Below are positions 1 through 64,000 of a stretch of 64,000 nucleotides of DNA, in pieces. The notes below the pieces were generated by a model that saw only the letters and a list, made by a program, of their open reading frames with translations, did no database searches and was not told the origin of the DNA. Position numbers and translations under genes: made by a program. The stretch is from NCBI GenBank assembly GCA_018823285.1, contig JAHJIQ010000007.1, forward strand, positions 4,536-68,535, written 5' to 3'. Numbering within the stretch: the stretch's first letter is position 1; each line of letters opens with the position of its first letter. Source of the DNA: Pseudomonadota bacterium. Its GTDB lineage: Bacteria > Desulfobacterota > Desulfobulbia > Desulfobulbales > JAGXFP01.

Positions 1-2
1 AG

Positions 3-1625
3 AAACTCCAGCTCAATGCGATCAGACTCCAGCTGCCCATCGGGCTCGAAGCGGATTTGAAGGGTGTGGTTGATCTGGTGACCATGAAGGCTGTTTATTT
101 CGAAGGCGATAACGGGGAGATCATCCGCGAGGCGGAGATTCCGGCAGAACTCATGGCGGATGCCGAAGCAGCTCGGGAAGAACTCCTTGATGCCGCTTCC
201 ATGCACTCCGACGAGCTGATGGAAGCGGTGCTCGAAGGAACACCAACCCCGGCAATGATTCGAGACGCAATAAGGCGCGGGACTCTCGCCTTGGACATTA
301 CACCGGTGTTTGTCGGTTCCGCCTATAAGAACAAAGGGGTTCAGGCACTCCTTGACGGGGTGAACAGTTATCTGCCGAACCCGATGGATGTTGAAAATAT
401 CGCGCTTGATCTGAGCAACGGGGAAGCCGAAGTCAAGGTAACCAACCGCCCCGAAGATCCGTTGGTAGCCCTTGCTTTCAAACTCGAAGACGGCCGTTAC
501 GGCCAGCTCACCTATGTCAGAACCTATCAGGGTGTCCTGAAAAAAGGGGATGCCATCGTCAACAGCAGGACGGGCAAGAAGGTCAAGGTCGGGCGGCTGG
601 TCAGGATGCATGCCGACGAGATGGAAGAGATCGACAAGTCCGGCTCAGGAGACATCGTGGCCCTGTTCGGTGTTGATTGTGCATCGGGAGATACCTTTAC
701 TTCAGGGGATCTGAATTACTCGATGAGTTCCATGCATATTCCGGCGCCGGTTATCTCCCTGGCAATTGTGCCGTCGGATAACAAGGCCCAGAACAACATG
801 TCGAAGGCGCTGAACCGCTTCACCAAGGAGGATCCGACCTTCAAGACCTATGTTGATGAAGAAACCAATGAAACCATAATTTCCGGGATGGGAGAACTGC
901 ATCTCGAAGTCTATATCGAAAGGATGAAGAGGGAGTATGGTGCAGTGGTCGCTGTCGGCGCTCCTCAGGTCGCTTACCGCGAAACCATTACCAAAAGAGC
1001 GGAGTTTAACTACAGCCATAAGAAACAGACGGGTGGTTCCGGGCAGTTTGGTCGGGTGGCAGGATACATGGAGCCCACCACGGATGGACAGGAATACGAA
1101 TTTGTCGACAGTATTGTGGGTGGGTCGATTCCCAGGGAATTTATTCCTTCCTGTGATAAGGGTTTCCAGAAGAGTCTGGCCAAGGGTTCCCTGGCGGAAG
1201 CTCCGGTCACCGGGGTGAGAGTGGTCATTAATGACGGTTCCTCGCACGCGGTGGATTCGTCGGATATCGCTTTTCAGCTTGCGGCCATCGGCGCGTTCAA
1301 GGAAGGATATCAGAAGGCAGGCCCGGTATTGATGGAGCCGATCATGAAAGTCTCTGTTGAAGGGCCCACCGAGTTCCAGGGCGGGATCATGGGCAGTATC
1401 AACCAGCGTCGGGGTATGATCATCGGCACAACCGAGGAAGGTAATTATACAGTTGTTGAGGCGGAAGTGCCTCTTTCCGAGATGTTCGGCTATTCGACCA
1501 TATTAAGGTCGCTGACTCAGGGCAAGGCTGAATTTACCATGGAGTTTTCAGTGTATCGCCAGGTGCCGAAGAATGTTGCTGAAGGGATTATTCAGGAACG
1601 GATGAAGCAGAAGAAGAGCAATTAA
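3..1625 (+). CDS. fusA: Elongation factor G, 5'-truncated at the window edge (C-terminal ~540 aa)
   Basis: Frame 3 is open from nt 3 ([26 protein letters not shown]...). The translation has EF-G domain II-V hallmarks ([37 protein letters not shown]). It is not followed by tuf, so it may be an EF-G paralog. Confidence 0.9.
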
Positions 1626-1840
1626 CCTGTTGCCCGGAATGATGGTTATCAGGTAGAATCCGCTTGTCTTTGCCGCAAACTGCAGCGCAAGTCGTTATGG
1701 TCTCTGCGGGAGGATGTTTTGGTTCTTTGAGCCACTGTTAAATCTATTAATTTGATAAGCACTGTCAGTCGGTCCCGCGGATTTTCAAGAAGTTTCACTT
1801 TCGCTGTTTGCGATACTGACAATTGTTTTCATAGGAGATA

Positions 1841-2557
1841 ATGAGCATGCAGAAACAGGATCTTGTCGATAAAAACCCATTGAAAATCTTAGCTCAAACT
1901 AAAGAGGGCAAGCCTGTAAGCAAACGGATGGGTCTGGTCACAGCCCGTGCCGGACTTGGCAAGACTGCTATTCTGGTCCAGATCGCCCTTGACAGTATCC
2001 TGCGTGACAATCAGGTTCTGCATGTCAGCATTGGTCAGAGACTTGAGAAAACAAAAGCCTGGTACGATGACATCATCAAAGACATTACCGAGGGTGTTAA
2101 GCTTGCCAACACTGCTGAACTGATGGCGGATGTTCTTAAGAACAGGCTGATCATGACTTTCAAGGAGTCCGAATTTACCAGGCCCAAGCTGGAAGAAAGA
2201 TTGAACGATCTGGTCTATCAGAATATTTTCCGCCCTTCGTGCCTGGTTATTGACGGCTATGATTTCGGCGATTCATCAAGGGAGGCTCTTGCTGATTTCA
2301 GGGAGCTGATGGAGGCAATGGATCTGCAGATCTGGTTTTCCGCCGTCAGTCATCGTGATGATGATCGGGTGAGTGAAGCGGGGGTTCCTGCACCATGCCA
2401 TACGCTTGATGATTTGTTTGATACGGTTGTTGTGATCAAGCCGGAAACCGCCAAGCCGAATCTCTCCCTGAATATTGTCAAGGATGAAACCGGCTGCGTG
2501 GAAAAAGGTAAGGTGCTGGATCTTGATCCCGCCACCTATCTGGTGAAAAGTACCTGA
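1841..2557 (+). CDS. P-loop NTPase of the RecA/KaiC-like superfamily, function unknown
   Basis: Walker A-like ARAGLGKTA and Walker B-like CLVIDGYDF. RBS aggaga lies upstream of the ATG. I do not recognise a closer family. Confidence 0.55.
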   Translation: MSMQKQDLVDKNPLKILAQTKEGKPVSKRMGLVTARAGLGKTAILVQIALDSILRDNQVLHVSIGQRLEKTKAWYDDIIKDITEGVKLANTAELMADVLKNRLIMTFKESEFTRPKLEERLNDLVYQNIFRPSCLVIDGYDFGDSSREALADFRELMEAMDLQIWFSAVSHRDDDRVSEAGVPAPCHTLDDLFDTVVVIKPETAKPNLSLNIVKDETGCVEKGKVLDLDPATYLVKST

Positions 2558-2634
2558 TAAGATGTTTCTTTCTGAAAATACCAACTGAGAACAGTGGTGG
2601 GAGGCTTGCGGGCTTTTCCACCATTTTTTTTGCC

Positions 2635-3396
2635 ATGAAATTTCGACCATGCATAGACATTCATGAGGGAAGGGTTAAGCAGATCATCGGCTCATCCCTG
2701 TCAGATTTTGATCACGCCGCCCTGCTGACCAATTTTGCCTCTGAGCATCCGCCTGCGTATTACGCAGAGATGTACCGCCGCGACAACCTCACCGGAGGGC
2801 ATGTAATCATGCTTGGCCCCGGGAATGACGGCGCTGCTGCCGAGGCGCTTGAGGCATGGCCTGGCGGCATGCAGCTGGGGGGGGGCGTCAATGCCGGGAA
2901 TGCCATGAAATGGCTCGACCGGGGGGCTTCTGCGGTGATCGTGACATCCTATGTTTTCCATGACGGGGCGGTCAATGAAGAGAGGTTGCGAAAGCTTGTC
3001 GGGACCGTGGGGGCGGAGCGGCTGGTGATCGATCTCAGCTGCAGGAAGAAAGACGGGCGATATTATGTGGTCACTGATCGGTGGCAGAAATTTACCGAGG
3101 TTGAGATTAACCGGGAGGCCATCGCGTATTTTTCCGGATTCTGCAGTGAGCTGCTGATCCATGCAGCCGATGTGGAGGGGAAATGCGAAGGGGTTGCCGT
3201 TGATCTGATTGCCCTGCTTGCTGACCTGGTTACTATTCCGACCACCTACGCCGGCGGGGTAAAAGACCTTGCCGATCTTAAACTTGTAAAGGAGGTTGGC
3301 AAAGGGCGGCTCGATGTGACTGTGGGCAGCGCTCTTGATATTTTTGGCGGTTCCGGGATCAGTTACCGGGAAGCCGTGGATTTCTGCAGTCGGTAG
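2635..3396 (+). CDS. hisA: ProFAR isomerase of histidine biosynthesis (HisA, eukaryotic His6-like type)
   Basis: The N-terminus MKFRPCIDIHEGRVKQIIG is characteristic of His6/HisA-type (beta/alpha)8 isomerases. 253 aa. Confidence 0.75.
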   Translation: MKFRPCIDIHEGRVKQIIGSSLSDFDHAALLTNFASEHPPAYYAEMYRRDNLTGGHVIMLGPGNDGAAAEALEAWPGGMQLGGGVNAGNAMKWLDRGASAVIVTSYVFHDGAVNEERLRKLVGTVGAERLVIDLSCRKKDGRYYVVTDRWQKFTEVEINREAIAYFSGFCSELLIHAADVEGKCEGVAVDLIALLADLVTIPTTYAGGVKDLADLKLVKEVGKGRLDVTVGSALDIFGGSGISYREAVDFCSR

Positions 3397-3540
3397 TAGG
3401 AGTCTTTCGCTCAGGGGTGATGATTCTTTACTCGGCATCATGTGAAAAACGGGTGTGTCGGTAAAGGTCCGGACGTCTTGCATTTTGAATCCCGAATCTA
3501 TAGAATTATTCTGCACCCTGGAATTTACATAAGGTTTTGC

Positions 3541-3735
3541 ATGGAAAATAGTGAAAAGAAGTTGCCACGTACAGAAAACGGAAATGAGCTGGCCGACCTG
3601 AAAATCAAGATTTCTCCTGAACTGTACCGGGCGTTTCAACGGTGCACCTGGGTCATAGTGAACGAAACCGGCAGGGGGCAACTTGAGATTATGGATGAAA
3701 TGGTCAGGGATTTTCTGGTAAAACATGGCTGTTAG
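3541..3735 (+). CDS. Small hypothetical protein (64 aa)
   Basis: Internal ATG of the tracked ORF 3442..3735 (MENSEKKLPRTENG...), directly upstream of the HDOD gene. No recognisable family. Confidence 0.35.
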   Translation: MENSEKKLPRTENGNELADLKIKISPELYRAFQRCTWVIVNETGRGQLEIMDEMVRDFLVKHGC

Positions 3736-3780
3736 GAATTCAGATAACGGATCGCTGCACCCGCCCAAGGGATTAAGATT

Positions 3781-4674
3781 ATGACAGAATCACTGCCGAC
3801 CAATGATGTGAGGTTCAGGCAGATTCAGGACTATATCGACCGGATGCCGAGTCTTTCGACAACCGTTACGAAAGTGCTGGAAGTGTGCAATCGTCCCAAT
3901 ACTTCTCCCAATGATCTTAACCGAGTGATTTCCCTCGACCCGGTTCTCACCGGTCAGGTCCTCAAGCTGATCAATTCGGCTTATTATTCATTGCCCAACC
4001 AGATCACGTCACTCACCAGGGCCATCATTATGCTCGGCCTGAATACCGTTAAAAACCTGGCTTTGAGTACCGCTGTTCTCGGGGCTTTCAAGTCGGATGC
4101 CTTTCAGGCCCTGTCCATGGACGGATTCTGGGCCCACTCCATCTGCGTTGGAGTGACCGTAAAAACCCTGGCCGCGAAACTTGAAATTCCAGTGGCCATG
4201 CGGGAGGAGTATTTTGTAGCCGGTCTGCTTCACGATCTTGGTAAAATCCCGCTGAACAACTGCTTTTCAGAGGAGTACAGCCGGATATTGAACCTGGCGG
4301 TCCTTGAGCAGGGGCCGTTGAAGCGTGCCGAGGAGATGATGCTTGGCTTTGATCATGGTCAGGTTGGCGGAATGATCGCCGGCAAATGGCAACTCAATGA
4401 AGCAATTACCGATGTGCTGAGCGACCATCACACTCCGGAAAATATCACCGGGGAGAGAAGTCAGATGGTGATGATGACCAGTCTGGCCAATGTCTATGCC
4501 AACATCAATCAGTTCGGTACCGCAGGGGATCAGTATCAGGATGAATCCCAGCTTTCCTGGCTGTTGGAATCACTGGGTCTTAAATGGAGTGACCTGCAGG
4601 CGATGGAGGGGACGGTCAGGGCTGAAATTGAAAAAGCACAGATTTTTCTCCAAATCTCAGAGGAGGCGTGGTGA
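3781..4674 (+). CDS. HDOD domain signalling protein
   Basis: LPSLSTTVTKVLEVCNRPNTSPNDLNRVISLDPVLTGQVLKLINSAYYSL and the later HDLGK motif are typical of HDOD domains. Confidence 0.8.
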   Translation: MTESLPTNDVRFRQIQDYIDRMPSLSTTVTKVLEVCNRPNTSPNDLNRVISLDPVLTGQVLKLINSAYYSLPNQITSLTRAIIMLGLNTVKNLALSTAVLGAFKSDAFQALSMDGFWAHSICVGVTVKTLAAKLEIPVAMREEYFVAGLLHDLGKIPLNNCFSEEYSRILNLAVLEQGPLKRAEEMMLGFDHGQVGGMIAGKWQLNEAITDVLSDHHTPENITGERSQMVMMTSLANVYANINQFGTAGDQYQDESQLSWLLESLGLKWSDLQAMEGTVRAEIEKAQIFLQISEEAW

Positions 4675-5588
4675 TGCAGGTTAAATTCTGGGGAGTGCGG
4701 GGGTCTATTCCCTGCCCCGGGCCCGATACCGTGAAGTATGGGGGAAACACACCATGTATAGAGCTGCGAATAAGGGAGAGCGGAAGGCTTATTATTATTG
4801 ATGCCGGATCAGGGATCCGGGAACTCGGCAATTATATGATGGCCCATGACCTGCCAAAAGGACCGATCCGGGCCGAACTTTTTCTGACTCACACCCATTG
4901 GGACCACATCATGGGATATCCGTTTTTCACCCCGATCTATATTCCGGGCACCGAGATCAGGGTCTGCGGGCCGGTGAACCATGAGGAGGACAGCCTGGAG
5001 GGAATAGTCGGCGGTCAGATGTCATACCGTTATTTCCCGGTCCGACATCTGGAGCTGGCGGCAAAGATTAAATACACCAGCCTGAAGGAAGGGAAATTCG
5101 ATCTGGGAGAAGGGATGGTTCTTACCACCAAATATCTGAACCATCCTGTGTTATGTCTGGGCTACCGTTTTCAATACAAGGGAAAGGTGTTCTGTACCGC
5201 ATACGACACCGAACCGTTTCAGAACCTTTTCACCACAGATATCAATGATCCCTCGTATGACAAAGACATGGCGCAGGAAGGAAAGGCTGTGGCCGATGAG
5301 CAGAACAAGGCCATTGAAGATTTCTTCAAGGGCGTCGATGTGCTTGTTCACGACGCGCAATACACCAAACGGGAGTATAAGGAATCCAGAGTGGGCTGGG
5401 GGCACAGCTCGATTGAGCATACGGTTGCTGCGGCAAACCGGGCCGGGGTCAAGAATCTGGTGCTTTTTCATCACGAGCCTGGCCGTTCCGACAAAGAGAT
5501 CGACAGGATCGCAGAAGAACTCCATGCCGGCAAGAAATGGTCAACGAATCTGATCTTTGCCCGGGAAGGGATGGTGATCGATGTGTAG
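4674..5588 (+). CDS. MBL-fold metallo-hydrolase
   Basis: THTHWDH metal-binding motif. AGGAGG lies 7 nt upstream of ATG 4674, which overlaps the HDOD stop codon (TGATG). The GTG at 4668 is an alternative start. Confidence 0.8.
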   Translation: MQVKFWGVRGSIPCPGPDTVKYGGNTPCIELRIRESGRLIIIDAGSGIRELGNYMMAHDLPKGPIRAELFLTHTHWDHIMGYPFFTPIYIPGTEIRVCGPVNHEEDSLEGIVGGQMSYRYFPVRHLELAAKIKYTSLKEGKFDLGEGMVLTTKYLNHPVLCLGYRFQYKGKVFCTAYDTEPFQNLFTTDINDPSYDKDMAQEGKAVADEQNKAIEDFFKGVDVLVHDAQYTKREYKESRVGWGHSSIEHTVAAANRAGVKNLVLFHHEPGRSDKEIDRIAEELHAGKKWSTNLIFAREGMVIDV

Positions 5589-5719
5589 TTTAAAGTATCC
5601 CCGCCGGCTCTGATTTATTGCGGTGATCCCTTCCCCTTGATTTTTCCCCGCCATCCTTTTCCCCGGTAACACCGGTTTTTTTCTATACTTCCTTTCCCAT
5701 AGTTTCTATACCTATTCCC

Positions 5720-7897
5720 ATGAATGCGGATAATGCAAAAGGCGATGAAGCGGCACTTGAGGGGATCCTGGAGAGAATCACCTTTCACAGTGAAGAAACC
5801 GGCTTTACCGTTGCCAGGTTGAGAGAGGATGGTGGAGCGGGTGATCTGAAGACGATCGTCGGCACTTTCTCTTCTCTTGCCGTTGGTTCGTCACTCTCAC
5901 TCATTGGAAAATGGGAGAAAGATTCACGTCATGGCGAACAGTTCAAAGTCGAAAAATGCACGATAGTACGCCCCAGTACATTGAAGGGTATTGAAAAGTA
6001 TCTCGGTTCGGGGTTGTTCAAAGGAATCGGCCCTGCTTATGCGGGGAGGATCGTCAAGCGTTTCGGCATAGCGACTCTTGAGGTTCTTGACAAAGAGCCG
6101 GGGAGACTGCGTGAGGTTCAGGGGCTGGGGCGCAAGAAAGTGGCGGGGATCAAAAAAATCTGGCAGGAACAGCGAAATGTCCATGAGATCATGGTCTTTC
6201 TCCAGAGCCATGAAATATCTGCAGCCTACGCGGTCAAGATCTATAAGGTTTATGGTGATGCTTCTTTAGCCGTCGTTCGGGAAAACCCGTATCGTTTGTC
6301 GGAAGATATCTGGGGCATCGGGTTTCTGACCGCGGATCGGATTGCCAGGTCGGTGGGAATGGCAATGGACGACCCCAGGCGTGCCAGAGCAGGCGTTCTT
6401 TACACTCTCAACGAGGCTACGGGGGAGGGACATTGTTTTTTGCCGGAACATGAGTTGCTGGAAAGAAGCAGTCTCCTTCTGGCGATGCCTGTCGAACTGA
6501 TAATCCCTCATCTGCCGCAGTTGGTCGCCGAGGAAAAGCTGGTCTTGGCGGACAAAAGGGTCTACCCGGCCAATCTTTATGCGGCCGAGACGGGCAGCGC
6601 AGCAAATCTGCTCAGAATTGGCGCCGGCACGCCGGTCTGGTGTGGTATTGATTGCGAAGCTGAAATTGTAAAAGTGCAGAAAGAGATCAGTATCGCTCTT
6701 GCCCTGGGCCAATCCGAGGCTTTGCAGGCGGTTCTGGAAAACCGTCTTACCGTCATAACCGGTGGCCCGGGGACTGGGAAAAGCACCATTTTAAAGGCAC
6801 TGGTAATCATTCTGGAAAACAAAGGGTTCAATGTCAGCCTTGCCGCCCCCACCGGCAGAGCTGCCAAGAGACTTGGTGAGGCAACGGGCAGAGAAGCCAG
6901 AACGATTCATCGCCTCCTTGAATTTGATCCTTCCATAAACGGATTTAAGAGAAACAGAGACAATTGTCTTGATGCCGACCTGGTGATTGTTGACGAAGTG
7001 TCGATGCTTGACATCATCCTGGCCAATGCCCTGTTGAGGTCGATTTCCGCAACCGGTGCGCTGGTGTTGGTCGGTGATGCCGACCAGTTGCCCTCGGTCG
7101 GGCCAGGGAATTTCCTGAAAGATATCATTGAATTCGGCCGGATCAAGGTGTCCCTGCTTACCCGGATATTCAGGCAGGATGAAGGAAGTCTGATCAGCAT
7201 TAATGGGGCCCGGGTTAACCGTGGAGAGCCTCTTGAGCTGTTGCCTGACTTCAAGGGGGAGAAAGATTTTTATTATATTTCCCGGGAAAATCCCGATGAG
7301 ATAGTAAGAGAGATAACCTCTCTCTGCGGCGGCAGACTGACCGTGAAATATGGCTTTGATCCGCTGAAGGATATTCAGGTCCTTTCGCCCATGCGGAAAG
7401 GACTTGTTGGAATTGACAACCTGAACAGCAGTCTGCAGGAGGTTTTGAATCCAGGCAAACAGGAGGTACAAAAAGGGCATGTAAAGTTCAGGGTTGGTGA
7501 TAAAGTCATGCAGTTGCGTAACAATTATGATAAGGATGTATTTAATGGTGACCTTGGTTTCATCGAAACGATTGACGAGGATGAGCAACTGCTGATCCTT
7601 GATATAGAAGGAAGGAAGGTCAGGTATGAGATGTCGGAGCTTTCCGAGCTCCAGTTGGCTTATGCCATAACCGTTCACAAGTCTCAGGGTTCTGAGTTTC
7701 CGTGCATCATCCTGCCTGTCCACACTTCCCACTATCCTCTTTTGCAGAGGAACCTGGTCTATACCGGAATAACCCGTGGCCGGCAGCTGGTGGTGATTGT
7801 GGGAAGTCGCAAGGCACTTGGCATTGCCATCCGCAATGATCAAGTGATGCAGAGAAACAGCGGGCTGAAGGAGAGACTGGCTGATGGTTGTCTATGA
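5720..7897 (+). CDS. recD2: RecD2-type SF1B ATP-dependent DNA helicase (RecD/TraA family)
   Basis: 725 aa. Walker A GGPGTGKST, DEVSMLD, VGDADQLPSVGPG and a C-terminal AITVHKSQGSEF motif, with an N-terminal HhH-like region. Confidence 0.85.
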   Translation: MNADNAKGDEAALEGILERITFHSEETGFTVARLREDGGAGDLKTIVGTFSSLAVGSSLSLIGKWEKDSRHGEQFKVEKCTIVRPSTLKGIEKYLGSGLFKGIGPAYAGRIVKRFGIATLEVLDKEPGRLREVQGLGRKKVAGIKKIWQEQRNVHEIMVFLQSHEISAAYAVKIYKVYGDASLAVVRENPYRLSEDIWGIGFLTADRIARSVGMAMDDPRRARAGVLYTLNEATGEGHCFLPEHELLERSSLLLAMPVELIIPHLPQLVAEEKLVLADKRVYPANLYAAETGSAANLLRIGAGTPVWCGIDCEAEIVKVQKEISIALALGQSEALQAVLENRLTVITGGPGTGKSTILKALVIILENKGFNVSLAAPTGRAAKRLGEATGREARTIHRLLEFDPSINGFKRNRDNCLDADLVIVDEVSMLDIILANALLRSISATGALVLVGDADQLPSVGPGNFLKDIIEFGRIKVSLLTRIFRQDEGSLISINGARVNRGEPLELLPDFKGEKDFYYISRENPDEIVREITSLCGGRLTVKYGFDPLKDIQVLSPMRKGLVGIDNLNSSLQEVLNPGKQEVQKGHVKFRVGDKVMQLRNNYDKDVFNGDLGFIETIDEDEQLLILDIEGRKVRYEMSELSELQLAYAITVHKSQGSEFPCIILPVHTSHYPLLQRNLVYTGITRGRQLVVIVGSRKALGIAIRNDQVMQRNSGLKERLADGCL

Positions 7898-8312
7898 GAT
7901 CAAAAGACCGACTCCGGTAGTGACCCCTCCCACCCCCAAAGTGGCCGGTCGTGATGTTGACCCCGTATTTGATATTGAAATGGCATCCCACGTCAAGCGC
8001 TTTGAAAGGGTCTATGAGTCTTCACGGGGGAAGCAGAAAAAGCAGGAAGATGAATATTCTCAGGGCGACAGGCCGCAGGACACGGTCCGGGAAATGGTCG
8101 ACCGGGTGAATCGCAACCTGGAAAAACACGGAATTCTCGTTCATCTGGTTCTTTCCAGAGACGAAAACGGGTTTTCCGTCGATGTCTATGACTGTACCAG
8201 CAACGAAGTGTGCGAGGTCATCCGTGACATGGTAATCGACCTGAATGACCTCCCCGCCCTGATCAGAAAGCTTCAACAGGAAACAGGTTTTATCGTCGAT
8301 ACAGTTTCCTGA
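7884..8312 (+). CDS. Hypothetical protein with a weak FlaG-like C-terminus
   Basis: Overlaps the recD2 stop by 14 nt. The C-terminal segment LVHLVLSRDENGFSVDVYDCTSNEVCEVIRDM resembles the FlaG fold pattern only loosely. Confidence 0.35.
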   Translation: MVVYEIKRPTPVVTPPTPKVAGRDVDPVFDIEMASHVKRFERVYESSRGKQKKQEDEYSQGDRPQDTVREMVDRVNRNLEKHGILVHLVLSRDENGFSVDVYDCTSNEVCEVIRDMVIDLNDLPALIRKLQQETGFIVDTVS

Positions 8313-8486
8313 ACGTCACGCCATTTATTTCATATAGGAATTCTTCCTGAATAATCTGCGATTTCTCCTGCCTTTTTCTTGTTGAAAAAAGAAAACAAAC
8401 ATGATAGGAATTCTGCTCGGCGAATGAATCGTCATTCATAATTTCTGGCCTTGTTTCTGGGTCTGTTGTTTTACCGGAATTTTTTT

Positions 8487-9023
8487 ATGCAGCTTTTGCA
8501 GTTGTTCAGGGAGAAGGAGGGGGGGATTGTAAAAAAATGGGTCGACCATATTTTTTCCGAGTTCCCTTCTGAGTCACTTAGATTTCTTAACAATAAATCT
8601 GATCGATTTGCCAACCCGCTGGGGCATAATTTTACTGCAGGGCTGGCAGAACTTTTCAGAGCCCTGGGGTCGGATGTGGATGTAGATATCACACCCGCCC
8701 TTGAGCAGTTGATGAAACTAAGGGCGGTTCAGAAAGAACACACCCCTTCCGAGTCGTTAAGCTTTATTTTTGAAGTAAAAAGAATCTTCAGGAGCGAATG
8801 CCGCAAGGAGTGGTCCGCTGAGCTTGAACAGCAATGGCCTGATTTTGAAGCCAGGGTGGACAAGCTGGCTCTTCAGGGTTTTGATCTGTACATGGCCAGT
8901 CGTGAAAGGTTGTTCAATGTCCGCATGCATGAACTGCGAAGCGGACGCGGTGAAATAGTTGATCGGGCGAGATGTCCATCCGCGATGTTGCGGGAAGAGA
9001 TGAAGTTGAAGGAAAAAAGTTAA
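8487..9023 (+). CDS. RsbRD N-terminal-like domain protein upstream of the dsr operon
   Basis: MQLLQLFREKEGGIVKKWVDHIFSEFPSES...FANPLGHNF resembles the RsbRD_N family, recalled from memory. ATG 8487 is preferred over the tracked TTG 8451. Confidence 0.5.
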   Translation: MQLLQLFREKEGGIVKKWVDHIFSEFPSESLRFLNNKSDRFANPLGHNFTAGLAELFRALGSDVDVDITPALEQLMKLRAVQKEHTPSESLSFIFEVKRIFRSECRKEWSAELEQQWPDFEARVDKLALQGFDLYMASRERLFNVRMHELRSGRGEIVDRARCPSAMLREEMKLKEKS

Positions 9024-9073
9024 TGACAGCTAAACCATTAATCACAGTTCAACTAGATGCGAGGTAACAGTAA

Positions 9074-10132
9074 ATGAAAGTCCTGAAAGCTTTAGGTATT
9101 GTCCTGGTGCTGATGGCGTTGGCCTATGTGGGCGTTATGTTGCCCGGCGGGCGAACGCTGTTCGGGGTCGTCTTCCCGTACCTGGCCCTGGCCATATTCA
9201 TCATCTTCTTCATCGCCAAGGTGGTGGGCTGGGCTAAGTCTCCTGTACCATTCAGGATCCCGACCACCAGTGGCCAGGCGAACTCTCTGCCGTGGATCAA
9301 ACAGAACAAGCTGGATTGCCCTTCAACCACTGCAGGGGTGATCGGCAGGATGGTGCTGGAGATCTTCGCTTTCCGGTCACTGTTTAAAAACACCCGGGCG
9401 GAGATTCACGAAGGACCGAAACTTGCCTACGGGAGCAGTAAGTTCCTCTGGCTGTTCGGGATCATGTTTCATTATTCGTTCCTGTTGATCGTTCTTCGCC
9501 ACCTGCGCCTCTTCACCGACCCGATTCCCGCTTTTGTTCACGCGCTGGAATTTGGCGACGGTTTTCTGCAGGTGGGGGCGCCCACCCTGTACATTACCGA
9601 TCTGGTATTCATCGGGGCGCTGACCTTTCTTTTCCTGCGTAGACTTGTTCTTCCCGCTATCCGCTACATATCCCTGCCGGCAGATTATTTTCCGCTTTTC
9701 CTGATTCTCGGCATCGGTATCACCGGGGTGTTGATGCGGTACTTTGTCCGGGTTGATGTCGTCAGCATCAAGATGCTGACTCATGGTCTGGCAACTTTTC
9801 AGCCGGTTATATCTGAAAATGTCAGCGGCCTATTCTTTGTCCATCTTTTTCTGGTCGCGTCCCTTCTTGCCTATTTCCCATTCAGCAAGTTGATGCATCT
9901 GGGCGGGGTGTTTTTAAGTCCGACCAGGAATCTTGCCAACAACAGCCGTATGGTGAGACATATCAATCCCTGGAATGATCCCTCCATCAAACCCCATTCT
10001 TATGCCAGTTATGAAGATGAGTTCCGGGAGTTTATGGTAGATGCGGGTCTGCCTGTCGATAAAGAGTTGCCGCCAGCGCCAGCTGAGGAAGTGGCTCCAG
10101 CGGAAGGTGGAGCGTCGGCGGAATCTGAATGA
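9074..10132 (+). CDS. dsrM: DsrM, NarI-like di-heme b membrane subunit of the DsrMKJOP complex
   Basis: Polytopic membrane protein of 352 aa at the first position of an M-K-J-O-P gene order. Confidence 0.85.
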   Translation: MKVLKALGIVLVLMALAYVGVMLPGGRTLFGVVFPYLALAIFIIFFIAKVVGWAKSPVPFRIPTTSGQANSLPWIKQNKLDCPSTTAGVIGRMVLEIFAFRSLFKNTRAEIHEGPKLAYGSSKFLWLFGIMFHYSFLLIVLRHLRLFTDPIPAFVHALEFGDGFLQVGAPTLYITDLVFIGALTFLFLRRLVLPAIRYISLPADYFPLFLILGIGITGVLMRYFVRVDVVSIKMLTHGLATFQPVISENVSGLFFVHLFLVASLLAYFPFSKLMHLGGVFLSPTRNLANNSRMVRHINPWNDPSIKPHSYASYEDEFREFMVDAGLPVDKELPPAPAEEVAPAEGGASAESE

Positions 10133-10164
10133 GCATGAAAATCAGCTGATAAGGAACTACGAAA

Positions 10165-11823
10165 ATGGCAGATACTAAAGTTGCACAAATGAGTGAGAGC
10201 GTTGCGAAAGACCCGTCGCTGATGACGGGCGCCGTCCCGAAGAAGGACTGGATGGATACGCCGGCAGTGTTCAAGCCGGGGAACTACTGTTACCCGGGCA
10301 AGGAAAGCATGGCAGCGTATCATGGCAAAAATCTTCCCGGGAAATTCGGTCCGGCTCGCGTCTGGGATGTTGAGAGTGATGACTGGAAGCTGGTGGATAA
10401 CTGGCAGCAGATCCTCCTCGAGGGGATGAAGGAGCGGCTGGAAAAGTTCCGTTCTTTCAAAATCTTCATGGACTGCTGTGTGCGTTGTGGTGCCTGTGCC
10501 GACAAATGTCACTTTTTTCTTGGCACCGGAGACCCCAAAAACATGCCGGTACTGCGGGCCGAACTATTGCGGTCGGTCTACCGGAATGATTTTACCACCG
10601 CCGGAAAAATCCTTGGCAGCCTCGCCGGCGGCAGGGAGATGACCTTTGAGGTTCTTAAAGAGTGGTTCATGTATTTCTACCAGTGTACTGAATGCCGGCG
10701 TTGTTCAGTATTCTGCCCCTATGGGATTGATACAGCCGAAATTACCATGATGGGACGTGAGCTTCTCCATCTGGTCGGAGTCAATACCAACTGGATCCTT
10801 GAGCCTGCGGCAAATTCCAACCGGACAGGGAACCATCTCGGTCTCCAGCCGCACACCTTTAAAGAGAATGCTGAATTCCTTCTTGATGATATCGAGGAAG
10901 TGACCGGCATAAGACTGAACAGCCTTACATTCAACCGGAAGGGAGCTGAAATCCTTTTTGTAATTCCTTCGGCCGATGTATTTGCAGATCCCGGCATCTT
11001 CACCTTCATGGGCTATCTGCTTCTTTTCGATCATATCGGTCTGGATTATACGATCAGTACCTATTCTTCCGAGGGTGGCAACTTCGGGCTCTTCACCAAC
11101 AACGAGCTGATGAAGAAACTGAACGGCAAGATGTATGCCGAGGCCAAAAGACTTGGGGTTAAATGGATCCTGGGCGGTGAATGTGGTCATATGTGGAGAG
11201 TTATCCATCAGTATATGGATACCATGAACGGCCCTGCCGATTTTCTTGAGGTCCCGAAATCACCGATCACCGGCACCGTGTTTGAAAACGCCGCTTCCAC
11301 CAAGATGGTTCATATCAGTGAATTTACTGCCGATCTTATCAAGCACGACAAGTTGAAGCTCGATAAGTCCCGGAACGATCACCGGATAGTCACTTTCCAT
11401 GATTCCTGTAATCCTGCCCGGGCCATGGGTTTGCTCGATGAACCACGTTACATACTTGAGAATGTTTGCAATAATTTCCACGATATGCCTGAAAACACAA
11501 TCCGGGAACAGACTTTCTGCTGCGGTAGCGGCACCGGTCTGAACACCGGTGAGATCATGGATCTGAGGATGCGGGCTGGTCTGCCGCGCGCCAACGCGGT
11601 AAAGTACGTTGAAGAAAAGTACGGTGTCAATATGCTTGCTTGTGTTTGTGCAATTGACCGTGCCACTCTTCTGGCCCTGATGCAATATTGGAATCCGAAC
11701 GTTGAGGTGTGCGGTGTTTCCGAATTGGTCGGAAATGCTCTCATCATGGACGGGGAAAAAGAGAGAGATTCCGGACTCCGGTTCGAGCCTCTCGCAGCAA
11801 ATGAGGGTGAAACAGATGTATGA
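10165..11823 (+). CDS. dsrK: DsrK, HdrD-like catalytic iron-sulfur subunit with a CCG domain
   Basis: Two ferredoxin-type Cys clusters (CVRCGACADKC, CTECRRCSVFCP) and a CCG motif (FCCGSGTG). Confidence 0.9.
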   Translation: MADTKVAQMSESVAKDPSLMTGAVPKKDWMDTPAVFKPGNYCYPGKESMAAYHGKNLPGKFGPARVWDVESDDWKLVDNWQQILLEGMKERLEKFRSFKIFMDCCVRCGACADKCHFFLGTGDPKNMPVLRAELLRSVYRNDFTTAGKILGSLAGGREMTFEVLKEWFMYFYQCTECRRCSVFCPYGIDTAEITMMGRELLHLVGVNTNWILEPAANSNRTGNHLGLQPHTFKENAEFLLDDIEEVTGIRLNSLTFNRKGAEILFVIPSADVFADPGIFTFMGYLLLFDHIGLDYTISTYSSEGGNFGLFTNNELMKKLNGKMYAEAKRLGVKWILGGECGHMWRVIHQYMDTMNGPADFLEVPKSPITGTVFENAASTKMVHISEFTADLIKHDKLKLDKSRNDHRIVTFHDSCNPARAMGLLDEPRYILENVCNNFHDMPENTIREQTFCCGSGTGLNTGEIMDLRMRAGLPRANAVKYVEEKYGVNMLACVCAIDRATLLALMQYWNPNVEVCGVSELVGNALIMDGEKERDSGLRFEPLAANEGETDV

Positions 11824-12196
11824 TAAAGGAAAGATCATAACCGGTCTGATCGTCTTTGTGGGCCTGATCACATTCCCGATCTGGTACGGTTTCGGCAGTG
11901 CCGGCCATCTGCCGAACCCGGAGAAGCCGAAGAACGCCAAGGAATGTGTAGAAGCAGTGGATTATATGCGTACGTCTCATATGCAGCTCTTGAATGAGTG
12001 GCGGGATGATATTGTCAGAAGTGGCGGGACCCGTGCTGGGATTACCCATGACGGGACTGAATATATTCGGAGTCTGCAGAAGGGTTGCATGAAGTGTCAC
12101 ACCAACAAAGCAAAATTCTGTGACGAGTGCCATACCTATACAGCTGTAAAACCTTACTGCTGGGACTGCCACATCCAGCCTAAGGAGGCGAACTGA
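11816..12196 (+). CDS. dsrJ: DsrJ, periplasmic triheme cytochrome c
   Basis: Three CxxCH motifs (CMKCH, CDECH, CWDCH) and an N-terminal TM/signal anchor. ATG 11816 overlaps the dsrK stop (ATGTATGA). The tracked ORF start 11702 lies inside dsrK. Confidence 0.85.
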   Translation: MYDKGKIITGLIVFVGLITFPIWYGFGSAGHLPNPEKPKNAKECVEAVDYMRTSHMQLLNEWRDDIVRSGGTRAGITHDGTEYIRSLQKGCMKCHTNKAKFCDECHTYTAVKPYCWDCHIQPKEAN

Positions 12197-13023
12197 TGGA
12201 TAACAGCAGAAGAAAATTTCTTAAACTGGCCGGAGTTTCAGCAATAGCCGGCATTGCAGCACCTGCAGCATTCAATTCCTTGTTGAAAGGCGAGGCATTT
12301 GCTTCAGGCGGCGGTAGCGGCCACGGGGAAGATAAAGCGCCAACCGGTAAGCGATATGGATTTGTAGTGGATGTTCAGAAATTCGCCGCCGATAAAGATC
12401 TTGCCCAGCGCTGTATCAATGCGTGCCATACCACCCATAATGTCCCGGACTTCGGGAAGGACAACAAGAAGGATGAGATCAAATGGATCTGGACGGAGAC
12501 CTTTGGTCATGCATTTCCCGATCACAGTCAATATAAAAAGAATACGCAGCTTGTCGATCTGCCGATTATGACTTTCTGTAACCATTGCGACAATCCTCCT
12601 TGTGTAAGGGCTTGTCCGACCAAGGCGACTTTCAAGAATGCTGACGGAATGGTGTTGATGGATTTTCATCGTTGCATCGGGTGCCGGTTCTGTATGGCGG
12701 CCTGTCCCTATGGGGCGAGGAGCTTCAACTGGCGGAATCCCGCAGTTAAGAATGAAGACGGATCATACAAGTATATTCGTCGCCCGAATCTTGATTTTCC
12801 CACCAGAATGCGGGGTGTGGTCGAGAAATGCAATATGTGCGCCGAGAGACTGGCCGAAGGCAAACAGCCTGCCTGTGTCGATGCCTGCCGGCCAACTGAC
12901 GGCATTATTTTTGGCGACTTGAATGACCCGAATTCTGAGGTGTCAAAGGTTTTGAGGGAGAAATTTACCATTCAGCGGAAACCGGCGCTTGGGACCAAGC
13001 CGTCGATTTTCTATATAATATGA
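12196..13023 (+). CDS. dsrO: DsrO, Tat-exported 4Fe-4S ferredoxin-like subunit
   Basis: Twin-arginine signal RRKFLKLAG and multiple CxxCxxC clusters. The start overlaps the dsrJ stop (TGATG). Confidence 0.9.
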   Translation: MDNSRRKFLKLAGVSAIAGIAAPAAFNSLLKGEAFASGGGSGHGEDKAPTGKRYGFVVDVQKFAADKDLAQRCINACHTTHNVPDFGKDNKKDEIKWIWTETFGHAFPDHSQYKKNTQLVDLPIMTFCNHCDNPPCVRACPTKATFKNADGMVLMDFHRCIGCRFCMAACPYGARSFNWRNPAVKNEDGSYKYIRRPNLDFPTRMRGVVEKCNMCAERLAEGKQPACVDACRPTDGIIFGDLNDPNSEVSKVLREKFTIQRKPALGTKPSIFYII

Positions 13024-13034
13024 GGTGAAAAGTC

Positions 13035-14204
13035 ATGATTGAAAAAGCACTATCTGGAAACAGATTATACTGGACATGGCTGGCTATTCTCCTCGCCATA
13101 ATGGGTGTGGGGGGCTTGTGCTACGTTCAGCAGTTCAACTACGGTCTCGGGATAACCGGTATGAGCCGGGATGTCTCATGGGGACTGTATATTTCCCAGT
13201 TCACCTTCCTGGTTGGAGTTGCCGCCGGAGGAGTTATGCTGGTGCTGCCTTACTACCTGCATAATTACAAGGTGTTCGGGAGGATTACGATCCTGGGTGA
13301 ATTCATGGCCGTGGCAGCGGTTTCCATGTGCCTGATGTTTATTCTTGCCGATCTCGGTCAGCCGATGCGGGCATTGAACGTTCTTCTGCATCCGACTCCA
13401 AACTCTATTCTTTTTTGGGACATGATCGTTCTGAACGTCTATTTGTTCCTGAATATTGTTGGTGGCTGGGTGATTCTGAATGCTGAGAAAAAAGAGGTTC
13501 CCCCGCCGAAATGGGTCAAGGCGCTCATCTATATTTCAATTCCCTGGGCGATCAGTATCCATACGGTTACGGCGTTTCTCTACTGCGGTCTTCCAGGACG
13601 TCATTACTGGTTGACTGCCATTCTGGCTCCACGCTTCCTGGCCTCAGCTTTTGCGGCCGGTCCTGCCCTGCTGGTTATCTGTGCGTTGATACTTCGACGC
13701 TATACTGCATTTGATGCTGGTAAAGAGGCAATCAACAAGTTGGTGACGATCATCACTTATGCCGCGATCCTGAACTTCTTCTTTGTCGGACTTGAACTCT
13801 TTGTCGGATATTACAGTAATATTCCGGGACATATGCATACTTTGGATTATCTCTTTTTTGGCCATGAAGATGGTGGAGTTCTTTATGATAATCTGGTTGG
13901 GCCGATGCGGTTCTCAATGTTCATCGGCATGGCAGCAACCATTGCCCTGTTGTTCCCGAAAATGCGTGACAGTTACTGCAAAATCGGCTGGCTCTGCGGC
14001 GCTATCTTCCTTTCTCTATGGATTGATAAAGGGCTTGGCCTGGTTCTTGGCGGGTTTGTGCCTTCCCCGCTTGACTATTATGTCGAGTACTACCCAACGG
14101 CTATTGAGCTAGGCATCACCGCCGCAGTGTGGGCAACAGGCGCCTTTATCCTGACCGTACTTTACAAGGTGGCCATTTCGGTTAAGCTGACCAAAGAAGC
14201 ATAA
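13035..14204 (+). CDS. dsrP: DsrP, NrfD/PsrC-like quinone-interacting membrane subunit
   Basis: 389-aa polytopic membrane protein at the last position of the dsrMKJOP order. Confidence 0.85.
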   Translation: MIEKALSGNRLYWTWLAILLAIMGVGGLCYVQQFNYGLGITGMSRDVSWGLYISQFTFLVGVAAGGVMLVLPYYLHNYKVFGRITILGEFMAVAAVSMCLMFILADLGQPMRALNVLLHPTPNSILFWDMIVLNVYLFLNIVGGWVILNAEKKEVPPPKWVKALIYISIPWAISIHTVTAFLYCGLPGRHYWLTAILAPRFLASAFAAGPALLVICALILRRYTAFDAGKEAINKLVTIITYAAILNFFFVGLELFVGYYSNIPGHMHTLDYLFFGHEDGGVLYDNLVGPMRFSMFIGMAATIALLFPKMRDSYCKIGWLCGAIFLSLWIDKGLGLVLGGFVPSPLDYYVEYYPTAIELGITAAVWATGAFILTVLYKVAISVKLTKEA

Positions 14205-14240
14205 AGTAGATTTTGACCTGAAGGTCATTTTGTCGATTAA

Positions 14241-14272
14241 AGCAAGCCTCCCATCGGGAGGCTTGCTTTTTT
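14241..14272 (+). terminator. Rho-independent terminator after dsrP
   Basis: agcaagcctccc-atcg-ggaggcttgct stem-loop followed by a T-run. Confidence 0.8.
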
Positions 14273-14329
14273 AGTTTCCAGGAATTAAGAATAGGTTCTT
14301 TTCCTTCAAGATGAGCAGATATAGGGCAG

Positions 14330-16672
14330 ATGAAAAAATACAGCAATATTCTTTCCAGGATCGGCAATACTCCATTAGTCCCTATTCAGAGGCTGAATCC
14401 ATACAAGAATGTGTTAATTCTTGCGAAGCTTGAGTCATTTAATCCGGGAGGTTCGGTTAAGGAGCGTATTGCTCTCAACATGATCGAGACCGCTGAGAAG
14501 AGCGGCGAACTGACGCCGGACAAGATTGTCCTTGAAGCAACCAGCGGCAATACAGGCATCGGTCTGGCGATGGTCTGTGCTGTCAAGGGCTATAAATGTC
14601 AGCTGGTCATGCCGGAATCAGCAAGTATTGAACGGCGCAAGATCATGACCGCCTATGGAGCGGAAATTCTTCTCACTCCAGCCAAAAGAGCAACGGATGG
14701 AGCGATTGAACAGGCTTACGCCATGGCCCGGGAACACCCTGACCGTTATTTTTTGACTGACCAGTTCAATAACGATGCCAACTGGCAGACCCATTACCAG
14801 CATACCGGCCCGGAAATCTGGGAGCAGACCGATGGCAAGGTTACGGATGTTGTTGCAACTCTTGGAACCACAGGCACCGTGATGGGGATCTGCCGTTATA
14901 TGGCGGAACATCACCCTGAGGTGAAAGTGACCGCCATGGAACCGTTTCTGGGTCATAAGCTTCAGGGTCTGAAGAATATGAAGGAGTCATATAAGCCCGG
15001 GATATTCAAGCGAAATGAACCCTTTCAGGTGATCAATATCCCTGATGAAGAGGCTTTTAGTAAGGCCAGACAGTTGGCGGCCAGGGAGGGTTTGTTTGTC
15101 GGGATGAGTTCCGGAGCGGCCATGTGTGCCGCTCTGACCAGAGCTGCCCAGATTGAGAAGGGCCTCATAGTTGTTATTTTCCCGGATGGCGGCGAGAAAT
15201 ATCTTTCCACCCCGCTGTTTAGTGCAGAACAGGTCAAGGAGGAGGTGGAGGTTGTATCCCGGCTCAAGTTTTACAATACCCTGTCGAAGCGCAAAGAGCT
15301 CTTCAGACCTGTAAATCCCAAAACGGTAACTTTCTACACCTGTGGGCCGACCGCGCATGAGCCGGCCAATCTGGGCCATTGTCGACGCTTTATTCATTCC
15401 GATCTTGTGAGTCGCACATTGAAGTACCGTGGCTATGAGGTGAAGTTCTTCATGAATTTCACAGACCTCGACGACAACACCATCAGAGGTGCCGAGGAGA
15501 ACGGTCAGTCTGTTGCCGATTTCACTGCTGGATATATCAGCCAATTCAAGCAGGATATTGCAGCTTTAGGGGTACTCCCTGCTACCGAATATCCCAAGGC
15601 TTCGGAACATGTCAACCGGATGATCGATATGTCCCGTGACCTCGTGAAAAAAGGTTTTGCTTACGAAAAACATGGCTCCATCTATTTTGATATTTCCAAA
15701 TTTTCCGGGTACGGGAGGCTTTCCGGTATCGATCTCAGCAAGATCCAGCATGGGAAAACCGTTGATCTGGATGATTATGAGAAGGACAGCCCGGTTGATT
15801 TTACCCTGCTTAAAAGATCAGCCCTTACTGAGCTGAAGAGCGGAATATATTTTGAAACCGAATGGGGAAAGATGAGACCTGGCTGGCATATTGAGTGTGC
15901 GGCGATGTCTTGTCATTTCCTTGGTGATACTATTGATATTCATTCCAGCAGTCGGGATCTGATGTTTCCGCATCATGAGAACGAGATCGCCATTGCCGAG
16001 GCACTCAGCGGCAAACCGCTGGCCAATTTCTGGCTGCACAGTGAGCTTGTGCTGGTAGAAGGAAAGAAGTTGAGCCGGGGGGCAGGGAATCTCATTACCC
16101 TGAAAGATCTTGTTGCTAAAGGATATTCAGCCCGCCAGGTCCGGTATTATCTGTTACGAACGCATTATCGTAAACCCATCAATTTTTCTTACCGGAAATT
16201 TGATGCAGCCTTGGCAAGTTTGAAGAGGCTCGACGAATTCTGCATCAAGATTCTGTGCCTTCCACCTGACTTGCCCCATCCTGAAGTGGCCGCTTATCTG
16301 ACAGAGCTTGAGGAAAGGTTTTTTGCAGGACTCGATGATGATCTGAACGTCTCAAAGGCTTTTGGAGCCTTGTTTGACTTCGCCAAGAGGGTCAACCCTA
16401 TTCTGGAAGCAGGGCGGCTTGATCGGGACCAGAAGGCGTATATCCTTGATGCGTTAAGGCGGATCAATTCGGTGCTCAATATTCTGAAACTTGAGGAATG
16501 TCCTTTGGCCCCGGAAATTGACAAGCTCATAAAAGAAAGGGAAGATGCCCGCCGGAACGGTGACTGGGTCAAAGCTGACGGGGTTCGCGATCAGCTTGCC
16601 AGTCAGGGTATTGAGGTGATTGATACTGCGAAAGGGACGACGGTCTGGAAAGAGAAGAAAGGTGGCAAATAG
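14330..16672 (+). CDS. Fusion protein: N-terminal PLP-dependent cysteine synthase (CysK/CysM-like) plus C-terminal full-length cysteinyl-tRNA synthetase-like module
   Basis: Residues 1-~300: NTPLVPI...SFNPGGSVKERIA...SGNTGIGLA (cysteine synthase). Residues ~310-780 align to CysRS (YTCGPT..., GWHIECAAMS, FPHHENEIA, C-terminal DGVRDQLASQGIEVIDT). One uninterrupted 780-codon ORF. Confidence 0.85.
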   Translation: MKKYSNILSRIGNTPLVPIQRLNPYKNVLILAKLESFNPGGSVKERIALNMIETAEKSGELTPDKIVLEATSGNTGIGLAMVCAVKGYKCQLVMPESASIERRKIMTAYGAEILLTPAKRATDGAIEQAYAMAREHPDRYFLTDQFNNDANWQTHYQHTGPEIWEQTDGKVTDVVATLGTTGTVMGICRYMAEHHPEVKVTAMEPFLGHKLQGLKNMKESYKPGIFKRNEPFQVINIPDEEAFSKARQLAAREGLFVGMSSGAAMCAALTRAAQIEKGLIVVIFPDGGEKYLSTPLFSAEQVKEEVEVVSRLKFYNTLSKRKELFRPVNPKTVTFYTCGPTAHEPANLGHCRRFIHSDLVSRTLKYRGYEVKFFMNFTDLDDNTIRGAEENGQSVADFTAGYISQFKQDIAALGVLPATEYPKASEHVNRMIDMSRDLVKKGFAYEKHGSIYFDISKFSGYGRLSGIDLSKIQHGKTVDLDDYEKDSPVDFTLLKRSALTELKSGIYFETEWGKMRPGWHIECAAMSCHFLGDTIDIHSSSRDLMFPHHENEIAIAEALSGKPLANFWLHSELVLVEGKKLSRGAGNLITLKDLVAKGYSARQVRYYLLRTHYRKPINFSYRKFDAALASLKRLDEFCIKILCLPPDLPHPEVAAYLTELEERFFAGLDDDLNVSKAFGALFDFAKRVNPILEAGRLDRDQKAYILDALRRINSVLNILKLEECPLAPEIDKLIKEREDARRNGDWVKADGVRDQLASQGIEVIDTAKGTTVWKEKKGGK

Positions 16673-16872
16673 GACAGGCGGCAGACATTTTTTGGATTGG
16701 GATGGCAACTGATTTGTTTACGGTGTTAGTTAGCAGGCTGCTTTTCGTCTTAACCGTTTTCAGGACTCTGAGTTGAATGAAGCATAATGGCGTAAGTTCA
16801 AACAATAAGAGTTGCAAAGTCGGGAGTGAAGTGCTAAAAAAAGCAACTTCTGAATGAAGGTTTATCCAGGAC

Positions 16873-16949
16873 GCGCCCGTAGCTCAGCCGGATAGAGCAC
16901 CGGCCTTCTAAGCCGTAGGTCACAGGTTCGAATCCTGTCGGGCGTACCA
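16873..16949 (+). tRNA. tRNA-Arg (anticodon TCT), CCA encoded
   Basis: Cloverleaf readable by eye: acceptor GCGCCCG/CGGGCGT, D-arm TAGCTCAGCCGGATAGAGCA, anticodon loop CTTCTAA, T-arm GGTTCGAATCC, 3' ACCA. Confidence 0.9.
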
Positions 16950-17271
16950 ATTGAATTTTCTCTTCCCATCTAATATGGAAGGACCGAGAAGAATACACAC
17001 TGTCCTTCGGCCTCCTTGTCTACTGACAACCCTGTCGTGCTTACCAAATATGATTTTACCCGGTGACTGAATTTATCCAGGACAAAGGTAGGGTCTTTCT
17101 TTGTCCCTCAGCACGCCGTGTTTGTTGGCGAGGGCTTATTACTCTTTATAGAAGAGCGCTCTGCCCGTGCAATGCTATTGAGGAATGTTGCGAATTCCAT
17201 AAAAGGGAGTGCTAAAGCTGTTCACATGACATCCAGTAGAAAAAGATACGGATGTAAGTGGAATAGTAACG

Positions 17272-17298
17272 AAAAACGCCCCGGGGATTCCGGGGCGT
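17272..17298 (-). terminator. Rho-independent terminator after the cytochrome-bd-like operon
   Basis: On the minus strand: acgccccgg...ccggggcgt stem followed by UUUUU (plus-strand aaaaacgccccggggattccggggcgt). Confidence 0.7.
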
Positions 17299-17304
17299 CT
17301 TGTT

Positions 17305-18588
17305 TCATCTCTCCAGATCACTGAAGATAAAATGGGTGAGGGCTTCTGCTTCCTTCGCGGTAGCGATAAAGGGGGGCATGTATGCTCTTTTATTTCCCAT
17401 ACTCTCATAAATAAAGGTCATGCCTTTGGGTTTCATGCCTTGGGTCAATGAGGTGATGTTGTTGAACGGACCACCGACGGAATGGCAAGAGAGACAGAGA
17501 AGATCAAAGACCTGTCTGCCTGTTTTGCTCATGTTTTCGTCTTTAATCTCCCGGGTATCGACCCATTTTGCTGTATGCAGAATTCCAGCATCTTTTACTG
17601 CATCGATCTCAGTTTTCAGAATCGTGTTTGAGTACATGAAGTTATGAATAATATACGGTCTGCGCCCGCTTTCGCGGATGAATTCAAATGAGCCAAGATA
17701 AAAGAGGCCGAGTACCAGCATGACTGCTGCCAGACCCCGGTTGATGTTGGCAGGCATCTTAATTGCCATACCGAGGCCGCCAAGAATAATCAGAGGTGAA
17801 CAGACAATGAAAATCTTGATTACAGGTTGGATGTCGGGCATGTTTTTAAAAATCAATTCGTGCATGTCCGGGGGCAGGGCGCTTTTGTACCACCATGCGG
17901 AAGTGAGAAAGAGAACAAAGGGGGCCAGAAGCCACTTGGCGCAATAACGGACAAGGGTTGTTCTCAGAGCATCATCTTTTGACCATGAAGCGGTAAGGAA
18001 GCCGAACAGGCCTGCCAACATGATGGCGAGAAAGAATCTGAAAAAGAGGGACGGCCAAAACGTGGGATGAAAAAAACCGTGCCAGAAATTACCAGTGATT
18101 AGCCATTCGCCCGGGGTAAGCATGAAACCTACAATGCCGTTGATCACAAACAGCGATAAGAACGCTGCGGCAAAATATATCCAGCCGATGGTCAGATGGG
18201 TCCTGTTGCTGATTCGGTTGAATGTTTTGTAATAGATAAACAAGGAAATGATCTCGACCAGGAAAAAGACCCACTCGGTGGCCCACGCAAAAACAAAGAG
18301 ATGGATCAGTTTAGAAGTTGCGGCCGGATTTAGAACCGAGATTGTGAACCAGATACCTACTCCGGTCAAAGCCCCGAGCACCATGGTGAGTAGAACAAAA
18401 AGTCGGGTGTGTTTATAAACATACCCTAGGATACTTGGACTGTTTTCACGCAAGCCCTTATGTTCCGTAAGCACCAGAAAAAGTCCGCCGCCGATCGCGA
18501 AATGGGAAATATAGACATGAAGAGTCGCAATCAGGGCAATAAGAAGACCGCCACCGGCAAAGTCTAGTTGCCATACTGGATAGTTCAT
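17305..18588 (-). CDS. Cytochrome bd (CydA)-superfamily-like membrane protein with a fused C-terminal monoheme cytochrome c domain
   Basis: N-terminal TM helices align by eye to CydA (LHVYISHFAIGGGLFLVLTE vs CydA MYHFLFVPLTLG...; ATEWVFFLVE vs AIEGLMAFFLES). The C-terminal ~90 aa carry CLSCH plus a distal Met (YMPPF). Confidence 0.55.
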   Translation of the reverse strand: MNYPVWQLDFAGGGLLIALIATLHVYISHFAIGGGLFLVLTEHKGLRENSPSILGYVYKHTRLFVLLTMVLGALTGVGIWFTISVLNPAATSKLIHLFVFAWATEWVFFLVEIISLFIYYKTFNRISNRTHLTIGWIYFAAAFLSLFVINGIVGFMLTPGEWLITGNFWHGFFHPTFWPSLFFRFFLAIMLAGLFGFLTASWSKDDALRTTLVRYCAKWLLAPFVLFLTSAWWYKSALPPDMHELIFKNMPDIQPVIKIFIVCSPLIILGGLGMAIKMPANINRGLAAVMLVLGLFYLGSFEFIRESGRRPYIIHNFMYSNTILKTEIDAVKDAGILHTAKWVDTREIKDENMSKTGRQVFDLLCLSCHSVGGPFNNITSLTQGMKPKGMTFIYESMGNKRAYMPPFIATAKEAEALTHFIFSDLER

Positions 18589-19655
18589 GACTTACCCTCC
18601 ATTTCACTGCAGACTTTTTTCATCATCCACCATATCAGCCAAATTGCAAAGAGTAGGGCGGTAGAAAAGATGATGAACGGACCGTACACCGGATTGACTG
18701 GTAGCTCGGAGATGTTAATGTAATCCTGCAGATAGCTGTTGCGAGCGATTTCACGGGCAACAGTCATCATCATGATGGTTGCGAGTGTCCACAGTGTAGC
18801 TTTATAAATTCGATAAGATTGAGCATAAATCACTGACAGGGCACAGAATGCAACGGAAGCGATTATCATTATGAAAAAAGCTTTGCCGGCCGGATCAGGC
18901 GTAATAATAATATTGTTTTGCAGGGCGCTCAGGAACCAGAAGCCCACGCCAAAATTGATGATGGTGCTGTAGGTGAACCAGTTGCAGCCGTATGTAATTC
19001 GCTTTTTGCGAGTTTCTTGGGTCAACCCCTGATCACGGTCTGAAAAAACTGCCAGGGATAAACCTCCAACGGCGATCGCAGACAAGATAAAATGAAGATA
19101 TCTGGGAAGCAGGGCTGAGTCGGAAAGATTCAACATCCAACCGCCACGGCAGGAAAAATATCCGAGCCAGCTTGCAGGATCCTGCATGATGCTGATGTTG
19201 TTTGTGAAGAAAAAAGAGATCAGCAGAAACATGGCGATCGGCAGGCCGAGCAACAAGGTCTGGTGACCGCATCTCTCAAACTGGAAATTGTATAAGTATA
19301 CCAGATAGTAACTGATGATAAGAAGGACCACGATAGTCAACCAGAAAGCGGCCATGAGGACTGTGCTGGTATAAAAAAATTGGCCGTATAATGTCTGGAG
19401 GAATAAGAGGGGGGCAACACCGAAATTTATCGTAAATGCCAGCGAGTAGGGGAGGGTCCGGACCAGATCTCTGCTGAGAGAATTTTGTTCTGTGTCAACG
19501 CCGGCCGGTGGCCCGGCAAGTGCAATGAAACCGGAGCCCAGCATAATGTTCATTGCCAGAAAATGAAGAAAAGTGGTTGCTATGAGAAAGATCTGCAGCC
19601 AGACCCAGGAAACCGGAATTGCTTCCGGAGGCGGCATCAGGGAAATAGGATCCAT
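18585..19655 (-). CDS. Polytopic membrane protein, partner of the bd-like cytochrome (related TM1 His motif)
   Basis: 356 aa, about 10 TM helices. FLHFLAMNIMLGSGFIAL resembles TM1 of the downstream gene. 4-nt ATGA overlap with that gene. Confidence 0.5.
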   Translation of the reverse strand: MDPISLMPPPEAIPVSWVWLQIFLIATTFLHFLAMNIMLGSGFIALAGPPAGVDTEQNSLSRDLVRTLPYSLAFTINFGVAPLLFLQTLYGQFFYTSTVLMAAFWLTIVVLLIISYYLVYLYNFQFERCGHQTLLLGLPIAMFLLISFFFTNNISIMQDPASWLGYFSCRGGWMLNLSDSALLPRYLHFILSAIAVGGLSLAVFSDRDQGLTQETRKKRITYGCNWFTYSTIINFGVGFWFLSALQNNIIITPDPAGKAFFIMIIASVAFCALSVIYAQSYRIYKATLWTLATIMMMTVAREIARNSYLQDYINISELPVNPVYGPFIIFSTALLFAIWLIWWMMKKVCSEMEGKS

Positions 19656-19878
19656 TGCTCGCTCCTCAAATTATGATTTGAAATTCATGAAATATACTAC
19701 TGTGATATTAATTCTATTGGAAGGGTAAAGCAAAATCAAATTGCGGTTGTATCTGAGTAGAAACCAAGCCTGTTACTCCCTGTGACTGGCGGGGAGGGTA
19801 GAAAATGTCACGACCCTAGCTGTGTTCATTTTCATTATGAAAAAATTGTGCTGAGCGTGTTGTGAAAGGAGACAACTT

Positions 19879-20367
19879 TTAATCTGCCTGATTCATAGGG
19901 CGAGGTGGAACAACCAGGCCATGAGAGCTGCCCAGCCTTCTGACCATGTCGAGGAATGAGTTGGGCATTGGCAGACTGCGATCTGTCAGGAGAAGGCCAC
20001 GGTCTTCAGCCGTGCGGAGAACTGAGTCGTCCGCATCTTCTCCCCGTTCGATACGGTTACAGATGGTTTGCATGCGCAGAGCATCTGTTAGAGGGATCAG
20101 GACTCTTTCGCCAGTTTCAGTCAGAGCCGCAATTTCCTGATCAATCAATGCTTTGTTTTCGCGGGTGAACGAGGCAAAAGGTTCCTCGGTGTTTGCCTGG
20201 GCAAACAGTGCATTCAAAACGGCTCCGGCCAGCATATTTCCGAAACGACTGTCGCTCTCTTTATGATGTTCCTGAATCTGTCCCTGGATCGTTCTAAAAA
20301 GAATCATTCGAATAATTTCGATGCCCTCTCGAAGTATCGGGATCAGCTTGCTGTCAAACTCCTTCAT
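19879..20367 (-). CDS. Hypothetical cytoplasmic protein
   Basis: ORF with an internal ATG (MKEFDSKLIP...) and no signal peptide. Last gene downstream of the repeat-protein locus. Confidence 0.4.
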   Translation of the reverse strand: MKEFDSKLIPILREGIEIIRMILFRTIQGQIQEHHKESDSRFGNMLAGAVLNALFAQANTEEPFASFTRENKALIDQEIAALTETGERVLIPLTDALRMQTICNRIERGEDADDSVLRTAEDRGLLLTDRSLPMPNSFLDMVRRLGSSHGLVVPPRPMNQAD

Positions 20368-20491
20368 TGTTGATCCTTGCTGTGATTCTGATAAGAGAAG
20401 AGCCGTCATTCTTTCCAGTATTGAAGAAAGAATGACGGCTCATGTTGTTTTCAGGGATGGAGAAACTCCAACCCTGGATTGCGATCAGAGT

Positions 20492-20854
20492 CTATTTGCC
20501 GCTGGTCTGGATCTTGTCACCCTTAGACTCATCAATAATAATGACATCCCCATGGATGGTGCTTCCCGCACCCATGACAACACTATTCATGTTGTTGTCT
20601 CCGCTCCCGGAAGAGGAACTGGAACTGGAGGAAGAAGCACCCCTCTGGGCGCTATGCTGGGCAACTGCAGCCTGTGATTTGGAATTCATGATGATGAATT
20701 TGATGTTCTTGTCGCCCTTTCCCATGTCATCATAACTGGCGATACCGTCGTCAGTGGATTTTGATATGCCGTCATCTAGATCATCGGCCATGGCAACACC
20801 AAAGCATGAAAAGAGGAGCAGTGATAATAGTAAAAACAATTTGATATTTTTCAT
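20492..20854 (-). CDS. Small secreted protein with a poly-Ser tract and one degenerate copy of the locus repeat
   Basis: Signal peptide MKNIKLFLLLSLLLFSCFGVAMA/DD, an S9 run, then NNMNSVVMGAGSTIHGDVIII, which resembles the NxA(V/I)GxGxxAxxGSV core of the neighbouring repeat proteins. Confidence 0.6.
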   Translation of the reverse strand: MKNIKLFLLLSLLLFSCFGVAMADDLDDGISKSTDDGIASYDDMGKGDKNIKFIIMNSKSQAAVAQHSAQRGASSSSSSSSSGSGDNNMNSVVMGAGSTIHGDVIIIDESKGDKIQTSGK

Positions 20855-20945
20855 CTTACATCCCTCAAATCAATTGACCTTTAACATCAAAACCAAATCA
20901 ACAGGCTGTTATTAGCTGATCAAAATAATAACAGAGGTTTATCCA

Positions 20946-21881
20946 TTATTCAACAGTAACTGATCCCATGCTGGCTTCGGAACCAGCACCAATGGCAACG
21001 TTAGCAGACTTGTCAACATTGGCTTTGTTGGAAATTGTGCCTTTGATGTCCGCATTCTTGATGGTGACAGAACCCATATTTGCGGTAGCGCCCTTACCAA
21101 TGGCAACGTTTGCTGACTTGCTGACGTTAGACTGGTTGGAAACAGTGCCTTTCACATTAGCTCTGTCCAAAGTCACGGAACCCATATTGGCAGTAGCGCC
21201 TTGACCGATGGCAACGTTAGCAGACTTGTCAACATTAGCCTTGTTGGAAACAGTCCCTTTAATGTTGCTGTTTTTCATGGTAACAGAACCCATATTTGCG
21301 GTAGCGCCCTTGCCGATGGCAACGTTTGCGGACTTGCTGACGTTAGAGCGGTTGGAAACGGTGCCCTGCACACTGCCCCTTTCCATGGTAACTGAGCCCA
21401 TGTTGGCGGTAGCGCCCTGGCCGATAGCAACGTTGGCGGATTTGTCGACGTTGGCCCGGTTTGAAATGGTGCCCTTTACATTACCACCCTTCACAGTTAC
21501 AGAACCCATATTGGCGGTAGCGCCCTTGCCAATGGCAACGTTTGCGGACTTGCTGACATTGGACTGGTTGGAAACAGTGCCTTTGATATTAGCCCTGTCA
21601 AGAGACACGGAACCCATGTTGGCGGTAGCGCCCTGACCGATGGCAACGTTTGCAGACTTGTCAACATTGGACTTGTTGGAAACGGTGCCTTGAATGTTGG
21701 AGCCTTTAACGCCTACCGAACCCATCCTGGCGGTGGCACCCTTACCGATGGCAACGTTTGCGGACTTGCTGACATTGGACTGGTTGGAAACAGTACCTTT
21801 AATGTCGGATTTTGCCATTGAGGCAGTTGAAAAACCCATGACCAGACTTAATGCTGTTACTGCGATGACTGCTTTCTTCAT
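20946..21881 (-). CDS. Secreted tandem-repeat protein, 8 x 36-aa repeats (curlin-like core NVAIGxGATANMGSV)
   Basis: Signal peptide ...STASMA/KSD, then eight head-to-tail 36-aa units (GTVSNxSNVxKSANVAIGxGATANMGSVxxxxxxxK) that alternate between two subtypes. Strong RBS aaggagggg. Confidence 0.8.
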   Translation of the reverse strand: MKKAVIAVTALSLVMGFSTASMAKSDIKGTVSNQSNVSKSANVAIGKGATARMGSVGVKGSNIQGTVSNKSNVDKSANVAIGQGATANMGSVSLDRANIKGTVSNQSNVSKSANVAIGKGATANMGSVTVKGGNVKGTISNRANVDKSANVAIGQGATANMGSVTMERGSVQGTVSNRSNVSKSANVAIGKGATANMGSVTMKNSNIKGTVSNKANVDKSANVAIGQGATANMGSVTLDRANVKGTVSNQSNVSKSANVAIGKGATANMGSVTIKNADIKGTISNKANVDKSANVAIGAGSEASMGSVTVE

Positions 21882-21929
21882 TTTAACCCCTCCTTAAGTG
21901 GTTGTTTAGAAGTGTGGACACCCGCGCTT

Positions 21930-24900
21930 CTACTTCATGATAACTGAGTTTTTGTTGGACTTGCTGCCACCGGTGGCGACATTGATATTCTGTCCGAAAC
22001 TGAAGGGAGAATCAGTGTCGTTCACCGTAATACCTCTACCTGATGAAACCGATACATTGCCATTCACAGTGCCACTTTTTATAATTACGGCGCCGGAATT
22101 GGCTTCAGAACCGGATCCGACAGCGGCATTTACTGCCACCATACCGCCGTGGACATTGGTTGAAACATTGCCCCGGACGGTGCTGTTTTCGATTTTGGTG
22201 GTGCCCATGTTGGCCTCGGAATTGCTGCCGACTGCGACATTAATGGCCCCTCCACGAACCTTATTGGTGATATTGCCGCCGACATTGCTGTTTCTGATGA
22301 TTGTCGCGGCCTGGTTGGCTTCAGCTCTGCTGCCGACGGCGACGTTCAGTGCTCCACCCCCAACTGTATTCTTGATGTTCCCGCGGACCGTGCTGTTTTC
22401 GATGTTGGTGGCCGCCTGATTGGCTATCGCACGATTCCCGACGGCAACGTTCAGTGCTGCACCACCCACAGTGTTGGTGATGTTGCCCTTAACATCGCTG
22501 TTTTCGATGTTGGTAGCTGCCTGATTGGCAACTGTACGGTTTCCCACTGCTACGTTCAAAGCCGCGCCGGCAACCTGATTGTTTACATTTCCGGAAACAT
22601 TGCTGTTTTTTATCTTCAAGGCTGCCTGATTGGCCTCTGATCTGTTGCCCACCGCAACATTCAGGGCGGCTCCGCCGACTGTGTTCTTAGCAGTGCCTTT
22701 GAAGCTGCTGTTTTCCATCTTGACCGCAGCCTGGTTGGCCTCTACCCTGTTGCCCACTGCGACGTTTAGAGCAGCACCGGCAACTGTGTTTACTGCATTT
22801 CCGCTGAAACTGCTGTTTTCCATTTTGACGGCGGCCTGGTTGGCTTCGGCCCTGTTGCCCACAGCAACGTTCAGAGCAGCTCCGGCAACGGTGTTTACCG
22901 CATTGCCTTTGAAGCTGCTGTTCTCCATTTTGACCGCAGCCTGATTAGCCTCAGCCCTGTTGCCTACTGCAACGTTCAGGCCAGCCCCAGCCACGGTGTT
23001 CACTGCGTTGCCGCTGAAATTGCTGTTCTCCATTTTAACGGCGGCCTGGTTGGCCTCTACCCTGTTCCCCACAGCAACGTTCAAGGCGGCGCCGCCAACG
23101 GTATTCACGGCATTGCCCTTGAAGCTGCTGTTTTCCATCTTGACTGCAGCCTGGTTGGCCTCAGCCCTGTTGCCGACAGCGACGTTCAATCCTGCCCCGG
23201 CCACGGTGTTCACCGCATTGCCTTTGAAATCACTGTTTTTCATGTTCACAGCGGCTTGGTTTGCTTCGGCCCGGTTACCAACAGCAACGTTCAGGGCAGC
23301 ACCGCCGACGGTGTTGACGGCATTGCCTTTGAAACTGCTGTTCTCCATCTTGACGGCAGCCTGATTGGCCTCTACCCTGTTCCCCACCGCAACATTCAGG
23401 CCAGCCCCAGCCACGGTGTTCACCGCGTTACCATTGAAGCTGCTGTTTTCCATTTTGACCGCGGCCTGGTTTGCTTCGGCTCTATTGCCGACTGCAACGT
23501 TTAAAGCCGCTCCGCCAACGGTATTGACTGCAGCGCCTTTGAACTCGCTGTTTTTCATGTTCACAGCGGCCTGGTTGGCTTCTGCCCGATTGCCGACAGC
23601 AACGTTAAGAGCGCCGCCGACGACCGTATTAACGGCTGCGCCTTTCATTGTACTGTTTTCCATCTTCAGTGCGGCCTGATTTGCTTCAGCCCGATTCCCT
23701 ACGGCAACGTTAACTGCCCCAAGGGCTCCGATAGAGTTCACAGCGGCACCTTCAAGGCTGCTGTTCTCCATTTTCACTGAGGCCTGGTTGGCTTCAACCC
23801 GGTTGCCGACTGCAACGTTGACCAGGTTCTGACCGATAGCGGTATTGACAATTGCGCCTTTGACCTTGGAGTTCTCCAAGCTGGTTGCGACCTGTCTTGC
23901 TTCAGCCCTGTTGCCGACGCCTACATTGACGAGATTCTGGCCGACGGCACTGTTGACAATCGCGCCGGTAACCGATGAATTATTAAGGTTGGTTGCGGCC
24001 TGGCTTGCGGTGACTCTGTTACCGACGCCTACATTAACCAGATTTTGCCCGACTGCGGTGTTGATGGCTGCACCGGTCATCTGGCTGCCGCTCATTTTAA
24101 TGGAGGCCTGATTGGCTTCGACCCTGTTGCCGACCCCGACGTTAACCATGTTTTGCCCAACAGCGGTATTAATGGCGGCACCGGTGAGCTTTGATTTTTC
24201 CAGGGTTGTTGCTGCCTGGGTGGCATCGACCCTGTTGCCGACTCCGACATTGACCATATTCTGACCGACGGCAGTATTCAAAACGGCGCCGGTCACCTGA
24301 CTGCCGTTCATTTTGATTGACGCCTGGTTGGCTTCGACCCTGTTTCCAACTCCGACATTGATCATGTTTTTACCGACAGCCGTATTTATGGCGGCGCCAG
24401 TCAATTTGCTGTTATCCATTACCACTGAAGACTGGCTCGCTTTGACTCTGTTGCCGACCGCGACGTTAATTGACTGGTCAACCACGGAAGTATTCAGGAT
24501 TGCGCCGGTCGACGTGCTGTTCTCCATGCGGATCGAAGACTGGTTCGCATCAACCTGATTTCCTACAGCGACATTGATGGCATTTTTGCCCATGGCCGTA
24601 TTGATTGCAGCCCCGGTAATATTGCTGTTCTTGGTATTTATTGATGCCTGATTGGCAGAAACTTTGTTGCCAACGGCGACGTTAATGTTCTTGTCAACCA
24701 TGTTGGTGTTGATCGCTGCGCCGGTGAGTTTGCCACCAAGTTTTATTGATCCCTGGGTTGCCTCAGCTTTGTTGCCAACAGCAACGTTGACGTTCTGCTT
24801 TCCTTTATTGGCGTTAATAACCGCGCCGGACATATCAAGATTCTTAAGTGCAACTGAACTCTGATGGGCTGTACTGTCTTTGCCCACCGCTACGTTTACA

Positions 24901-25025
24901 TCTTTGGAAATCTGGTCCGGGATGTTCAGCACCGCGCCCTTTACATTGGACTCGGCTGCAACCGGAGAGACGGCGGTGATGAAAAAACAGGGAGCAAGAA
25001 TCGTCAGCAATAGTACTTTTTTCAT
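21930..25025 (-). CDS. Giant secreted tandem-repeat protein, ~27-28 x 35-36-aa repeats (core NVAVGNRAEANQ)
   Basis: Start at MKKVLLLTILAPCFFITAVSPVAA/ESN (RBS gggagg). The rest of the protein is repeats such as GNAVNTVAGAGLNVAVGNRAEANQAAVKMENSSFK. No Cys or Trp in the mature part and aromatics are scarce. Confidence 0.8.
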   Translation of the reverse strand: MKKVLLLTILAPCFFITAVSPVAAESNVKGAVLNIPDQISKDVNVAVGKDSTAHQSSVALKNLDMSGAVINANKGKQNVNVAVGNKAEATQGSIKLGGKLTGAAINTNMVDKNINVAVGNKVSANQASINTKNSNITGAAINTAMGKNAINVAVGNQVDANQSSIRMENSTSTGAILNTSVVDQSINVAVGNRVKASQSSVVMDNSKLTGAAINTAVGKNMINVGVGNRVEANQASIKMNGSQVTGAVLNTAVGQNMVNVGVGNRVDATQAATTLEKSKLTGAAINTAVGQNMVNVGVGNRVEANQASIKMSGSQMTGAAINTAVGQNLVNVGVGNRVTASQAATNLNNSSVTGAIVNSAVGQNLVNVGVGNRAEARQVATSLENSKVKGAIVNTAIGQNLVNVAVGNRVEANQASVKMENSSLEGAAVNSIGALGAVNVAVGNRAEANQAALKMENSTMKGAAVNTVVGGALNVAVGNRAEANQAAVNMKNSEFKGAAVNTVGGAALNVAVGNRAEANQAAVKMENSSFNGNAVNTVAGAGLNVAVGNRVEANQAAVKMENSSFKGNAVNTVGGAALNVAVGNRAEANQAAVNMKNSDFKGNAVNTVAGAGLNVAVGNRAEANQAAVKMENSSFKGNAVNTVGGAALNVAVGNRVEANQAAVKMENSNFSGNAVNTVAGAGLNVAVGNRAEANQAAVKMENSSFKGNAVNTVAGAALNVAVGNRAEANQAAVKMENSSFSGNAVNTVAGAALNVAVGNRVEANQAAVKMENSSFKGTAKNTVGGAALNVAVGNRSEANQAALKIKNSNVSGNVNNQVAGAALNVAVGNRTVANQAATNIENSDVKGNITNTVGGAALNVAVGNRAIANQAATNIENSTVRGNIKNTVGGGALNVAVGSRAEANQAATIIRNSNVGGNITNKVRGGAINVAVGSNSEANMGTTKIENSTVRGNVSTNVHGGMVAVNAAVGSGSEANSGAVIIKSGTVNGNVSVSSGRGITVNDTDSPFSFGQNINVATGGSKSNKNSVIMK

Positions 25026-25323
25026 AGCGGCCCTCCCGGAACGCCTGAAGGCTGTTCCAGAATTGAGATTGTTCATTTATTACTGGTCAGCAAGTGATCG
25101 TATATAATTTCCAAGAGTCAGTGTTACATGCAAAGGTGAATATAATATTCAAAAGAAAGGCTCGTTCTGTTTCTGCCTTGGATACTTGAATAGACATTTG
25201 GAAGCCTTAATAACATAATATGCATTATACAAATGCTCCGCTCAACTGACAGTGAACTTTTGCCAATTTTTCTGTGAACAAATCACTCTTTGTAAATATG
25301 GGTTTTCTGTAAACCATTTGCGG

Positions 25324-25722
25324 TTAATCCCAGGTGAAATCGGCGCTGATTTTTGCAGCGCCGGAGACGTTGGAAACATTCAGAACAGTGTCAAACGACA
25401 CGGACTCTCCGTTCATAATCGGCTGATGCCCCTTTATGGGCATTTCTGTTGAGTGGAGCACGGCACCGGATATTGACAGAATGTGCAGAACAAGGTGCCC
25501 CCGCAGAACAATTCGGGAGATGTTTTTAATGCTTCCTTTCACAATTACTACTTTATTGGCAGGGTGATACTCTGCTTCCATGGAATCAAGAGTGACATAG
25601 GCATATTCCTGATCGGTCGAAGTAAGTGTTTTTCCGATGGCCGAGTTGTCGCTAACAGAGAACAACGTAAGTGCTGTAAGTAGCACAAATACCAGTATGG
25701 TGTTAGAAAGTCTTTTGGTCAT
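25324..25722 (-). CDS. Small secreted/anchored accessory protein (predicted beta-rich)
   Basis: N-terminal hydrophobic signal (MTKRLSNTILVFVLLTALTLFSV). The remainder has alternating beta-strand-like patterns. Lies between the secretion genes and the repeat genes. Confidence 0.5.
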   Translation of the reverse strand: MTKRLSNTILVFVLLTALTLFSVSDNSAIGKTLTSTDQEYAYVTLDSMEAEYHPANKVVIVKGSIKNISRIVLRGHLVLHILSISGAVLHSTEMPIKGHQPIMNGESVSFDTVLNVSNVSGAAKISADFTWD

Positions 25723-25836
25723 AGCCAACGCCTTTTTCAAACACATCATTTTCAGCCCCGGTCTCTTCTCCCTGCCAAAATTATGAGGCCCGGGGTTGAT
25801 TTGGATAAAGCCGCACCATTGTGCGTAATGATATAA

Positions 25837-26133
25837 TCACTTCACTGAACTGAACGGTTTTTTTAATTCGTTTTTAACTATTTTGCTCTCAAGTACAGAC
25901 CCATATTCACGGCTGTATACGGTCCGTGTTTCGCCGGTAACTGTGTCGATAACAAAGGCACCTATAACCCCACCTTTGTCGCCTATGGAAGTTGCCCATG
26001 ACGAAAGCTGATAACGCCCGTTATCGAGAGCAAGAGTTGGGGTTCCTTCAACTTCAATTACCTGGTATGCCCCGGTTAGCAGAAGAAACATCAGGGTGAC
26101 ACCAACGCCGAACAAAAAATATTTGATTTTCAT
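25837..26133 (-). CDS. Small membrane-anchored accessory protein
   Basis: MKIKYFLFGVGVTLMFLLLTGAY... single N-terminal TM, 98 aa, same operon. Confidence 0.5.
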   Translation of the reverse strand: MKIKYFLFGVGVTLMFLLLTGAYQVIEVEGTPTLALDNGRYQLSSWATSIGDKGGVIGAFVIDTVTGETRTVYSREYGSVLESKIVKNELKKPFSSVK

Positions 26134-26170
26134 GATCATCTCCAATTGTCGCAACAGGCTTTTATCGTGA

Positions 26171-26905
26171 TCATTTGGTCTGGGCTCTAGAGAAATCGTC
26201 AGATTGAGCGCCCTGGCCTTCTACCTCTATAAATTCATCCGGATCCAGGATCTTCTGGCCGATAATTTCAGAGACCTCTTTGGTGTCGATTGTGAGTTTC
26301 ACAAAGGCATCGCCAGCGGCGTCCCAGCCGTAGTCTTTCAGCCTGGCAAGGTAGATGGTTGCGAGTACTTTTGATTTAACCACATCTGATTTGAGCATGT
26401 AATTTTCAACGGTCGTCTCACTTTCCAGGGTGAAGCCGACTATCCGTTTTGCAAGTTGTTTGTAAGCATCAATTTCTGCGGCACGCAATGCGCCAAGAGG
26501 GGCAACCATTGCAGGGGTGGAGGTTGCAAAACCGACCCGGGTAAAAGACTTGCCGTTAAAATTCATCGGCATGCCGTCGATGTTCTCAAACTCGTTAAGA
26601 GTGATCGTGGCGGTGGCTTTGGCAATGTCTTTTTCGGCGTCGTAGACCACTTCATCGATTTTGACGCCCCGGATCTCAGCTTTGGTCTTTGATTCGGTCC
26701 GGCCTTCAAAGCTCGTTGCCATCATGTTTTCCACCGACTCGGTGGATCTGATTTTGAGTCCGTAAATTGCCTCTACGATTGCTCGCTCAGCTATAATCTT
26801 AGCGGCTCTGGTGGTCATGATTTTTTTGTTGCCGGCCAGTGCCGTTAATGGTGAGCATAATAGGGCTATTGCGATCAGGATTGTTGAAATTCTAAGGATG
26901 CGCAT
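26171..26905 (-). CDS. LPP20-like periplasmic/lipoprotein-family protein (two LPP20-type repeats)
   Basis: Signal peptide, then two copies of A-R-A-A-x-I-x-A...L-x-x-x-I-x-G-x-x-I/L-x-S-x-T-x-V-E-N (TTRAAKIIAERAIVEAIYGLKIRSTESVENMM; GALRAAEIDAYKQLAKRIVGFTLESETTVENYM). RBS gggagga. Confidence 0.5.
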   Translation of the reverse strand: MRILRISTILIAIALLCSPLTALAGNKKIMTTRAAKIIAERAIVEAIYGLKIRSTESVENMMATSFEGRTESKTKAEIRGVKIDEVVYDAEKDIAKATATITLNEFENIDGMPMNFNGKSFTRVGFATSTPAMVAPLGALRAAEIDAYKQLAKRIVGFTLESETTVENYMLKSDVVKSKVLATIYLARLKDYGWDAAGDAFVKLTIDTKEVSEIIGQKILDPDEFIEVEGQGAQSDDFSRAQTK

Positions 26906-26989
26906 GTTTGTTCCTCCCTGCATGTATATCATTCAGTTTCTGAAAATTGTTAATTGTTATTATGATAACACCCGTTAAACAGGCAGATT

Positions 26990-28345
26990 TTACCATTCAT
27001 CGTCTTTCAGTTTACGACCAAAACCGAACCCGGCTCTCTTTGGTGCAGCCGCCGGAGCGGGAGCGGCTTCGGGTTGAGCGGCTGGAGCGGCCTGGGCCTG
27101 GGCAATTTCCTGGTCGGCATATACCGCAGTTTCAACGTTCTGGGCAACCGGAGCAGCAGCAACCTGTGGGGTGGAGGCAGCATTCGCTTCTGCGGCCATC
27201 GCCGCCTCGTACAGGATATTGTTCAACGCTTTGCGGCGTGCACGGGCTTCATCACGGAAAGGCATGGTGGTATAAATTGCAATAAACTGGTCCTTGGATA
27301 TTTTCTTGCTGCCGATCTGGTAGGCGGGATCAAATTTTGCCAATGCGGCTTCGGTCTGAGAGTCAAGCTGACCGGTCATTTGAAGATCGTAGCCGTGAAT
27401 GTAAAGCCATTGCTGCACTGCTGCGGTTTTGGCGGCATCATCCATCGAGTAGTATATTTCTTCCAATGATTCCAGCACGATCGGGTCTGGATTTGCATCG
27501 TCTCCAAGCAATCTCCAGTATGGAAGATTGAGATATTTACCGATCATTTGTACCATACTGACCTGAACGAGCAGACGAACCGCTTCATGGCGCCCCTGTA
27601 CTTTTTTGACGGAACCCTTCAGTCCGAAAGTCGGGCCGAAAAGAGTAAGGCCGATCTCTTTTTCCTTCATGGCTTTGTGGACTTCCATACTGTTGGTGGT
27701 GGTCATTTTCGGGATGCCGGTCAACGTGTTGGGATCTATCATATTAAAATCAATGGTGATACGCGCCTTGCCGGTTTTTCCGGTGTTGCCGAAGTTTGCC
27801 CCAACTTGTTCTGATGGCAGGGAGGTTTTGATTCCCTTGATATTGGCAGTTGCAGCGGCATCCATTCCTTCTCCTCTGGTTTCAAGTCCCCTGTCGAATT
27901 CGGTGATGCCACCGGTTAATACCACATCGGGTTTGATTTTGTTCTCAAAGGAAGAGTATCCGGTGACCATCTGGTTCTGAATAAAGGCCGGGTCGTAGGG
28001 GACATAGCCAACACCGCCACCTATCGAGTTCAGGGTGCTTTTCATGATCTCGGTAATATTCCTCTGGATTTCGCCACCGGTTGTAGCGGCGGTGCCTGTA
28101 TTGTCGGCAATGTCGGTGGACATTATATTGACAAGGCCGGTATCATAGACACCGGTCATGATTCCCAGTTCCGAGAGGGCTTTATTGTATGAAGTAATTT
28201 TGACTTCCGGAGCTGATTCTTCAAGCTCAACATCCACGTCGCGCGGGTCCATCCCTCCGCATGAAACGACCAACGGCAGAAATGCAGCCAGCAATGTACT
28301 CCACAGGATCTTTCTGAATAATGCGCCTGAAGTATTAACGCTCAT
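26990..28345 (-). CDS. CsgG/HfaB-family-like outer-membrane lipoprotein with a C-terminal peptidoglycan-binding-like domain and an Ala/Pro/Gln-rich tail
   Basis: Lipobox LVVSC. Segments alignable by eye to E. coli CsgG (DVVLTGGITEFD vs NIMVEGSIIGYE; ARITIDFNMIDPNTLTGI vs IAVNLRVVNVSTGEIL). QQWLYIHGYDLQMTGQLDSQTEAALAKF resembles PG_binding_1. Confidence 0.6.
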   Translation of the reverse strand: MSVNTSGALFRKILWSTLLAAFLPLVVSCGGMDPRDVDVELEESAPEVKITSYNKALSELGIMTGVYDTGLVNIMSTDIADNTGTAATTGGEIQRNITEIMKSTLNSIGGGVGYVPYDPAFIQNQMVTGYSSFENKIKPDVVLTGGITEFDRGLETRGEGMDAAATANIKGIKTSLPSEQVGANFGNTGKTGKARITIDFNMIDPNTLTGIPKMTTTNSMEVHKAMKEKEIGLTLFGPTFGLKGSVKKVQGRHEAVRLLVQVSMVQMIGKYLNLPYWRLLGDDANPDPIVLESLEEIYYSMDDAAKTAAVQQWLYIHGYDLQMTGQLDSQTEAALAKFDPAYQIGSKKISKDQFIAIYTTMPFRDEARARRKALNNILYEAAMAAEANAASTPQVAAAPVAQNVETAVYADQEIAQAQAAPAAQPEAAPAPAAAPKRAGFGFGRKLKDDEW

Positions 28346-28901
28346 GATCTTCCTCTCCATTTCTAACTTAATTAGGATATTAATATATTAAATAAGTGGA
28401 ACCCATATCAAAGAAGGTCGGGTTTGGAACCTCGACATGTAGAGTTTTCCACTCCTAGATTACATAGAGCTGAGTATTAAAGTCAACAAATAAAGTTCCA
28501 GCAAAAACCGGCTTTCGGGACGTGGTGTACAATCATGGAAAAGATCGTGTTGTCAGGGTCTTGGCTCGATTTGTGCTGTCGGCTCGATGTCATGAATCCA
28601 TTATATATCTCAGTGTTACAAATAAACCGTGAAGTTTGTTGCCTGATTTTTGTGATTTAATAACACCTAAAGATTTTTTACAGGTAACAACAGTTTGGCA
28701 AAAGGTGCAATAGGTTGTCAGAAATATATTCCGCCTGTTTTCGCTAATTTTCAAGTTGAACGAGCAGTTGGCCGGGGGATGATATGTGCTGTGCAGAGGT
28801 GTAATTTGCTAGGAGAGAGTTATAATTCGATTGAAAAAGTGGCATCTTGCTGTAATCTGTTAAATGCTGCCAAATGAACAATAAAATGGAAGGTGGATGC
28901 A

Positions 28902-29558
28902 ATGGATGAAATTTTTGCTGAAAATGAGCTATTCTCCGGTCTTGAGAAAAAAGATCGGGACATCATCATGGCGGTGGCTGCTAAAAAGAGTTTCCCGAAG
29001 AATACGGTGATACTCAGTCAGGGAGATGACACGCACTCGTTGTATATAGTCACGAGTGGCAAGGTTAAAGTTAATATTGTCGATGAGAACGGCAAAGAGA
29101 TAATTTTGTCAATTCTTGGCCCGGGCGATTATTTCGGTGAGATGACCGCTATAGAGGAAGGCGCTTCAAGGAGCGCTTCGGTCGTTACCCGGGAAAAGTG
29201 TGAGGTGCTGGTTCTTGCCAAAAAGGATTTCCGGAGGATTATTTCGGACAATCCGGACATTGTGTTCGGGCTGTTAAGAGGAGCCAATGAAAGGATCCGG
29301 AAAGCCAACCGGAAAATTGAAAGCCTTGCCCTTATGGATGTATATGGCCGGGTGGCAAGGCTTTTCATGCAGCTTGCGGTTCCTGATGGTGACAAGCTGG
29401 TTATTCAGGAGAAGCTTACGCATCAGGATATTGCCAACATGGTCGGATCATCAAGGGAAATGGTCAGCAGGGTCATGAAAGAACTGACCATTGGAAATTA
29501 TATTGGCGTCACACAAAAAATCATTGAGATCAATGGCAAGCTGCCATATTCGTGGTAG
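28902..29558 (+). CDS. Crp/Fnr-family transcription regulator (cNMP-binding domain plus HTH)
   Basis: GDYFGEMTAIE...RSASVV cNMP-binding signature and a C-terminal HTH (THQDIANMVGSSREMVSRVMKEL). Divergent from the CsgG-like operon across a ~540-bp AT-rich spacer. Confidence 0.85.
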   Translation: MDEIFAENELFSGLEKKDRDIIMAVAAKKSFPKNTVILSQGDDTHSLYIVTSGKVKVNIVDENGKEIILSILGPGDYFGEMTAIEEGASRSASVVTREKCEVLVLAKKDFRRIISDNPDIVFGLLRGANERIRKANRKIESLALMDVYGRVARLFMQLAVPDGDKLVIQEKLTHQDIANMVGSSREMVSRVMKELTIGNYIGVTQKIIEINGKLPYSW

Positions 29559-30243
29559 GTGCGAGTCTGTTTTCTCCTGCGGTTGAAATATTGACGAGAA
29601 TAACGAATCCGGCTTTCTCAGAGAACCCTTTTCTCGGTTTTTCGGGATATGGTTTATTCTCTGGATTCTGGTAAAGGGTTGAGACGGATTCAATGGCTTG
29701 AAACCCGCATTCGGCGAGCATGGTCTTGAGCTTTTCGACGGTGCTGAACCGCGCGGATCTGTAAAAAGGATTGCCCGTCGCCTCCTTTTCTGCAAGATTT
29801 TTCCCCCATTCGCTTTCTGCCGGAACCATGCCCACAATCAGGACCCCGCTCTTTCCCAGAACCCGGGAACACTCCCTGAATACCAATACCGGATCCTCCA
29901 GAAAGCATTCGGTGAACAGAATGTATACTGCCGAGAAGGCGTTGTCGATAAATGGCAACGATTCTCCGACAGCCCGGCAGGTAGAAAGTCCCCTTTCTTT
30001 TGCTAAGACAAGTGGGGAAAATGCCGGGTCGATGCCAAACTGGATCCCCAGGGATTGAGCAAAACGGCCGGGGCCGATGCCGATTTCCAGGGCGGGGGAG
30101 GCAATATTGCGCCTGATGTTTTGCAATGCGACCAATTCACTTGCGAAAAGAGGGTTGTTTTCAAACCAGGCATCATATTCTTTCGCCCGCTGGTCATACA
30201 CTTCTGCTGAGGCATATCGGTTGTCGGTCTGATTACTCATCAT
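29530..30243 (-). CDS. Class I SAM-dependent methyltransferase
   Basis: Motif I LEIGIGPGRF. 237 aa. The 3' end overlaps the crp-like gene convergently by 29 bp. Confidence 0.7.
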   Translation of the reverse strand: MMSNQTDNRYASAEVYDQRAKEYDAWFENNPLFASELVALQNIRRNIASPALEIGIGPGRFAQSLGIQFGIDPAFSPLVLAKERGLSTCRAVGESLPFIDNAFSAVYILFTECFLEDPVLVFRECSRVLGKSGVLIVGMVPAESEWGKNLAEKEATGNPFYRSARFSTVEKLKTMLAECGFQAIESVSTLYQNPENKPYPEKPRKGFSEKAGFVILVNISTAGENRLAPTTNMAACH

Positions 30244-30388
30244 CTCCTCTGCTGATCGGAAAATCTATTCTATATTGATACCCGGGGGAAGAGCTTCCGC
30301 CAAAGGAAATTATCAGGTATCTTCATTTGAATAGAGTGGCAGGTGATCAGAAGAGCAAAATGGATTTGTTGTTTACAGGAGGGAAGCT

Positions 30389-31936
30389 TTGGCCGATTCA
30401 GTTCATTCAAGATTCAGACAGTCTCTTCGAGATCCTGAAGAATTCACGATTACCATGGAGCTTGTCCCGAGCAGGGGTGTCCGCAGTGCAGCCCAGGAGA
30501 AAGCCATCAGGTTTGCCCGAGATGCCTTTGCTGACGGCAGGATGCAGGCGGTCAGCATTACCGAGAATGCCGGGGGGCATCCCGCCTTGTCTCCGGAAGT
30601 TCTGGGTGTTGAGATCATGGAAACCGGTCTTGATGTGATCATCCACTTCTCCTGTAAAGACAAAAACCGCAATCAGATGGAAAGTCTCCTCCTTGCCTGG
30701 GATCGCGAAGGGTTGCAAAATCTTCTGGTCATTGCCGGGGATTATCCGCAAAAGGGATATCGTGGCCACCCCAAACCTGTTTTTGATCTCGATACAATCC
30801 ACGCTCTTGATCTCATTGGCCATTTGAACTCGGATCATAACGAGGCTGGGCCCTGGTGTCCTGATCTGAGTGGTGTTGAAAGCACTTCTTTTTTCAAAGG
30901 GGTGGCGGTTTCTCCTTTCAAGTATTCAGAAGCCGAGCAGATCGGGCAGTATTTCAAGCTGCACAGGAAGGTTTCAGCCGGGGCGGACTTTGCCATTACC
31001 CAGCTTGGCTTTGATGCTCGCAAATTCCACGAACTTATCCAATACCGGCAGGAAGAGTCCTTGGACCTGCCCATGCTCGGTAATGTCTTTATCCCGACCC
31101 CTTTTGTGGCAAAGTTGATGAATCGGGGAAAGGTGCCCGGGGTTGTTCTCACCGATGAATTTTATGAAATGCTGCGGCAGGAATTCTCAAGTTTCGACAA
31201 AGGGAGAAAGGCATCCTTGGAAAGGGGTGCGCGGCTTTTGTGTGTTCTGAAGGGTCTGGGTTATGATGGGGTGCATATCGGTGGCCCCGGGCTGGAATTC
31301 AGCGAGGTTGACCAGCTGCTGACCGATGCCGAACAGTGGGCTGATGACTGGCCCGGGTTTTTGCCGGAATTTTCCGCCTGCCCAAATTATGGAGTCAGAA
31401 AACCTTTTTATTATTTTGAGAAAAATCAGGCCAGCGGCCTGAACAGCCCTGAGCATTCATCAAGACGGAAGTATCAATGGTCATTGCCCTATACATTTGC
31501 CGATCTTGTCCATGATGCGGTTTTTTCGGAGAGTGGGATTTTATATGATGTAGCTAAAAAAACCTGTGAAACACTGGTCGCGGAAGATGGCTCCGGATCA
31601 TTTCACCGTCTTGAATATCTTGCGAAGCTCATTCTGGTCGGCTGTAAGGATTGTGGTGATTGTACGCTGGACGATCTTGCCTATGTGTGTCCACAATCCG
31701 GATGTGCAAAATATCTGCTGAATGGTCCTTGTGGGGGAAGCAGCAACGGCTGGTGTGAGGTCTTCCCTGGCAGGAAAAGATGTTTCTATGTGCAGGTGTA
31801 TGAGCGGCTGGCAAATAATCGGAAAAGTGAATGTCTGAAAAAAGGTTTTATTCCTCCCCGGGACTGGTCATTGTGCAACACTTCCGCATGGGCAAATTTC
31901 TTTGCCGGCAGAGACCACCACAAACAGCGTAAGTAG
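30389..31936 (+). CDS. Methylenetetrahydrofolate reductase (MetF-like) fused to a C-terminal MetV-like Cys-rich domain
   Basis: N-terminal MTHFR-like TIM barrel (ELVPSRG...VSITENAGG...HFSCKDKNRN...VIAGDYP). The C-terminus has CKDCGDC...CPQSGCAKYLLNGPCGGS, typical of the MTHFR C-terminal/MetV domain. TTG start with RBS aggaggg. Confidence 0.7.
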   Translation: MADSVHSRFRQSLRDPEEFTITMELVPSRGVRSAAQEKAIRFARDAFADGRMQAVSITENAGGHPALSPEVLGVEIMETGLDVIIHFSCKDKNRNQMESLLLAWDREGLQNLLVIAGDYPQKGYRGHPKPVFDLDTIHALDLIGHLNSDHNEAGPWCPDLSGVESTSFFKGVAVSPFKYSEAEQIGQYFKLHRKVSAGADFAITQLGFDARKFHELIQYRQEESLDLPMLGNVFIPTPFVAKLMNRGKVPGVVLTDEFYEMLRQEFSSFDKGRKASLERGARLLCVLKGLGYDGVHIGGPGLEFSEVDQLLTDAEQWADDWPGFLPEFSACPNYGVRKPFYYFEKNQASGLNSPEHSSRRKYQWSLPYTFADLVHDAVFSESGILYDVAKKTCETLVAEDGSGSFHRLEYLAKLILVGCKDCGDCTLDDLAYVCPQSGCAKYLLNGPCGGSSNGWCEVFPGRKRCFYVQVYERLANNRKSECLKKGFIPPRDWSLCNTSAWANFFAGRDHHKQRK

Positions 31937-32112
31937 CTATCTTTCCTGTAAAAAAAAAGTGTTCCCGAAGCATAAAAAAAAGGGTATCATGTCCACTTTT
32001 TTCAATCCGGCCGTTGCTGGCGGCAGGAACACTATTGTGCGGTTAAGTTTTTGAAAATATTAGGTATTTTCGATGCTTCTTGACAGCCTTAAGATTCCCA
32101 GAGGTGAATAGC

Positions 32113-33534
32113 ATGGTAATGCAACCTGTTCCGGACAGACCTCGTGATGAATGTGGGGTGTGCGGGATATTCGGCCATCCGGATTCAGCAAAACTCACTT
32201 ATTTCGGGCTTTATGCCCTGCAGCACCGTGGGCAGGAGAGCGCAGGCATTGTTACCTCCGATGGTGCGATGATCCATCAGCATCGGGGGATGGGGCTGGT
32301 GCCGGAAGTATTCAGTGAAGAGATCCTGCAATCCCTTGTCGGACATATCTCCATCGGCCATGTGCGATATTCGACCACCGGCGAATCAACAATTGTCAAC
32401 GCCCAGCCTTTTACGGCAACCCATCTTGGTTGCACCCTTTCAGTGGCCCATAACGGGAATCTGGTCAACATAAGAAGTTTAAGGGAAGAGCTCGAAAAAG
32501 ACGGGTCAATTTTTCAGTCGACCATGGACAGTGAGGTCGTTATTCATCTTCTGGCCAAGTCTTCACATCTCGGTTTTGAAAATGCGATTGGCGAGACCGT
32601 AAAAATAATCAAAGGCGCCTACTCAATGGTTCTCATGACCGAGAATAAACTGGTGGCGGTGAGAGACCCGAACGGGTTTCGCCCCCTGTGTCTCGGCAAG
32701 TTGAACAATGGTTCGTATATTGTAGCATCGGAAACATGCGCCCTTGACCTGGTCGAAGCGACATATGTTCGGGATATTGAACCCGGCGAGATACTGATCA
32801 TCGACGATACGGGTCTGAATTCCTTGCATATGGAGAAGGCGGAGAGGGAAAGTTGCTGTATTTTCGAGCATGTCTATTTTGCCCGCCCGGACAGCGATAT
32901 CTTTGGCGCCAATGTTTATCAATGCAGAAAAAAAATGGGTGAGTTGCTCGCCGTTGAATCTCCCGTTGACGCCGACTTTGTCATGCCATTTCCTGATTCC
33001 GGCAACTATGCAGCGATAGGTTATTCCCAGGCTTCAGGGATACCGCTTGAGATGGGAGTGATCAGAAATCACTATGTCGGCAGAACATTTATCCAGCCAA
33101 CCCAGTCGATGCGAGATTTCTCGGTGCGGGTAAAATTAAATCCCATCCGTTCATTCCTGGAGGGGAAAAGGGTCATCATTATCGAGGATTCAATTATTCG
33201 CGGGACTACCGGGCGAAGCAGGGTCAAATCGCTGCGTGCAGTTGGGGTGAAAGAGGTTCATATGAGAATCAGTTGCCCGCCCACCCGCAACCCCTGCTAT
33301 TACGGGATAGACTTCCCTTCCGGCGGAGAATTGATCGCTAACGAAAAAACCGTGGATGAGATCAGAGACTATCTTGATCTTGATTCTCTGGCCTATTTGA
33401 GTGTTGAGGGGCTTGTCAAAGCCACCGGCGACAGGGCGGACAAATTCTGTCTGGCCTGTTTCACCGGCGATTATCCGGTTGAACCGGACAAGGATTTCCA
33501 CAAACTCGCTTTAGGCTGTAGCTGTTGCAAATAA
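32113..33534 (+). CDS. purF: Amidophosphoribosyltransferase
   Basis: Ntn-amidotransferase start (DECGVCGIFG), a PRPP-binding loop (VIIIEDSIIRGTT) and a C-terminal Fe-S Cys set. ATG 32113 is preferred over the tracked TTG 32080. Confidence 0.9.
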   Translation: MVMQPVPDRPRDECGVCGIFGHPDSAKLTYFGLYALQHRGQESAGIVTSDGAMIHQHRGMGLVPEVFSEEILQSLVGHISIGHVRYSTTGESTIVNAQPFTATHLGCTLSVAHNGNLVNIRSLREELEKDGSIFQSTMDSEVVIHLLAKSSHLGFENAIGETVKIIKGAYSMVLMTENKLVAVRDPNGFRPLCLGKLNNGSYIVASETCALDLVEATYVRDIEPGEILIIDDTGLNSLHMEKAERESCCIFEHVYFARPDSDIFGANVYQCRKKMGELLAVESPVDADFVMPFPDSGNYAAIGYSQASGIPLEMGVIRNHYVGRTFIQPTQSMRDFSVRVKLNPIRSFLEGKRVIIIEDSIIRGTTGRSRVKSLRAVGVKEVHMRISCPPTRNPCYYGIDFPSGGELIANEKTVDEIRDYLDLDSLAYLSVEGLVKATGDRADKFCLACFTGDYPVEPDKDFHKLALGCSCCK

Positions 33535-33554
33535 ATGAGAGCAGGGTTGCCGGG

Positions 33555-34523
33555 ATGTATATTGATCAGGCCAGAGAAGTAATCAGGATAGAAGCAGAGG
33601 GGGTCACCTCTCTACTGGATCAGTTGGGACCCGGATTCAACAAGGCGGTCGATATGATCATGGCTTGCACCGGCCGGGTCATTATAACCGGGATCGGCAA
33701 ATCCGGGCTTATCGGGCAGAAGATCGCCGCCACCCTGAACAGTACCGGGACTGCTTCCGGATTTCTCCATCCGGTTGAAGCAATGCACGGGGATCTTGGT
33801 CTTGTTGATGAGCGAGATGTTGTCCTGGCTATTTCCTATAGCGGTGAAACAAGCGAATTGAATATCCTGCTGCCCAGTCTGAAAAAAAGAGGGGTCGGCA
33901 TTATCGCCATGACCGGGAATCCGGAGTCAAGTCTGGCCGGGTTTGGAGATGCGGTCTTGAGGGTCGCGGTTCCGCGCGAGGCCTGTCCTCTGGGGTTGGC
34001 TCCTACGGCGAGCACAACAGCTGCCCTGGTGATGGGAGATGCGCTTTCCGTTGTTCTGCTGAATTGCAAAAAGTTTAAAGCCAGTGATTTCAGGCGGAAT
34101 CATCCAGGCGGAAGCCTTGGCGAACGTCTGAAGATTAAAGTTGCCGAGGTTATGATGACCGGGGACCGGATTCCCCAGATATCTGTTGCTTCACCGCTTG
34201 TTGAAGCGATCAGGGTCCTGAATGACCGGAATCTCGGTGCGGTGCTGATCATGAGCGGCGAAGATATGGTTGGGATTATTACCGATGGCGATATCCGAAG
34301 AATAGTTTCCCAGGGGAAAAACCTCGCTGGCATGGAGATAGCGGAGGCGATGAGTCCAAACCCCAAAACAATTGAGGAGAGTCTTCTTGCCGCTGATGCC
34401 CTGAGTATCATGCAGCGCCACGAAATCACAATTCTGCCGGTCAAAAGGCGCGATGGTCGTTTGGTAGGCGTTCTTCACCTGCAGGACCTTCTGGGGAAGG
34501 GGGAGTTTCGTTTTCTAGTTTGA
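33555..34523 (+). CDS. kdsD: KpsF/GutQ-family sugar-phosphate isomerase (arabinose-5-phosphate isomerase type; SIS domain plus 2 CBS domains)
   Basis: SIS motif GIGKSGLIGQKIAATL and a tandem CBS region at the C-terminus. Confidence 0.8.
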   Translation: MYIDQAREVIRIEAEGVTSLLDQLGPGFNKAVDMIMACTGRVIITGIGKSGLIGQKIAATLNSTGTASGFLHPVEAMHGDLGLVDERDVVLAISYSGETSELNILLPSLKKRGVGIIAMTGNPESSLAGFGDAVLRVAVPREACPLGLAPTASTTAALVMGDALSVVLLNCKKFKASDFRRNHPGGSLGERLKIKVAEVMMTGDRIPQISVASPLVEAIRVLNDRNLGAVLIMSGEDMVGIITDGDIRRIVSQGKNLAGMEIAEAMSPNPKTIEESLLAADALSIMQRHEITILPVKRRDGRLVGVLHLQDLLGKGEFRFLV

Positions 34524-34535
34524 CCGGAGGGTTGC

Positions 34536-34556
34536 CCCGCAAACGGTGCGGGTTTT
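34536..34556 (+). terminator. Rho-independent terminator after the kdsD-like gene
   Basis: cccgca-aacgg-tgcggg stem-loop followed by TTTT. Confidence 0.6.
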
Positions 34557-34564
34557 CAGAGCTG

Positions 34565-34593
34565 TTGACAAAAAAAAGGCTATTGGGTAGCAT
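34565..34593 (+). promoter_or_regulatory. Sigma-70-type promoter candidate for the hdrC-like/mvhD/metV genes
   Basis: TTGACA (34565-34570), a 17-nt spacer, then TAGCAT (34588-34593). A perfect 9-bp inverted repeat GAACCGCGC-N8-GCGCGGTTC (34597-34622) follows immediately. Confidence 0.45.
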
Positions 34594-34695
34594 ACTGAAC
34601 CGCGCTTCATTTTGCGCGGTTCCCCTGAAGAGAATCGGTTTTTTAGTATAGAAATTACTGCAATATCATATATTTATCAGAACCAGAGGTTTTTT

Positions 34696-35262
34696 ATGGG
34701 CATAAGCAGCAAAGAAATCAACGCATCGTTCAGTGCGGAAGTTATCGGGTTGCCGGGAGGGGAACACCTTAACAGCTGTTTTTCATGCGGTGCCTGCAGT
34801 GGTATCTGTCCTGTAAGTCAGGCTATCCCGGAGTTTGATCCACGGAAAATCATTCACATGATTCGGATGGGGTTGAAAGACAGGTTGATGAAGTCCGACC
34901 TGATCTGGCACTGTTCAAAATGCCGTAGTTGTGTCTTTGTCTGCCCCCAGGATGTCAGATTTTCCGATATCATGTCAGCGATCAGGGAAATGGCTTTGGA
35001 CAAGGGGTTTGTCACCGAGCAGGATTTGCGTGATAAAGGAAAAGTTGCCTGGGTTGAGAGGGATGGTTGCGTCGCTTGCCTGACCTGTGTTCGGGTCTGC
35101 CCCTGGCAGGTTCCGGTGATTGATGATAACGGGGTTGCCGCAATTGATCCGAGGAAGTGCCGGGGTTGTGGGATCTGTCCGGCCGAGTGTCCGGCCCAGA
35201 CGATTAAAATGAATGAATCCGAGGACGAGCGACTGATCGTTGCCTGCGGAACCGGAAAATAA
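34696..35262 (+). CDS. HdrC-like iron-sulfur protein with an additional 2x[4Fe-4S] ferredoxin domain
   Basis: CFSCGACSGICP...CSKCRSCVFVCP (HdrC-like), then CVACLTCVRVCP and CRGCGICPAECP. ATG 34696 is internal to the tracked ORF. Confidence 0.7.
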   Translation: MGISSKEINASFSAEVIGLPGGEHLNSCFSCGACSGICPVSQAIPEFDPRKIIHMIRMGLKDRLMKSDLIWHCSKCRSCVFVCPQDVRFSDIMSAIREMALDKGFVTEQDLRDKGKVAWVERDGCVACLTCVRVCPWQVPVIDDNGVAAIDPRKCRGCGICPAECPAQTIKMNESEDERLIVACGTGK

Positions 35263-35274
35263 CGGAGAGCGCGC

Positions 35275-35868
35275 ATGAGTTTTACTCCAAATATACAGGT
35301 GTTTTGTTGTCACTATACCTCGCAGCAGGCCATTGCCGAGGGTGATGATGGATTGCGGAAAAGTGGCTTTCCGGAAGGCGCTGTTATCAATCGGCTTTCA
35401 TGCTCCGGCAAATTACAGGTCAGCACCATCCTCAAGGCCTTTGAAAAAGGTGCCGATGGGGTCTGTGTCGTCGGTTGCCCGGTCGATAAATGCCATAACC
35501 TGATGGGCAGCCAGAGAGCCGCTCACCGTGTTTCTGCCGTTAAAAAGGCCCTGGAGGAATTAGGAGCTGGAGGAGACAGAATCGAAATGTCTCATCTTGA
35601 AAGAGGCTTTCATCCGGAGTTCATCGAGACGGCAAAAATAATGATGGAACGGGTTCTCGAAATGGGCCCCAGTCCTTTCAGAGACGCGATGAAACCTGTG
35701 GCTGACAAGGCGGAAAAGAAAGCGGGTAAAGAGACGGCAAAAAAGGTGGTCGAAAAACCAGCTGCCGCTAAAAAATCGGTCAGTGCAAAATCAGCTGCGG
35801 CAAAACCTGCCGGAAAAGCGGCCAAGGCACCGGTTAAAAAGGCTGCCAGGAAGGGAGGTAAGAAGTAA
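35275..35868 (+). CDS. mvhD: MvhD-like (methyl-viologen-reducing hydrogenase delta subunit family) protein with a Lys/Ala-rich C-terminal tail
   Basis: FCCHYTS...SCSGKL...GADGVCVVGCPVDKCH is the MvhD/FlpD signature. The last ~60 aa are a KxxAAK-type low-complexity basic tail. Confidence 0.75.
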   Translation: MSFTPNIQVFCCHYTSQQAIAEGDDGLRKSGFPEGAVINRLSCSGKLQVSTILKAFEKGADGVCVVGCPVDKCHNLMGSQRAAHRVSAVKKALEELGAGGDRIEMSHLERGFHPEFIETAKIMMERVLEMGPSPFRDAMKPVADKAEKKAGKETAKKVVEKPAAAKKSVSAKSAAAKPAGKAAKAPVKKAARKGGKK

Positions 35869-36536
35869 TGATTATAGCCGAGCGTAAGCCCGTTAATGAA
35901 ATAGTTGAAATGATCGGTGATGCCAGGCGTGTTCTGGTCCTTGGTTGTCGCGGATGCGTGTCCGTCTGTTCAGCCGGCGGGGAGCGGGAAGTAGAGATCC
36001 TGGCTTCACTGTTGCGACTGGGACGCCAGAAAGAAGGAGGAACCCTGGAAACTGTTGAGGCCACAATGGTTCGGCAATGCGACAAGGAATATGTCGATGC
36101 CATTGATCAGTGGGACGGCAAGTACGATGCGATCGTATCCATGGCCTGCGGGGTCGGGGTGAACTTCATCGCCAACTTAAGACCGATGGCTATCGTGTAT
36201 CCGGCAGTTAATACCAGTTGTTTCGGCGGTTCGGCGGAGCAGGGAGTGTGGACTGAGCAGTGCGCAGGCTGCGGTAACTGTATCCTCCACCTGACCGGCG
36301 GACTTTGCCCGGTTGCTCGATGTGCCAAGAGTCTGATGAATGGTCCATGTGGCGGTTCCCAGGACGGCAAGTGTGAAATCAATAAGGATGTCCCCTGTAT
36401 CTGGCAGTCAATCCACGATCGCCTTGAGAGAACGGGAAAGAAAAAAGATATGGACCGTATTGCCCCGATCAGGGACTGGGCTTCAGCAGGTCATGGCGGG
36501 CCACGGAGAATTGTCAGAGACGACCTGACGGTTTGA
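35868..36536 (+). CDS. metV: MetV-like protein (stand-alone methylene-THF reductase C-terminal-domain protein)
   Basis: 222 aa. CAGCGNC...CPVARCAKSLMNGPCGGS motif. Start overlaps the mvhD stop (TAATG). Confidence 0.7.
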   Translation: MIIAERKPVNEIVEMIGDARRVLVLGCRGCVSVCSAGGEREVEILASLLRLGRQKEGGTLETVEATMVRQCDKEYVDAIDQWDGKYDAIVSMACGVGVNFIANLRPMAIVYPAVNTSCFGGSAEQGVWTEQCAGCGNCILHLTGGLCPVARCAKSLMNGPCGGSQDGKCEINKDVPCIWQSIHDRLERTGKKKDMDRIAPIRDWASAGHGGPRRIVRDDLTV

Positions 36537-36560
36537 ACTCAGGAGTCAATGAGCGGTTGA

Positions 36561-36598
36561 AAGGGGTGATGGTCGGAGAAACCATCACCCCTTTTTTT
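36561..36598 (+). terminator. Rho-independent terminator after metV
   Basis: 13-bp stem aaggggtgatggt / accatcacccctt with a 7-nt loop, followed by a T7 run. Confidence 0.85.
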
Positions 36599-36631
36599 AT
36601 GATCAAACCATTTGGCTGATGGCGACATATC

Positions 36632-37030
36632 ATGTTCAGTGAGATGATACACCTTCTGGGTCAGAACAGGGTGCCGGACCAGGAGGATCTCAAACGCAGG
36701 CTTGCTGTGGCGCTGGTTAAAAAAGCAGGAGTGCTCCAGCAGCCGAAAGCATGCTGGTCCGCGGACCCGAAAATAAATCCGAGTGCTGTACATATGCTCT
36801 GGGCTTCGGTTATCATTGAAGACATTGATGCACTGGCAACAGTGGTCGGGATGATCGGGGTTGAATTGTCGTCCGGGTCTAAGAAAATAAATCTGAACGA
36901 ATTTTTGACGGAGAAACTTTCCATTCTTGGTGCCCTTCCTCCCAATCCTGAAAAATCAGGATGGCTGAAAGTAAAAATCATCTCGGCATCAGAAATATTG
37001 AAATTACCAATTGAGCCGCATGTCCCTTAG
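36632..37030 (+). CDS. Hypothetical protein (weakly supported ORF)
   Basis: 132-aa ORF in an otherwise empty ~500-bp gap. No recognisable motif, and an equally long antisense ORF exists. Confidence 0.25.
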   Translation: MFSEMIHLLGQNRVPDQEDLKRRLAVALVKKAGVLQQPKACWSADPKINPSAVHMLWASVIIEDIDALATVVGMIGVELSSGSKKINLNEFLTEKLSILGALPPNPEKSGWLKVKIISASEILKLPIEPHVP

Positions 37031-37094
37031 CTCGAAAATGGAGTTTATACCCTGAGGGTTGTTGCTGCGACAAACTGTTGCAACTGGGAGTTTG

Positions 37095-39554
37095 ATGAAG
37101 AAACATATCCTGAGTGTTGTGTTGTTTGTCGTGGCAGTGACAATCTTGTCCGGCTGTGCTGTTTTCGAGAAAGGGCCGGTGGTTCCTCCTCCCTCTCCAG
37201 CAGAGTTGGCAGAGTTGCAGGAGTTTGGTGAGACGCTGGACTATCAGCGAGATATCCAGACCATCTTTGACCGCCGCTGTGTCGGCTGCCATTCCTGCTA
37301 CAACTCCCCGTGCCAGCTCAAGATGACCTCCTATGAGGGGGTCTGCCGGGGAGCGACCAAGACCAGGGTCTATAATGGAACACGTCTTGAAGCCGTCGCC
37401 CCGACCAGGCTCTTTATTGACGAGACTACCACTGAAGGATGGCGAAAGCGTGATTTCGTCGATGTGACCGGTCACGAAAAGGGGCTTGGCCCTGATTCAT
37501 TCATGTATCAGCTGCTTGATCTTAAGCAGGGAAATCCTGAGGTCAAAGGAGAGTACGATTCCGAGGCCAAGGATCTGGTCTGCTCACAGTCTGATCGCGA
37601 ACTGAAAAAATTCATGCGGAAAAATCCCCACGCCGGGATGCCGTTTGGTTTCCCCGAGATCAGCAAGGATGAGCGGCGAACCCTGAAAGCCTGGCTGGCT
37701 GCAGGCGCCAAAGGGCCGAGTCCGGAAGCGGACAGGATTCTGAAGATCCCTGCCAATGGCGAGATGGGTGAAGCGGTCATCAACAGATGGGAGGATTTTC
37801 TTAATGACGATTCTCCCAAAACGGTGGTGACTGCCCGCTATATCTATGAGCATCTTTTTCTTGCCCATATCGGATTTGAAGAGATTCCAGGTGATTTTTT
37901 CCGTCTGGTGCGCTCGCGCACTCCCGCCCCGCAGCCGGTGGATGAGATCGATACCGAGAAACCGTATGACGATCCCGGCGGGACGTTCTTTTATCGCTTT
38001 CTCAAAGAGCATAGCACCATCGTCTTCAAGACCCACATCATCTATCGATTAAGCGACGCGCGAATGGCCCGTTATCGGGAGCTTTTTCTGGAACCGGACT
38101 GGCCGGGAGAAACCATTATCGATCCGGGCTACGATCCTGATGGGTCGGCCAATCCCTTCTGGACCTTCAGGCAGATTCCACCCCGCTCCCGTTACCGGTT
38201 TCTCCTTGATGACAGCCGGTATTTCATCATGACCTTCATTCGCGGCCCGGTCTGTAAAGGGCAGATTGCCCTGAATGTTATCAATGACCATTTCTGGGTG
38301 ATGTTCCTCGATCCGGAGGTTGATCTTGCGGTCAATGATTCTGAGTATCTGGAGCGGAACATTGCCAATCTGCGGATGCCCATTGAAGACCGTGGCAGAT
38401 CGATCCTGGGAGCATATCTTCCCTATGCGGAGGCACAGAAAAGATACGTGATCAACAGGGCGATTGCCTATCAGGAAGCTTATCCGGAGGGGCAGGTGCT
38501 TGGAAATATCTGGGACGGAGATCGTGCAGAGTCAGACCCGTTTCTGACCATTTACCGGCATTTTGACAGCGCCACGGTGATTGCAGGGCCGGTGGGTGGG
38601 TACCCCAGAAGCGGCTGGGTGATAGACTTCCCTTTGTTTGAGAGGCTCTATTATAATCTGGTGGCCGGGTTTAATGTCTTCGGCAATGTCAAAGAGCAGG
38701 CTGGGATCAGAATGTATATGGATCTGCAGCGACGGGAGGGAGAAATGCTGTTTCTTGATTTCCTGCCGGCTGAAGCTCGCGATCCGGTATTGCGGCTCTG
38801 GTATCCGACCATGCTTTCCTACTGGTTTGCCTCCGACGAGGTTGAGATGTTGGAGAATGGGATCGAGACCGGAGTCTATTACCCGGAAATCCGGGGAAAT
38901 CCGGTGGATTACAAGGATGATTTTTTTGACCAGGTCATAAGCAATCGACTGCACCCGGATATTGGCTATGGTTATGACGGGATCAATTTCCATGACGATG
39001 ATCTTGACCGAACACCGGCAGAAAAAATCTCCTCCGAGAAAGATCTTGATCTGGAGTTTCGAAAACTGTCCCACCGAAGCGGCGGTTTTGCCAAAGGAAT
39101 TCCGGCAAAAGGGGATGTCGTCTTTATTCGTTTTACACGGGAAGGGCAGGAGGACCTGGTGTATACCATGATCCTCAACCGCTATCATGAGGATGTCGAG
39201 TTCATCAAGGGAGAAAATTGGCGCCTGAACAAAGACAAGGATACGGTCCATTTCCGTAAAGGGTTTCTTGGTGCCTATCCCAATACTTTTCTGCAGGTGG
39301 AATTAACTGAAGCTCCGCAATTTTTCAGAATGCTCGACAGCATCGCCGAGAAGCCCGATTCATACTATAGATTCTTTCAAAAGTTCGGGGTGAACCGTTC
39401 TGACCTGAAGTTCTGGGAGATATCCGACTTTTTCAATGAACGGTTCAAAAAGGACGAGCCGGAAACAGCCGGAATTTTCGATCTGAACAGATACACCAAC
39501 GAAGTGAAGCCGCCAGGATTCTGGGGCCGCCTGTTGTTTCATCTCAGAGACTGA
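37095..39554 (+). CDS. cti: Fatty-acid cis/trans isomerase (Cti)-like periplasmic heme-c lipoprotein
   Basis: Lipobox ILSGC. A single N-terminal heme motif in the context IFDRRCVGCHSCYNSPCQLKMTSYEG, as I recall it for the Cti family. Size ~820 aa. Confidence 0.65.
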   Translation: MKKHILSVVLFVVAVTILSGCAVFEKGPVVPPPSPAELAELQEFGETLDYQRDIQTIFDRRCVGCHSCYNSPCQLKMTSYEGVCRGATKTRVYNGTRLEAVAPTRLFIDETTTEGWRKRDFVDVTGHEKGLGPDSFMYQLLDLKQGNPEVKGEYDSEAKDLVCSQSDRELKKFMRKNPHAGMPFGFPEISKDERRTLKAWLAAGAKGPSPEADRILKIPANGEMGEAVINRWEDFLNDDSPKTVVTARYIYEHLFLAHIGFEEIPGDFFRLVRSRTPAPQPVDEIDTEKPYDDPGGTFFYRFLKEHSTIVFKTHIIYRLSDARMARYRELFLEPDWPGETIIDPGYDPDGSANPFWTFRQIPPRSRYRFLLDDSRYFIMTFIRGPVCKGQIALNVINDHFWVMFLDPEVDLAVNDSEYLERNIANLRMPIEDRGRSILGAYLPYAEAQKRYVINRAIAYQEAYPEGQVLGNIWDGDRAESDPFLTIYRHFDSATVIAGPVGGYPRSGWVIDFPLFERLYYNLVAGFNVFGNVKEQAGIRMYMDLQRREGEMLFLDFLPAEARDPVLRLWYPTMLSYWFASDEVEMLENGIETGVYYPEIRGNPVDYKDDFFDQVISNRLHPDIGYGYDGINFHDDDLDRTPAEKISSEKDLDLEFRKLSHRSGGFAKGIPAKGDVVFIRFTREGQEDLVYTMILNRYHEDVEFIKGENWRLNKDKDTVHFRKGFLGAYPNTFLQVELTEAPQFFRMLDSIAEKPDSYYRFFQKFGVNRSDLKFWEISDFFNERFKKDEPETAGIFDLNRYTNEVKPPGFWGRLLFHLRD

Positions 39555-39871
39555 GATTCCGACGTATTCCTGTATTGTCTGCCGGGTCCCTGATAAGCCC
39601 CCTGGTTTTACGTTTTCCAGTGATATTGGAGGTTATAGGCCGCTGCGGTTGTCTGAAATGAAGTCATCTTGACTTTACTTCAATGTTTGTGGGAACATGG
39701 GTTTCAATGATGTGGTCCATAAATGGGATAACGGACAGTGGGTTGCTGAAAAAGTGAAACCGGGTTCCAGCTGCAGTGCCGCTTCCGTTGCCTGTCCCGA
39801 TAAGCTTAAGTTGAGCAGCTTGTCTGCTCATACGAAACTTATACCCGCAGGGTGTGAAAGGAGGGTTGGAT

Positions 39872-40081
39872 ATGAAACGTTATTTTATCGATTGCCGTGA
39901 TAATCCTGGCGAGGAGATTTGTACCGGGGCATTTTTTGCCAACAGCAAAGAAGAGCTTCTGGAGCTCGTGGTTCATCACCGGGTCAGAGTTCACAAGAAA
40001 AGAGATTCGCAGGACCTGCGGGCAAGCATCGTCAGGGATATCAAACAGGCTCCACCATTATTGAGGATGCACAGGTTGTAA
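39872..40081 (+). CDS. DUF1059-like small protein
   Basis: MKRYFIDCRD...EELLELVVHHRVRVHK matches the DUF1059 pattern. RBS gaaaggaggg. Confidence 0.55.
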   Translation: MKRYFIDCRDNPGEEICTGAFFANSKEELLELVVHHRVRVHKKRDSQDLRASIVRDIKQAPPLLRMHRL

Positions 40082-40125
40082 CCGTTTCCAGGCGCTGCCG
40101 TTTGAATGTCGAAGATTTCTCGCAC

Positions 40126-40848
40126 CTACCGGAAGACGTTGGGGCCAGGTGAAGGTGACCTTGTAGCGGGTTGCAGTCCAGCGGGATTCAGATGTCTGGC
40201 GGCTTTCGGGATAAAAAAAGATGCTGCAAAAAGAAATACTGCCAACAGATTCTGCCAGGAGAGCAATGTTTCCCATCGGCCGCTGAGCCACACCTCGGTT
40301 AATGCCACGAAAAAGAAAGTCAGGATGATGCCGCTCCCGATCTTGCCGAAGAACGTCCCCCAGAAAAATTGACTGAAGGTCACTCCGGTCAGTCCCATAC
40401 TGAAGTTGAGCGGGGTGAAAGGAAAGAAAATGAGGCGGAGATAGAGGGTGGTTGTAAAGCCGTTCTCGGTAATTTTGCCGTCGTACATTTTTAATCGATC
40501 ATCTGCCACTGAGGCTGCAAAATCTCTCCCCAGATAACGACCAATCCAGAAACTCATTGAGGCGCCGAGCATTGCGCCGGCAAAGTTGCAGATGATTCCT
40601 CCTGACAAGCCGAACAGCATCGCGCCCATGGCGGTAAAAAAACTCGCGGGCAGGAACATGGAGATGCCGAAGCCATAGATAAGAATAAAAATTATTGGCG
40701 AGGCAAAGCTGTTGGCGGCAACAAAATTCCGCAGCGCCTGCGGCTCGATATACTGCCCGACAGGGGTAAGCCGAAAAATGAGTAGGGAAGAGAGCAGAAA
40801 GAGAATCAGAAGTATTGCCTTGATCAGCGGGTAATTTTTATTTCGCAT
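40126..40848 (-). CDS. TVP38/TMEM64 (DedA-related, VTT domain) membrane protein
   Basis: 240 aa, polytopic, with the GRYLGRDF motif typical of the family. Starts 12 nt after the methyltransferase stop. Confidence 0.75.
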   Translation of the reverse strand: MRNKNYPLIKAILLILFLLSSLLIFRLTPVGQYIEPQALRNFVAANSFASPIIFILIYGFGISMFLPASFFTAMGAMLFGLSGGIICNFAGAMLGASMSFWIGRYLGRDFAASVADDRLKMYDGKITENGFTTTLYLRLIFFPFTPLNFSMGLTGVTFSQFFWGTFFGKIGSGIILTFFFVALTEVWLSGRWETLLSWQNLLAVFLFAASFFIPKAARHLNPAGLQPATRSPSPGPNVFR

Positions 40849-40860
40849 GATTTTGCCGAT

Positions 40861-41757
40861 CTATTGTTCCCTGTAACCTTTGAACAGAGCCCCGCCGGTA
40901 TACTCGGAAGTGGAAAAACCTGTTTCACCAAGAAACTCTGCATTCTGGAAACCTGCCTCCTGCATCATCTTGAGCTGGTCCCCGACCGGGACCGTGCCGC
41001 CGATTCATTGTGACCAGGCTTCAGGGCTTGCCGCCAGCGAGTCAGGCAACTCTTTTTTGAGAATAATATCGGCGAACTGCAGCCTTCCCCCCGGTTTAAG
41101 AACCCGCCGGATTTCCGTAAAGAGTTGTTTTTTCCGGGGAGAAAGATTGATGACCCCATTGGAGATGGCAACGTCAAAGGTCTGGTCAGGATATGGGATA
41201 TTATCTGTATCGACATGATGGAGTTCAAAGTTTCTGATGTTCGCGAGTTCCATATTTTTTCGGGCCCGATTGACCATCTCTTCAGTGAGATCAATACCAC
41301 AGACCCTGCCTTTTTCGCCAACCAGCCTGCCGGCAACAATCATATCAAACCCGCCGCCACAGCCGATATCGAGAACCTGACTGCCGGGTGGAATCGCATC
41401 AATTGAAAACGGGTTTCCCACGCTGCAGAAAGACGCAAGTAATTCCGCGGGGGAATTCTCCACAATGATTTGGTCATAGTTCAGTGCCAGCGCCCCATTT
41501 TTACCGGTGGGGTATTGGAATTTTCCTTCAGCAGAGACAGCCACGGCCGCATACTTGCTTCGGATGGCATCTCTGATGGTGTTGAAATTATCCGAGGCTG
41601 ATATTTCACACGAGCTCGGGAAGTGTTGTTTCTTCAAACGACTGAAGAAACTCAGAAGGGTTGTGAGGAAGCCCGGGCTTTCTTGCCGACGACCGCCGGC
41701 ATTTCCCTTCGAGGGTCAACAACGGGGATTTGAAATTGTATTCTCATTATCAGTCAT
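40861..41757 (-). CDS. ArsM-like SAM-dependent methyltransferase SELENOPROTEIN (in-frame UGA at 41005-41007, plus a probable second UGA at 41716-41718)
   Basis: The tracked ORF (41005..41637) stops at a TGA, but the frame continues for 47 more codons (IGGTVPVGDQLKMMQEAGFQNAEFLGETGF...) to TAG 40861. The UGA falls at WSQ-U-IGG, where ArsM-type enzymes have W..C(I/V)(A/G)G. Upstream, the only strong RBS (AAGGAGG, 7 nt) serves ATG 41757. That ATG is in frame through ...NPRC-UGA-PSKG... into the tracked ORF. Motif I is VLDIGCGGGFD. Confidence 0.75.
40977..40993 (-). promoter_or_regulatory. SECIS-like hairpin for the C-terminal UGA of the methyltransferase
   Basis: GGUCCC-GGUCG-GGGACC begins 12 nt 3' of the UGA. 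The GGUC-type apical loop matches classical bacterial SECIS elements. Confidence 0.6.
41684..41701 (-). promoter_or_regulatory. SECIS-like hairpin for the N-terminal UGA of the methyltransferase
   Basis: UGCCGGC-GGUC-GUCGGCA (7-bp stem including one G.U pair, GGUC tetraloop) begins 15 nt 3' of the UGA. Confidence 0.5.
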
Positions 41758-41774
41758 ATCTATCCTCCTTCAGC

Positions 41775-42065
41775 TCATTTTACAAACAGAGAGTATGCGA
41801 TCATGCCCAGACTGAAGACCGTTACGCCATGTAGAAGCGGCATGCTCCAGGGGCTGGCGTGTTCCCGAGCTTTGTAGGCCCGGTAATAGGCAAAACCAAG
41901 CAAGACAACAGTGGCAACGAGAAAGAGCCAGCGGTATCTGGCAAACCACATGGACAGGGTAAAACTTCCCAGGCCGAAACTGGCCAGGAGCAGAGGGAGT
42001 TGTCAGCAGAAGGCGTAGGCGAGTGCAGAGGTGACTGCGCCTCCGCCGACGAGTTTATTGTCCAT
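41775..42065 (-). CDS. MerT-like small membrane transporter SELENOPROTEIN (Cys-Sec pair in TM1; UGA at 42003-42005)
   Basis: Absent from the ORF track. ATG 42065 with RBS aggaga gives MDNKLVGGGAVTSALAYAFC-U-QLPLLLASFGLGSF...(96 codons) ending at TGA 41775. This resembles MerT TM1 (...ILASACCLGPLVLIALG...), with the second Cys of the CC pair replaced by UGA. Confidence 0.65.
41969..41988 (-). promoter_or_regulatory. SECIS-like hairpin for the MerT-like gene
   Basis: CCUGGCC-AGUUUC-GGCCUGG begins 15 nt 3' of the UGA (one U.U mismatch). Confidence 0.45.
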
Positions 42066-42085
42066 TTTTATCTCCTTTCCAGTGC

Positions 42086-42550
42086 TTATTTCAGAATTTC
42101 TTCAATACCGGTTACAAGTTCGGAATAATGAATGCTATGTGAGATTTTCTTTTCGATCCGTCCATCCCTTGAAATAAAATAAGTCTCCGGAATCCCTTTG
42201 GCGCCGAGGGTTTCGGCGATTCCATCTTCCGGGCCGACCGGATAGGTCAAGTGAAACTCTTTCGCGAATTTCCGGATATCCTTGTCTTTGCTCAGTGTAA
42301 AAGCGCCGAGAAAAAGAACGCCCCTGTCCTTGTAAACCTGGTATGCCCGCTGTAACTCAGGGGCTTCGGCTTTACATTTTTTTCACCAGTGCGAGCCGAT
42401 GTTTATCACCAGGGGCGTTCCTTTGAGGTCGCTCAGGATGTACGTGGTTCCTTCCAGATCGGTGAATGAAAAGTTCAATGCAGTGCTTGCATATAAAGGG
42501 CTGCCGACCAGAAGGGTCACAAGTAAATAAAATGGGACAATGTGTTTCAC
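42086..42550 (-). CDS. TlpA/ResA-like periplasmic thiol:disulfide oxidoreductase SELENOPROTEIN (W-U-K-K-C active site; UGA at 42383-42385)
   Basis: Absent from the ORF track. GTG 42550 overlaps the stop of the upstream kinase (GTGA). The protein has a signal peptide (KHIVPFYLLVTLLVGSPLYA), then FSFTDLEGTTYILSDLKGTPLVINIGSHW-U-KKCKAEAPELQRAY...GIPETYFISRDGRI. This is a full redoxin fold with Sec at the first position of the CxxC motif. 154 codons to TAA 42086. Confidence 0.8.
42345..42364 (-). promoter_or_regulatory. SECIS-like hairpin for the TlpA-like gene
   Basis: GCCCCUG-AGUUA-CAG(C)GGGC begins 19 nt 3' of the UGA (7 bp with one bulged C). Confidence 0.5.
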
Positions 42551-43602
42551 GATGAAGTGCCTCCTGCGGGTTGATTATGTATTGCCGGACCAATGGGAAG
42601 AGAGATCGTGAAAGTCGAACCTTGTCCGGGTTGACTGTCAACACTGACCGATCCATTATGCTCCCTGGCGGTACGTTCCACGATAGGCAGGCCAAGACCG
42701 GGGCCGTTTGTTTTTGTTGTGTAAAAAGGTTTGAAGATGTTTTTCTGTTCTTCCTGGGAGATACCGGGGCCATGATCCGTAACTGAAATTCTTACCGTTT
42801 TCCCGTCGGTGGACGTGCCCACAAGAATTTCTGTATTTGCCGCAGAGGATTCCACGCTGTTCTCAAGGAGCTTGGTCAGCGCTTCACGCATTCTTGCGGT
42901 GTCGCAAGGGGTCAGTGGCAGGTGTTCCGCCAGCCTGAGCAGCACCGGTTTTTTCAGGTTGTCCACGGAATTTGAAAATTCATCAACCGCTGTACGGGTC
43001 ACGCTGTTGATGTCGCATGGTTCGAGTGCCAGCGGGGCCGGATTGGAAAAACTTAAGAATATCGAGGTCAGGGTGTTCAGCTTCTTGACCTCTTCTTCAA
43101 TAACGTTCAGGAATTCGGTGACGAGCTCCCCGTGGAAATTTTTTTTCAGATACGAGGCGGCGATGCCGATTGAATGCAGGGGGTTCCTTGTTTCATGGGC
43201 CACGGCGGCGATCATGTTGCCGAGTTCAGCGGTGCGAGCGTCTTTTGCCTGCTGCCGATCGTTTTTTTCCTGTTCCGAGAGATTGAATTTCAGGTCCTTG
43301 ACCATCTGGTTGAAGACCTCGACAAATTCACTGATTTCGTCCCCGCACGACTCCTTGTAGACCACACATTTGCGGCAATCTCCCAGCTTCTGGGCGAATT
43401 CCCCCTGAACAGCTCCGTGGCAGCTGGTTCCGGCGATGGACCAGCATCGGAGTCTGCCGTAAGCCGGGCAATCTTTTTTTTCACAGCCGAGTCGTTCCCA
43501 GCATTTGACGATCTGCGGATTTTCCTCTTCCACATCATAATTGCCGGACTGCAGGGCGATCATCTTTTCCTTCAAGGACTGGAGTTTTTTGATCTTGCTC
43601 AT
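42547..43602 (-). CDS. Soluble sensor histidine kinase with an N-terminal Cys-rich two-CW-type domain
   Basis: N-terminus KCWERLGCEKKDCPAYGRLRCWSIAGTSCHG...CRKCVVYKESC (two CW dipeptides, 9 Cys), a coiled coil, then HisKA (AAVAHETRNPL) and HATPase_c (GPGLGLPIV). No TM segment. Confidence 0.8.
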   Translation of the reverse strand: MSKIKKLQSLKEKMIALQSGNYDVEEENPQIVKCWERLGCEKKDCPAYGRLRCWSIAGTSCHGAVQGEFAQKLGDCRKCVVYKESCGDEISEFVEVFNQMVKDLKFNLSEQEKNDRQQAKDARTAELGNMIAAVAHETRNPLHSIGIAASYLKKNFHGELVTEFLNVIEEEVKKLNTLTSIFLSFSNPAPLALEPCDINSVTRTAVDEFSNSVDNLKKPVLLRLAEHLPLTPCDTARMREALTKLLENSVESSAANTEILVGTSTDGKTVRISVTDHGPGISQEEQKNIFKPFYTTKTNGPGLGLPIVERTAREHNGSVSVDSQPGQGSTFTISLPIGPAIHNQPAGGTSS

Positions 43603-43633
43603 AATGACAAATCCATGCTGAAGTGCATCTGAT

Positions 43634-44968
43634 TCAGGGTTGAAGCAGGCCGAGATTTTTCATCTTGGTGCGTAGCTGCTTTCTGGAAATGCCCAGGATG
43701 ACGGCCGCGCTGGACTGGTTCCATGCCGCCTTGTCGAGGGCTTTTCTGATGATCTTTTTTTCCATTTCCGGCAGGTTCAGCTCGTTTAGTTCAAGGCACT
43801 CTTCCTCGCCGGTGGCCCTGATCTTACAGGGCAGGCACTCGATATTGATTGAATCGTGAGGGCAGAGGATGACTGCCCGCTCCATAACGTTTTCCAGTTC
43901 CCGGACGTTGCCTTGCCAGTCATATTGTTTAAGGATATCAAATACTTCCCGGTCTATCCCGTGTATTTTTTTCTTGTTCTTGCGGCAGAAGTGGTCGAGG
44001 TAATAATTGGCCAGCAGCGAGATGTCGTCCTTTCTTTCCCGCAGGGGGGGCACATTGATGGTGATTACATTCAAACGGTAATAAAGATCGGTGCGGAAAT
44101 CGCCGGAGTCGACATCTTTTTCAATGTCCCGGTTGGTGGCGGAGATGACCCTGACATCGACCATGATACTTTCTTTGCCACCCACCCGGCGGATCTCTCT
44201 TTCCTGGAGAAAGCGGAGCAGTTTTTTTTCAAGCGCGTAATCAAGATCGCCGATTTCGTCCAGGAAAACTGTGCCGCCATGGGCCATTTCGATCAGGCCG
44301 ATCTTGCGTTCTCCGGCCCCGGAAAAAGCCCCTTTCTCGTAGCCGAACAACTCGCTTTCCATCAGCTCGGAGGGGATGGTCGTGCAATCGATGGGGATAA
44401 ACGGCTTGTCGGCGCGAAGAGATGAATAGTGGACAGCCCTGGCCACCAGTTCCTTGCCGGTTCCCGATTCTCCGAGAATCAGAATGTTGGCATCGGTCTT
44501 GGCAACCCTCCGGACCAGGGAGAAGACCTCCTGCATCGGTTTGGTTTTGCCGATGATATTCAGGAACTGATGCCTGCCGGGTGTTTCGTCATCCTCGTCG
44601 CGTTCACGCGGGAAAAGCACATCATTGACCACGCTTTCCATGACGTTCAGCTTTACCGGCTTGGTAAGATAGGTGTATGCACCCTTGCGCATGGCGTTCA
44701 CGGCAAGTTCAATGGTGCCGAACGCGGTGAGCAGAATGAAGGGCGTCTCCGGGGTCATGGTCTTGACCTTTTCCAGGAGCTCTTCGCCGTTCATTCCCGC
44801 CATCTTGTAGTCGGAGATAACAAGGTCGTAGTGAGTGCTTTTGCACAGCTCAAGTGCCTCTTCACCGGAGCGGGCGGTTTCCACAACCTTGTCTTTGCCC
44901 GAGAGCGCGGCGGACAGAACCTTCAGGGAATTGATCTCGTCGTCCACCAGCAGAATTTTATATGACAT
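43634..44968 (-). CDS. NtrC-family sigma-54-dependent response regulator (REC, AAA+, Fis-type HTH)
   Basis: REC domain (LLVDDE...D in DLVISDYKMAGMNG), AAA+ Walker A GESGTGKE, sigma-54 contact loop GAFSGA, and a C-terminal HTH (AAVILGISRKQLRTKMK). Confidence 0.9.
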   Translation of the reverse strand: MSYKILLVDDEINSLKVLSAALSGKDKVVETARSGEEALELCKSTHYDLVISDYKMAGMNGEELLEKVKTMTPETPFILLTAFGTIELAVNAMRKGAYTYLTKPVKLNVMESVVNDVLFPRERDEDDETPGRHQFLNIIGKTKPMQEVFSLVRRVAKTDANILILGESGTGKELVARAVHYSSLRADKPFIPIDCTTIPSELMESELFGYEKGAFSGAGERKIGLIEMAHGGTVFLDEIGDLDYALEKKLLRFLQEREIRRVGGKESIMVDVRVISATNRDIEKDVDSGDFRTDLYYRLNVITINVPPLRERKDDISLLANYYLDHFCRKNKKKIHGIDREVFDILKQYDWQGNVRELENVMERAVILCPHDSINIECLPCKIRATGEEECLELNELNLPEMEKKIIRKALDKAAWNQSSAAVILGISRKQLRTKMKNLGLLQP

Positions 44969-44974
44969 CAGCGG

Positions 44975-46720
44975 TTATCCTCCTTGCAGGATGAGCGTGA
45001 ATTTGCTGCCTTGCCCTTCGGTGCTTTCCAGGACAAGATCGCCCCGGTGCTCCCTGGCGATCTTTTTGGAAATGGCCAGGCCCAGGCCGGTGCCCCTGGT
45101 CTTGGTGGTATAAAAAGGATTGAAGACATGTCTGATTTTGTCCGGGGCGATGCCCGATCCGTCATCTTCTACAACAAGATGGACTTTTCCCTGGACGGCA
45201 AGTGTCGAAATAGAGACCTTGCCATCCCGGTCGATGGCGTCAAAGGCATTGATCAGCAGATTGATCAGCACCTGCTTGATCTGGTTCTGGTCACAATGAA
45301 CGGGTGGAAGCGAGGAGTCGATATCGGAAACGAGAGTGATGCCATGGCTTCTGGCCTCTTCACCCAGCAGGGAAAGGGTGGTGCGGACAATCTCGCCCAG
45401 GTCGTTCGGGGCCAGCTCCTGGACCATGGGTTTGGCAAAACCGAGCAATGTCCCGGTCAGCTTGTTGATGCGTGAAACCTCATCGCTAATGACCCCGGTG
45501 AACTCTTCGATAAGGCTGCCGCTGTAGTTTTTCCGGATATAACCTGCCGCCCCGCCGATGGCGTTTAGCGGGTTTTTGATCTCATGGGCGAGGGTTGCCG
45601 CGAGCTCCCCGGTTGCGGCGAGCCGGCACAATCTTTCCTGCTCGTCGACGGCGTGGCCGAGTTTCATGACCATTTCATTGAAGGCGTTCGACAACTCGCC
45701 AATTTCATCGGTCCCGGAAACCGGGATGTTTCTGTTGAAACCTTCGTCGACCAGCCGGTCGACGGAATTTTTGAGAAGGAGGATCGGTCGGACAAGTCTG
45801 ATGATCAGCCCCAGGCCGAAAACAAGGGTGGCCGCAAAAGAGATCAGCATCAGGATGAAAACCAGCAGCCTCCGGCCTTCAAGGTCGAGGGGGCTTATGT
45901 TCTCGTAAAAAATTACCGTGCCGAAGAGAATCAGGGGGACGGCGGTCAGGAGACTGAAGGCGGTCAGGGCCCGGAAGAGAATGCTTGAGCCGAGAGTGGT
46001 GAAGGTCGTCCGGTTGATGCTGAAGAGGAGAATCATAAAGCCTACCGGCCGGAACAGATGCCCGTGCAGCCAGACGGCAGAGCCTATGGGGGCCGGGAAG
46101 AAAAGGAAGGTTGCAGAAATGCAGAGCAGGAGAAAACCGATTGCCGACCAGAGAATTTCTATTTTGCGGGTCCGGTAAAATGCGGCAAAGAGCAGCATGC
46201 AGACCAGCCCGCTTAAATAGGCGACACTGATCCAGACCAGCGGTCGGAACTGGCCGAAGATCGGGAATTTCTCGTAAATATCGGGAACCAGAAAGCCAAG
46301 CAGGGGCAGATAACAGAGCAGAAGGATCTTTTTCCGACCGGGATTTTCAGAAGAGATGGCCACGATAAAGGTCAGGAGGCCGAAACAATATCCCAGCAGG
46401 GTCTGGTACAGGAGGTTCAGGTTCAGGTGGTTCAGGTGGATAACCGCATGGAAGAAGCTGCTGATCCCTAAAATCAGGAAGGAGGCGGAGAAAAGCATCG
46501 CCCGGCTCTTGTGAACATGATCAAGGCCGGGGGTTCGGTGATGCATCAGGATAAATCTGGTGGCGATGATCAGACAGATTGAAGCGATAAGAAATTCCTC
46601 GCCCGTGTGATAATCGAGCAGGAATCCTTTATCGGTATAGTAGGAGGGCCAGTTCATCAAGAATTTGCTTTTCTCCTGATATTTTTTGCATGGACGGGAA
46701 ACCAAAAATGCACAATCCAT
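44975..46720 (-). CDS. Membrane sensor histidine kinase (multi-TM sensor, HAMP, HisKA, HATPase_c)
   Basis: About 8 TM helices, then HAMP-like, ATLAHEIKNPL (H-box) and GTGLGLAISKKIA (G2 box). An alternative start at 46657 (MNWPSYY) is possible. Confidence 0.85.
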   Translation of the reverse strand: MDCAFLVSRPCKKYQEKSKFLMNWPSYYTDKGFLLDYHTGEEFLIASICLIIATRFILMHHRTPGLDHVHKSRAMLFSASFLILGISSFFHAVIHLNHLNLNLLYQTLLGYCFGLLTFIVAISSENPGRKKILLLCYLPLLGFLVPDIYEKFPIFGQFRPLVWISVAYLSGLVCMLLFAAFYRTRKIEILWSAIGFLLLCISATFLFFPAPIGSAVWLHGHLFRPVGFMILLFSINRTTFTTLGSSILFRALTAFSLLTAVPLILFGTVIFYENISPLDLEGRRLLVFILMLISFAATLVFGLGLIIRLVRPILLLKNSVDRLVDEGFNRNIPVSGTDEIGELSNAFNEMVMKLGHAVDEQERLCRLAATGELAATLAHEIKNPLNAIGGAAGYIRKNYSGSLIEEFTGVISDEVSRINKLTGTLLGFAKPMVQELAPNDLGEIVRTTLSLLGEEARSHGITLVSDIDSSLPPVHCDQNQIKQVLINLLINAFDAIDRDGKVSISTLAVQGKVHLVVEDDGSGIAPDKIRHVFNPFYTTKTRGTGLGLAISKKIAREHRGDLVLESTEGQGSKFTLILQGG

Positions 46721-46981
46721 ACCACAATGTATGGAACAGTATTACAGCCCGGTTGTCAATTTTCAGATCGGTTGATGCTTCTTCTCCGAGCCATGACGTG
46801 TGGCATGTTGATGCCAGCATTCAGCGCTCAGGACACTGTTTCTGCCGACCTCGTCTGGGCCTTTTCGCACATCCAGGATTGTCTTGCTGTGCCGAATGGC
46901 ACAATACCGCCCTGGCAGAGATGTGGTGAGAGGCATGTTCTCTCCGCATGTGGAGCCGGTTGCGGGTCAGAAGATTCCTCT

Positions 46982-46997
46982 TGGCATTATCTTTGCA
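46982..46997 (+). promoter_or_regulatory. Sigma-54 (-24/-12) promoter upstream of the tusA-like/dsrE-like genes
   Basis: TGGCAT-TATCT-TTGCA has the exact GG-N10-GC spacing of the TGGCAC-N5-TTGCW consensus. It lies 84 nt upstream of ATG 47081. Confidence 0.7.
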
Positions 46998-47080
46998 AAA
47001 TTCACAGATCGGCAGGGGGGTTGATTTTAAACGAGCCTGTGAATAGATGCCGGGCGTTCGGCTTTCTGGAGAAACAGCGG

Positions 47081-47317
47081 ATGGGTGAGGCGAAAAAAAT
47101 TGACAGGGTGCTCGATCTCTCCGGAATGCTTGGTCCCAATCCGAGCCTGATCACCAGAAAGAGGCTTGGTGACCTGGTCCGGGGTGAAACTCTGGAGGTG
47201 ATATGCAGTGAGCGTTCCGTCCGGAAGGCGATTCTGGCTCTCTGCCGAAACAGTCTTTATGAAGTTATTGAGACCAGGGAGGAAAACGGGCTCTCAAGTT
47301 TTATAATCAGGAAATAA
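47081..47317 (+). CDS. TusA/SirA-fold protein lacking the conserved CP cysteine
   Basis: 78 aa. RVLDLSGMLGPNPSLITRKRL...GETLEVI...SSFIIRK matches the TusA pattern LDxxGLxCPxP, but Cys is replaced by Gly (codon GGT, not TGA). Confidence 0.65.
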   Translation: MGEAKKIDRVLDLSGMLGPNPSLITRKRLGDLVRGETLEVICSERSVRKAILALCRNSLYEVIETREENGLSSFIIRK

Positions 47318-47376
47318 TATGTGCCATCCTCCTTCATCAGGCCGGCCTGGTTTGGCGGCAGCAGGAAGGCCCTCGA

Positions 47377-47415
47377 CATGCCCGGCGGAAAGTCTTGGCC
47401 GCCGGGCATGTTTTC
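47377..47415 (+). terminator. Strong hairpin with a T-tract between the tusA-like and dsrE-like genes (terminator/attenuator candidate)
   Basis: Perfect 12-bp stem CATGCCCGGCGG / CCGCCGGGCATG, 10-nt loop, followed by TTTTCCC. Confidence 0.55.
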
Positions 47416-47466
47416 CCGGTTGGTGAAAACGGCTGCATGTATGGCGGATGGATTATGGAGGCGGTG

Positions 47467-47739
47467 ATGACCAAAAAAATTGCGGTGCTGGTCAGAGACA
47501 GGCAGGGTGAAGCCCTGAGAATGGCGGTCGGGATCATCCTGATGGATGACGAGATTGATGTCTATGTGCTTGACCGGAAGATTGATGAATCGGGAAACAA
47601 TGGGCTCTATCTGGAGACCATCAAAGACATGGAGATGAATGCGTATTCCAATGTGAAGGACAACGTGGGGCTTGCGTATCTTACCGATGAGGAGATCGGG
47701 ATCAGGCTCCCGGAGTATGACCACGTACTTGCCTATTGA
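47467..47739 (+). CDS. DsrE/DsrF/DsrH-fold-like small protein (no Cys)
   Basis: MTKKIAVLVRDRQGEALRMAVGIILMDDEIDVYVLD is a Rossmann-like beta-alpha start typical of the DsrE/F/H family. RBS ggagg. Confidence 0.45.
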   Translation: MTKKIAVLVRDRQGEALRMAVGIILMDDEIDVYVLDRKIDESGNNGLYLETIKDMEMNAYSNVKDNVGLAYLTDEEIGIRLPEYDHVLAY

Positions 47740-47796
47740 TTACAAACGGGGTGCCGGTTACGCGACTGGCCGATCATGAAAAAAGGAGACAGGGGT

Positions 47797-47964
47797 ATGA
47801 CCATTTTGTACCTGCTGAAGGGAAAACCGGATCCTACCTTGCAGAAAATTCTGACTGCACAGAAAAAACTCCACAAGATCGAAACCATAGATCTTGAGCA
47901 AAACAGGGAGTATGGCAGGATCGTCGCGGCAATTGCCGCCGCCGATCGGGTCGTTTCTTGGTAG
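47797..47964 (+). CDS. Small protein (55 aa), possibly DsrH/TusB-like
   Basis: MTILYLLKGKPD... with RBS aaggaga, between two DsrE-family-like genes. Confidence 0.35.
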   Translation: MTILYLLKGKPDPTLQKILTAQKKLHKIETIDLEQNREYGRIVAAIAAADRVVSW

Positions 47965-47999
47965 CCTGCAGCTGAGAATAATTATTTAGGGAGCAGGGT

Positions 48000-48302
48000 A
48001 TGAAACTCGGTATACTGGTGAATACGGACAAGTGCTTTCAGGCTCTTTCGGGAATCACCCGGGCCGCGAGCGACAAGGGGCACGAAGTGACCATCTTTGC
48101 CATGGACGAAGGGACAAGGCTTCTGGAAGATCCGGAATGCCTCTCTCTCTCGGGACTGGCCAGGGTGTCGATGAGCTACTGCGATCACAGCGCCATCGAG
48201 CTGGGTGTCAATAAAGAGGGGGTTCCCGAAGCGATTGAACGCAGCAGTCAGTACAATAACGCCGCAATGAACCATAATGCGGACAAGGTGATTGTTCTGT
48301 GA
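48000..48302 (+). CDS. DsrE/TusD-family-like sulfur-relay protein
   Basis: MKLGILVNTDK...VTIFAMDEGTRLL...VSMSYCDHSAIELG...NADKVIVL matches the family pattern, including the conserved Cys region. Confidence 0.55.
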   Translation: MKLGILVNTDKCFQALSGITRAASDKGHEVTIFAMDEGTRLLEDPECLSLSGLARVSMSYCDHSAIELGVNKEGVPEAIERSSQYNNAAMNHNADKVIVL

Positions 48303-48326
48303 TCCTGATGGGGGGATTTTCCTGGC

Positions 48327-49988
48327 GTGGGCAAGCTCAAGGTACTTGAAAGCGTCCTGCTTCTCTCAGTTGTCACGCTGCTCGTTTTTCCGATTCTTTA
48401 TATCTGTCGTTTTCTGGATACCAACACCCTGGTCAGCTGGCGCTGGGTCTTTGCCACGGTCCCGGCGTCCTGGGTCATGGTGTGGCTCCTGGCAGCCGTT
48501 GTGTGTTCCGTTCTTGTTTCATGGTGGGTTCCTCTGGAGAGGTACCCCGGTCCATTTCTGTTTTTCCTCGCCATTCCGGTGATCCTGCCCTTGTGGTCCG
48601 AACCCGAACTGTTGCTCGATTCCGGGCGCTATTTTCTCCAGGCCAGGCACCTGGCCGAGTATGGATTCTTATATTTTGTCCGGGAATGGGGCAGGGAGAT
48701 TCCCACCTGGACAGATCTTCCTTTGATCCCGATGCTGTACGGCTTGATTTTTAAAATGAGTGGTGAGTCAAGAATTGCCATCCAGTGCTTCACCACCCTT
48801 CTTTTCGCTCTGACCACGGTGCTTACGGCAAAAATCGGTGAAGAGCTTTGGGACCGGGAGACCGGTTTTTATGCGGGGATGATGCTTTTCGGCATGCCTT
48901 ATCTCATGACCCAGGTGGTGTTGATGCTGGTGGATGTTCCGGCAATGTTTTTCCTGGTCCTGGCCCTGCACCTCTTTCTGCTGGCGATTTCCAGGGGTGG
49001 CGGCTGGATGGCGATGTCGGTTTCGGCGATTGTTTTTGCGATGCTCGCCAAATATTCGCTGTGGCCGATGCTCTTGGTGCTGCCCCTTTCGGCCCTGTTC
49101 TGCAAGGGTCCGGATCGGCGAACAAGTATCTGCCGGGCCGGGGTGGTCCTGTTTGCCGCTGCGAGCGTAGCGGCCTTAATGATTGTCTTGAAATTCTCTC
49201 TTTTCTCCGGGCAGCTGGAGATTTTGCTGCAATATCAGAAGCCGGCCCTGAAGCTCTGGCGGGAGGGGTATTTCTCCACGTTCTTTTTCCAGATCAGTCC
49301 ATTGGTATCCATTCTTGCCCTCTGGGCGCTGTACCGGGCCTGGCGGACCGGCAACCGGCAGGTGCTGATCGCAACATTTTTTGCGGTCATGGTTTTCGGC
49401 CTGCAGATGAAGCGGATCCGCTACATTATCCCCCTGTTGCCTCTGCTGGCCCTCCTGGCTTCCTTTGGTTTGCAGGCGATCAGGGAGAAAATGGTCCGCC
49501 GCTTTGCCGCCCTTGTCATTGTCTCCTATTCGCTGGTGATTGCCTATACCGGTTACCTGCCGTTTTTTAAAACCACAAGCATGATGAACATTATGGAGGC
49601 AGGCCGTTTTCTCGATACACTGCCGGGAGATACCGTTGAGCTGCTGGCATTGCCCCAGAGGACCTCGGGTGGCAATACTGTTCTTGCCATTCCTCAGCTC
49701 GATCTCTTCACCGCTAAAAAGATCGTCAGTCGACAGGACTGGATGGGTGGAGAGGAAGGGTTGTGGTCTTCTTTTGCGCCGCTGCTCTTCTCGTGGCAGA
49801 TTGCCAGGCCTCCTTTCTACCGGCCCGAAGTCGGGGGCGCACCTCTTCCGCTGGTGGTCATCGCAGACACCACTCTGCCTGAAAACGTCGCGGCCGCTGC
49901 CGGTATCGGAGCAAAGATTTTGAAAAAAAAATTCGTAAGCGCGCCCGGTGTTTTCAGATTTCAGACCAATGTTTTTGTCTATGATTGA
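48327..49988 (+). CDS. GT39/ArnT-like (PMT_2) membrane glycosyltransferase
   Basis: 553 aa, at least 10 TM helices. The N-terminal loop with DSGRYF...EYGF is typical of the dolichyl/undecaprenyl-phosphate-sugar glycosyltransferase C fold. GTG start. Confidence 0.6.
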   Translation: MGKLKVLESVLLLSVVTLLVFPILYICRFLDTNTLVSWRWVFATVPASWVMVWLLAAVVCSVLVSWWVPLERYPGPFLFFLAIPVILPLWSEPELLLDSGRYFLQARHLAEYGFLYFVREWGREIPTWTDLPLIPMLYGLIFKMSGESRIAIQCFTTLLFALTTVLTAKIGEELWDRETGFYAGMMLFGMPYLMTQVVLMLVDVPAMFFLVLALHLFLLAISRGGGWMAMSVSAIVFAMLAKYSLWPMLLVLPLSALFCKGPDRRTSICRAGVVLFAAASVAALMIVLKFSLFSGQLEILLQYQKPALKLWREGYFSTFFFQISPLVSILALWALYRAWRTGNRQVLIATFFAVMVFGLQMKRIRYIIPLLPLLALLASFGLQAIREKMVRRFAALVIVSYSLVIAYTGYLPFFKTTSMMNIMEAGRFLDTLPGDTVELLALPQRTSGGNTVLAIPQLDLFTAKKIVSRQDWMGGEEGLWSSFAPLLFSWQIARPPFYRPEVGGAPLPLVVIADTTLPENVAAAAGIGAKILKKKFVSAPGVFRFQTNVFVYD

Positions 49989-50192
49989 TTTCGGGAATGA
50001 TCCCTTCTTTCAGCTGTTCTAATGCGGCCATTCAGCCGGATCGGCTGGCCCATTCGGGACAGCCGTCTGTTTCTGAAATACTCCCTGCAAAAAGCAGCCG
50101 GGGTTCTTCTGCCGGCACCGTTCCCTCTATCTTCCGATAAAAAGGGCTGATTCGTCGCCTGGGCGGGTGATCTCTCCGGAGAAAAAGTCCCG

Positions 50193-50208
50193 TGGCATGA
50201 ACATTGCT
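50193..50208 (+). promoter_or_regulatory. Sigma-54 (-24/-12) promoter upstream of the yeeE/yedE-like gene
   Basis: TGGCAT-GAACA-TTGCT with exact consensus spacing, 90 nt upstream of ATG 50298. Confidence 0.7.
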
Positions 50209-50297
50209 CAAGATCCATGATGCGAGGGCGGATGCCCGCTATTGGAATCAGCAAAATGAAAACCGGTGTTGATCCGCACATATCTTAGGAGGAAGGA

Positions 50298-51731
50298 ATG
50301 GAAATTATTATCCCAAGAAGGAACGTTGTCTGGGCCTACGTTATTGTCGGCTTCTTCAGCCTGATAAGCGTGGTGACCTTCGCAATCCACGAATATTACA
50401 TCTACCTCTCGGCCTACCTCTGGTTCGGATTTATCTACGGCATGTGCCTGCAGTACGGCAGGTTCTGCTTTGCCTCGGCCTTCAGGGACCTTTTTGCGGT
50501 GGGCGTTCCGCGAATGGTCGTCGGAATCATGATCGCGACCCTTCTCTTTGCCATCACCTCGGCCTTTGTTTCGGCCACCGGCTGGAGCACCTTCCATGCG
50601 GCCCCGGTCAGTTTTCACGCCACCATTGCCGGCCTGATTTTCGGGGTCGGGATGGTCTTCGCCGGCGGTTGCGCTTCCGGGTCGCTGTACAAGACCGGGG
50701 AGGGCAACGGGGTCTCGCTGCTGGTGATCCTCTCGATCAGTGTTACCCAGTCTCTCTTTGTCGACTGGGGCGGGATCCTCAACAGACTGGTCCCCCAGGC
50801 CTGGCATGAATCGGCCCTTAAAAAGGGGCTCCCCGATTCGATCAATGTCGGTGATGGGTTTATCGACCAGTATCTCGCCGGGTATGTCTGGGACCAGCCG
50901 GTCATGACCTATGCCCAGAGCCTCGGCATGAAAGACGACACCCTTTCCGGAGCGCTGCTGGGCAATGCCCTGGCCGGAGTTTTCGTTCCCGCCCTGATCA
51001 TCCTCTTGATCGTCTATTTTTTCTGGGTCAAGAAAAACTATGTCCGGAAGCTGCAGAAGGAGAAAGGCGGGAATATTACTCTCAAAGATCATCTGCACGG
51101 CTTCTGGGGCATGATCATGGCCTCCAAAAGGACCTCGATTGCAGGGCTGCTGCTGGGGATCGCCTGCGGTCTGCAGATGTTTGTCATCGAAGGCATGCGG
51201 ATGAAATTCGGGGTCAAAAATGCCGGCACCCTGCTGGTGAGGCTTGGCCATGACTACGGGATTTCGGCCAAAGGGACCGTGTTTGACCCCGGCTACTGGT
51301 ATGTGACCACCCAGGAAGCACAGTGGGTCGGGTGGATGCTGCAGAAGCTCGGGATGGAGAATATGGACAATATCTATTTTGGCTGGGTGAACGGCATTCC
51401 GAGCCCGGCCATCAACCCCGCCGACTGGATGTCGGTTGCCCTGATCGGCGGTGCTGCGGTCATGGCGCTCCTGCACGGAGAATTCAAGTTCAAGGCTCCG
51501 ACTTTAGAGCTTGCGGTCTGGGCCATTATCGGCGGCGCCCTGATGGGGATCGGTTCCAGGCTGGCCCTGGGGTGTAATGTCGGGGCGTTTTTTGTCCGGA
51601 CCGCCATGGGCGATATGTCCGGCTGGCTGTTCGGCCTCGGCATGATCGGCGGGGCCTATATCGGGGTCAAGTTTTTTAACTGGTACACGGAGCGGAAGAT
51701 GGCCGGCGAGATGGCCGGTTTCGATTTATAG
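50298..51731 (+). CDS. YeeE/YedE-family membrane transporter (thiosulfate/sulfur- or selenium-compound uptake family)
   Basis: Two halves with conserved Cys loops (FAGGCASGSLYK, LALGCNVGAFF). 477 aa. RBS aggagg. Confidence 0.8.
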   Translation: MEIIIPRRNVVWAYVIVGFFSLISVVTFAIHEYYIYLSAYLWFGFIYGMCLQYGRFCFASAFRDLFAVGVPRMVVGIMIATLLFAITSAFVSATGWSTFHAAPVSFHATIAGLIFGVGMVFAGGCASGSLYKTGEGNGVSLLVILSISVTQSLFVDWGGILNRLVPQAWHESALKKGLPDSINVGDGFIDQYLAGYVWDQPVMTYAQSLGMKDDTLSGALLGNALAGVFVPALIILLIVYFFWVKKNYVRKLQKEKGGNITLKDHLHGFWGMIMASKRTSIAGLLLGIACGLQMFVIEGMRMKFGVKNAGTLLVRLGHDYGISAKGTVFDPGYWYVTTQEAQWVGWMLQKLGMENMDNIYFGWVNGIPSPAINPADWMSVALIGGAAVMALLHGEFKFKAPTLELAVWAIIGGALMGIGSRLALGCNVGAFFVRTAMGDMSGWLFGLGMIGGAYIGVKFFNWYTERKMAGEMAGFDL

Positions 51732-51854
51732 CTTAAGTTGAACTGCTCGTTTGCTCATACCGATACGTGAGCTTGCGAGACATCGAGACTTCTATCCGAA
51801 GGGTGAATAACAATTTAGCATTTTGAAGAATAAGCTGAAAACGGAGGTACAACC

Positions 51855-52106
51855 ATGGCTATGACATTTGCAAAAAAAGAAGAAGGCGTCTACACCCTCG
51901 ATGTGACCGGGTATGTCTGCCCGCATCCCCAGATCTATACCAAGAAGGCCCTTGAAAAGATCCGGAGCGGCGAAATGCTGGAAGTGATTTTCGATAACCC
52001 CTCTTCATCAGAATCGGTTTCCGCCATGTGTGATAACAACGGCAACGATATCGTCGAGAAAAATTCGGATGGCGGCCGGTATGTATTCAAAATTGTCAAA
52101 GGCTGA
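51855..52106 (+). CDS. TusA/YeeD/YedF-type sulfurtransferase with an intact Cys-Pro motif
   Basis: LDVTGYVCPHPQIYTKKALEKIRSGEMLEVIFDN... is a canonical TusA-fold signature, directly downstream of the YeeE-like gene. Confidence 0.8.
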   Translation: MAMTFAKKEEGVYTLDVTGYVCPHPQIYTKKALEKIRSGEMLEVIFDNPSSSESVSAMCDNNGNDIVEKNSDGGRYVFKIVKG

Positions 52107-52155
52107 GAGCGCTGTTTTGTAGCTGCAGTAGAGAAAAAAAAGAGGAGGAGCACAC

Positions 52156-52341
52156 ATGAAACAGCATCTTATGATCATCATCGCCATAGTGGTCGGTTTC
52201 AGCACTTTTATGCTGGGCTACAGCCTGCCGCCGTTTCTGGAGGTTGGCTTTGGAGATGGTGCCGGTATCGAGGGCGGGGTTGCTCCCGATTCGGAACTGC
52301 TGAAGCAGTATGAAAATCTTTACAAGAGCGAAGAGGAATAA
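52156..52341 (+). CDS. Small single-TM protein, paralog A
   Basis: RBS aggagg. N-terminal TM (IIIAIVVGFSTFMLGY), Gly-rich linker, C-terminus LLKQYENLYKSEEE. Confidence 0.5.
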   Translation: MKQHLMIIIAIVVGFSTFMLGYSLPPFLEVGFGDGAGIEGGVAPDSELLKQYENLYKSEEE

Positions 52342-52352
52342 GGAGGAGCGGG

Positions 52353-52556
52353 ATGAAATCGGGCCAGTTTTTTTTGATCGTGACGATTATCGCCGGAGCC
52401 TGCTTTTTCGGAGGCTACAAGCTTTCTGCCAACACCGGAACCGAACCGGGCTATTTTGGCGCGGTTGAGGCTGCCGGATACGGTGGCGGTGGTGACAAGA
52501 TCGAAGGCGTTACTGATGAGATGAGCAAATATTACAAGTCACTGCAGGAAGAATAG
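52353..52556 (+). CDS. Small single-TM protein, paralog B
   Basis: RBS aaggagg. N-terminal TM (FFLIVTIIAGACFFGGY), Gly-rich linker, C-terminus MSKYYKSLQEE. Same architecture as the preceding gene. Confidence 0.5.
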   Translation: MKSGQFFLIVTIIAGACFFGGYKLSANTGTEPGYFGAVEAAGYGGGGDKIEGVTDEMSKYYKSLQEE

Positions 52557-52584
52557 ACCTTCCCCAATCAAATGGAGATACCCC

Positions 52585-53049
52585 GTGAAAAACATTTTAC
52601 TTGCGGTGGATGACACCAGGAGTTCCATCAGAACATGTGAAATATTGATCGATGTTCTGGGTGGTTGCCTGCCGGAGCATGTTGTCCTGCTATATGTAGA
52701 GAAAATTGAAGGCGGCTCAATAATGGATGATCTCCTGCTCAGCGATTCAGAGGTCAACACCTTGAGGAAATCTCTGCAGGGCACCGAGCACCAGGAAATG
52801 ATGGACAAAAAAGCCCGTAAAATTCTCGAGTATTACGCAAAGATGCTGGCCGGAAAAGGTATTTCGGCTGTGAAGAAAATTGTCCGGGCAGGACATCCGG
52901 CTGAGGAGATCATGGCGGCAGCCGAGGAGGAAAAGGTCGGCATGATTGTCATGGGCTCCCGCAGTCAGCGGCTGCACACGCTGTTCATGGGCAGCGTCAG
53001 CCGGGAAGTGGCAAACAATGCGAAAATCCCGGTTCTGTTGTTGCGATGA
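52585..53049 (+). CDS. Universal stress protein (UspA family)
   Basis: MKNILLAVDD...GMIVMGSRSQ...GSVSREVANNAKIPVLLL, with the typical USP ATP-binding G-x2-G-x9-GS motif. Confidence 0.85.
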   Translation: MKNILLAVDDTRSSIRTCEILIDVLGGCLPEHVVLLYVEKIEGGSIMDDLLLSDSEVNTLRKSLQGTEHQEMMDKKARKILEYYAKMLAGKGISAVKKIVRAGHPAEEIMAAAEEEKVGMIVMGSRSQRLHTLFMGSVSREVANNAKIPVLLLR

Positions 53050-54578
53050 GCATGCAGAGCGCGGCTTCCCGACAGCTCAGAGGGCCGCTGGGATCCTTGT
53101 CGGCAGGGATGGGCGTGGGCGGGGTTGAGGAAAACAAACTGCCATACGAACACTGCCGGCACCATGGTGCTGATAGCGGCAGTGTTATTCTGGGCGGTGG
53201 TCTGGCTGGACTTGCAGCAGGTCATAGATTAACGGATGCAGGGCACCCGGTTACGGTTATTGAAAAAGGTGGTGCGGTCGGCGGTCTGGCCAGGACCATC
53301 CGGCATGGCGGGTTCAGGTTTGATTTGGGTGGGCACCGTTTTCTCGCCGATAACAAACAGACCATGACCCTTGTTTCGGGGTTGCTTGGTAAAGAGCTGT
53401 TAACGGTGCCGCGGAGCAGCCGGATTTTTATGAACGGCAAATATGTCGATTATCCCTTGAATCCGGTCAATGCTCTTCTCGGTCTGGGGATTTCCACGAC
53501 CACCTCGATTATCTTTGATTACGCCGGAGAAAAAATTCGCCGGCTTATCTCGGCAGGGCCACCCTTGATTTCTCTGGAGGATTGGGTGGTGGCACATTTC
53601 GGCCGGATAATGTTTGAACTCTATTTCAAAGATTACAGTGAAAAGGTCTGGGGGCTTAACTGCAGCCGGATCAGTATGGAATGGGTTGCCAGGCGCATCG
53701 ACGGTCTGTCGCTGTGGAAGGCTGTCAGGCATGCGCTCTTCAGGCTGAAGAGCAACGGATACAAGACACTGACCGATCATTTTGTTTACCCACGGCTCGG
53801 CATCGGGGTGCTTTCGGACCGGTTGCAGGAGCGTATCGTTTGCAGCAATCAGGTAAGGGTCGGCTCCGAAGTCCGTGAAGTATATCGTACAGACCGGGAG
53901 ATCACCGGAATAGAGGTGCAGGATAGCGGGGGCATGTCACTGGTTCGCGGCAGCAATTATCTTTCCAGTATCCCGTTAACCGTGCTCGTCCGGAAGATGC
54001 GCCCCAAACCGCCGCCTGAAGTGCTGGCGGCGGTGGACCGGATCAGTTTCCGCTCCCTGGTTGTTGTCGCAGTCATGCTGCGCAGGAAGAGGGTGACGGA
54101 TCTGACCTGGCTCTATTTTCCCGGCAAGGAGATCCCGTTCGGCAGAATCCACGAACCGACCAACTGGAGTGCGGCAATGGCCCCGGCGGGGCAGACCCAT
54201 CTGGTGATTGAGTATTTCTGTGATCAGGGCGATCATGTCTGGAATGCATCGGATGAAAAGCTGGTTACTGAAACATCAGAGCAGTTGCAGCGACTGGGGT
54301 TCATCAACTCCCGGGAAGTGATTGACAGTCGTGTCCTGAAGGTTCCCCACGCCTACCCGGTGTTCAGCGTTGATTATCAGAAGCACCTGCGGGTGGTGAC
54401 CGACTGGCTGGAACGCTTTGAAAACCTGCACCTCATCGGCCGGAGCGGCCGGTACAGCTACCTGAACATGGACCATGCGATGGAAAGCGGCATCAAAGCG
54501 GCCGGGAAAGTCCTGCAACGCTCCGGAGCGCATTTGAGTATGCCGGAACGAATAGCCGCCTGTCCGTGTCGCGTATAA
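53046..54578 (+). CDS. FAD-dependent oxidoreductase (amine-oxidase/phytoene-desaturase-like fold)
   Basis: Dinucleotide-binding VILGGGLAGLAAG...VTVIEKGGAVGG. The true start may lie downstream of 53046. Confidence 0.7.
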   Translation: MSMQSAASRQLRGPLGSLSAGMGVGGVEENKLPYEHCRHHGADSGSVILGGGLAGLAAGHRLTDAGHPVTVIEKGGAVGGLARTIRHGGFRFDLGGHRFLADNKQTMTLVSGLLGKELLTVPRSSRIFMNGKYVDYPLNPVNALLGLGISTTTSIIFDYAGEKIRRLISAGPPLISLEDWVVAHFGRIMFELYFKDYSEKVWGLNCSRISMEWVARRIDGLSLWKAVRHALFRLKSNGYKTLTDHFVYPRLGIGVLSDRLQERIVCSNQVRVGSEVREVYRTDREITGIEVQDSGGMSLVRGSNYLSSIPLTVLVRKMRPKPPPEVLAAVDRISFRSLVVVAVMLRRKRVTDLTWLYFPGKEIPFGRIHEPTNWSAAMAPAGQTHLVIEYFCDQGDHVWNASDEKLVTETSEQLQRLGFINSREVIDSRVLKVPHAYPVFSVDYQKHLRVVTDWLERFENLHLIGRSGRYSYLNMDHAMESGIKAAGKVLQRSGAHLSMPERIAACPCRV

Positions 54579-54590
54579 TCGGGTGAGTCA

Positions 54591-56105
54591 ATGAAATGCT
54601 TGCTGATCATTCCTGCCTGGCAACCGGAAGAAATTTTTCCGACCAGAACCGCCGCATCCCAGATCAATTACTGGCAGCCTCTGGGGACGCTCTATGTTGC
54701 TTCTGCTTTGCAGCAGGCAGGCCATGAGGTGGCGTTTCTGAACGGGGCCTTTCTGACCCGTGCGGAAATCCTCAATGCGGTTGGTCTGGCTAGGCCGGAG
54801 TTTGTCGGACTCTACTCTACCGCTTTCGGCTGGCCGAAAGCGATGCTGGCAGCGCAGGAGATCAGGGAGATTCTGCCCGAGGTGTTTATCGCAGTGGGCG
54901 GACCGTATCCGGTTGCGGTCCGGGAAAAATGTCTGGAGGATTGCCCGGATGTCGATGCGGTGGTCACCGGTGAAGGTGAAGTGACGGTGGTCGAAATGGT
55001 CAACCGTTTTGCGGCGGGCAGGGATCTGGCCGAGGTCGCCGGTCTCGTCTGGCGGCTGAATGATTCAATAATCTGCAACGCTCCCCGGCCGCTCTGCACC
55101 AATCTTGACACTCTGGCTTTTCCCGCCCGGGAACTGCTTGGTGAAGCGGGCAGATATATTCCGCCACCCGCAACTTACAAGCGTAAACCGGTGGCGGTGG
55201 TCATGACTTCCAGGGGCTGTGATCACCATTGTATCTACTGCTTCCAGATGGACAGAAGGCGGAAGAGCGGGATCAGATATCGCAGTATCGACAACGTGAT
55301 GGCGGAGATCGAGCTGTGTCTCTCCCAGGGCTATCGGGAGATCAAGTTCATCGATGAAACCCTGGCCGGCGATTACGACCGGGCGATGCAACTGACCACC
55401 GAGATTCATAAACGGGGGCTTGATTTCAGCTGGTTTGCCTCGGCAAGGGTCGATCAGGTTGATAAACCCCTGCTCCGGGCCTTTAAAAAGGCGGGCTGCT
55501 GGGCGATCCTGCTGGGGGCGGAGAGCGGGGTCCAGAAGAACCTTGATACGATCAGAAAGGGGATCACCCTGGAGCAGATCCGCGGGGCGGTTGCGGCGGC
55601 CAGGGAGGCCGGGCTCAAGGTCTTTACCCCGTTTCTGTTCGGTCTGCCCGGCGAGACATTCGCCGAAGGGCTCAGGACCATCAAGTTCGCCTGTGATCTC
55701 AATCCCGATGTGGCGAATTTCCATTGCCTGACACCATTTCCGGGCACCGAACTCCACGACCGTCTTGAGAAATACGGAACGGTTTCCGGGAACCTCGGCG
55801 ATTATACCTATCAGGGCGCTGCGTTTACCCCGTTTACTATGGGCAGAGGCGATATCACCAGATTGCGGCGGATCGCCTTCAAATCTTTCTATTCCCGGCC
55901 GCGCTTTCTCCTCCGCCGTTTTATCGGGATCAGAAGCGTGAACGACCTGCGGGCCGCTTTCACCGGAATCCGGAGTCTGTTCTGGATCTGGCTCTCTGAG
56001 GGAGTGTTTCAGCGAAGAGGGGTTGCCGGGGAAAAGAAACCGTCATCGGCAACTATCACAACCGGAGATATTCCTTCAGCAGGGCGGGGTATTGTCCAGG
56101 GTTGA
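54591..56105 (+). CDS. B12-binding-domain radical SAM enzyme
   Basis: N-terminal cobalamin-binding-like domain, then a radical SAM CxxxCxxC motif (SRGCDHHCIYCF). Confidence 0.8.
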   Translation: MKCLLIIPAWQPEEIFPTRTAASQINYWQPLGTLYVASALQQAGHEVAFLNGAFLTRAEILNAVGLARPEFVGLYSTAFGWPKAMLAAQEIREILPEVFIAVGGPYPVAVREKCLEDCPDVDAVVTGEGEVTVVEMVNRFAAGRDLAEVAGLVWRLNDSIICNAPRPLCTNLDTLAFPARELLGEAGRYIPPPATYKRKPVAVVMTSRGCDHHCIYCFQMDRRRKSGIRYRSIDNVMAEIELCLSQGYREIKFIDETLAGDYDRAMQLTTEIHKRGLDFSWFASARVDQVDKPLLRAFKKAGCWAILLGAESGVQKNLDTIRKGITLEQIRGAVAAAREAGLKVFTPFLFGLPGETFAEGLRTIKFACDLNPDVANFHCLTPFPGTELHDRLEKYGTVSGNLGDYTYQGAAFTPFTMGRGDITRLRRIAFKSFYSRPRFLLRRFIGIRSVNDLRAAFTGIRSLFWIWLSEGVFQRRGVAGEKKPSSATITTGDIPSAGRGIVQG

Positions 56106-57132
56106 AGAGGATGTTCATCATCATGTTGCATTCGTGGGTGCAGCAGCAACCCCGTTGCCGGATGGCGGCAAGGGTGTCAGTGCTTCTCCGGTCTTCGAGA
56201 ATCCTCATGAGATCATAGCCGTCGTCTCTGACATTGCCGAGTTTATCGGCAAATGATTCACACGGGTACACGTCGCCTGTTTCCGTTACAACCAGACTTA
56301 ATTTTCCGGCAAGGCAGGGGAGCTGCGCTTTATTCTCGGTCGCGGTTTTATGGATCAGCCTGCGCTGGATAATGTCCTGGGCCGCCTTCAAGCGACCGCC
56401 CCTGAAGCGGTATCCACCATCCTGCGAATTTTTCATGTTGGTTGCGAGAAGTTCCACGGCGTTTTTGTACTTGTCCGGATCGACTGTTTTCAGAGAGCTT
56501 TCCGCCACCTCGCCTCTGATCAGGGAAATAGTGTGGACCCTGATCTGCTTAAGGTTCTGAACCAGCCGGATCGTTTCCTCTATCCGGTCCTGGTTTGTCG
56601 CGCAGAACACCGTGTTGATCCCCAGCTCGAAATGGGCATATTGACTTAAAAGCGGTGCGAGAGACTCATAACAGGACAGCACCTTTTTATAGGCCCCCGC
56701 GACACCACGTAACGCATCATGGATTTCTTCCGGCCCGTCCAGCGAGAGTTTGACCGTGACCACACTGTCCGGGCATCTCTTGAGGATAGCTTCCGTGTCG
56801 TGGTAGATCTTTTCCGGCAACAGACCGTTGGTCGGCAGCAGGATAATCGCGGGTTTGTTCCGGCGGTAGAAAAGTTCCGTTATTGCAACAAGCTCGTCGC
56901 GCAGAAATATTTCACCGCCTGAAAATGCGAGCCAGAGCAGAGTGCCGAGGGACGAAGAGATCTGCTCGATTTCCGGCAGGGAAAGCTCTCTGCCGGAGCT
57001 GATGTGGTCCCGTGAGAGATAAAAGCAGAAAGGGCAACGGGCGTTGCAGCGGCGGGTCAGAAAAAGAGTGAGATGGACTGGTTTTCTCTTCAGGAAAATA
57101 GAATCGATATGTCTGAAAGGGGAATAGGGCAT
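56056..57132 (-). CDS. Radical SAM protein with a SPASM/twitch-like Cys-rich C-terminus
   Basis: TRRCNARCPFCF (CxxxCxxC) and a C-terminal CLAGK...CESF...GCCCTHEC. The 3' end overlaps the convergent B12-rSAM gene by 50 bp. Confidence 0.75.
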   Translation of the reverse strand: MPYSPFRHIDSIFLKRKPVHLTLFLTRRCNARCPFCFYLSRDHISSGRELSLPEIEQISSSLGTLLWLAFSGGEIFLRDELVAITELFYRRNKPAIILLPTNGLLPEKIYHDTEAILKRCPDSVVTVKLSLDGPEEIHDALRGVAGAYKKVLSCYESLAPLLSQYAHFELGINTVFCATNQDRIEETIRLVQNLKQIRVHTISLIRGEVAESSLKTVDPDKYKNAVELLATNMKNSQDGGYRFRGGRLKAAQDIIQRRLIHKTATENKAQLPCLAGKLSLVVTETGDVYPCESFADKLGNVRDDGYDLMRILEDRRSTDTLAAIRQRGCCCTHECNMMMNILFNPGQYPALLKEYLRL

Positions 57133-57138
57133 GTTCGT

Positions 57139-58161
57139 TCACGAAGAGGTCTGCCCGCGGAAGGCGATGCCGGTGAGGGCGCCCGCCCCCACGGCCAGCG
57201 GATAGAGGAGGGTGAAATAAGATGCGGCACCAAGGGCCAGCTTCATTCCGCCGGTGGCATGAAAAAGTTCAAGCATTCCCTGGCAGACCAGCAGGTTGAT
57301 AAAGAGCGGGACCAGAAGGGCTGCCGGGGGAATTGCGTCGGGCATGAGCAACCAGCCGACGGCGAGAAGGGCGAAGACGTGGAAGAGAATGACGGAGATC
57401 TTCAGTTCGAATGAAGCGGTGCCGGAATCGGTCAGCAGATCTTTGTGCAGGAGTGAATATCTGGTCCAGAACTTGGCCTTCCGGTAACCGTTGGCCATGG
57501 AGCTCGCCAGGGAAAACCCGAAGAAATGGCGGACCAGAATTTCCGGACGCATCCGTAATCGGCAGCCCTGTTGTTTGAGTCGGTGGCTGAATTCCACATC
57601 TTCGAGAATGGGCAGGAAATCCTCTCGAAACCCGCCTGAGTTCCGGAACGTCGAGGCGTCAAGGGCCATGGCGTGGGTTGCGATATAATCCGGATTTTCT
57701 GGATTCTTCAGTTCGGAATAATGGATGAACACCGACTGGAACAGGCTGAAGAAACCGGGGTCATGCGGTCTGCAGGTATAAGTGCCGCCGATGATGGTGT
57801 GAGGTTCCGCAAGGAGAACCGCCTGCTCCGCCAGGGTCAGGGTTTCGGGCAGGACCAGGCAGTCGCTATCGGTGAAGAAGAGGGTCCGACCGCGGCTGTT
57901 CCGGGCGCCCAGGTTTCTGGCCGCCGCGGCACCGCCATGCGCGTCCATTCTGATCAGACGGCAGGGGTATTCCTTGATTATGGCGACGGAGTTGTCGGAG
58001 GAGCAGTCATCGACCACGATGATCTCATAAGAGTCATGGTGTGAAGCGAGGAGGGCCTCCAGGCAGAGAGCGATGGTCTCGGCGCCATTGTGGTTGGGAA
58101 CAATCACTGAGACCCGGCATTCCCCGGCGATTTCTTTTTTTATGTGAACTGGATCCGTCAT
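57139..58161 (-). CDS. GT2-family glycosyltransferase with C-terminal TM helices
   Basis: VSVIVPNHNGAETI...IIVVDDCSSDNS...FTDSDC (DxD region). Hydrophobic C-terminal third. Confidence 0.8.
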   Translation of the reverse strand: MTDPVHIKKEIAGECRVSVIVPNHNGAETIALCLEALLASHHDSYEIIVVDDCSSDNSVAIIKEYPCRLIRMDAHGGAAAARNLGARNSRGRTLFFTDSDCLVLPETLTLAEQAVLLAEPHTIIGGTYTCRPHDPGFFSLFQSVFIHYSELKNPENPDYIATHAMALDASTFRNSGGFREDFLPILEDVEFSHRLKQQGCRLRMRPEILVRHFFGFSLASSMANGYRKAKFWTRYSLLHKDLLTDSGTASFELKISVILFHVFALLAVGWLLMPDAIPPAALLVPLFINLLVCQGMLELFHATGGMKLALGAASYFTLLYPLAVGAGALTGIAFRGQTSS

Positions 58162-58295
58162 TTTTCTAGCGGTGCCCTGCTCTCCGTTCTATCGTTCTGG
58201 CCGGTTCCGGCCATCTCTTTTTCTCATGTTGTCCGATTTGGGACAATCCTTCTCACTAAAATGCCTGTAAGGCTGTAATTCCACGAAATCAAGAG

Positions 58296-58311
58296 TGGTA
58301 TGCATATTGCT
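58296..58311 (+). promoter_or_regulatory. Sigma-54 (-24/-12) promoter upstream of the rhodanese gene
   Basis: TGGTAT-GCATA-TTGCT with exact GG-N10-GC spacing, 95 nt upstream of ATG 58406. Confidence 0.6.
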
Positions 58312-58405
58312 ACATTCAAGTTGCGTACCTGAAATCCCGGAAGATCTGGAAATGATGAAAAACAGATCCATATCATCTTTAGGGCAACCCAATGGAGGAA
58401 AGTTT

Positions 58406-59443
58406 ATGAAATTGAAATTGAAAGTGTTGTTAACAGTCACGGCGTTTGTGATTACTTGTGCTGGAACCGCTATGGCAGCCCAGTGGGCCAACCCGGAACT
58501 TCTGGTTGATGCTGCGACTGTAAAGGAAAATATCGACAAGCCGGACTGGGTGGTGGTCGATACCCGCGAGCTTAAAGATTATGTACAGGGCCACATCCCC
58601 GGGGCGATCAGTCTCGGCAAGCCCGGCAAAAGCGCTTTTCGTGATCCGACGGCCAGGGTGTTTCAGGATGTCGGCAAGTATGAAAGCATGCTGGGTAAAG
58701 CGGGTATCGGCAACGATACCCATGTGGTTTTCTATCATGGTGATCTGAAGACCCTGAATGACGCCACGGTTGGTTTCTGGGTCATGGAATATCTCGGCCA
58801 TGATAAAGTCCATGTGCTTGATGGCGGTCTCGAGGCATGGCGGAAGGCGGGGAACAGGCTTGACAAGGAGCCGACCATCAAAGCGGCCACAACCTTCAAG
58901 GCCAATGTCGTTCCAAGCCGCTACGCATCAACCGCTGAAATAGTCGCAATTGCCAATGGCCAGACCAAGGGGGTCCAGCTGATCGATTCACGGACGGAAA
59001 AGGAGTATGACGGCAGTGATATGCGCGCGTTGAACGGCGGCCATATCCCGGGTGCGGTGAGTATTTCCCATCTGACCACCCTGGTCAAGGTGAAAGACAC
59101 AAAGACCGGCAAGATGAAAGAGACCGATGTCTACACCGCTGACTCAACGGGAAAACTCTTTGACTCTTTCGACAAAAACAAGCGAACCATCGCCTATTGT
59201 CAGACCGGAACCCGTTCCACCCTCACCTATCTGCAGCTCCGGCTGATGGGATTCAAAGAACCCGCCAATTGGGACGACTCGTGGCGGGTGTACGGTTCCG
59301 ACTTGCATGCTGCGAACCTTATCGAGGCACCTAATGGCGTCCAGTGGTACAATTTCGACAAGGTCAACAAATCCATAAAGGATCTGGAGAAAAAGGTAGA
59401 GGCATTGGAGGCACAGGTAAAGAAATTGTCGGGAGGAAAATAA
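58406..59443 (+). CDS. Exported tandem-rhodanese sulfurtransferase with a C-terminal coiled-coil
   Basis: Signal peptide MKLKLKVLLTVTAFVITCAGTAMA/AQ, two rhodanese domains, an active-site loop CQTGTRST, and a C-terminus KSIKDLEKKVEALEAQVKKL. RBS ggagga. The tracked start 58295 is upstream of the RBS. Confidence 0.8.
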   Translation: MKLKLKVLLTVTAFVITCAGTAMAAQWANPELLVDAATVKENIDKPDWVVVDTRELKDYVQGHIPGAISLGKPGKSAFRDPTARVFQDVGKYESMLGKAGIGNDTHVVFYHGDLKTLNDATVGFWVMEYLGHDKVHVLDGGLEAWRKAGNRLDKEPTIKAATTFKANVVPSRYASTAEIVAIANGQTKGVQLIDSRTEKEYDGSDMRALNGGHIPGAVSISHLTTLVKVKDTKTGKMKETDVYTADSTGKLFDSFDKNKRTIAYCQTGTRSTLTYLQLRLMGFKEPANWDDSWRVYGSDLHAANLIEAPNGVQWYNFDKVNKSIKDLEKKVEALEAQVKKLSGGK

Positions 59444-59787
59444 GGCAGTAAATCAATAAGGGTGAATTTGATTATGGTATCCCTGCTTTTTTTGCTTTTC
59501 CCTAACAGTTATTTTGCAAAAATTAAATTGTTTACTAGCCACACTCTGTGGTAGACGTATTCTGGTAATCATTGATTCTTGAGCATCAATGACTGCATGG
59601 GAACGTGTTAGCGGCACACTGGTATTCTTGCCTGGGCTATTTGAGCCGGAAAGAATTTGAAAGAATTTGAAAGAATATGGCTATGAAAAAGCAGCTGAGG
59701 AGGAGAAGGTTAATTTTTACCGGATTGCGTTGAATGAGTGGGCAATTGTATGCAGTTAACAACTAACATAAAAAGTGGAGAAATACC

Positions 59788-61539
59788 ATGGCGCAAAAAG
59801 ATGCAAATGTTGTTGTTGACAGCGGCCAAAGCCGCTGGTCGGACCTCTGGACCAAAGAAGATTATCTGGCTATCTGGCTCGGCTTTATAGTTGTTGCGGT
59901 GTGTCTGGTTGCGTATCTGGGATATTATCCGAAAGCAGATTACACCCAGAAGATCGATGCCGCAAAACAGATAAAAACCACTGAAGCGAGCCGGGCCCCA
60001 TTCAAAACCATTGCCTGGCACAAAGCTGCCGGCGATGCAAAAAAACTTAAAGCCTCCAAAGACATGGCCTTTGGCAAATTCATATCCCACTGGACGAAAC
60101 ACCCCGGTTCATGGAAAACGAATCCGCTTGATGCCTTTATCATGACGGAAGCGCAAGCCAATGCCAAGAATGAAAAGGCGATGCCCGCCTATGAAGAGGC
60201 AAAGGCAAAAGCTGCAGCAAAATTGAGCGAGGCCAAGTCGGCCGAAGACGCTGCCGCCGGCGCCTCCTTTAAGGATCCGGCCCTCAATGATGCCGCCAAG
60301 GCCAAAATTGCCGACTGGCAGGCGGCAGAGAAAAAATCCTCATCTGCAAAAGCAAAGACAGCCAATAAACCTTACAACTACATCCCAACCCTGATCGGTC
60401 TGTGCGTTTTCATGATCATTTTCTTTGGTATCGGAGTGGCGATGATGGGTGAGAGTGTTCCCGGTTTTGGTACAGGATTCGTTGTCGTTTTCCTGGTTGC
60501 GGTATTGGCCTACATGCTTGGGGGGCAGTCCATTTCCAAGCAATATGGTTTTGGGGCGGAAGCATGGGCTGTTTTGCTTGGTATGGTGATTGCCAACACG
60601 ATGGGCACACCCAAGTGGGCGCTGCCTGCCTGTAAAGTGGAGTTTTTTATTAAAACCGGACTCGTGCTGCTTGGTGCGGAAGTCCTCTTCAGCAAGATCA
60701 TGTCCATAGGCATTCCCGGAATTTTTGTTGCCTGGGTGGTTACCCCGATTGTTTTGATAGGTACTTTTATTTTCGGGCAGACGGTTGTCAAGATGCCTTC
60801 AAAAACGCTCAACATTGTTATTTCCGCCGACATGTCGGTCTGTGGTACATCGGCTGCGATTGCGGCAGCCGCAGCCTGCAGGGCGAAAAAAGAGGAGCTG
60901 ACCCTGTCCATCGGCCTGTCCCTGGTCTTCACCGCAATCATGATGATTGCCATGCCGGCATTCATCAAGGCAGTCGGGATGCCGGAAATTCTGGGCGGGG
61001 CCTGGATGGGCGGGACGATTGACGCCACCGGGGCGGTTGCCGCCGCCGGGGCCTTCCTTGGTGAAAAAGCCCTGTATGTGGCAGCAACCATCAAAATGAT
61101 CCAGAACGTCATGATTGGCGTCAGCGCCTTCTTTATCGCTCTCTACTGGTGCATGAAGGTGGAAGCGGACGAATGTAATCGGCCGACTGTAGGCGTTGGT
61201 GAGATCTGGCACCGTTTCCCTAAGTTCGTGATTGGCTTTCTTGCCGCATCTATCCTGTTTTCGCTTCTTGACAGTAATCTGGGGAAAGATATGAGCGGCG
61301 CTCTCATCGACCAGGGAGTTGTCCGCGGTGGAACCCGTCTTCTGCGCAGTTGGTTCTTCGCCCTGTCCTTCGCTGCTATCGGCCTTTCCACCAACTTTCG
61401 GGAACTTTCAAAATATTTTAAGGGAGGCAAGCCGCTGATCCTTTACGTTTGTGGTCAGAGTTTCAATCTGGTCCTTACTCTTACGATGGCCTATATCATG
61501 TTTTATCTGGTATTTCCCGAAATCACCGCCAACATTTAA
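59788..61539 (+). CDS. YeiH/UPF0324-family membrane transporter (putative sulfate-exporter family) with a ~190-aa N-terminal extension
   Basis: Core region with ISADMSVCGTSAAIAAAAA, typical of the family. The N-terminal extension has one TM and an Ala/Lys/Glu-rich segment. Confidence 0.65.
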   Translation: MAQKDANVVVDSGQSRWSDLWTKEDYLAIWLGFIVVAVCLVAYLGYYPKADYTQKIDAAKQIKTTEASRAPFKTIAWHKAAGDAKKLKASKDMAFGKFISHWTKHPGSWKTNPLDAFIMTEAQANAKNEKAMPAYEEAKAKAAAKLSEAKSAEDAAAGASFKDPALNDAAKAKIADWQAAEKKSSSAKAKTANKPYNYIPTLIGLCVFMIIFFGIGVAMMGESVPGFGTGFVVVFLVAVLAYMLGGQSISKQYGFGAEAWAVLLGMVIANTMGTPKWALPACKVEFFIKTGLVLLGAEVLFSKIMSIGIPGIFVAWVVTPIVLIGTFIFGQTVVKMPSKTLNIVISADMSVCGTSAAIAAAAACRAKKEELTLSIGLSLVFTAIMMIAMPAFIKAVGMPEILGGAWMGGTIDATGAVAAAGAFLGEKALYVAATIKMIQNVMIGVSAFFIALYWCMKVEADECNRPTVGVGEIWHRFPKFVIGFLAASILFSLLDSNLGKDMSGALIDQGVVRGGTRLLRSWFFALSFAAIGLSTNFRELSKYFKGGKPLILYVCGQSFNLVLTLTMAYIMFYLVFPEITANI

Positions 61540-61558
61540 CGGTACCCGTTAAACTACT

Positions 61559-61584
61559 GAACCGGGGGGTATTCCTCCCGGTTC
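61559..61584 (+). terminator. Hairpin after the yeiH-like gene (no U-tract)
   Basis: 10-bp stem GAACCGGGGG / CCTCCCGGTTC-type with a 6-nt loop, 20 nt after the stop. The lack of a T-run lowers confidence. Confidence 0.3.
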
Positions 61585-61595
61585 AGTTCCGGAAT

Positions 61596-61934
61596 ATGAA
61601 GCCCACAGACCACAAAAGCATGCTGCAAAGATTGCGTCTATTCTGCCTTGTTCTTGGCGCTGCACTGGTGTTTGTATATGTGTTTTTACCGTATCTGACC
61701 AACTCAGTCGGCATCCTTAAGCGGATGTCCGTTTATCTCGATGAGAATGGAATCGATCCCACCCGTTACTATTACACCGATGTTGAACAGGTTGAAGAGG
61801 CCGAACAGTACCTGCAGTCTGTCCTTGAGGTGACCAGCCGGGAGGCGGGTCTCCTCCGGCTGAGGCTGACAGGTTTTCCCGGCTCACCACTCAACCGCCT
61901 GAGGGGCAAAAGTGATTCGGGCGGCAGCAAATGA
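61596..61934 (+). CDS. Hypothetical small membrane protein
   Basis: MKPTDHKSMLQRLRLFCLVLGAALVFVYVFLPYL... with one TM. Internal ATG of the tracked ORF 61449..61934. Confidence 0.4.
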   Translation: MKPTDHKSMLQRLRLFCLVLGAALVFVYVFLPYLTNSVGILKRMSVYLDENGIDPTRYYYTDVEQVEEAEQYLQSVLEVTSREAGLLRLRLTGFPGSPLNRLRGKSDSGGSK

Positions 61935-61978
61935 AAGCCTCCGCTCTTTCTTGATGACCCAGTTCCGCTCACTTCGGC

Positions 61979-62614
61979 ATGATAGAGACAGAGCAGCCAT
62001 CTCCGGTGGTGACGTTTATTCGAAACTCCATGGAAAATAAAAAGAATCTACTTTTCAACTACGAGCAATCCCTGGCTCGCCAGCTCGCTGGTCGGATAAT
62101 CGACAAACCCGCTCCTGATATCTGGATGATATTCATCCCGATTCTTTTCGTTTTCCACATATGGAAGGTCAGACAATATTCTCATGCGGTCAATGCTTTT
62201 GTAGAGAACCATCTCACCTCAAGGCGTCGCGCCCTTGAAATCGCGTTTGAAGCCCTGCAAAACGGCAATCCGCCGACGATTGATCTCCTGGTGGAAAAAG
62301 CAGGCGATATCCCATCCAGTGCCAAACCCCTGTACCGTAAGTGGTTGTCGCTTCTTGTCGATCACTACACCGGCCTTCTGGTTGCGTCCGGAGAGAGTCA
62401 TCAAGAGTTGAAGAGAGACTGTTATCGCGATAAGGACAGTTATCTGCAGTTCTGCCATGCACTCAATGAGAGTGAAAAAGCTTTTAATGCTGCGTTATTG
62501 CCCGTCATCGAGGGCGATCAACAGGATATTCACTGCATTCTCGACAGGATTAATGAGAACATTGCCGCCCTTCGGTTCCGGGAAGTTGAGGAGATTTTCG
62601 GTTCAGCCGATTGA
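61979..62614 (+). CDS. Hypothetical protein with one central TM segment
   Basis: 211-aa ORF (PDIWMIFIPILFVFHIW). No recognised family. Confidence 0.4.
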   Translation: MIETEQPSPVVTFIRNSMENKKNLLFNYEQSLARQLAGRIIDKPAPDIWMIFIPILFVFHIWKVRQYSHAVNAFVENHLTSRRRALEIAFEALQNGNPPTIDLLVEKAGDIPSSAKPLYRKWLSLLVDHYTGLLVASGESHQELKRDCYRDKDSYLQFCHALNESEKAFNAALLPVIEGDQQDIHCILDRINENIAALRFREVEEIFGSAD

Positions 62615-62735
62615 ACAGGGGGCGTGGTGGCGGAGAAAGCCGGCGCCAGCGAAAAACATTCAGGAGCCATACATTGTGCCGTTGCCCGAGATTTTTTTAT
62701 TTTCATAAACTCCGGCAGGGGCAGGTGGCGGCGGG

Positions 62736-64000
62736 TCAGACCTCGGCAATTTCGTGGAGCTGTGAATTCACGAGGATGGTGGTCGGCATTTTATGGAGCA
62801 GTTTCTGGTAGAAGCCGTGCCATTTTTTTTCGTCTTCCTCTTCAGGGAGTTCAAAGCCGAGGAAGATGCAATCGGCGTCGGCGGAGTATTCCCGGAAAGG
62901 AATTTCAAAAGGATTATCGCAGACGATAACCTGAGGGTAAGCCTTGACCCTGGAAAGGTTGATGATCTCGGCCAGCGCTTCAGAGGCGGGGATTCTGCCT
63001 TCTTCCTTTTCAACTACCCGGAGTATTCGGATTTCGGTGTCTTCCCATTCCCAGCTTTCGGTAATCAGGTGGGCGGCAAGAAGCATCATCCCGCCGTTTT
63101 TCTTTCCCCGCCACCAGACATCTATTCTTTTTCTTCGTTGTGGAAGCGGCAACCCTTTGACTGAAAAAAGAAAGATGTTCATTTCCAGGGCGGCAGCCAT
63201 CCTGAGCTGGCGGAGATATCCTAATAAATTGCCATATTCCGAAGACCAGCCGAATATCGCCACATTGGGATGGATAGGTCCGGTTTCCGTGGCCTGAAGG
63301 AGCATGGAGACGCCTTCTTCCACAGTGTTTGCCGTCACCACCGACGGAAAGGCCTCGATATCTTTCTCCTGGCAGAATTTTTCCAGCTGCTTCAGGACAC
63401 CCGGTCTTCTGGGAGCAAGTTTGGTAAAATCCCCCTCAAGGATGTCCGCCAGATAGACGAGCCCGCGTTTCGCTGCGATCCAGGTCGCATATTTCACCAA
63501 GGGCTCGCGCACGGTTGGATTCCCCGAAAAAACCAGCATGGTCGGCCGCCAGTTTTTGCTGTCTTCCGGCATCCGGCTTAATCGCAGGAGGTTCTTGCGA
63601 ATAGCATTATAGACAAAACCTCTTCTGGCATCGCCAAAGGCGGCAATGAGTTTTCTGGTCCTGATGTACCAGAAAAAAATTACGATAATGAGGATCGCAC
63701 CCACGGCTGCAACCCAGTTAATGAGAAGGGAAACGGCAACACAGGCAAGGGAGCCGAGCAAGGCGGTTACCCAGTGATAGAATTGAAATCGCGGCCGGAA
63801 TGAAGGGTTGTCGCCGAAATCCTCAATAAAGGCCGACAGGTTGATCATTCCGTAGGTGTATAAAAAAAACATGGTGATGATTGCGGCAATTGCATTTAAG
63901 GCGGCGCCTCCGGAGTCATTCCCGGCCCAGAAAAGAACCAGTAAGGTGATGACGTAGGTTAAGAGAAGCGCGCGTCTTGGTTCATCACCCTTCTTTGTTC
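62736..64000 (-). CDS. APC-superfamily cation:chloride cotransporter (SLC12)-like permease, 5'-truncated by the window edge
   Basis: The frame stays open upstream of the tracked Met to nt 64000 (TKKGDEPRRALLLTYVITLLVLFWAGNDSGGAALNAIAAIIT-MFFLYTYGM...). TM region followed by a large cytoplasmic C-terminal domain. Confidence 0.6.
   Translation of the reverse strand, partial: TKKGDEPRRALLLTYVITLLVLFWAGNDSGGAALNAIAAIITMFFLYTYGMINLSAFIEDFGDNPSFRPRFQFYHWVTALLGSLACVAVSLLINWVAAVGAILIIVIFFWYIRTRKLIAAFGDARRGFVYNAIRKNLLRLSRMPEDSKNWRPTMLVFSGNPTVREPLVKYATWIAAKRGLVYLADILEGDFTKLAPRRPGVLKQLEKFCQEKDIEAFPSVVTANTVEEGVSMLLQATETGPIHPNVAIFGWSSEYGNLLGYLRQLRMAAALEMNIFLFSVKGLPLPQRRKRIDVWWRGKKNGGMMLLAAHLITESWEWEDTEIRILRVVEKEEGRIPASEALAEIINLSRVKAYPQVIVCDNPFEIPFREYSADADCIFLGFELPEEEDEKKWHGFYQKLLHKMPTTILVNSQLHEIAEV

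What the first reader, a model, noticed from the sequence alone, without database searches (positions are those of the whole stretch)
21930..25025. Giant Asn/Ala/Val/Gly repeat protein with a gradient of repeat divergence
The repeats are most divergent at the N-terminus (36-aa units such as GAAINTAVGKNMINVGVGNRVEANQASIKMNGSQVT). They become almost identical in the centre (nine or so 35-aa units GNAVNTV(A/G)GA(A/G)LNVAVGNR(A/V)EANQAAVKMENSSFK) and degenerate again towards a distinct C-terminal cap (..SPFSFGQNINVATGGSKSNKNSVIMK). The mature protein has no Cys or Trp. Nearly every repeat carries invariant N, G, N and Q positions suited to stacked ladders. This pattern is expected for a self-templating solenoid with specialised ends.
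Basis: seen in the sequence. Interest (0 to 1): 0.7.

Follow-up and report, generated by a model that had tools for sequence, protein, structure and literature searches.

The report
Giant subunit of curli-like fibre system
The giant repeat protein is real and is the enlarged subunit of a conserved, apparently undescribed gene cluster in sulfate/sulfur/metal-reducing bacteria, which pairs a new family of 36-residue-repeat secreted proteins with a curli-type (CsgG-fold) outer-membrane channel and so probably builds curli-like surface fibres.

Summary
Observation confirmed. Window 21930-25025 (− strand) encodes a 1031-aa protein: a Sec signal peptide, 27 tandem 35/36-residue units, and a C-terminal cap. 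The mature protein has no Cys, Trp or Tyr.

The protein belongs to a repeat family with no match in Pfam, NCBIfam or PDB. It is the expanded "class II" subunit (C-terminus ..SNKNSVIMK). Relatives carry 3-31 units. It is followed by a "class I" paralog (311 aa, 8 units, ..GSVTVE) and a small secreted DLDDG protein.

The genes directly upstream encode a lipoprotein whose AlphaFold model matches only CsgG (Foldseek E 7e-10), an LPP20-like protein and a ~98-aa anchored protein. In 21 of 21 informative metagenome loci found through the CsgG-like protein alone, a unit-repeat gene and the DLDDG gene lie beside it on the same strand.

The divergence gradient is real. Edge units have positional orthologs. 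The cap is the best conserved part (86% across five orthologs). Central units are homogenised within each lineage, yet their synonymous sites are randomised, so their identity is held by selection on the protein.

Likely mechanism: a type-VIII-like secreted cross-β solenoid fibre. Stacking, polymerisation and the export route remain untested. This is a new variant of a known kind.

The parts
21930..25025 (-). Gene for the giant 'class II' repeat subunit (1031 aa including signal peptide; stop codon at 21930-21932)
   Evidence: ORF. SD and start codon. GenBank call of 1031 aa. Five orthologs of 922-1172 aa.
24954..25025 (-). Sec signal peptide (24 aa), with cleavage after VAA before ESN
   Evidence: Read directly from the sequence. 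The AxA|ES site is conserved in orthologs.
23643..24938 (-). Units 1-12, the 36-residue type (G-A-x-x-N-T-A-V-G-Q-N-x-V-N-V-G-V-G-N-R-V-x-A-x-Q-A-S...). These are the more divergent units, and several have positional orthologs.
22698..23642 (-). Units 13-21, the nine near-identical 35-residue units (GNAVNTV(A/G)GA(A/G)LNVAVGNR(A/V)EANQAAVKMENSSFK)
   Evidence: Amino-acid identity is 77-100%, DNA identity only 66-88%, and codon sharing is at the random level.
22278..22697 (-). Units 22-25, 35-residue units that diverge progressively
21933..22277 (-). Units 26-27 (ANM/ANS variants) and the C-terminal cap ..GITVNDTDSPFSFGQNINVATGGSKSNKNSVIMK. The last 34 aa correspond to 21933-22034.
   Evidence: The cap is 86% identical across five orthologs. 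The same ..SNK(N/D)S(V/I)V.K ending defines class II subunits in metagenome loci.
20946..21881 (-). 'Class I' paralog: 311 aa, signal peptide plus 8 units of 36 aa, ending ..ASMGSVTVE
   Evidence: It is exactly 311 aa and 8 units in L006 and L014 as well. Class I genes are present in nearly every related locus.
20492..20854 (-). Small secreted 'DLDDG' protein (120 aa; DDLDDGISK...NMNSVVMGAGS..GDVIIIDESKGDK)
   Evidence: It forms a conserved family (A6) and is present in 21/21 informative loci.
20400..20441 (-). Terminator-like hairpin (17 bp stem) ending the giant/311/120 transcription unit
   Evidence: consensus scan only.
25224..25286 (-). Promoter-like site (CTGTCA-17-TATAAT, 25252->25224) preceded by the palindrome GTGA-N5-TCAC (25274-25286)
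   Evidence: The palindrome is partly conserved in L006 and L014. As a single match it is not statistically significant.
25324..25722 (-). 132-aa protein with an N-terminal signal or anchor, function unknown
   Evidence: It is 50% identical to a gene that lies in inverted orientation in L006 and L014.
25837..26133 (-). ~98-aa N-terminally anchored protein (GRYQLSSW..GAFVIDTVTGETRTVYSR..LKKPF)
   Evidence: It forms a conserved family (A5) and is present in 18/21 informative loci. Similarity to CsgF is not supported.
26171..26905 (-). LPP20-like periplasmic protein (244 aa; signal peptide cleaved ..ALA|GNKK, no lipobox)
   Evidence: Pfam LPP20 E 1.5e-5, 25.8 bits against a cutoff of 25.9. N-termini are conserved.
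26990..28345 (-). CsgG-fold outer-membrane lipoprotein (451 aa; lipobox LVVSC) with a C-terminal peptidoglycan-binding-like helical domain
   Evidence: AF2 with 44 homologs gives pLDDT 75.6. The top 25 Foldseek PDB hits are all CsgG, E 6.8e-10 to 3e-4. Pfam CsgG scores 18.8 bits, below the cutoff of 20.8, and PG_binding_1 is weak. 688 homologs were found, mostly in Desulfobacterota.
28893..29558 (+). Divergent Crp/Fnr-family regulator gene (cNMP_binding + HTH_Crp_2), a possible regulator of the cluster
   Evidence: Precomputed Pfam on the identical GenBank locus. The same neighbour occurs in L006.

Best explanation
The ORF encodes the enlarged 'class II' subunit of a curli-like (type-VIII-like) surface-fibre system of Desulfobacterota that appears not to have been described.

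Proposed pathway:
1. Sec exports the subunits. They are rich in Asn, Ala, Val and Gly, lack Cys, Trp and Tyr, and have almost no Pro, so they can stay unfolded in the periplasm.
2. They cross the outer membrane through the adjacent CsgG-fold lipoprotein channel. The channel would be tethered to peptidoglycan by its C-terminal domain and assisted by the LPP20-like and ~98-aa proteins.
3. Outside the cell, each 35/36-residue unit folds into one cross-β layer of three to four short strands. The turns fall at the conserved G9-G12, G18-N19 and N32-S33 positions, and the layers are held by stacked Asn/Gln ladders.

The giant would therefore be about 27 covalently pre-stacked layers, a rod of roughly 13 nm if there is one layer per unit. 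Its conserved N-terminal unit and C-terminal cap would be the interfaces for end-on contact with further subunits, or with the universal class I subunit (311 aa, 8 units). Together they would form positively charged matrix or adhesion fibres.

The gradient arises as follows. Central units are kept identical within a lineage by occasional conversion or duplication plus strong selection on the protein. Edge units and the cap evolve by descent and are conserved for their special roles.

Shown here: the gene, the repeats, the signal peptide, the family, the two subunit classes, the conserved gene cluster and the CsgG fold.
Inferred: export through that channel, solenoid stacking, polymerisation, and a fibre or adhesion function.
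For: Anatomy of the protein:
- Real exported repeat protein.
- Predicted all-β, with strands at unit positions 4-8, 11-18, 21-31 and 34-36, recurring in every unit.
- The non-significant Foldseek matches are all β-helices.

The family:
- The exhaustive profile search and local HMMs define a family. Members include signal-plus-2-unit proteins (26 of 116 representatives are 85-105 aa), 3-13-unit class I proteins, and class II proteins with 3-31 units.
- Unit numbers in class II vary widely: 25, 27, 28, 28 and 31 in the orthologs and 3-30 in metagenome loci.

The neighbouring channel:
- The neighbouring lipoprotein has a CsgG fold.

Gene-cluster linkage:
- 5 of 5 loci picked only by CsgG-like homology carry a unit gene beside it: L004, L006, L020, L021, L022.
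- 21 of 21 informative metagenome loci do as well.
- All 89 unit ORFs are co-directional with the CsgG-like gene, with a median gap of 642 bp.
- The order class II -> class I -> DLDDG is conserved in both cluster arrangements.

Specialised ends:
- The cap is 86% conserved.
- Units 1, 3, 5 and 6 have positional orthologs.

Selection on the centre:
- Central units are 86-100% identical over the 29-residue core and 77-100% over the full unit, but only 72-79% identical to any unit of the ortholog.
- Codon sharing among identical residues is 0.487, against 0.469 expected at random.

Precedents in the literature:
- CsgA homologs carry 4-62 repeats (PMC10192328).
- In FapC each long imperfect repeat forms one Greek-key cross-β layer held by Asn/Gln networks (PMC12392863).
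Against: - No structure-level proof of stacking. The giant's model was built from a single sequence (pLDDT 58), coordinates could not be inspected, and no fold match was significant.
- At sequence level the CsgG-like protein is below Pfam's threshold, and hhalign to E. coli CsgG is weak (probability 8%).
- The same α/β fold class also occurs in non-channel lipoproteins (FlgT, HpaA, PelC), which appear lower in the hit list.
- There are no detectable CsgE, CsgF or CsgC counterparts.
- Some family members are not next to the cluster. These include the giant orthologs in the two Desulfuromonas MAGs, which lie between housekeeping genes.
- Fusions of the units to a subtilase or a FecR domain show that the units can also act as a tethering module on proteins that are unlikely to pass a CsgG-type pore in folded form.
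- No expression or localisation data exist.
Confidence: 0.55

Rival explanations
1. It is a monomeric, capped β-helix adhesin or spacer rather than a polymerising amyloid. The giant folds on its own into a long rod. Its conserved ends are capping motifs that prevent end-to-end aggregation. The class I and CsgG-like genes either serve only to anchor it or belong to a separate function.
For: - 27 covalent layers need no partner for stability.
- The N- and C-terminal ends are distinct and conserved, as capping motifs in β-helices are.
- The giant orthologs in Desulfuromonas stand alone between housekeeping genes.
- The weak Foldseek neighbours are monomeric β-helix passengers and lyases.
Against: - The same family includes 2-unit proteins that cannot be stable as monomers.
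- The class II -> class I -> DLDDG order is tightly conserved next to the CsgG-like gene.
- Class II occurs with as few as 3 units (L095).
Confidence: 0.2
2. It is a cell-envelope (periplasmic or outer-membrane-associated) scaffold rather than a secreted fibre. The CsgG-fold lipoprotein with its peptidoglycan-binding tail and the LPP20-like (FlgP-like) protein form a periplasmic ring or platform. The repeat proteins polymerise inside the envelope, for example as a sheath or periplasmic filament.
For: - The fold search also hits FlgT, HpaA, PelC and the LPHT ring (E 6e-4 to 1e-2).
- LPP20 domain and PG_binding_1-like domain.
- The LPP20-like protein is a soluble periplasmic protein.
- The host clade is Desulfobulbales-like, where periplasmic fibres are known in cable bacteria (own knowledge; no link was tested).
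Against: - The 25 best structural matches are all CsgG itself, including the membrane-inserted form.
- The model has the two long β-hairpins that make the CsgG barrel, at residues 146-208 and 215-254.
- A composition free of Cys, Trp and Tyr fits transit in the unfolded state.
Confidence: 0.12
3. It is a surface-templating protein of the ice-binding, ice-nucleating or mineral-binding kind. A flat, perfectly regular Asn/Thr/Ser face of a long solenoid would order water or bind mineral lattices, and the identical central units would maximise lattice regularity.
For: - The architecture recalls bacterial ice-nucleation proteins, with a long array, a homogeneous centre and divergent specialised ends (own knowledge).
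- The solenoid antifreeze MpAFP appears among the weak hits.
- Net charge of +29 and a regular polar surface.
- The hosts are mineral- and sulfur-respiring subsurface bacteria (record titles).
Against: - No Pfam hit to the ice-nucleation or antifreeze families.
- The sources are anaerobic groundwater and sediment.
- This reading does not explain the CsgG-like cluster or the two-class subunit system.
Confidence: 0.05
4. The gradient is only a neutral by-product of tandem-array dynamics and says nothing about function. Unequal crossing-over homogenises the middle of an array while the edges escape.
For: - Central units resemble one another more than any unit of the ortholog, while edge units have positional orthologs.
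- One unit pair in L006 shares 96% of its codons, a recent event.
- Unit number varies from 3 to 31.
Against: - Synonymous sites between the near-identical central units are at the random expectation (0.487 against 0.469). Their amino-acid identity is therefore old and is kept by purifying selection.
- The cap is the most conserved segment.
- The split into 36-aa N-terminal and 35-aa central units is shared by orthologs.
Confidence: 0.08

Closest known systems
Curli (csgBAC-csgDEFG; type VIII secretion; CsgA/CsgB curlin-repeat β-solenoid amyloid)
   Same: - A CsgG-fold lipoprotein gene next to the genes for secreted subunits.
- Subunits are rich in Asn, Gln, Gly and Ala, lack Cys, and are built only of tandem repeats.
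- Two paralogous subunit classes plus a small secreted accessory protein, in a fixed order.
- Repeat number is highly variable: 4-62 in CsgA homologs (PMC10192328) and 3-31 here.
- The second half of the unit carries the curlin-like string G-x-G-N-x-A-x3-Q. hhalign aligns VGVGNRVEANQ with CsgA R5 VGFGNNATAHQ.
   Different: - The unit is 35-36 residues with three to four strands, not the ~23-residue two-strand β-arch.
- No Curlin_rpt match in Pfam, and hhalign probability is only 14%.
- The CsgG-like protein is 451 aa with an added peptidoglycan-binding-like domain and falls below Pfam's CsgG cutoff.
- No CsgE, CsgF, CsgC or CsgD counterparts. An LPP20-like protein, a ~98-aa anchored protein and a DLDDG protein are present instead.
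- Every subunit ends in a defined C-terminal signature.
Fap functional amyloid (FapC/FapB) of Pseudomonas
   Same: - Long imperfect repeats, each forming one multi-strand cross-β layer held by conserved Asn/Gln networks and Gly turns (PMC12392863).
- Major and minor paralogs.
- Motifs of the G-Ψ-Ψ-N-q-a-G-n-q-q-N type resemble L-N-V-A-V-G-N-R-A-E-A-N-Q.
   Different: - Fap uses the FapF β-barrel and the FapD protease, and no such genes are found here.
- FapC has 3 repeats separated by long linkers. Here there are up to 31 contiguous units without linkers.
- No Fap family appears among the Pfam or NCBIfam hits.
- A direct comparison with a FapC sequence was not possible.
Caulobacter holdfast anchor HfaA/HfaB/HfaD
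   Same: A CsgG-family lipoprotein (HfaB) exports non-curlin, multimerising surface proteins. This shows that CsgG-type channels serve other fibre or anchor proteins (own knowledge).
   Different: There is no sequence relation to HfaA or HfaD, the repeat architecture differs, and no holdfast polysaccharide genes were seen nearby.
Bacterial ice-nucleation proteins (InaZ type) and β-helical passenger domains
   Same: Very long arrays of short repeats with a homogeneous centre and divergent, specialised ends, together with a predicted β-solenoid.
   Different: Ice-nucleation proteins have a 16/48-residue periodicity. There is no Pfam match, and the export route and gene context are different.

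Membership tests
Curlin (CsgA/CsgB, Pfam Curlin_rpt) | Sequence match to the curlin repeat model (N-x-Ψ-x-Ψ-x-Q-x-G-x-x-N-x-Ψ-x-Ψ-x-Q, about 23 aa) | tested here: not met
   No Curlin_rpt hit at E<=0.1 for the giant or the 311-aa paralog. hhalign of the unit profile against E. coli CsgA gives probability 14% and covers only the GxGNxAxxxQ string. Against CsgB there is nothing. The unit length is 35-36 aa.
Curli / type VIII secretion system | CsgG outer-membrane lipoprotein channel encoded with the subunits | tested here: met
   Met at the level of fold only. Lipobox LVVSC. AF2 model pLDDT 75.6. The top 25 Foldseek PDB hits are all CsgG, E down to 6.8e-10. The Pfam CsgG score of 18.8 bits is below the cutoff of 20.8, and hhalign to E. 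coli CsgG gives probability 8%.
Curli / type VIII secretion system | Accessory proteins CsgE, CsgF (and CsgC or CsgH) | tested here: not met
   Pfam CsgF E 0.07-0.08 in one member only. hhalign of A5 against CsgF gives probability 1%. A6 against CsgE gives 0.3%. The CsgH hit at E 0.065 is far below its cutoff.
Curli / type VIII secretion system | Nonameric pore, and export of the subunits that depends on it | not testable with these tools
   This needs multimer modelling, cryo-EM or genetics.
Functional amyloid / self-templating β-solenoid | In-register parallel cross-β stacking of repeats, and seeded polymerisation | tested here: inconclusive
Fap amyloid (FapC/FapB with FapF/FapD) | FapC-type repeats, and fapF/fapD genes in the operon | tested here: not met
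   No Fap-related Pfam or NCBIfam hits for any of the ten neighbouring proteins. The channel here has a CsgG fold. No direct comparison with a FapC sequence was made.
Trimeric autotransporter head repeats (Hep_Hag/YadA-like) | Hep_Hag repeat match and a C-terminal YadA β-barrel anchor | tested here: not met
   No Pfam hit. The C-terminus is a 34-aa cap, not a barrel. The likeness of NVAIG..A.A to NSVAIG was only recalled from memory.
Ice-nucleation protein | 16-residue (48-residue) octapeptide-based repeats, Pfam Ice_nucleation | tested here: not met
   No Pfam hit. The period is 35/36 aa.
New 36-residue-unit family (this work: class I and class II subunits) | Signal peptide; units G-x3-N-x8-N-[VIL]-[AG]-[VIA]-G-x4-A-N-[QM]; a class-specific C-terminus; a location beside the CsgG-like and DLDDG genes | tested here: met
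   The giant has the class II ending ..SNKNSVIMK, and the 311-aa paralog has the class I ending ..GSVTVE.

The most novel reading that the evidence does not exclude
Desulfobacterota, together with some bins labelled Nitrospirota, carry a distinct functional-amyloid system that depends on a CsgG-type channel. Its subunits are built from a non-curlin 36-residue unit, with one multi-strand cross-β layer per unit. A universal short class I subunit nucleates or anchors the fibre. An optional class II subunit is a covalently pre-stacked fibre segment whose length is set genetically by unit number (3-31). Enzymes such as subtilases, and FecR-domain proteins, are grafted onto the fibre through 2-6 units of the same kind.
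Probability: 0.4. Interest if true: 0.8.

Novelty: new variant of a known kind. Interest (0 to 1): 0.7.

Why it matters
If correct, this would be a third bacterial functional-amyloid or fibre system, after curli and Fap, and the second known to use a CsgG-type channel.

- It would be found in environmentally important anaerobes: sulfate, sulfur and metal reducers from groundwater, sediments and biofilms.
- It would extend the substrate range of type VIII secretion to polypeptides of more than 1000 residues.
- It would offer a natural series of 2 to 31 identical-layer solenoids for studying how layer number, end caps and heterotypic stacking control nucleation.
- It would provide a new Cys-free, modular scaffold for engineered living materials, with natural enzyme fusions as a precedent.
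- It gives a name and a context to several families that are currently annotated only as hypothetical or DUF4384 proteins.
- Desulfobacula phenolica, which is cultured, carries the class I version, so the idea can be tested directly.

Tried and rejected
- The word-indexed homolog search with the giant returned only two subtilase fusions.
- The exhaustive profile search listed 116 representatives but missed the giants themselves, probably because of HMMER's composition filters. Local searches with --nobias find them at up to 1127 bits. The count of 116 therefore understates the family.
- PDB sequence hits to pentatricopeptide-repeat (PPR) proteins are an artefact of the shared 35-residue period.
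- The Pfam hits Endonuclease_5 and IMUP, and the NCBIfam hits, are all far below their cutoffs.
- I considered that the 120-aa DLDDG protein is a one-unit paralog, because NSVVMGAGS..GDVIII looks like a unit. hhalign gives probability 0.3%, so I dropped this.
- I considered that the giant's C-terminal units grade into the class I type as a docking surface. Only the ANM/ANS change supports this. Unit 1 carries more class I states (7 of 24) than units 22-26 (0-3 of 24). I kept it only as a weak remark that both ends look more ancestral than the centre.
- I considered a riboswitch or other known RNA in the ~200-nt leader. There are no Rfam hits, even at E<=1.
- I considered that the 132-aa gene, which is inverted in orthologous loci, sits on a phase-variable invertible element. 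Only a 12-nt imperfect inverted repeat was found, with one arm inside a coding gene, so I rejected this.
- I considered T1SS, T5SS and TAA export routes. A Sec signal peptide is present, and there are no RTX, TPS or barrel domains.
- Literature searches combining CsgG with LPP20, DUF4384, Desulfobacterota genera, Desulfobulbaceae or cable bacteria found no description of this cluster.

Full report
**1. The observation**

The window comes from GenBank MAG GCA_018812685.1, contig JAHJDD010000024.1, labelled "Proteobacteria bacterium". The closest relatives of its proteins are in Desulfobulbaceae and Desulfurivibrionaceae bins.

On the − strand, 21930..25076 is one open frame. The first ATG gives 1048 aa. 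The ATG at 25025 is preceded by GGGAGG and gives the 1031-aa product that GenBank also calls, so the finding's coordinates are exact. The N-terminus MKKVLLLTILAPCFFITAVSPVAA|ESN is a standard Sec signal peptide.

The rest of the protein is 27 tandem units:
- units 1-12 are 36 residues;
- units 13-25 are 35 residues;
- units 26-27 are irregular and are followed by the cap ..GITVNDTDSPFSFGQNINVATGGSKSNKNSVIMK.

Tandem Repeats Finder reports periods of 105/108 nt and their multiples, with scores up to 1197. N5, N14, G18 and A23 are invariant, and Q25 is present in 25 of 27 units. The mature chain has no Cys, Trp or Tyr and only 2 Pro. A, N, V and G make up 59%, and the net charge is +29.

The nine central units (13-21) are 77-100% identical. 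The first two and last two units are 24-65% identical to the others. Because the units share only 59-88% DNA identity, an assembly artefact is unlikely.

**2. The surroundings in the window**

Downstream on the same strand lie two genes. The first encodes a 311-aa paralog (20946-21881) made of a signal peptide and eight 36-residue units of a sister type, GTVSNxSNVxKSANVAIGxGATANMGSVxxxxxxxx, ending ..GSVTVE. The second encodes a 120-aa secreted protein (20492-20854). A 17-bp terminator-like hairpin follows.

A promoter-like site lies about 200 nt upstream of the giant's start. No Rfam family matches the region.

Upstream on the same strand are four genes:
- a 451-aa lipoprotein (lipobox LVVSC; weak Pfam CsgG and PG_binding_1 hits);
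- a 244-aa LPP20-like periplasmic protein;
- a ~98-aa N-terminally anchored protein;
- a 132-aa secreted protein.

A Crp/Fnr-family regulator gene is divergent from this set.

**3. The lipoprotein has a CsgG fold**

With an alignment of 44 homologs, AlphaFold2 gives pLDDT 75.6. The topology is α-β-α-β, two long β-hairpins (146-173/185-208 and 215-240/244-254), a helix, and then a helical C-terminal domain.

In Foldseek against the PDB, the 25 best hits are all CsgG chains (E 6.8e-10 to 3e-4, probability 1.0). Other lipoproteins of the same α/β class (HpaA, FlgT, PelC) follow at E of about 6e-4 and weaker.

Sequence methods barely detect the relationship. Pfam gives 18.8 bits against a cutoff of 20.8. 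A profile search of PDB sequences finds no CsgG. hhalign to E. coli CsgG gives probability 8%. The family is large: 688 hits, almost all in Desulfobacterota bins.

**4. The repeat family**

Pfam, NCBIfam and PDB contain no relative. The PPR hits come from the shared 35-residue period.

A profile of 37 units was searched exhaustively against 1.84 billion representatives and found 116 proteins. This is an undercount. The giants themselves were lost, probably to composition filters, whereas local searches with --nobias score them at 620-1127 bits.

Members fall into these types:
- signal peptide plus exactly two units (26 of the 116 are 85-105 aa);
- proteins with 3-13 units;
- proteins with 2-3 C-terminal units behind a FecR domain;
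- proteins with 4-6 N-terminal units in front of a subtilase.

62 of the 116 end in G-[ST]-[VI]-x-[VI]-[EK]-COOH.

**5. Orthologs of the giant**

A scan of one genome per species found five orthologs. Three come from Desulfobulbales-like bins: the window (27 units plus cap), L006/L015 (1069 aa, 28 HMM hits) and L014 (1172 aa, 31 hits). Two complete ones come from Desulfuromonas bins (992 and 922 aa; 27 and 25 hits), and there is one truncated copy.

All orthologs share:
- the signal peptide;
- a first unit beginning (E/A)S.(V/L)KGAV.N.P;
- the split into 36-residue N-terminal and 35-residue central units;
- the cap.

The last 34 residues are 86% identical on average (minimum 79%), against about 57-64% overall. 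In L006 and L014 the whole neighbourhood is syntenic, and the partner is again exactly 311 aa with 8 units. In the Desulfuromonas bins the giant stands alone between housekeeping genes.

**6. The gene cluster is conserved**

Five loci were chosen only because they encode a homolog of the CsgG-like protein on a long contig. They are Desulfobacula phenolica L004, L006, Desulfuromonas L020, Desulforhopalus L021 and a Nitrospirota-labelled bin L022. All five carry a unit-repeat gene next to the CsgG-like gene, usually followed by a homolog of the 120-aa DLDDG protein. The LPP20-like and ~98-aa genes are also present.

A metagenome scan with the CsgG-like alignment returned 80 loci. These were screened with local HMMs:

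| Feature | Result |
|---|---|
| Informative loci (at least 2 kb upstream and 5 kb downstream) with a unit gene | 21 of 21 |
| Informative loci with the DLDDG gene | 21 of 21 |
| Informative loci with the ~98-aa gene | 18 of 21 |
| Unit ORFs co-directional with the CsgG-like gene | 89 of 89 |
| Median gap from a unit ORF to the CsgG-like gene | 642 bp |

The subunits fall into two classes by their C-termini:
- Class I ends ..ANMGSVxV[EQKD], has 2-13 units, and occurs in nearly every locus. The window's 311-aa protein belongs here.
- Class II ends ..SNK(N/D)S(V/I)V.K and has 3-31 units. Examples are 30 in L030 and L074, 22 in L050, 21 in L023, 18 in L082, 15 in L096 and 3 in L095. The window's giant belongs here.

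The order class II -> class I -> DLDDG is kept in both arrangements. The trio lies either upstream of the CsgG-like gene or, as in the window, L006, L014, L023 and L030, after the ~98-aa gene.

Other family members are scattered singly in genomes. Subtilase fusions sit next to an ECF sigma/anti-sigma pair beside the cluster.

**7. The gradient**

Over a 29-residue core of each unit, central units of the window are 86-100% identical to one another. They are only 72-79% identical to any unit of the L006 ortholog, which has its own consensus (NLAAGSQ..QNSxL in place of NVAVGNR..ENSSF). Units 1, 3, 5 and 6 find their best match at the same position in the ortholog. The centre is therefore homogenised within each lineage, and the edges evolve by descent.

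Among residues that are identical between central units, the same codon is used in 48.7% of cases. Random draws from the gene's own codon usage would give 46.9%. The orthologs compared with each other give 44%. The near-identity is thus not the trace of a recent duplication. Synonymous sites are saturated while the protein sequence is held constant, which means strong purifying selection (or selection against DNA repeats). One unit pair in L006 shares 96% of its codons, so conversion or duplication does still occur.

**8. Structure**

The AF2 single-sequence model of the giant has pLDDT 58 (70-83 in the centre) and pTM 0.58. It is entirely β, with strands at unit positions about 4-8, 11-18, 21-31 and 34-36 and breaks at the conserved Gly/Asn positions.

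A 35-36-residue, multi-strand, Asn/Gln/Gly-framed layer has a precedent in FapC, where each imperfect repeat forms one Greek-key cross-β layer (PMC12392863). The string G-x-G-N-x-A-x3-Q in the second half of the unit is the curlin arc-plus-motif-b pattern, and hhalign aligns it with CsgA R5, but at only 14% probability (motif description in PMC10192328).

**9. Most likely mechanism, and what is inferred**

*Shown.* This is an exported repeat protein. It belongs to a two-class subunit family that is genetically locked to a CsgG-fold lipoprotein, an LPP20-like protein, a ~98-aa anchored protein and a DLDDG protein.

*Inferred.*
- Subunits stay unfolded in the periplasm, since they have no Cys, Trp or Tyr and few Pro.
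- They cross the outer membrane through a CsgG-type pore anchored to peptidoglycan.
- Outside, they fold into a cross-β solenoid, one unit per layer.
- Short class I subunits, down to two units, must stack on each other to be stable.
- The giant is a pre-stacked segment of about 27 layers (roughly 13 nm). Its conserved ends mediate contacts with class I or with further class II molecules.
- The product is a basic surface fibre for matrix building or attachment.

I put 0.55 on this overall. Rivals are a monomeric capped adhesin (0.2), an envelope-internal scaffold (0.12), a purely neutral origin of the gradient (0.08) and an ice- or mineral-templating role (0.05).

**10. Comparison with known systems and novelty**

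The system works like curli in four respects: a CsgG-fold channel, repeat-only Asn/Gln-rich subunits, two paralogous subunits plus a small secreted accessory protein, and variable repeat number.

It fails the tests for membership of the curlin family:
- there is no Curlin_rpt match;
- the unit is 35-36 residues rather than about 23;
- there are no CsgE, CsgF or CsgC counterparts.

It also lacks the Fap machinery. Seven full-text searches found no description of this cluster. GenBank names the proteins hypothetical or DUF4384.

I rate it a new variant of a known kind, with interest 0.7. The case rests on consistent comparative evidence and can be tested in a cultured carrier (Desulfobacula phenolica). 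Export route, stacking and function remain predictions.

Noticed in passing
window 25274-25286 and 28893-29558: The palindrome GTGAACAAATCAC (GTGA-N5-TCAC) lies just upstream of the promoter-like site of the giant gene, and similar sequences sit at the same place in L006 and L014. A Crp/Fnr-family regulator gene lies divergent from the cluster in all three loci. This may be cNMP- or redox-dependent control. A single match is not significant (0.86 expected by chance).
   Followed up: partly
window 25324-25722; L006 12845-13243; L014 9107-9505: The 132-aa secreted-protein gene between the accessory genes and the giant is co-directional in the window but inverted in the two syntenic orthologous loci (50% and 72% identical proteins). 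Only a 12-nt imperfect inverted repeat flanks it in the window, so this looks like a fixed inversion rather than a switch.
   Followed up: partly
L001/L002 1791-3533; L021 5202-7040; P0124, P0181: Some proteins carry 4-6 units of the same repeat at the N-terminus of a subtilase (Peptidase_S8 with a fervidolysin-like prodomain). They are always preceded by an ECF sigma factor and a putative anti-sigma gene, and lie divergent from the CsgG-like cluster. They may be a fibre-tethered or fibre-processing protease.
   Followed up: partly
P0163, P0184, P0197, P0204, P0224, P0226, P0250 (L011 10001-10990): Some secreted FecR-domain proteins end in 2-3 units of the repeat with the class I C-terminus. 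The one locus examined (L011) is next to lnt, not next to the cluster.
   Followed up: partly
window 22698-23642: Nine units that are nearly identical in protein use codons as differently as chance allows (0.487 shared against 0.469 expected). This means either very old homogenisation under strong purifying selection, or selection against DNA-level repeats.
   Followed up: yes
(method): The exhaustive HMMER search did not return the giant or its orthologs, although they score 620-1127 bits when the bias filter is off. Highly repetitive members of this family are systematically under-reported by default filters.
   Followed up: partly
L004 2639-8518 (Desulfobacula phenolica); L022 3884-7723: A second CsgG-related set lies close to the cluster. 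In L004 it comprises a DUF2807 protein, a FlgT_N-like protein, a 668-aa TPR-CsgG protein and a 670-aa fn3-like protein. In L022 it comprises DUF2807 and an LpoB/CsgG/FlgT_M protein. A DegP-like protease follows the ~98-aa gene in both.
   Followed up: no
window 20946-21881 and 24073-24510: Units alternate in pairs, giving 216-nt (72-aa) super-repeats in the 311-aa gene and in the N-terminal part of the giant, and 210/315-nt periods in the centre. This suggests two alternating layer types.
   Followed up: no
window 17305-19655 and 16873-16946: Downstream of the cluster are two membrane-protein genes (a 427-aa protein with a weak cytochrome bd subunit I match, and a 356-aa protein) and a tRNA gene. 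Upstream are MTHFR/FlpD/ferredoxin-type genes, which are syntenic with L006.
   Followed up: no
window 19879-20409: A 176-aa ORF (GenBank aa) without a signal peptide lies after the terminator-like hairpin. A similar-sized gene (164 aa) follows the cluster in L006. Its relation to the system is unknown.
   Followed up: no

Follow-up and report, generated by a model that had tools for sequence, protein, structure and literature searches.

Operons with several selenoproteins have been described previously, namely the SAO and Tso systems. CU (Cys-Sec) motifs have been tied to HgcA and to the SAO organometallic system (Haft & Gwadz), and selenocysteine (Sec) at the C224 position of ArsM goes back to Fomenko et al. 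2007. Each of the three protein types encoded in the 64-kb stretch of DNA analysed here (the window), a redoxin, a MerT-like protein and an ArsM-like protein, had been recorded as a selenoprotein before. The initial annotation of this DNA was aware of no described pathway with Sec in all three steps; novelty cannot be upheld for the multi-selenoprotein operon as such, whereas a Cys-Sec tail shared by two kinds of effector protein is new. The window carries a reduced form, ending in a methyltransferase, of a module that recurs elsewhere and consists of an ArsR/TsoR-like gene, a small membrane protein, a U-redoxin, a TsoA-like gene, a CU-MerT gene and an effector. The module resembles the published Tso/MbdU selenoprotein neighbourhoods, and its relatives carry TsoR-, TsoA- and MbdU-like genes.

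Two histidine kinase genes and one for an NtrC-type regulator open the operon; towards its 3' end come three consecutive genes for true selenoproteins, which together have four Sec residues (Table 1). The seven genes are separated by successive junctions of 6, 31, -4, 20, 17 and 12 nt, so that the coordinates bear out the layout first proposed, including the GTGA overlap and the 20-, 17- and 12-nt gaps. The GTGA is shared by the HK2 stop and the redoxin start, the starts of all three selenoprotein genes have strong Shine-Dalgarno sequences ahead of them, and a terminator scan placed a terminator-like hairpin at 40020-40008 after the VTT/DedA gene. The selenoprotein genes appear to be co-transcribed and translationally coupled to HK2. 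HK1 has a possible alternative start at 46660, NCBI calling a 561-aa version, and its orthologs share 82% identity in locus L003 and 75% in L004. The NtrC-type regulator matched Sigma54_activat (232 bits), Response_reg and HTH_8 in Pfam, and AtoC/NtrC/ZraR-like NCBIfam models, all below cut-off; the two-CW domain of HK2 matched NF045718 two_CW_domain with 35.5 bits against a cut-off of 35. The ORF track had been said to miss two of the Sec genes entirely and to truncate the third, but the deposited annotation of the 199-kb MAG contig that the window matches (GenBank GCA_018812685.1, contig JAHJDD010000024.1) omits none and holds them as fragments of 55, 58 and 179 aa.

Table 1. Features of the selenoprotein operon and of the divergent gene cluster (window coordinates)
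Feature	Position	Strand	Details
VTT/DedA (TVP38-type) membrane protein	40126..40848	-	last gene of the row; Pfam VTT_dom 71 bits
ArsM-like gene	40861..41757	-	298 aa; TGAs at 41718-41716 and 41007-41005
ArsM-like active-site SECIS-like hairpin	40977..40993	-	GGUCCC-GGUCG-GGGACC; starts 11 nt past UGA
ArsM-like active-site Sec codon (UGA)	41005..41007	-	residue 251; W-S-Q-U-I-G-G; TGA in 8/8 loci
ArsM-like tail SECIS-like hairpin	41684..41701	-	UGCCGGC-GGUC-GUCGGCA; overlaps codons of conserved tail G-G-R
ArsM-like tail Sec codon (UGA)	41716..41718	-	residue 14; R-C-U-P-S-K; TGA in L003, L004, L005, L007, L008 and DUF5714 protein tails
MerT-like gene	41775..42065	-	96 aa; TGA at 42005-42003
MerT-like SECIS-like hairpin	41964..41991	-	loop AGUUUC; starts 11 nt past UGA
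MerT-like Sec codon (UGA)	42003..42005	-	residue 21; F-C-U-Q-L
Redoxin gene	42086..42550	-	154 aa; TGA at 42385-42383
Redoxin SECIS-like hairpin	42345..42364	-	GCCCCUG-AGUUA-CAGCGGGC; starts 18 nt past UGA
Redoxin Sec codon (UGA)	42383..42385	-	residue 56; H-W-U-K-K-C
HK2, soluble histidine kinase	42547..43602	-	N-terminal Cys-rich two-CW domain; HisKA and HATPase_c (Pfam)
NtrC-type response regulator	43634..44968	-	receiver, sigma-54 AAA+ activator, Fis-type HTH
HK1, membrane histidine kinase	44975..46720	-	multi-TM N-terminal sensor, HAMP, HisKA, HATPase_c (Pfam)
Palindrome	46888..46903	+	TGTGCCGAATGGCACA (TGTGCC-N4-GGCACA); candidate enhancer site for NtrC-type regulator
Sigma-54 promoter-like site	46982..46997	+	TGGCATTATCTTTGCA; 84 nt upstream of TusA-like start
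Divergent cluster	47081..48302	+	TusA-like 47081-47317; small conserved hypotheticals 47467-47739 and 47797-47964; DsrE-like 48000-48302
Second sigma-54 promoter-like site	50193..50208	+	TGGCATGAACATTGCT; upstream of YedE/YeeE-like gene
YedE/YeeE-family membrane protein (Sulf_transp)	50298..51731	+	Pfam 132.7 bits

The three selenoprotein genes and four in-frame UGAs of the initial annotation were confirmed by conservation of the TGAs and by purifying selection downstream of them. TGA was kept in all recovered orthologous loci (redoxin 11, MerT-like 20, ArsM-like active site 8, N-terminal tail 17), with TGC or TGT at none of the four positions. Downstream of the TGAs, dN/dS among the recovered orthologs was 0.06-0.25 (0.11-0.17 in the redoxin) at a synonymous divergence of 0.4 to saturation. 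Homologs could be aligned across the UGAs, as had been proposed as a check, with Sec in the orthologs and Cys in distant homologs at three of the four sites. The view that each UGA replaces a substrate-contacting Cys holds for these three, which align with functional Cys, but not for tail residue U14, for which no Cys-bearing homolog was found. Explaining the TGAs as sequencing errors, as pseudogenes, as genuine stops that leave short peptides, or as Trp or Gly codons of an alternative genetic code is vanishingly improbable and already contradicted by the data. The deposited annotation does treat the TGAs as stops, some metagenome gene callers render the homologous TGAs as W, and no tRNA-Sec was found within the 64-kb window; however, 8 to 20 independent loci, drawn from separate assemblies, have these same four TGAs, selection downstream is strong, and at three of the four sites the distant homologs have Cys rather than Trp or Gly. 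TGA is, moreover, used as an ordinary stop more often than any other codon in the window: 18 of 32 long ORFs end in it, among them those of HK2 and the MerT-like protein.

A hairpin was found 11-18 nt past each internal TGA, with loops AGUUA, AGUUUC, GGUC and GGUCG, in line with the GGUC- and AGUU-type loops reported at the outset, and none followed the terminal TGA of the MerT-like gene. Stability alone was statistically weak, no single hairpin exceeding shuffled sequence (z = -2.2 to +0.1); compensatory changes or frozen synonymous sites in the hairpins are in favour of Sec decoding. The active-site hairpin of the ArsM-like gene (alignment A3) was 97.9% paired with compensatory changes in two pairs (11/500 shuffles). 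In the MerT-like hairpin, compared over nine loci, 1 of 25 columns varied inside against 11 of 32 outside (p = 0.007), and for third codon positions 0 of 8 against 6 of 11 (p = 0.018). The tail hairpin (alignment A4) had 98% of cells paired and a U:A to C:G exchange (62/500 shuffles); conservation of G-G-R in the tail may be due to this RNA hairpin instead of protein function. The redoxin hairpin was kept in four of six distinct orthologs with one compensatory change (C:G to U:A), and overall was not significant (78.6% paired, 161/500 shuffles).

The families first assigned (TlpA-like, MerT-like, ArsM-like and TVP38/DedA) stood at the superfamily level. The redoxin is a TlpA/ResA-like selenoprotein (Pfam AhpC-TSA/Redoxin) whose N-terminus, read by eye, is signal-peptide-like. 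Its Sec56 aligned with the first Cys of WCxxC in TlpA/CcmG homologs, and distant homologs, annotated CcmG/DsbE/TlpA, showed SWCxPC. The MerT-like protein has three TM segments with C20-U21 in TM1, and CU was present in all 20 loci, U21 corresponding to the second Cys of the TM1 CC pair in distant MerT/MerTP homologs. It scored 25.9 bits with Pfam MerT (cut-off 32.9) and 43.5 bits over the full length of NCBIfam merT_RC607, below its cut-off; canonical MerT has a cytoplasmic Cys pair for hand-off, whereas this protein lacks such a pair.

The ArsM-like protein is a double selenoprotein with a SAM-binding fold (Pfam Methyltransf_31/25/11). Its ATG at 41757 lies upstream of the first TGA, with an AAGGAGG Shine-Dalgarno 6 nt before it, and the N-terminal C-U suspected earlier could be placed at C13-U14. 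U251 was equivalent to CmArsM C224 (alignment E = 2e-28); 99 of the 120 nearest database homologs end at this UGA, 19 show W and none Cys. Gly201 occupies the C174 position, as does Gly in 119 of the 120, and no residue aligned with C44. Only two of the four conserved cysteines were found at or near aligned positions, C72 merely approximately, against the at least three used as a criterion in PMC5552862. The best NCBIfam matches were ArsM selenoprotein families, all under cut-off (NF008823, 196.9 against 263). Throughout the clade, one arsenic-binding Cys position holds Sec and another Gly, so that arsenite is not established as a substrate and, as far as such comparisons go, identity as ArsM proper is doubtful.

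Wherever the sequence beyond a CU-MerT gene could be read, the next gene encoded an N-terminal C-U tail of the pattern C-U-[PAT]-x(4-5)-G-G-R-[RQ]...G-[FL]-[LF]. The window, L003 and L004 have an ArsM-like gene in this place, and at least seven distinct metagenomic loci a DUF5714/MbdU-like one; in both effectors the tail has its own hairpin. The double-Sec ArsM-like genes of Nitrospirota had no CU-MerT neighbour. L003, L004 and L008 likewise have a VTT/DedA gene 3' of the ArsM-like one. L008 further holds a rhodanese, an ArsR-type regulator and a canonical four-Cys ArsM beside the Sec enzyme, the last of which favours arsenic; in L007, a MerB/SaoL-like lyase, favouring organometal chemistry, adjoins the ArsM-like gene.

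The best explanation of the locus as a whole, which we hold to be evenly balanced between right and wrong, would be a selenol/thiol ligand-exchange relay that takes up a thiophilic substrate from the exterior, passes it across the membrane and delivers it to an enzyme that methylates it. The periplasmic UxxC redoxin would capture or reduce the substrate, which would then cross the membrane on the TM1 Cys-Sec pair of the MerT-like protein and be received by the flexible Cys-Sec tail of the cytoplasmic enzyme. The hydrophobic stretch behind the tail (GFLTTLLSFF) would be expected to dock it at the membrane. From the tail the substrate would pass to Sec251 and Cys111 in the active site for methylation by SAM, and the VTT/DedA protein may carry product or substrate across the membrane. 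Such a hand-off, proposed already in the initial annotation, is supported because a C-U-tailed effector gene, whether ArsM-like or DUF5714/MbdU-like, directly follows CU-MerT. The redoxin step looks accessory, since the L003 ortholog cluster has the MerT-like, ArsM-like and VTT genes without a redoxin; likewise, MerP is dispensable in mer systems. The methyl group of SAM is electrophilic, and the acceptor must therefore be a nucleophilic metalloid or chalcogen. A chalcogen (Se/Te or sulfane sulfur) is a tentative choice falling slightly short of an even chance. Sulfur- or selenium-related neighbours occur in independent contexts, namely in the window (TusA/DsrE/YedE-like genes), L008 (the rhodanese), L022 (PhsA-like and TauE genes) and L036 (SQR-like and NifS-like genes). 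As(III)/Sb(III) is a minor possibility, and Hg or an organometal an improbable one, with the remainder falling to other substrates; Hg, one of the candidates named earlier, is chemically unlikely to accept a methyl group in a SAM-dependent reaction.

A conventional arsenic (or antimony) methylation/resistance operon, with a Sec-type ArsM acting on As(III)/MAs(III) and the redoxin and MerT-like protein merely aiding uptake or thiol redox, is unlikely. It accords with ArsM as the closest solved structures (E = 2e-28), with ArsM selenoprotein families as top NCBIfam matches, with the long-known Sec at the C224 position, with the ArsM and ArsR-type regulator of L008 and with the ArsR-family regulators leading related modules. 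The Gly at C174, the unaligned C44, the low cysteine count and the NF008823 score speak against it, and the canonical ArsM alongside the Sec enzyme in L008 suggests non-redundant enzymes. The annotated neighbours included no arsC, acr3, arsB or arsP, and As(OH)3 is not known to require a thiol-based importer.

Redoxins of the TlpA/ResA/CcmG type normally rely on a membrane thiol-disulfide transporter, and the MerT-like protein might accordingly move reducing power in the manner of CcdA/DsbD, from the cytoplasmic Cys-Sec tail to the periplasmic UxxC redoxin and on to a periplasmic target. The CcmG/DsbE/TlpA annotation of the redoxin's distant homologs and the DsbD-fusion-like selenoprotein TsoB of the Tso system agree with this; it is nevertheless quite unlikely, the membrane protein being MerT-like and not CcdA/DsbD-like, L003 retaining the MerT-like, ArsM-like and VTT genes without a redoxin, and no role being left for a tail-bearing SAM methyltransferase or a DUF5714 metal-binding domain. 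Mercury or organomercury handling by mer-like uptake, from a periplasmic binder through MerT to a cytoplasmic detoxifying enzyme, is highly improbable. CU does replace the Hg-binding CC pair of MerT, CU motifs have their link to HgcA and SAO, and L007 has its lyase, but no merA, merP or merR was found among the annotated neighbours, and the MerT scores and missing cytoplasmic Cys pair also weigh against it. Electrophilic Hg(II), furthermore, is not readily methylated by a SAM methyltransferase.

Control of the Sec genes by the sigma-54 activator, as initially envisaged, was not borne out, the good promoters and the palindrome facing the TusA side on the opposite strand. Only two one-mismatch sigma-54 matches occurred in 64 kb, both on the plus strand ahead of the TusA-like and YedE-like genes, and the scan revealed no good sigma-54 promoter before the HK1 or redoxin gene. 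The site upstream of tusA was conserved in L003 and L004; the palindrome, 80 nt upstream of it, occurred once in the window and was invariant across three orthologous intergenic regions. The most likely targets of the HK/NtrC regulators are the divergent TusA/DsrE/YedE genes, driven from these predicted promoters. This cluster (Pfam TusA 42.8 bits, DsrE 21.5 bits) has an identical gene order in L003 and the composition of the YTD cluster described in PMC8780430. The YTD-like neighbourhood was confined to three closely related Desulfobulbales loci and therefore counts as one evolutionary event. The YedE/YeeE-like gene scored 131 bits with NCBIfam YedE/FdhT and 103 bits with TsuA, both under the cut-offs.

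The three-selenoprotein row on the minus strand is a real feature of the window. Its seven genes, listed in the table, were separated by successive junctions of 6, 31, -4, 20, 17 and 12 nt; the redoxin start overlapped the stop of the second kinase gene (HK2), and the selenoprotein genes trailed the regulator genes within one row. Readthrough of the internal TGA codons produced a 154-aa redoxin with the motif H-W-U-K-K-C, a 96-aa MerT-like protein with the motif F-C-U-Q-L, and a 298-aa methyltransferase with R-C-U-P-S-K near the N-terminus and W-S-Q-U-I-G-G near the C-terminus. Shine-Dalgarno sequences could be found before the starts of all three genes, including the ATG located 5' of the methyltransferase's first TGA. 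In the public record that the window matches (MAG contig JAHJDD010000024.1, GCA_018812685.1), these three real genes are annotated as no more than fragments of 55, 58 and 179 aa. The regulators were 82-90% identical to those of a Desulfobulbales MAG.

Positions and properties of the genes, sites and hairpins (L-numbers mark related genome or metagenome loci; other coordinates refer to the window)
Feature	Position	Strand	Description	Evidence or conservation
Seven-gene row	46720 to 40126	-	HK1 to VTT/DedA	
HK1		-	membrane HAMP histidine kinase	Pfam/NCBIfam
Regulator		-	NtrC-type sigma-54 activator	Pfam/NCBIfam
HK2		-	soluble kinase, two-CW Cys-rich domain	Pfam/NCBIfam
Redoxin		-	AhpC-TSA/Redoxin, TlpA/ResA-like	Pfam/NCBIfam
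MerT-like protein		-		Pfam/NCBIfam
ArsM-like methyltransferase		-		Pfam/NCBIfam
VTT/DedA protein		-		Pfam/NCBIfam
Redoxin U56 hairpin			78.6% paired, 161/500 shuffles	comparative support absent
MerT U21 hairpin			third codon positions varying: 0/8 inside vs 6/11 outside	p = 0.018
Tail U14 hairpin			98% paired, one U:A to C:G exchange, 62/500 shuffles	weak support
ArsM U251 hairpin			97.9% of cells paired, two compensated pairs, 11/500 shuffles	modest comparative support
Tail G-G-R codons	41684-41701	-	GGC-GGU-CGC	
Palindrome TGTGCCGAATGGCACA	within 46888-46997	+	about 80 nt upstream of the 46982 site	unique in window, invariant across three loci
Sigma-54 site TGGCATTATCTTTGCA	46982	+	84 nt before TusA-like gene	kept upstream of tusA in L003 and L004
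TusA-like gene	47081-47317	+		
Sigma-54 site TGGCATGAACATTGCT	50193-50208	+	precedes YedE-like gene	
CTI gene	37059-39554	+	fatty-acid cis/trans isomerase	731 bits
DUF1059 gene	39854-40081	+	small gene	
Glycosyltransferase-like and radical-SAM-like ORFs	56056-58161	-	shared frame	
ORF with internal repeats	21930-25076	-	1048 aa	
Antisense ORF fragments	22630-23832		repeated	
Canonical ArsM	L008 5170-6222	+	four-Cys	
Double-Sec ArsM-like gene and mobile-element context	L007 2599-4631, 8169-8936		Nitrospirota MAG	
DUF5714 proteins with GGUC hairpin	L022 8234-8875; L023 2578-3456; relatives			
M-V-E-H-U-I-K/D-E-C protein	L004 6848-7380; L022 7396-7932; L024, L028, L033, L034, L037; L008 ~2150-2654			

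Orthologous and related loci were drawn from genome and metagenome collections. In the recovered loci, TGA occupied the U position in 11 of 11 redoxin genes, 20 of 20 MerT-like genes and 17 of 17 N-terminal tails, as well as the ArsM-like active site in 8/8 loci, and Cys was absent at all four Sec positions from every recovered orthologous locus. The dN/dS 3' of the TGAs was 0.06-0.25 (dS 0.4 to saturation), which indicates that the downstream parts are translated in frame. Conservation ending at the UGAs, which the initial annotation had named as grounds for rejecting the selenoproteins, is contradicted by these values and by the retention of TGA throughout. Its proposal that each UGA stands for a Cys of the homologs was found to hold for three sites. 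Redoxin U56 aligned with the first Cys of SWCxPC in distant TlpA/CcmG homologs, MerT-like C20-U21 matched the vicinal CC pair in TM1 of distant MerT/MerTP-type homologs with U21 at the second Cys, and U251 of the ArsM-like enzyme aligned with C224 of CmArsM, the solved structure used as reference. The proposal is not supported for tail U14, whose homologs all contain Sec.

Apparently full-length database homologs show W at the Sec positions. The DNA of one related locus (L005) has TGA where its database protein shows W, so that its gene caller had used genetic code 4. In the window the standard code applies: TGA terminates 18 of 32 long ORFs, HK2 and the MerT-like gene among them. An alternative code (4 or 25) is ruled out by the Cys found opposite three of the sites and by the use of TGA as ordinary stop more often than any other codon, and sequencing error or a pseudogene is ruled out by the TGA conservation and the dN/dS values. 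The four TGAs are almost certainly four real Sec codons. A search of the whole window with Rfam (gathering thresholds) and ARAGORN returned one tRNA-Arg, with no tRNA-Sec and no SECIS family. A crude scan of the window for further TGA-interrupted ORFs was too noisy and gave nothing recognisable, and thus adds no independent evidence of Sec use in the window. Several database proteins (P0002-P0012, P0130 and P0160-P0162) come from short metagenome contigs in which gene callers translated TGA as Trp. In public collections of proteins, Sec sites then look like a conserved W, an artefact which may hide selenoproteins or help to reveal them.

A hairpin began 11-18 nt past each internal TGA, with the loops AGUUA, AGUUUC, GGUC and GGUCG, and none followed the terminal TGA of the MerT-like gene. 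The hairpin per UGA claimed in the initial annotation could be confirmed at all four sites as bSECIS-type with a G in the apical loop. By themselves the hairpins were no stronger than shuffled sequence. The G-G-R codons of the methyltransferase tail make up the top of its GGUC SECIS hairpin, so that tail and SECIS move as one cassette, and this peptide motif may be conserved for RNA rather than protein reasons.

The redoxin scored 60.7 bits with AhpC-TSA and 46.8 bits with Redoxin, and carries W-U-K-K-C in the place of W-C-x-x-C. Together with an export signal peptide judged by eye only, this agrees with a TlpA/ResA-type protein; all scores against the specific NCBIfam ResA, TlpA and DsbE models were under cut-off. 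The MerT-like protein scored 25.9 bits against 32.9 in Pfam and 43.5 against 130 in NCBIfam. Its loop KAREHASPWSMP is Cys-free, while distant CC homologs keep a cytoplasmic Cys pair, and no mer genes (merP/merA/merR) were present in the annotated neighbourhoods. Both proteins were under the cut-off of every curated NCBIfam selenoprotein model. MerT-like proteins with Cys-Sec in TM1 (CU-MerT) were rare, as a word-indexed search returned nine truncated matches and an exhaustive HMMER search, with the 75 residues past the UGA as query, returned four with E < 1e-10. The VTT domain (PF09335) scored 71.4 bits (cut-off 33.9), which places the last protein of the row in the DedA/VTT family. DedA proteins have been tied to selenite resistance and metal extrusion (PMC8679861).

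The ArsM-like protein has a SAM methyltransferase fold (Methyltransf_31, 109 bits; Methyltransf_25/11; VLDIGCGGG motif) and matched the CmArsM chains with E = 2e-28. Its best NCBIfam matches were curated ArsM selenoprotein families, every one far under cut-off: NF041537 (ArsM/AhpD; 291 vs 510), NF047649 (methyltransferase/UXPK-star; 273 vs 460) and NF041536 (ArsM/DUF2284; 273 vs 575). With U replaced by C, the general ArsM model NF008823 gave 196.9 bits (cut-off 263). Compared with canonical ArsM (CmArsM, PDB 4FR0/4FS8; Cys 44, 72, 174 and 224), the fold and SAM motifs are the same, Sec251 fills the C224 position, and Cys111 lies two residues off the C72 column. However, the position of the arsenic-binding Cys174 is taken by Gly201, and no residue aligns with C44, for which the N-terminal C13-U14 might stand in. 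Under the rule that an ArsM has at least three of the four cysteines (PMC5552862), the protein does not clearly qualify. Its 120 nearest homologs in the database never show Cys at the Sec codon: 99 sequences stop exactly there and 19 carry W. At the C174 position, 119 of the 120 have Gly; this reveals a large clade which always pairs Sec with Gly174. The constant Sec and Gly at two arsenic-ligand positions point to another substrate or another binding geometry, and the substrate may not be As(III). Since 99 of these proteins are truncated at their Sec codon and another 19 carry a false Trp, surveys of arsenic methylation in anoxic sediments that use arsM as marker miss or misread this clade.

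A scan of the genome collection with the ArsM-like protein revealed 16 loci, five of them close, and beyond the window the full cluster was present in only two MAGs (L003 and L004). On a Nitrospirae contig (L008), the Sec enzyme occurs with a TsoR-like regulator, a TsoA-like gene, VTT and rhodanese. This locus holds a canonical four-Cys ArsM as well as the double-Sec ArsM-like gene, which argues that the two methyltransferases are not redundant. In a Nitrospirota MAG (L007), a double-Sec ArsM-like gene is flanked by integrase/IS91-type transposase genes on one side and by the gene of a MerB/SaoL-like lyase on the other, which suggests that a mobile element can carry it.

A fixed gene order recurs in at least 10 distinct loci from metagenomes or MAGs, with an ArsR-type regulator, a small membrane protein, a U-redoxin, an M-V-E-H-U-I-K-E-C protein, CU-MerT and a DUF5714 protein. 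In NCBIfam, the regulator resembled TsoR (86 bits, cut-off 115), the U-I-K-E-C protein TsoA (89 bits, cut-off 170) and the DUF5714 protein the double selenoprotein MbdU (381 bits, cut-off 600). Alignment A5 revealed that the N-terminus of the DUF5714 proteins is the same as the methyltransferase tail: approximately 12 residues, C-U-[PAT]-x(4-5)-G-G-R-[RQ], then G-[FL]-[LF] and a hydrophobic stretch. These proteins also carry the GGUC hairpin of the tail, and their annotated starts fall after the TGA. The isolated N-terminal tails gave no match in an NCBIfam scan, being too short. Wherever the sequence beyond a CU-MerT gene could be read, a C-U-tailed gene lies directly 3' of it. This strict adjacency is a direct observation, as are the genes themselves, their Sec codons and the places of the motifs.

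In L004 the order is HK1, regulator, HK2, ArsR, small membrane protein, redoxin, TsoA-like, MerT, ArsM-like and VTT. Compared with L004, the window is without ArsR, the small membrane protein and the TsoA-like gene, and L003 is missing the redoxin too. This deletion series leaves CU-MerT, the tailed enzyme and VTT as the constant core. The M-V-E-H-U-I-K/D-E-C protein of the related loci, which has no counterpart gene in the window and is only distantly related to TsoA, is an unannotated putative selenoprotein with a winged-helix-like C-terminal half, and is annotated as two split ORFs.

In the mer hand-off chain, the metal passes from the CxxC of MerP to the CC in TM1 of MerT, then to the loop CC of MerT and to NmerA/MerA. 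In its logic the row resembles this chain: a dithiol(selenol) protein predicted for the periplasm, a small carrier of three TM segments whose TM1 bears a vicinal pair, and a cytoplasmic enzyme with a flexible Cys-pair arm. It differs in the absence of a MerP fold, MerA and the loop Cys pair, in the presence of Sec at every hand-off site, and in an end enzyme that is a methyltransferase or DUF5714 protein, not a reductase. By this analogy we propose a relay as the most likely mechanism; its topology, direction of transfer, methylation chemistry and substrate are inferred. The exported UxxC redoxin would bind or reduce a thiophilic species, which the Cys-Sec pair in TM1 of the MerT-like protein would move through the membrane. 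The N-terminal Cys-Sec arm of the enzyme would accept it from the carrier and hand it to Sec251 and Cys111, where SAM would methylate it, and the VTT/DedA protein may shift product or substrate. A CcdA/DsbD-like electron relay feeding the redoxin is a serious rival to this hand-off, but the absence of any redoxin from L003 counts against it. With the shared Cys-Sec tail standing behind each Cys-Sec carrier that could be read through, the hand-off relay offers a testable model in which selenols channel the substrate, in parallel to MerP/MerT/MerA but with another chemical outcome.

As to the cargo of this relay, SAM chemistry makes Hg(II) a less likely acceptor than a nucleophile such as As(III), Sb(III), Se, Te or S. 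The independent neighbour contexts are mostly of sulfur and selenium, namely TusA/DsrE/YedE in the window, rhodanese in L008, PhsA-like and TauE genes in L022, and SQR-like ("N-terminal to SelD"-type) and NifS-like genes in L036; arsC, acr3, arsB and merA were absent among the annotated neighbours. The canonical ArsM of L008, and the MerB/SaoL-like lyase and mobile element of L007, are counter-examples. A chalcogen is given nearly an even chance as substrate, arsenic or antimony appears unlikely, and mercury or an organometal quite improbable. A wider proposal, which we regard as doubtful though conceivable, is a hand-off chain of exchangeable parts with Sec, paired with a Cys, at every site. 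A portable N-terminal Cys-Sec tail with its own SECIS hairpin would plug different cytoplasmic enzymes (Gly174/Sec ArsM-like methyltransferases or DUF5714/MbdU-like metal-binding proteins) onto CU-MerT. Rather than arsenic or mercury, the cargo would be a chalcogen (Se, Te or sulfane sulfur) with a tie to the YTD genes of sulfur disproportionation. If this were true, many environmental "ArsM" genes would not be arsenite methyltransferases.

The sigma-54 control of the selenoprotein genes proposed in the initial annotation could not be sustained. Only two sigma-54 sites with a single mismatch occur in the 64 kb, and both lie on the plus strand. On the minus strand, no site with up to two mismatches was found upstream of HK1 or the redoxin gene, and none lay inside HK2. 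A sigma-70 scan gave fewer promoter-like matches than shuffled sequences, with nothing convincing upstream of the redoxin gene. The lack of sigma-54 sites before HK1 and the redoxin gene makes it most likely that the activator drives the divergent sulfur-trafficking genes, and the two-component system probably controls this YTD-like cluster rather than the selenoprotein genes. The YTD cluster, which has been put forward as a marker of sulfur disproportionation, consists of yedE-related, tusA and dsrE-related genes and two conserved hypotheticals (PMC8780430). This composition is shared by the plus-strand genes behind the sigma-54 promoters (TusA-like, two small conserved proteins, DsrE-like, PMT_2 and YedE-like), which differ in the inserted PMT_2 glycosyltransferase. 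Any link between the YTD-like and selenoprotein genes is one of position only; such a neighbourhood in Desulfobulbales points to a possible tie of sulfur metabolism to Se/Te/As methylation or volatilisation. The TusA-like protein of the window reads L-G-P-N-P where its L003 and L004 orthologs have the catalytic L-C-P-N-P (TGC to GGC); this Cys-to-Gly change may mark a strain variant, a copy that has lost its activity or a mistake in the assembly.

Selenoproteins and multi-selenoprotein operons of this type are not new in kind, as every component has precedent. Sec-ArsM has been described since 2007 (Fomenko et al. 2007), Sec forms of MerT, MerP and redoxin since 2008 (Zhang & Gladyshev 2008), and CU-MerT selenoproteins were noted in 2022-23 (Haft & Gwadz 2023). 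Reports of 2025 added double and triple selenoprotein ArsM fusions, together with MbdU and the Tso operon (Haft & Tolstoy 2025). The window enzyme shares with the Sec-ArsM families the methyltransferase core, a U-x-x-G active-site Sec at the C224 position and a second Sec on a terminal extension. In the NCBIfam Sec-ArsM proteins, however, that extension is a C-terminal UXPK tail or an AhpD/DUF2284 domain, whereas here it is an N-terminal C-U tail which is common to the unrelated DUF5714 enzyme. The catalogued CU MerT-family and UxxC redoxin/TlpA selenoproteins (Zhang & Gladyshev 2008; Haft & Gwadz 2023; AEM 2026 review) belong to the same motif types and superfamilies, and their fixed pairing with a C-U-tailed effector is absent from the accessible literature on them. 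The Tso and MbdU neighbourhoods (Haft & Tolstoy 2025) and SAO (Haft & Gwadz 2023) are likewise multi-selenoprotein operons of anaerobes, in which an ArsR-type regulator occurs and a chemistry of metals or organometals is suspected. Tso differs in that the window has no TsoA, TsoB or TsoC homolog and no Tso family among its NCBIfam matches, and the TsoR-, TsoA- and MbdU-like genes of its relatives fall under the cut-offs. Five features were absent from the accessible texts and curated models, Haft & Tolstoy 2025 aside, which may cover part of them: an ArsM-like enzyme that bears an N-terminal C-U tail, the occurrence of this tail on DUF5714 proteins as well, the strict adjacency of CU-MerT and tailed effector, the invariant Gly174/Sec224 pairing, and the placement beside a sigma-54-driven YTD-like cluster.

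Elsewhere in the window, the CTI and DUF1059 genes follow just downstream of the operon on the opposite strand, with no apparent operon link. The glycosyltransferase-like and radical-SAM-like ORFs, with a TGA and two codons between them, are probably two ordinary neighbouring genes rather than a case of recoding. A long ORF with internal repeats and a set of repeated antisense ORF fragments could also be observed.

Follow-up and report, generated by a model that had tools for sequence, protein, structure and literature searches.

A putative two-selenocysteine ArsM/AS3MT-like methyltransferase with one selenocysteine on an N-terminal arm

We describe a gene that very probably encodes an ArsM/AS3MT-like SAM-dependent methyltransferase with two selenocysteines (Sec), both in-frame UGA codons being recoded through SECIS elements and the N-terminal Sec predicted to act from a mobile arm. 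The gene lies in the window, by which we mean the whole 64,000-nucleotide stretch of DNA analysed here. One half of this finding is not new: Sec at the ArsM-like "UxxG" site has been known since 2008 (PMC2398784; also PMC13188914), and "UxxG" ArsM is an already catalogued selenoprotein type. The other half is the predicted N-terminal Sec14, which is absent from current annotation yet kept in dozens of genomes. The gene structure, both Sec codons, the SECIS-type hairpins, the ArsM-type fold and the residue correspondence are read here from the sequence and its comparison with relatives.

The gene occupies the minus strand from ATG 41757 to TAG 40861 and encodes 298 residues, with two in-frame TGA codons. 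Its start codon (41755..41757, minus strand) is placed by the reading frame and by ortholog starts, and a Shine-Dalgarno (SD) sequence, AAGGAGG, can be read directly upstream of it (41764..41770, minus strand), separated by a 6-nt spacer. From this start the frame reads M-T-D-N-E-N-T-I-S-N-P-R-C and reaches the first TGA at 41718-41716 (CGT TGT TGA)—as the initial annotation had proposed, down to the ribosome binding site. The mechanically called open reading frame instead begins at a TTG (41635..41637, minus strand), which had been suspected of lacking a ribosome binding site; no SD motif lies upstream of it, and we treat this codon as internal and not as the real start. The resulting 210-aa frame stops at the second TGA (41007-41005), inside EAWSQ-U-IGG. 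Beyond it, 47 codons remain open (IGGTVPVGDQLKMMQEAGF...ALFKGYREQ) before the true stop, TAG 40863-40861 (extension and stop together 40861..41004, minus strand). These had been taken for the family C-terminus, and rightly so: the extension is conserved in every homolog, and the predicted structural model includes it in the ArsM-type fold.

Orthologs place the start in the same way. An ATG stands exactly 13 codons 5' of the first TGA in 52 of 77, with GTG or TTG in 5 more, and 65 of the 77 have an SD-like motif ahead of the corresponding start. In 35 of them there is no ATG, GTG or TTG at all between the first TGA and the conserved N-terminal helix or the enzyme core. The pattern named at the outset as fatal to this reading—orthologs starting near 41637 and ending at 41005—is at odds with these 35 sequences and with an extension found in every homolog. 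Sequence comparison thus supports ATG 41757 as the true start and TGA 41716-41718 as a second Sec codon. Existing gene calls miss both ends of the protein: the GenBank entry MBU0480525.1, a 179-aa "methyltransferase domain-containing protein", is without the N-terminal 72 and the C-terminal 47 residues, and most of the best 120 of 3,785 database homologs are shortened likewise. Gene calls cut short in this manner bias the tally, for groundwater and anaerobic sediments, of selenoproteins and of genes for arsenic methylation.

The case for the C-terminal codon (41005..41007, minus strand; Sec251 in EAWSQ-U-IGG) is built on alignment and conservation. We parsed 80 related loci, 78 from genomes and 2 from metagenomes (81 with the window), and this TGA is kept in all 80. 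In the alignment with 4FS8/4KW7 its column matches Cys224 of CmArsM, and the same column is Cys in relatives that carry no Sec, whether canonical (P0157, P0228) or of the SNG type (P0136, P0137, P0149, P0161). These observations, and the covarying hairpin described below, support reading TGA 41005-41007 as coding for Sec where ArsM has its C-terminal substrate-binding Cys, the assignment first made from the window sequence.

The N-terminal codon (41716..41718, minus strand; C13-U14, followed by P-S-K-G-N-A-G-G) is identified by conservation and by a coding signature. Of the 80 related loci, 76 retain it. Across the 77 sequences that have it, the window included, the peptide after it shows a conserved P-P-x-G-x-x-G-G pattern with third codon positions free; the entropies at codon positions 1/2/3 are 0.77/0.17/1.94 for Pro+2 and 0.20/0.82/1.95 for Gly+7. 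Some homologs were translated with code 4 (P0002-P0020) and appear as full-length conserved proteins with W at both sites, where the underlying DNA is TGA. A Geobacter MAG homolog (L067) has Ser14 and an uninterrupted reading frame; in two further loci (L013 and L024) a whole 85-residue domain is fused in frame 5' of the Sec14 motif. In-frame TGA codons with conserved flanks are found at both positions, and across the related loci this pattern goes well past what chance would give.

The initial annotation had paired this Sec with the preceding Cys. The second Sec holds up, in 77 of 81 loci with the window included, but the Cys partner does not hold as a family feature: Cys directly precedes Sec14 in only 8 of 77 sequences, and Gly, Val, Ser and Thr are commoner there. 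A Cys does lie near Sec14 in 48 of 52 sequences, in other clades at -7, -5, +9 or +13 relative to it. Judged by this alignment, what the family conserves is Sec14 with P-P-x-G-x-x-G-G after it, and the preceding Cys is a subclade trait and not a family one. The searches turned up no version of the N-terminal motif with Cys in place of Sec: a search with an N-terminal profile gave 9 hits, none over the motif, and the best 150 matches of a search against representative sequences held no confirmed match to it; the only one of these to start within the first 28 positions of the profile was P0157, a canonical ArsM, at position 17. Pairing of Sec with Cys in relatives is thus seen for Sec251 and not for Sec14, whose sole variant is the Ser of L067. 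Neither NCBIfam nor Pfam has a model that matches the arm, and AlphaFold gives residues 1-37 a pLDDT of ~32 beside a confident core, leaving the arm without predicted geometry. The arm is also undescribed in the literature and selenoprotein catalogues that we examined; Haft and Tolstoy 2025 (mSystems 10:e0141724), a study outside that set, reportedly describes the multi-Sec ArsM families.

A bacterial SECIS element is taken here as a stem-loop just 3' of the UGA, whose apical loop contains G/U and lies ~16-37 nt from the codon. Such a stem-loop follows each TGA. The SECIS-like hairpin #1, UGCCGGC-GGUC-GUCGGCA (41684..41701, minus strand), begins its GGUC loop 25 nt after the U of the UGA; hairpin #2, GGUCCC-GGUCG-GGGACC (40977..40993, minus strand), begins its GGUCG loop at 21 nt. 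Both had been noticed, loops included, on first inspection. Each sequence alone is only mildly better than its shuffles (z -1.2 for #1 and -1.4 for #2), and the two are the most stable in-frame 30-nt windows of the gene (rank 0; z -3.2 and -4.3). Across the family, hairpin #2 has a mean z of -2.60 and is present in 96%; in the family alignment A2, 92.3% of cells are paired, 5 of 7 pairs show compensatory changes, none of 500 shuffles is as good, and every slid register is worse. Hairpin #1 has a family-wide mean z of -2.06; 82% of sequences have a hairpin with 5 bp or more there, whereas 27% of control windows do. With the register held fixed, pairing reaches 71% of cells (shuffles, 65.3%) and the covariation score 0.272 (shuffles, 0.184), with 0/500 shuffles as good on either measure. 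Its register varies among clades, and RNAalifold over the 77 regions after the first TGA for this reason recovers just a 3-bp common core. We read the covariation as strong for hairpin #2 and moderate for hairpin #1. Comparison with covariance models, which had been suggested as a check, was less productive: an Rfam scan of positions 38000-45000 at E up to 10 returned chance matches only, with no SECIS family and no model on either hairpin.

Could the first TGA simply end a separate peptide? ATG 41757-TGA 41716 would then be a 13-codon upstream ORF, a case raised in the initial annotation, and the enzyme would start at TTG 41637 or later with Sec251 as its only Sec. The brevity of the unit fits, short leader ORFs being common, as do the database gene calls that begin downstream (P0001 at 179 aa; the mechanical ORF at 210 aa) and the failure to find a Cys form of the motif. 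However, such a leader is hard to reconcile with the 35 orthologs that offer no internal start, with internal candidates that almost never have an SD motif (TTG 41637 included), or with a peptide that is conserved at the amino-acid level past the TGA while its third codon positions are saturated. A SECIS-type hairpin at the right distance, the continuous Ser14 frame of L067 and the 85-residue domain that stands in for the "leader" in L013 and L024 point the same way, and we consider a separate leader highly improbable. We give almost no credence to the view that the TGA codons are real stops in a truncated or pseudogenised gene, or that UGA is read as Trp or Gly (code 4 or 25). Some pipelines did apply code 4 to homologs and obtained W at both sites; yet TGA is the ordinary terminal stop in 30 of 80 genes (79 related loci and the window), the C-terminal site aligns with Cys in relatives and with neither Trp nor Gly, covarying hairpins follow the TGA codons, and their positions are fixed, with the flanking protein conserved, across Desulfobulbales, Nitrospirota and other lineages.

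Turning to the enzyme itself, the two-Sec protein has a class I SAM-methyltransferase core with an ArsM-type fold: it matches Pfam Methyltransf_31 (E 1.7e-31) and CmArsM by phmmer (E 2e-28), and the top 13 Foldseek matches to its predicted model are all ArsM/AS3MT (best 6CX6_A, TMq 0.68, rmsd 2.4 Å). With the canonical enzymes (CmArsM, 4FS8/6CX6; human AS3MT, 8XT7) it shares the Rossmann SAM core and As-binding subdomain, the VLDxGCGxG SAM motif, and the Cys224-equivalent ligand position. In contrast, of the four canonical Cys, Cys44 and Cys174 have given way to Gly, Cys72 to a Cys that is displaced, and Cys224 to Sec, so that only the Cys224 position is retained, as Sec251. The Cys174 position is Gly201 in SNGVINL (41155..41157, minus strand; 4FS8/4KW7 alignment), invariant in the family; the alignment with ArsM that had been called for thus bears out both the SNGV substitution and the Sec251 column. 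Cys111, in the FC(G/S)VGNP loop (41425..41427, minus strand; FCSVGNP here), is invariant in alignment A1 and lies two residues before CmArsM Cys72, whose own column is Val. Furthermore, the canonical C-terminal domain of ~100 residues is missing (298 aa against 320-380 aa for the solved chains), and the disordered N-terminal Sec arm is an addition.

Among NCBIfam models, the best matches are three Sec-ArsM models and PRK11873. The protein falls below the curated cutoff of every ArsM model: 291, 273 and 273 bits against 510, 575 and 460 for NF041537 (ArsM/AhpD), NF041536 (ArsM/DUF2284) and NF047649 (methyltransferase/UXPK-star double selenoprotein), and 196.9 bits against 263 for NF008823. Single-Sec ArsM (PRK11873/NF008823; PMC2398784, PMC13188914) has the same fold, the same Sec position in W-x-x-U-(I/V)-G-G and a SECIS hairpin within the coding region; its catalogue entry has 1 Sec, whereas a second, at residue 14, is present in the window gene and in 76 related loci. 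The three fusion families share the core, the UxxG Sec and at least one extra Sec, but there the extra Sec sits in a C-terminal domain or tail, while here it is N-terminal and the protein ends 47 residues past Sec251. Their models begin at about residue 52 of the window protein and include no N-terminal arm, and the matches end at model positions 247-248 of 283, 459 and 345, which places the protein outside these multi-Sec fusions.

On our preferred reading, translation begins at ATG 41757, and UGA 14 and 251 are recoded by SelB and tRNA-Sec, guided in each case by a bacterial SECIS hairpin with its apical GGUC(G) loop 21-25 nt past the UGA. Sec251 sits where canonical ArsM has its metalloid-binding Cys224. 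What the arm does, which substrate is used and how the operon works we infer as follows. Sec14, on a ~37-residue arm predicted to be disordered and adjoined by Cys13 in the window gene, would supply the lost ligand and redox partners. The arm may swing into the active site and form, with Sec251 and Cys111, a Se-Se or Se-S chelate around a soft metalloid, most likely As(III) and less likely an Sb, Se or Te species; alternatively, it may resolve oxidised Sec251 after methyl transfer. As AlphaFold gives the arm no placement, a Sec14-Sec251 contact is conjecture. Two single-Sec relatives without the arm (L060 and L070) nevertheless have Gly at the Cys174 position, and the arm would accordingly not be strictly required to offset the loss of Cys174.

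Mobile tails that feed an active site are known from other enzymes, such as the C-terminal Gly-Cys-Sec-Gly tail of thioredoxin reductase and the C-terminal Cys-Cys tail of MerA. The arrangement proposed here would resemble them in placing Sec or Cys-Sec (here C13-U14) on a flexible terminus beside a buried redox or metal site; the arm here is N-terminal, however, and its vicinal Cys is unconserved in the family, so the likeness is an analogy.

Arsenite methylation is not assured on this alignment, with one canonical As-binding position retained. A different substrate for the same two-Sec enzyme is a serious contender at somewhat under even chances: selenide or selenols, Te or Sb species, or a thiol or selenol metabolite, or else a C-U arm that mainly takes metal from the MerT-like transporter encoded next door. 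Of the four ArsM Cys, two or three are gone from the SNG-type clade, with Gly at Cys44 and Cys174 and the Cys72-region Cys shifted, and its Cys-type members P0137, P0149 and P0161 keep as few as a single conserved Cys. The scores below all curated ArsM cutoffs (197 against 263 for NF008823) and the missing canonical C-terminal domain (298 against 320-380 aa) are in keeping with a changed substrate, as are neighbours that, depending on the locus, are MerT-like, heavy-metal P-type-ATPase-like (by sequence resemblance only) or ArsR-like. On the other hand, the closest relatives in sequence and structure are all ArsM/AS3MT, and the residue upgraded to Sec is the direct As binder of ArsM, Cys224. 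Methyl transfer from SAM to Hg(II) is also chemically unfavourable.

The immediate neighbours of the two-Sec gene add to the picture of Sec use. Upstream lies a MerT-like membrane protein (41775..42065, minus strand) with an in-frame TGA at 42003-42005 (AYAFC-U-QLP); the TGA is retained in L003, L004 and L041, and the same gene is also upstream in L001. Its match to PF02411 scores 25.9, against a Pfam cutoff of 32.9. Next comes a ResA/TlpA-like thiol:disulfide oxidoreductase (42086..42550, minus strand) with an in-frame TGA at 42383-42385 (HW-U-KKC), which recurs in L041 and is followed by a hairpin with z -2.4. A table in PMC13188914 includes a Sec "putative mercuric transport protein" (PF02411) and Sec thiol:disulfide interchange proteins, so both neighbours belong to catalogued types, although the MerT motif there is C/SxxU and here a vicinal C-U. 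On their conserved TGA codons, both appear to be selenoproteins. The only tRNA in the 64-kb window is tRNA-Arg, and evidence that the organism uses Sec is indirect: two adjacent genes with conserved in-frame TGA at Cys positions. Downstream of the two-Sec gene is a DedA/VTT-domain membrane protein (40126..40848, minus strand; Pfam VTT_dom, 71 bits).

The ResA-like, MerT-like and ArsM-like genes would form three adjacent selenoprotein genes with four Sec codons within 1.7 kb—a compact cluster that is a candidate selenium-dependent pathway for metalloids. In the window subclade, co-transcription with the MerT-like C-U membrane protein and the secreted ResA-like U-x-x-C oxidoreductase would suggest a selenol-based route for uptake and hand-over of the substrate. 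Clustering of neighbourhoods over the 80 loci found no universally conserved neighbour (MerT-like in 4, ResA-like in 1, DedA in ~10), and a neighbourhood unconserved across the family offers little information on the substrate.

We tentatively propose, with somewhat less than even confidence, that the Sec14 arm (Met, 12 residues, Sec, P-P-x-G-x-x-G-G) marks a widespread, undescribed two-Sec ArsM-like subfamily in Desulfobulbales and Nitrospirota. Its mobile selenol would replace the Cys44/Cys174 chemistry and form with Sec251 a Se-Se/Se-S site that binds or redox-cycles a metalloid; UGA14 may also act as an early checkpoint of selenium availability, and the match between the arm C-U and the MerT-like C-U may reflect a membrane-to-enzyme selenol relay. 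If true, nature would here have remade a metalloid site with a pair of selenols, one of them carried on a mobile arm; such a natural experiment could inform on ArsM substrate binding and redox cycling, and on the reasons for preferring Sec to Cys where metals or metalloids are handled.

The TGA codons stand at fixed positions, with the flanking protein conserved, not only in Desulfobulbales and Nitrospirota but also in one MAG each of Brocadia and Geobacter; of these two, the Brocadia MAG has the C-terminal TGA only, and the Geobacter MAG is the one with Ser14. A possible third Sec past the terminal TGA in L009, L010, L014, L025 and L026 was rejected, as the similarity there comes from the first part of the DedA gene that follows, read in a different frame. 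One carrier, Desulfopila aestuarii DSM 18488 (L065), is cultured, which makes the two-Sec reading testable.

Reading the methyltransferase gene on the minus strand, together with its relatives, shows two putative recoded UGAs. Its start, ATG 41757, lies 6 nt from a Shine-Dalgarno sequence, AAGGAGG (41770-41764), and is followed by 12 codons (T-D-N-E-N-T-I-S-N-P-R-C) and an in-frame TGA at 41718-41716; the frame then runs to a second TGA at 41007-41005, inside EAWSQ-U-IGG, and reaches its true stop, TAG 40863-40861, after 47 more open codons. Read-through of both TGAs in this minus-strand translation gives a 298-residue product with Sec at positions 14 and 251. TTG 41637, the mechanical ORF start, is internal to the open frame and has no Shine-Dalgarno sequence. 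The initial annotation had preferred this ATG to the TTG, had noted an ORF ending at the TGA of WSQ-U-IGG with 47 open codons beyond it, and had placed a hairpin with a GGUC(G) loop after each UGA; our reading agrees throughout, the apical loops being GGUC and GGUCG—letters we take to be those of the E. coli fdhF SECIS, at a nearly equal distance from the UGA.

Sec at the C-terminal site of this ArsM-like enzyme is secure. A protein search returned 3,785 homologs, and most of the 120 best-scoring are 179-214 residues long, which we read as truncation at the second TGA; the truncated proteins end in ...AWSQ in all 11 sequences read. A dozen full-length homologs, called with genetic code 4 on short contigs, have W at the C-terminal Sec site; for two of them the underlying DNA reads TGA at that codon. 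Scanning species-representative genomes gave 80 loci from Desulfobulbales, Desulfocapsaceae, Desulfopila, Nitrospirota, Thermodesulfovibrionia, one Brocadia MAG, and one Geobacter MAG; 78 were parsed, and with two metagenome loci (L001, L002) all 80 parsed loci have TGA in this column, followed by a conserved tail of about 47 residues. Non-Sec relatives have Cys at the same column. When the 45 nt that begin at the TGA are aligned without gaps, columns 15-21 and 25-31 form a 7-bp stem that pairs in 92.3% of cells, with compensatory changes in five of seven pairs (columns 16/30, for example, are A-U in 39, G-C in 28, and G-U in 9); none of 500 shuffles matched these values, and slid registers were worse without exception.

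The initial annotation had also proposed a second Sec at the N-terminal TGA, a proposal that would fail if a separate leader peptide ended there and the enzyme started downstream. We analyzed start codons in 79 related loci plus the window, leaving out L067, a locus whose contig has no upstream stop. An in-frame TGA, then P/A-P/S-x-G, precedes the conserved IRxAIRxKY helix in 77 sequences; ATG lies exactly 13 codons before this TGA in 52 of the 77, another 5 have GTG or TTG at that place, and the chosen start carries a Shine-Dalgarno-like motif in 65. In 35 of the 77 the interval from TGA to helix has no ATG, GTG, or TTG at all, so the core could not be made unless the TGA is read through. Codon-position entropies beyond the TGA (0.77/0.17/1.94 bits for positions 1/2/3 at Pro+2; 0.20/0.82/1.95 at Gly+7) bear the signature of protein-level selection, and the code-4 homologs have W in a second conserved motif near the N-terminus, x-W-P-P-S-G-G-A-G-(G/S)-C-R, this W being TGA in the DNA of two. 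The 30-nt region spanning +10 to +39 after the TGA folds more stably than the remaining in-frame windows of these genes do (mean z -2.06), and in the gene studied here it is the most stable window; the region has a hairpin of 5 bp or more in 82%, versus 27% of control windows. When a single register is imposed, 71% of cells are paired (65.3 +/- 1.1% shuffled) with a covariation score of 0.272 (0.184 shuffled), neither value equaled in 500 shuffles; the register varies by clade and the RNAalifold common core is only 3 bp, so structural support is weaker here than for the second hairpin.

Two further kinds of locus bear on the leader-peptide reading. In L067 (Geobacter sp. MAG, 44-130) an ATG and 12 codons are followed by TCG (Ser14) and an ORF unbroken into the core, with the C-terminal TGA still retained; the Ser could be a natural replacement of Sec or else a sequencing error. 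In loci L013 and L024 the Sec14 motif is preceded by an in-frame thioredoxin-like domain of about 85 residues that has a TGA of its own, which would make a three-Sec methyltransferase fusion. Starts, Shine-Dalgarno motifs, entropies, hairpin, and these loci together exclude a separate leader peptide, to which we give very little chance, and a second Sec at codon 14 is the reading we adopt. The L013 and L024 domain (~3650-3931 and ~3660-3946, own TGA context MNDPGGKR-U-A) is thioredoxin_3-like, with a weak Pfam match (E 0.005), and lies ahead of APT-U-TTSGG. The first Sec is codon 14 in 57 of 77 sequences; this nearly fixed distance could reflect a constraint on arm length or SECIS placement relative to initiation.

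A claimed N-terminal C-U pair holds for the window gene and close relatives and fails across the family, where Cys precedes Sec14 in only 8 of 77 sequences (Gly 22, Val 12, Ser 11, Thr 10). Cys does occur between -13 and +16 of Sec14 in 48 of 52, at varying sites (-7, -5, -1, +9, or +13). No Cys-for-Sec form of the arm was found by an N-terminus profile search, or among the best 150 matches when 1.84 billion representatives were searched exhaustively with HMMER. Two single-Sec relatives, L060 (Ca. Brocadia) and L070 (Ca. Sulfobium), have no arm and start directly at the conserved helix. Both have Gly at the Cys174 position despite the absent arm, and L070 has additional Cys residues right before Sec (KEQCAGAMCSTLDAWSN-U).

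The window protein is a class I SAM methyltransferase (Pfam Methyltransf_31, E 1.7e-31). In NCBIfam it matches best to three curated models of selenoproteins (ArsM/AhpD, methyltransferase/UXPK-star, and ArsM/DUF2284), followed by the general arsenite methyltransferase model; all scores fall under the cutoffs because the protein does not have the C-terminal parts of those models. Modeling shows a predicted ArsM fold: the AlphaFold model of a 55% identical homolog, P0007, has a confident core (mean pLDDT 75.9, pTM 0.78), and all 13 of its best PDB matches are ArsM/AS3MT. Residues 1-37 have pLDDT ~32, showing a Sec-bearing segment predicted to be disordered. Counting residues along a phmmer alignment to CmArsM, a solved canonical ArsM (E 2e-28 against PDB sequences), places Sec251 at Cys224, Gly201 (SNGVINL) at Cys174, the Gly of YPTGK at Cys44, and the Val of FCSVGNP at Cys72, with Cys111 two residues earlier. 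The alignment thus shows loss of Cys44 and Cys174 and Sec at the Cys224 ligand position, as the initial annotation had expected for the substrate-binding Cys and for the middle Cys (SNGV).

Published structural work on CmArsM assigned the cysteine roles of canonical ArsM, whose resolving partner comes from the Cys44-Cys72 disulfide. The arm may carry Sec14 into the active site, where it could complete a selenol/thiol chelate around a soft metalloid or serve as the resolving partner in place of that disulfide. As(III) is the likeliest substrate, judging by homology. A remodeled active site, family scores below cutoff, and the missing C-terminal domain would leave room for species of Sb, Se, or Te and for nucleophiles of other kinds, an option we consider quite conceivable and somewhat less probable than not.

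Sec-ArsM ("UxxG") has been a catalogued selenoprotein type since the GOS analysis (PMC2398784) and is listed in a 2026 review table (PMC13188914), so the Sec251 half is not new. What is probably new is the arm with Sec14: it matches no model in NCBIfam 20.0 or Pfam, is absent from the 2026 table, where plain ArsM has one Sec, and is not in the GenBank annotation of the window gene (179 aa). It should be of moderate interest to specialists in selenoproteins and arsenic biotransformation, and useful for annotation correction. Code-4 calls on short metagenome contigs have produced public "full-length" proteins (P0002-P0020) with Trp at both Sec sites; of the remaining proteins among the 120 top-scoring homologs, most are cut short at both ends.

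The two genes directly upstream, which share the methyltransferase's strand, encode a ResA/TlpA-like thiol:disulfide oxidoreductase (42550-42086; in-frame TGA 42383-42385, GSHW-U-KKC) and a 96-residue MerT-like membrane protein (42065-41775; in-frame TGA 42003-42005, AYAFC-U-QLP), and both products are putatively selenoproteins too. The closest loci retain these TGAs (MerT-like in L003, L004, and L041; ResA-like in L041), and the hairpin after the ResA-like TGA has z -2.4. Where MerT has a Cys-Cys pair in its first helix, the MerT-like protein, which scores below the Pfam MerT cutoff (25.9 versus 32.9), has a vicinal C-U pair. The ResA/TlpA-like protein has a hydrophobic N-terminal stretch, possibly a signal peptide. 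Together with the methyltransferase this gives four Sec codons across three neighboring genes in 1.7 kb. Only the window's subclade has this arrangement, the family-wide neighborhood being variable; downstream of the methyltransferase is a DedA/VTT membrane protein gene. Just upstream of the cluster, also on the minus strand, two genes (42547-43602 and 43634-44968) encode a histidine kinase whose N-terminus is rich in Cys (CWERLGCEKKDCPAYGRLRCWSIAGTSCHG) and a response regulator of the sigma-54 type, which could be its metal- or redox-sensing regulator pair.
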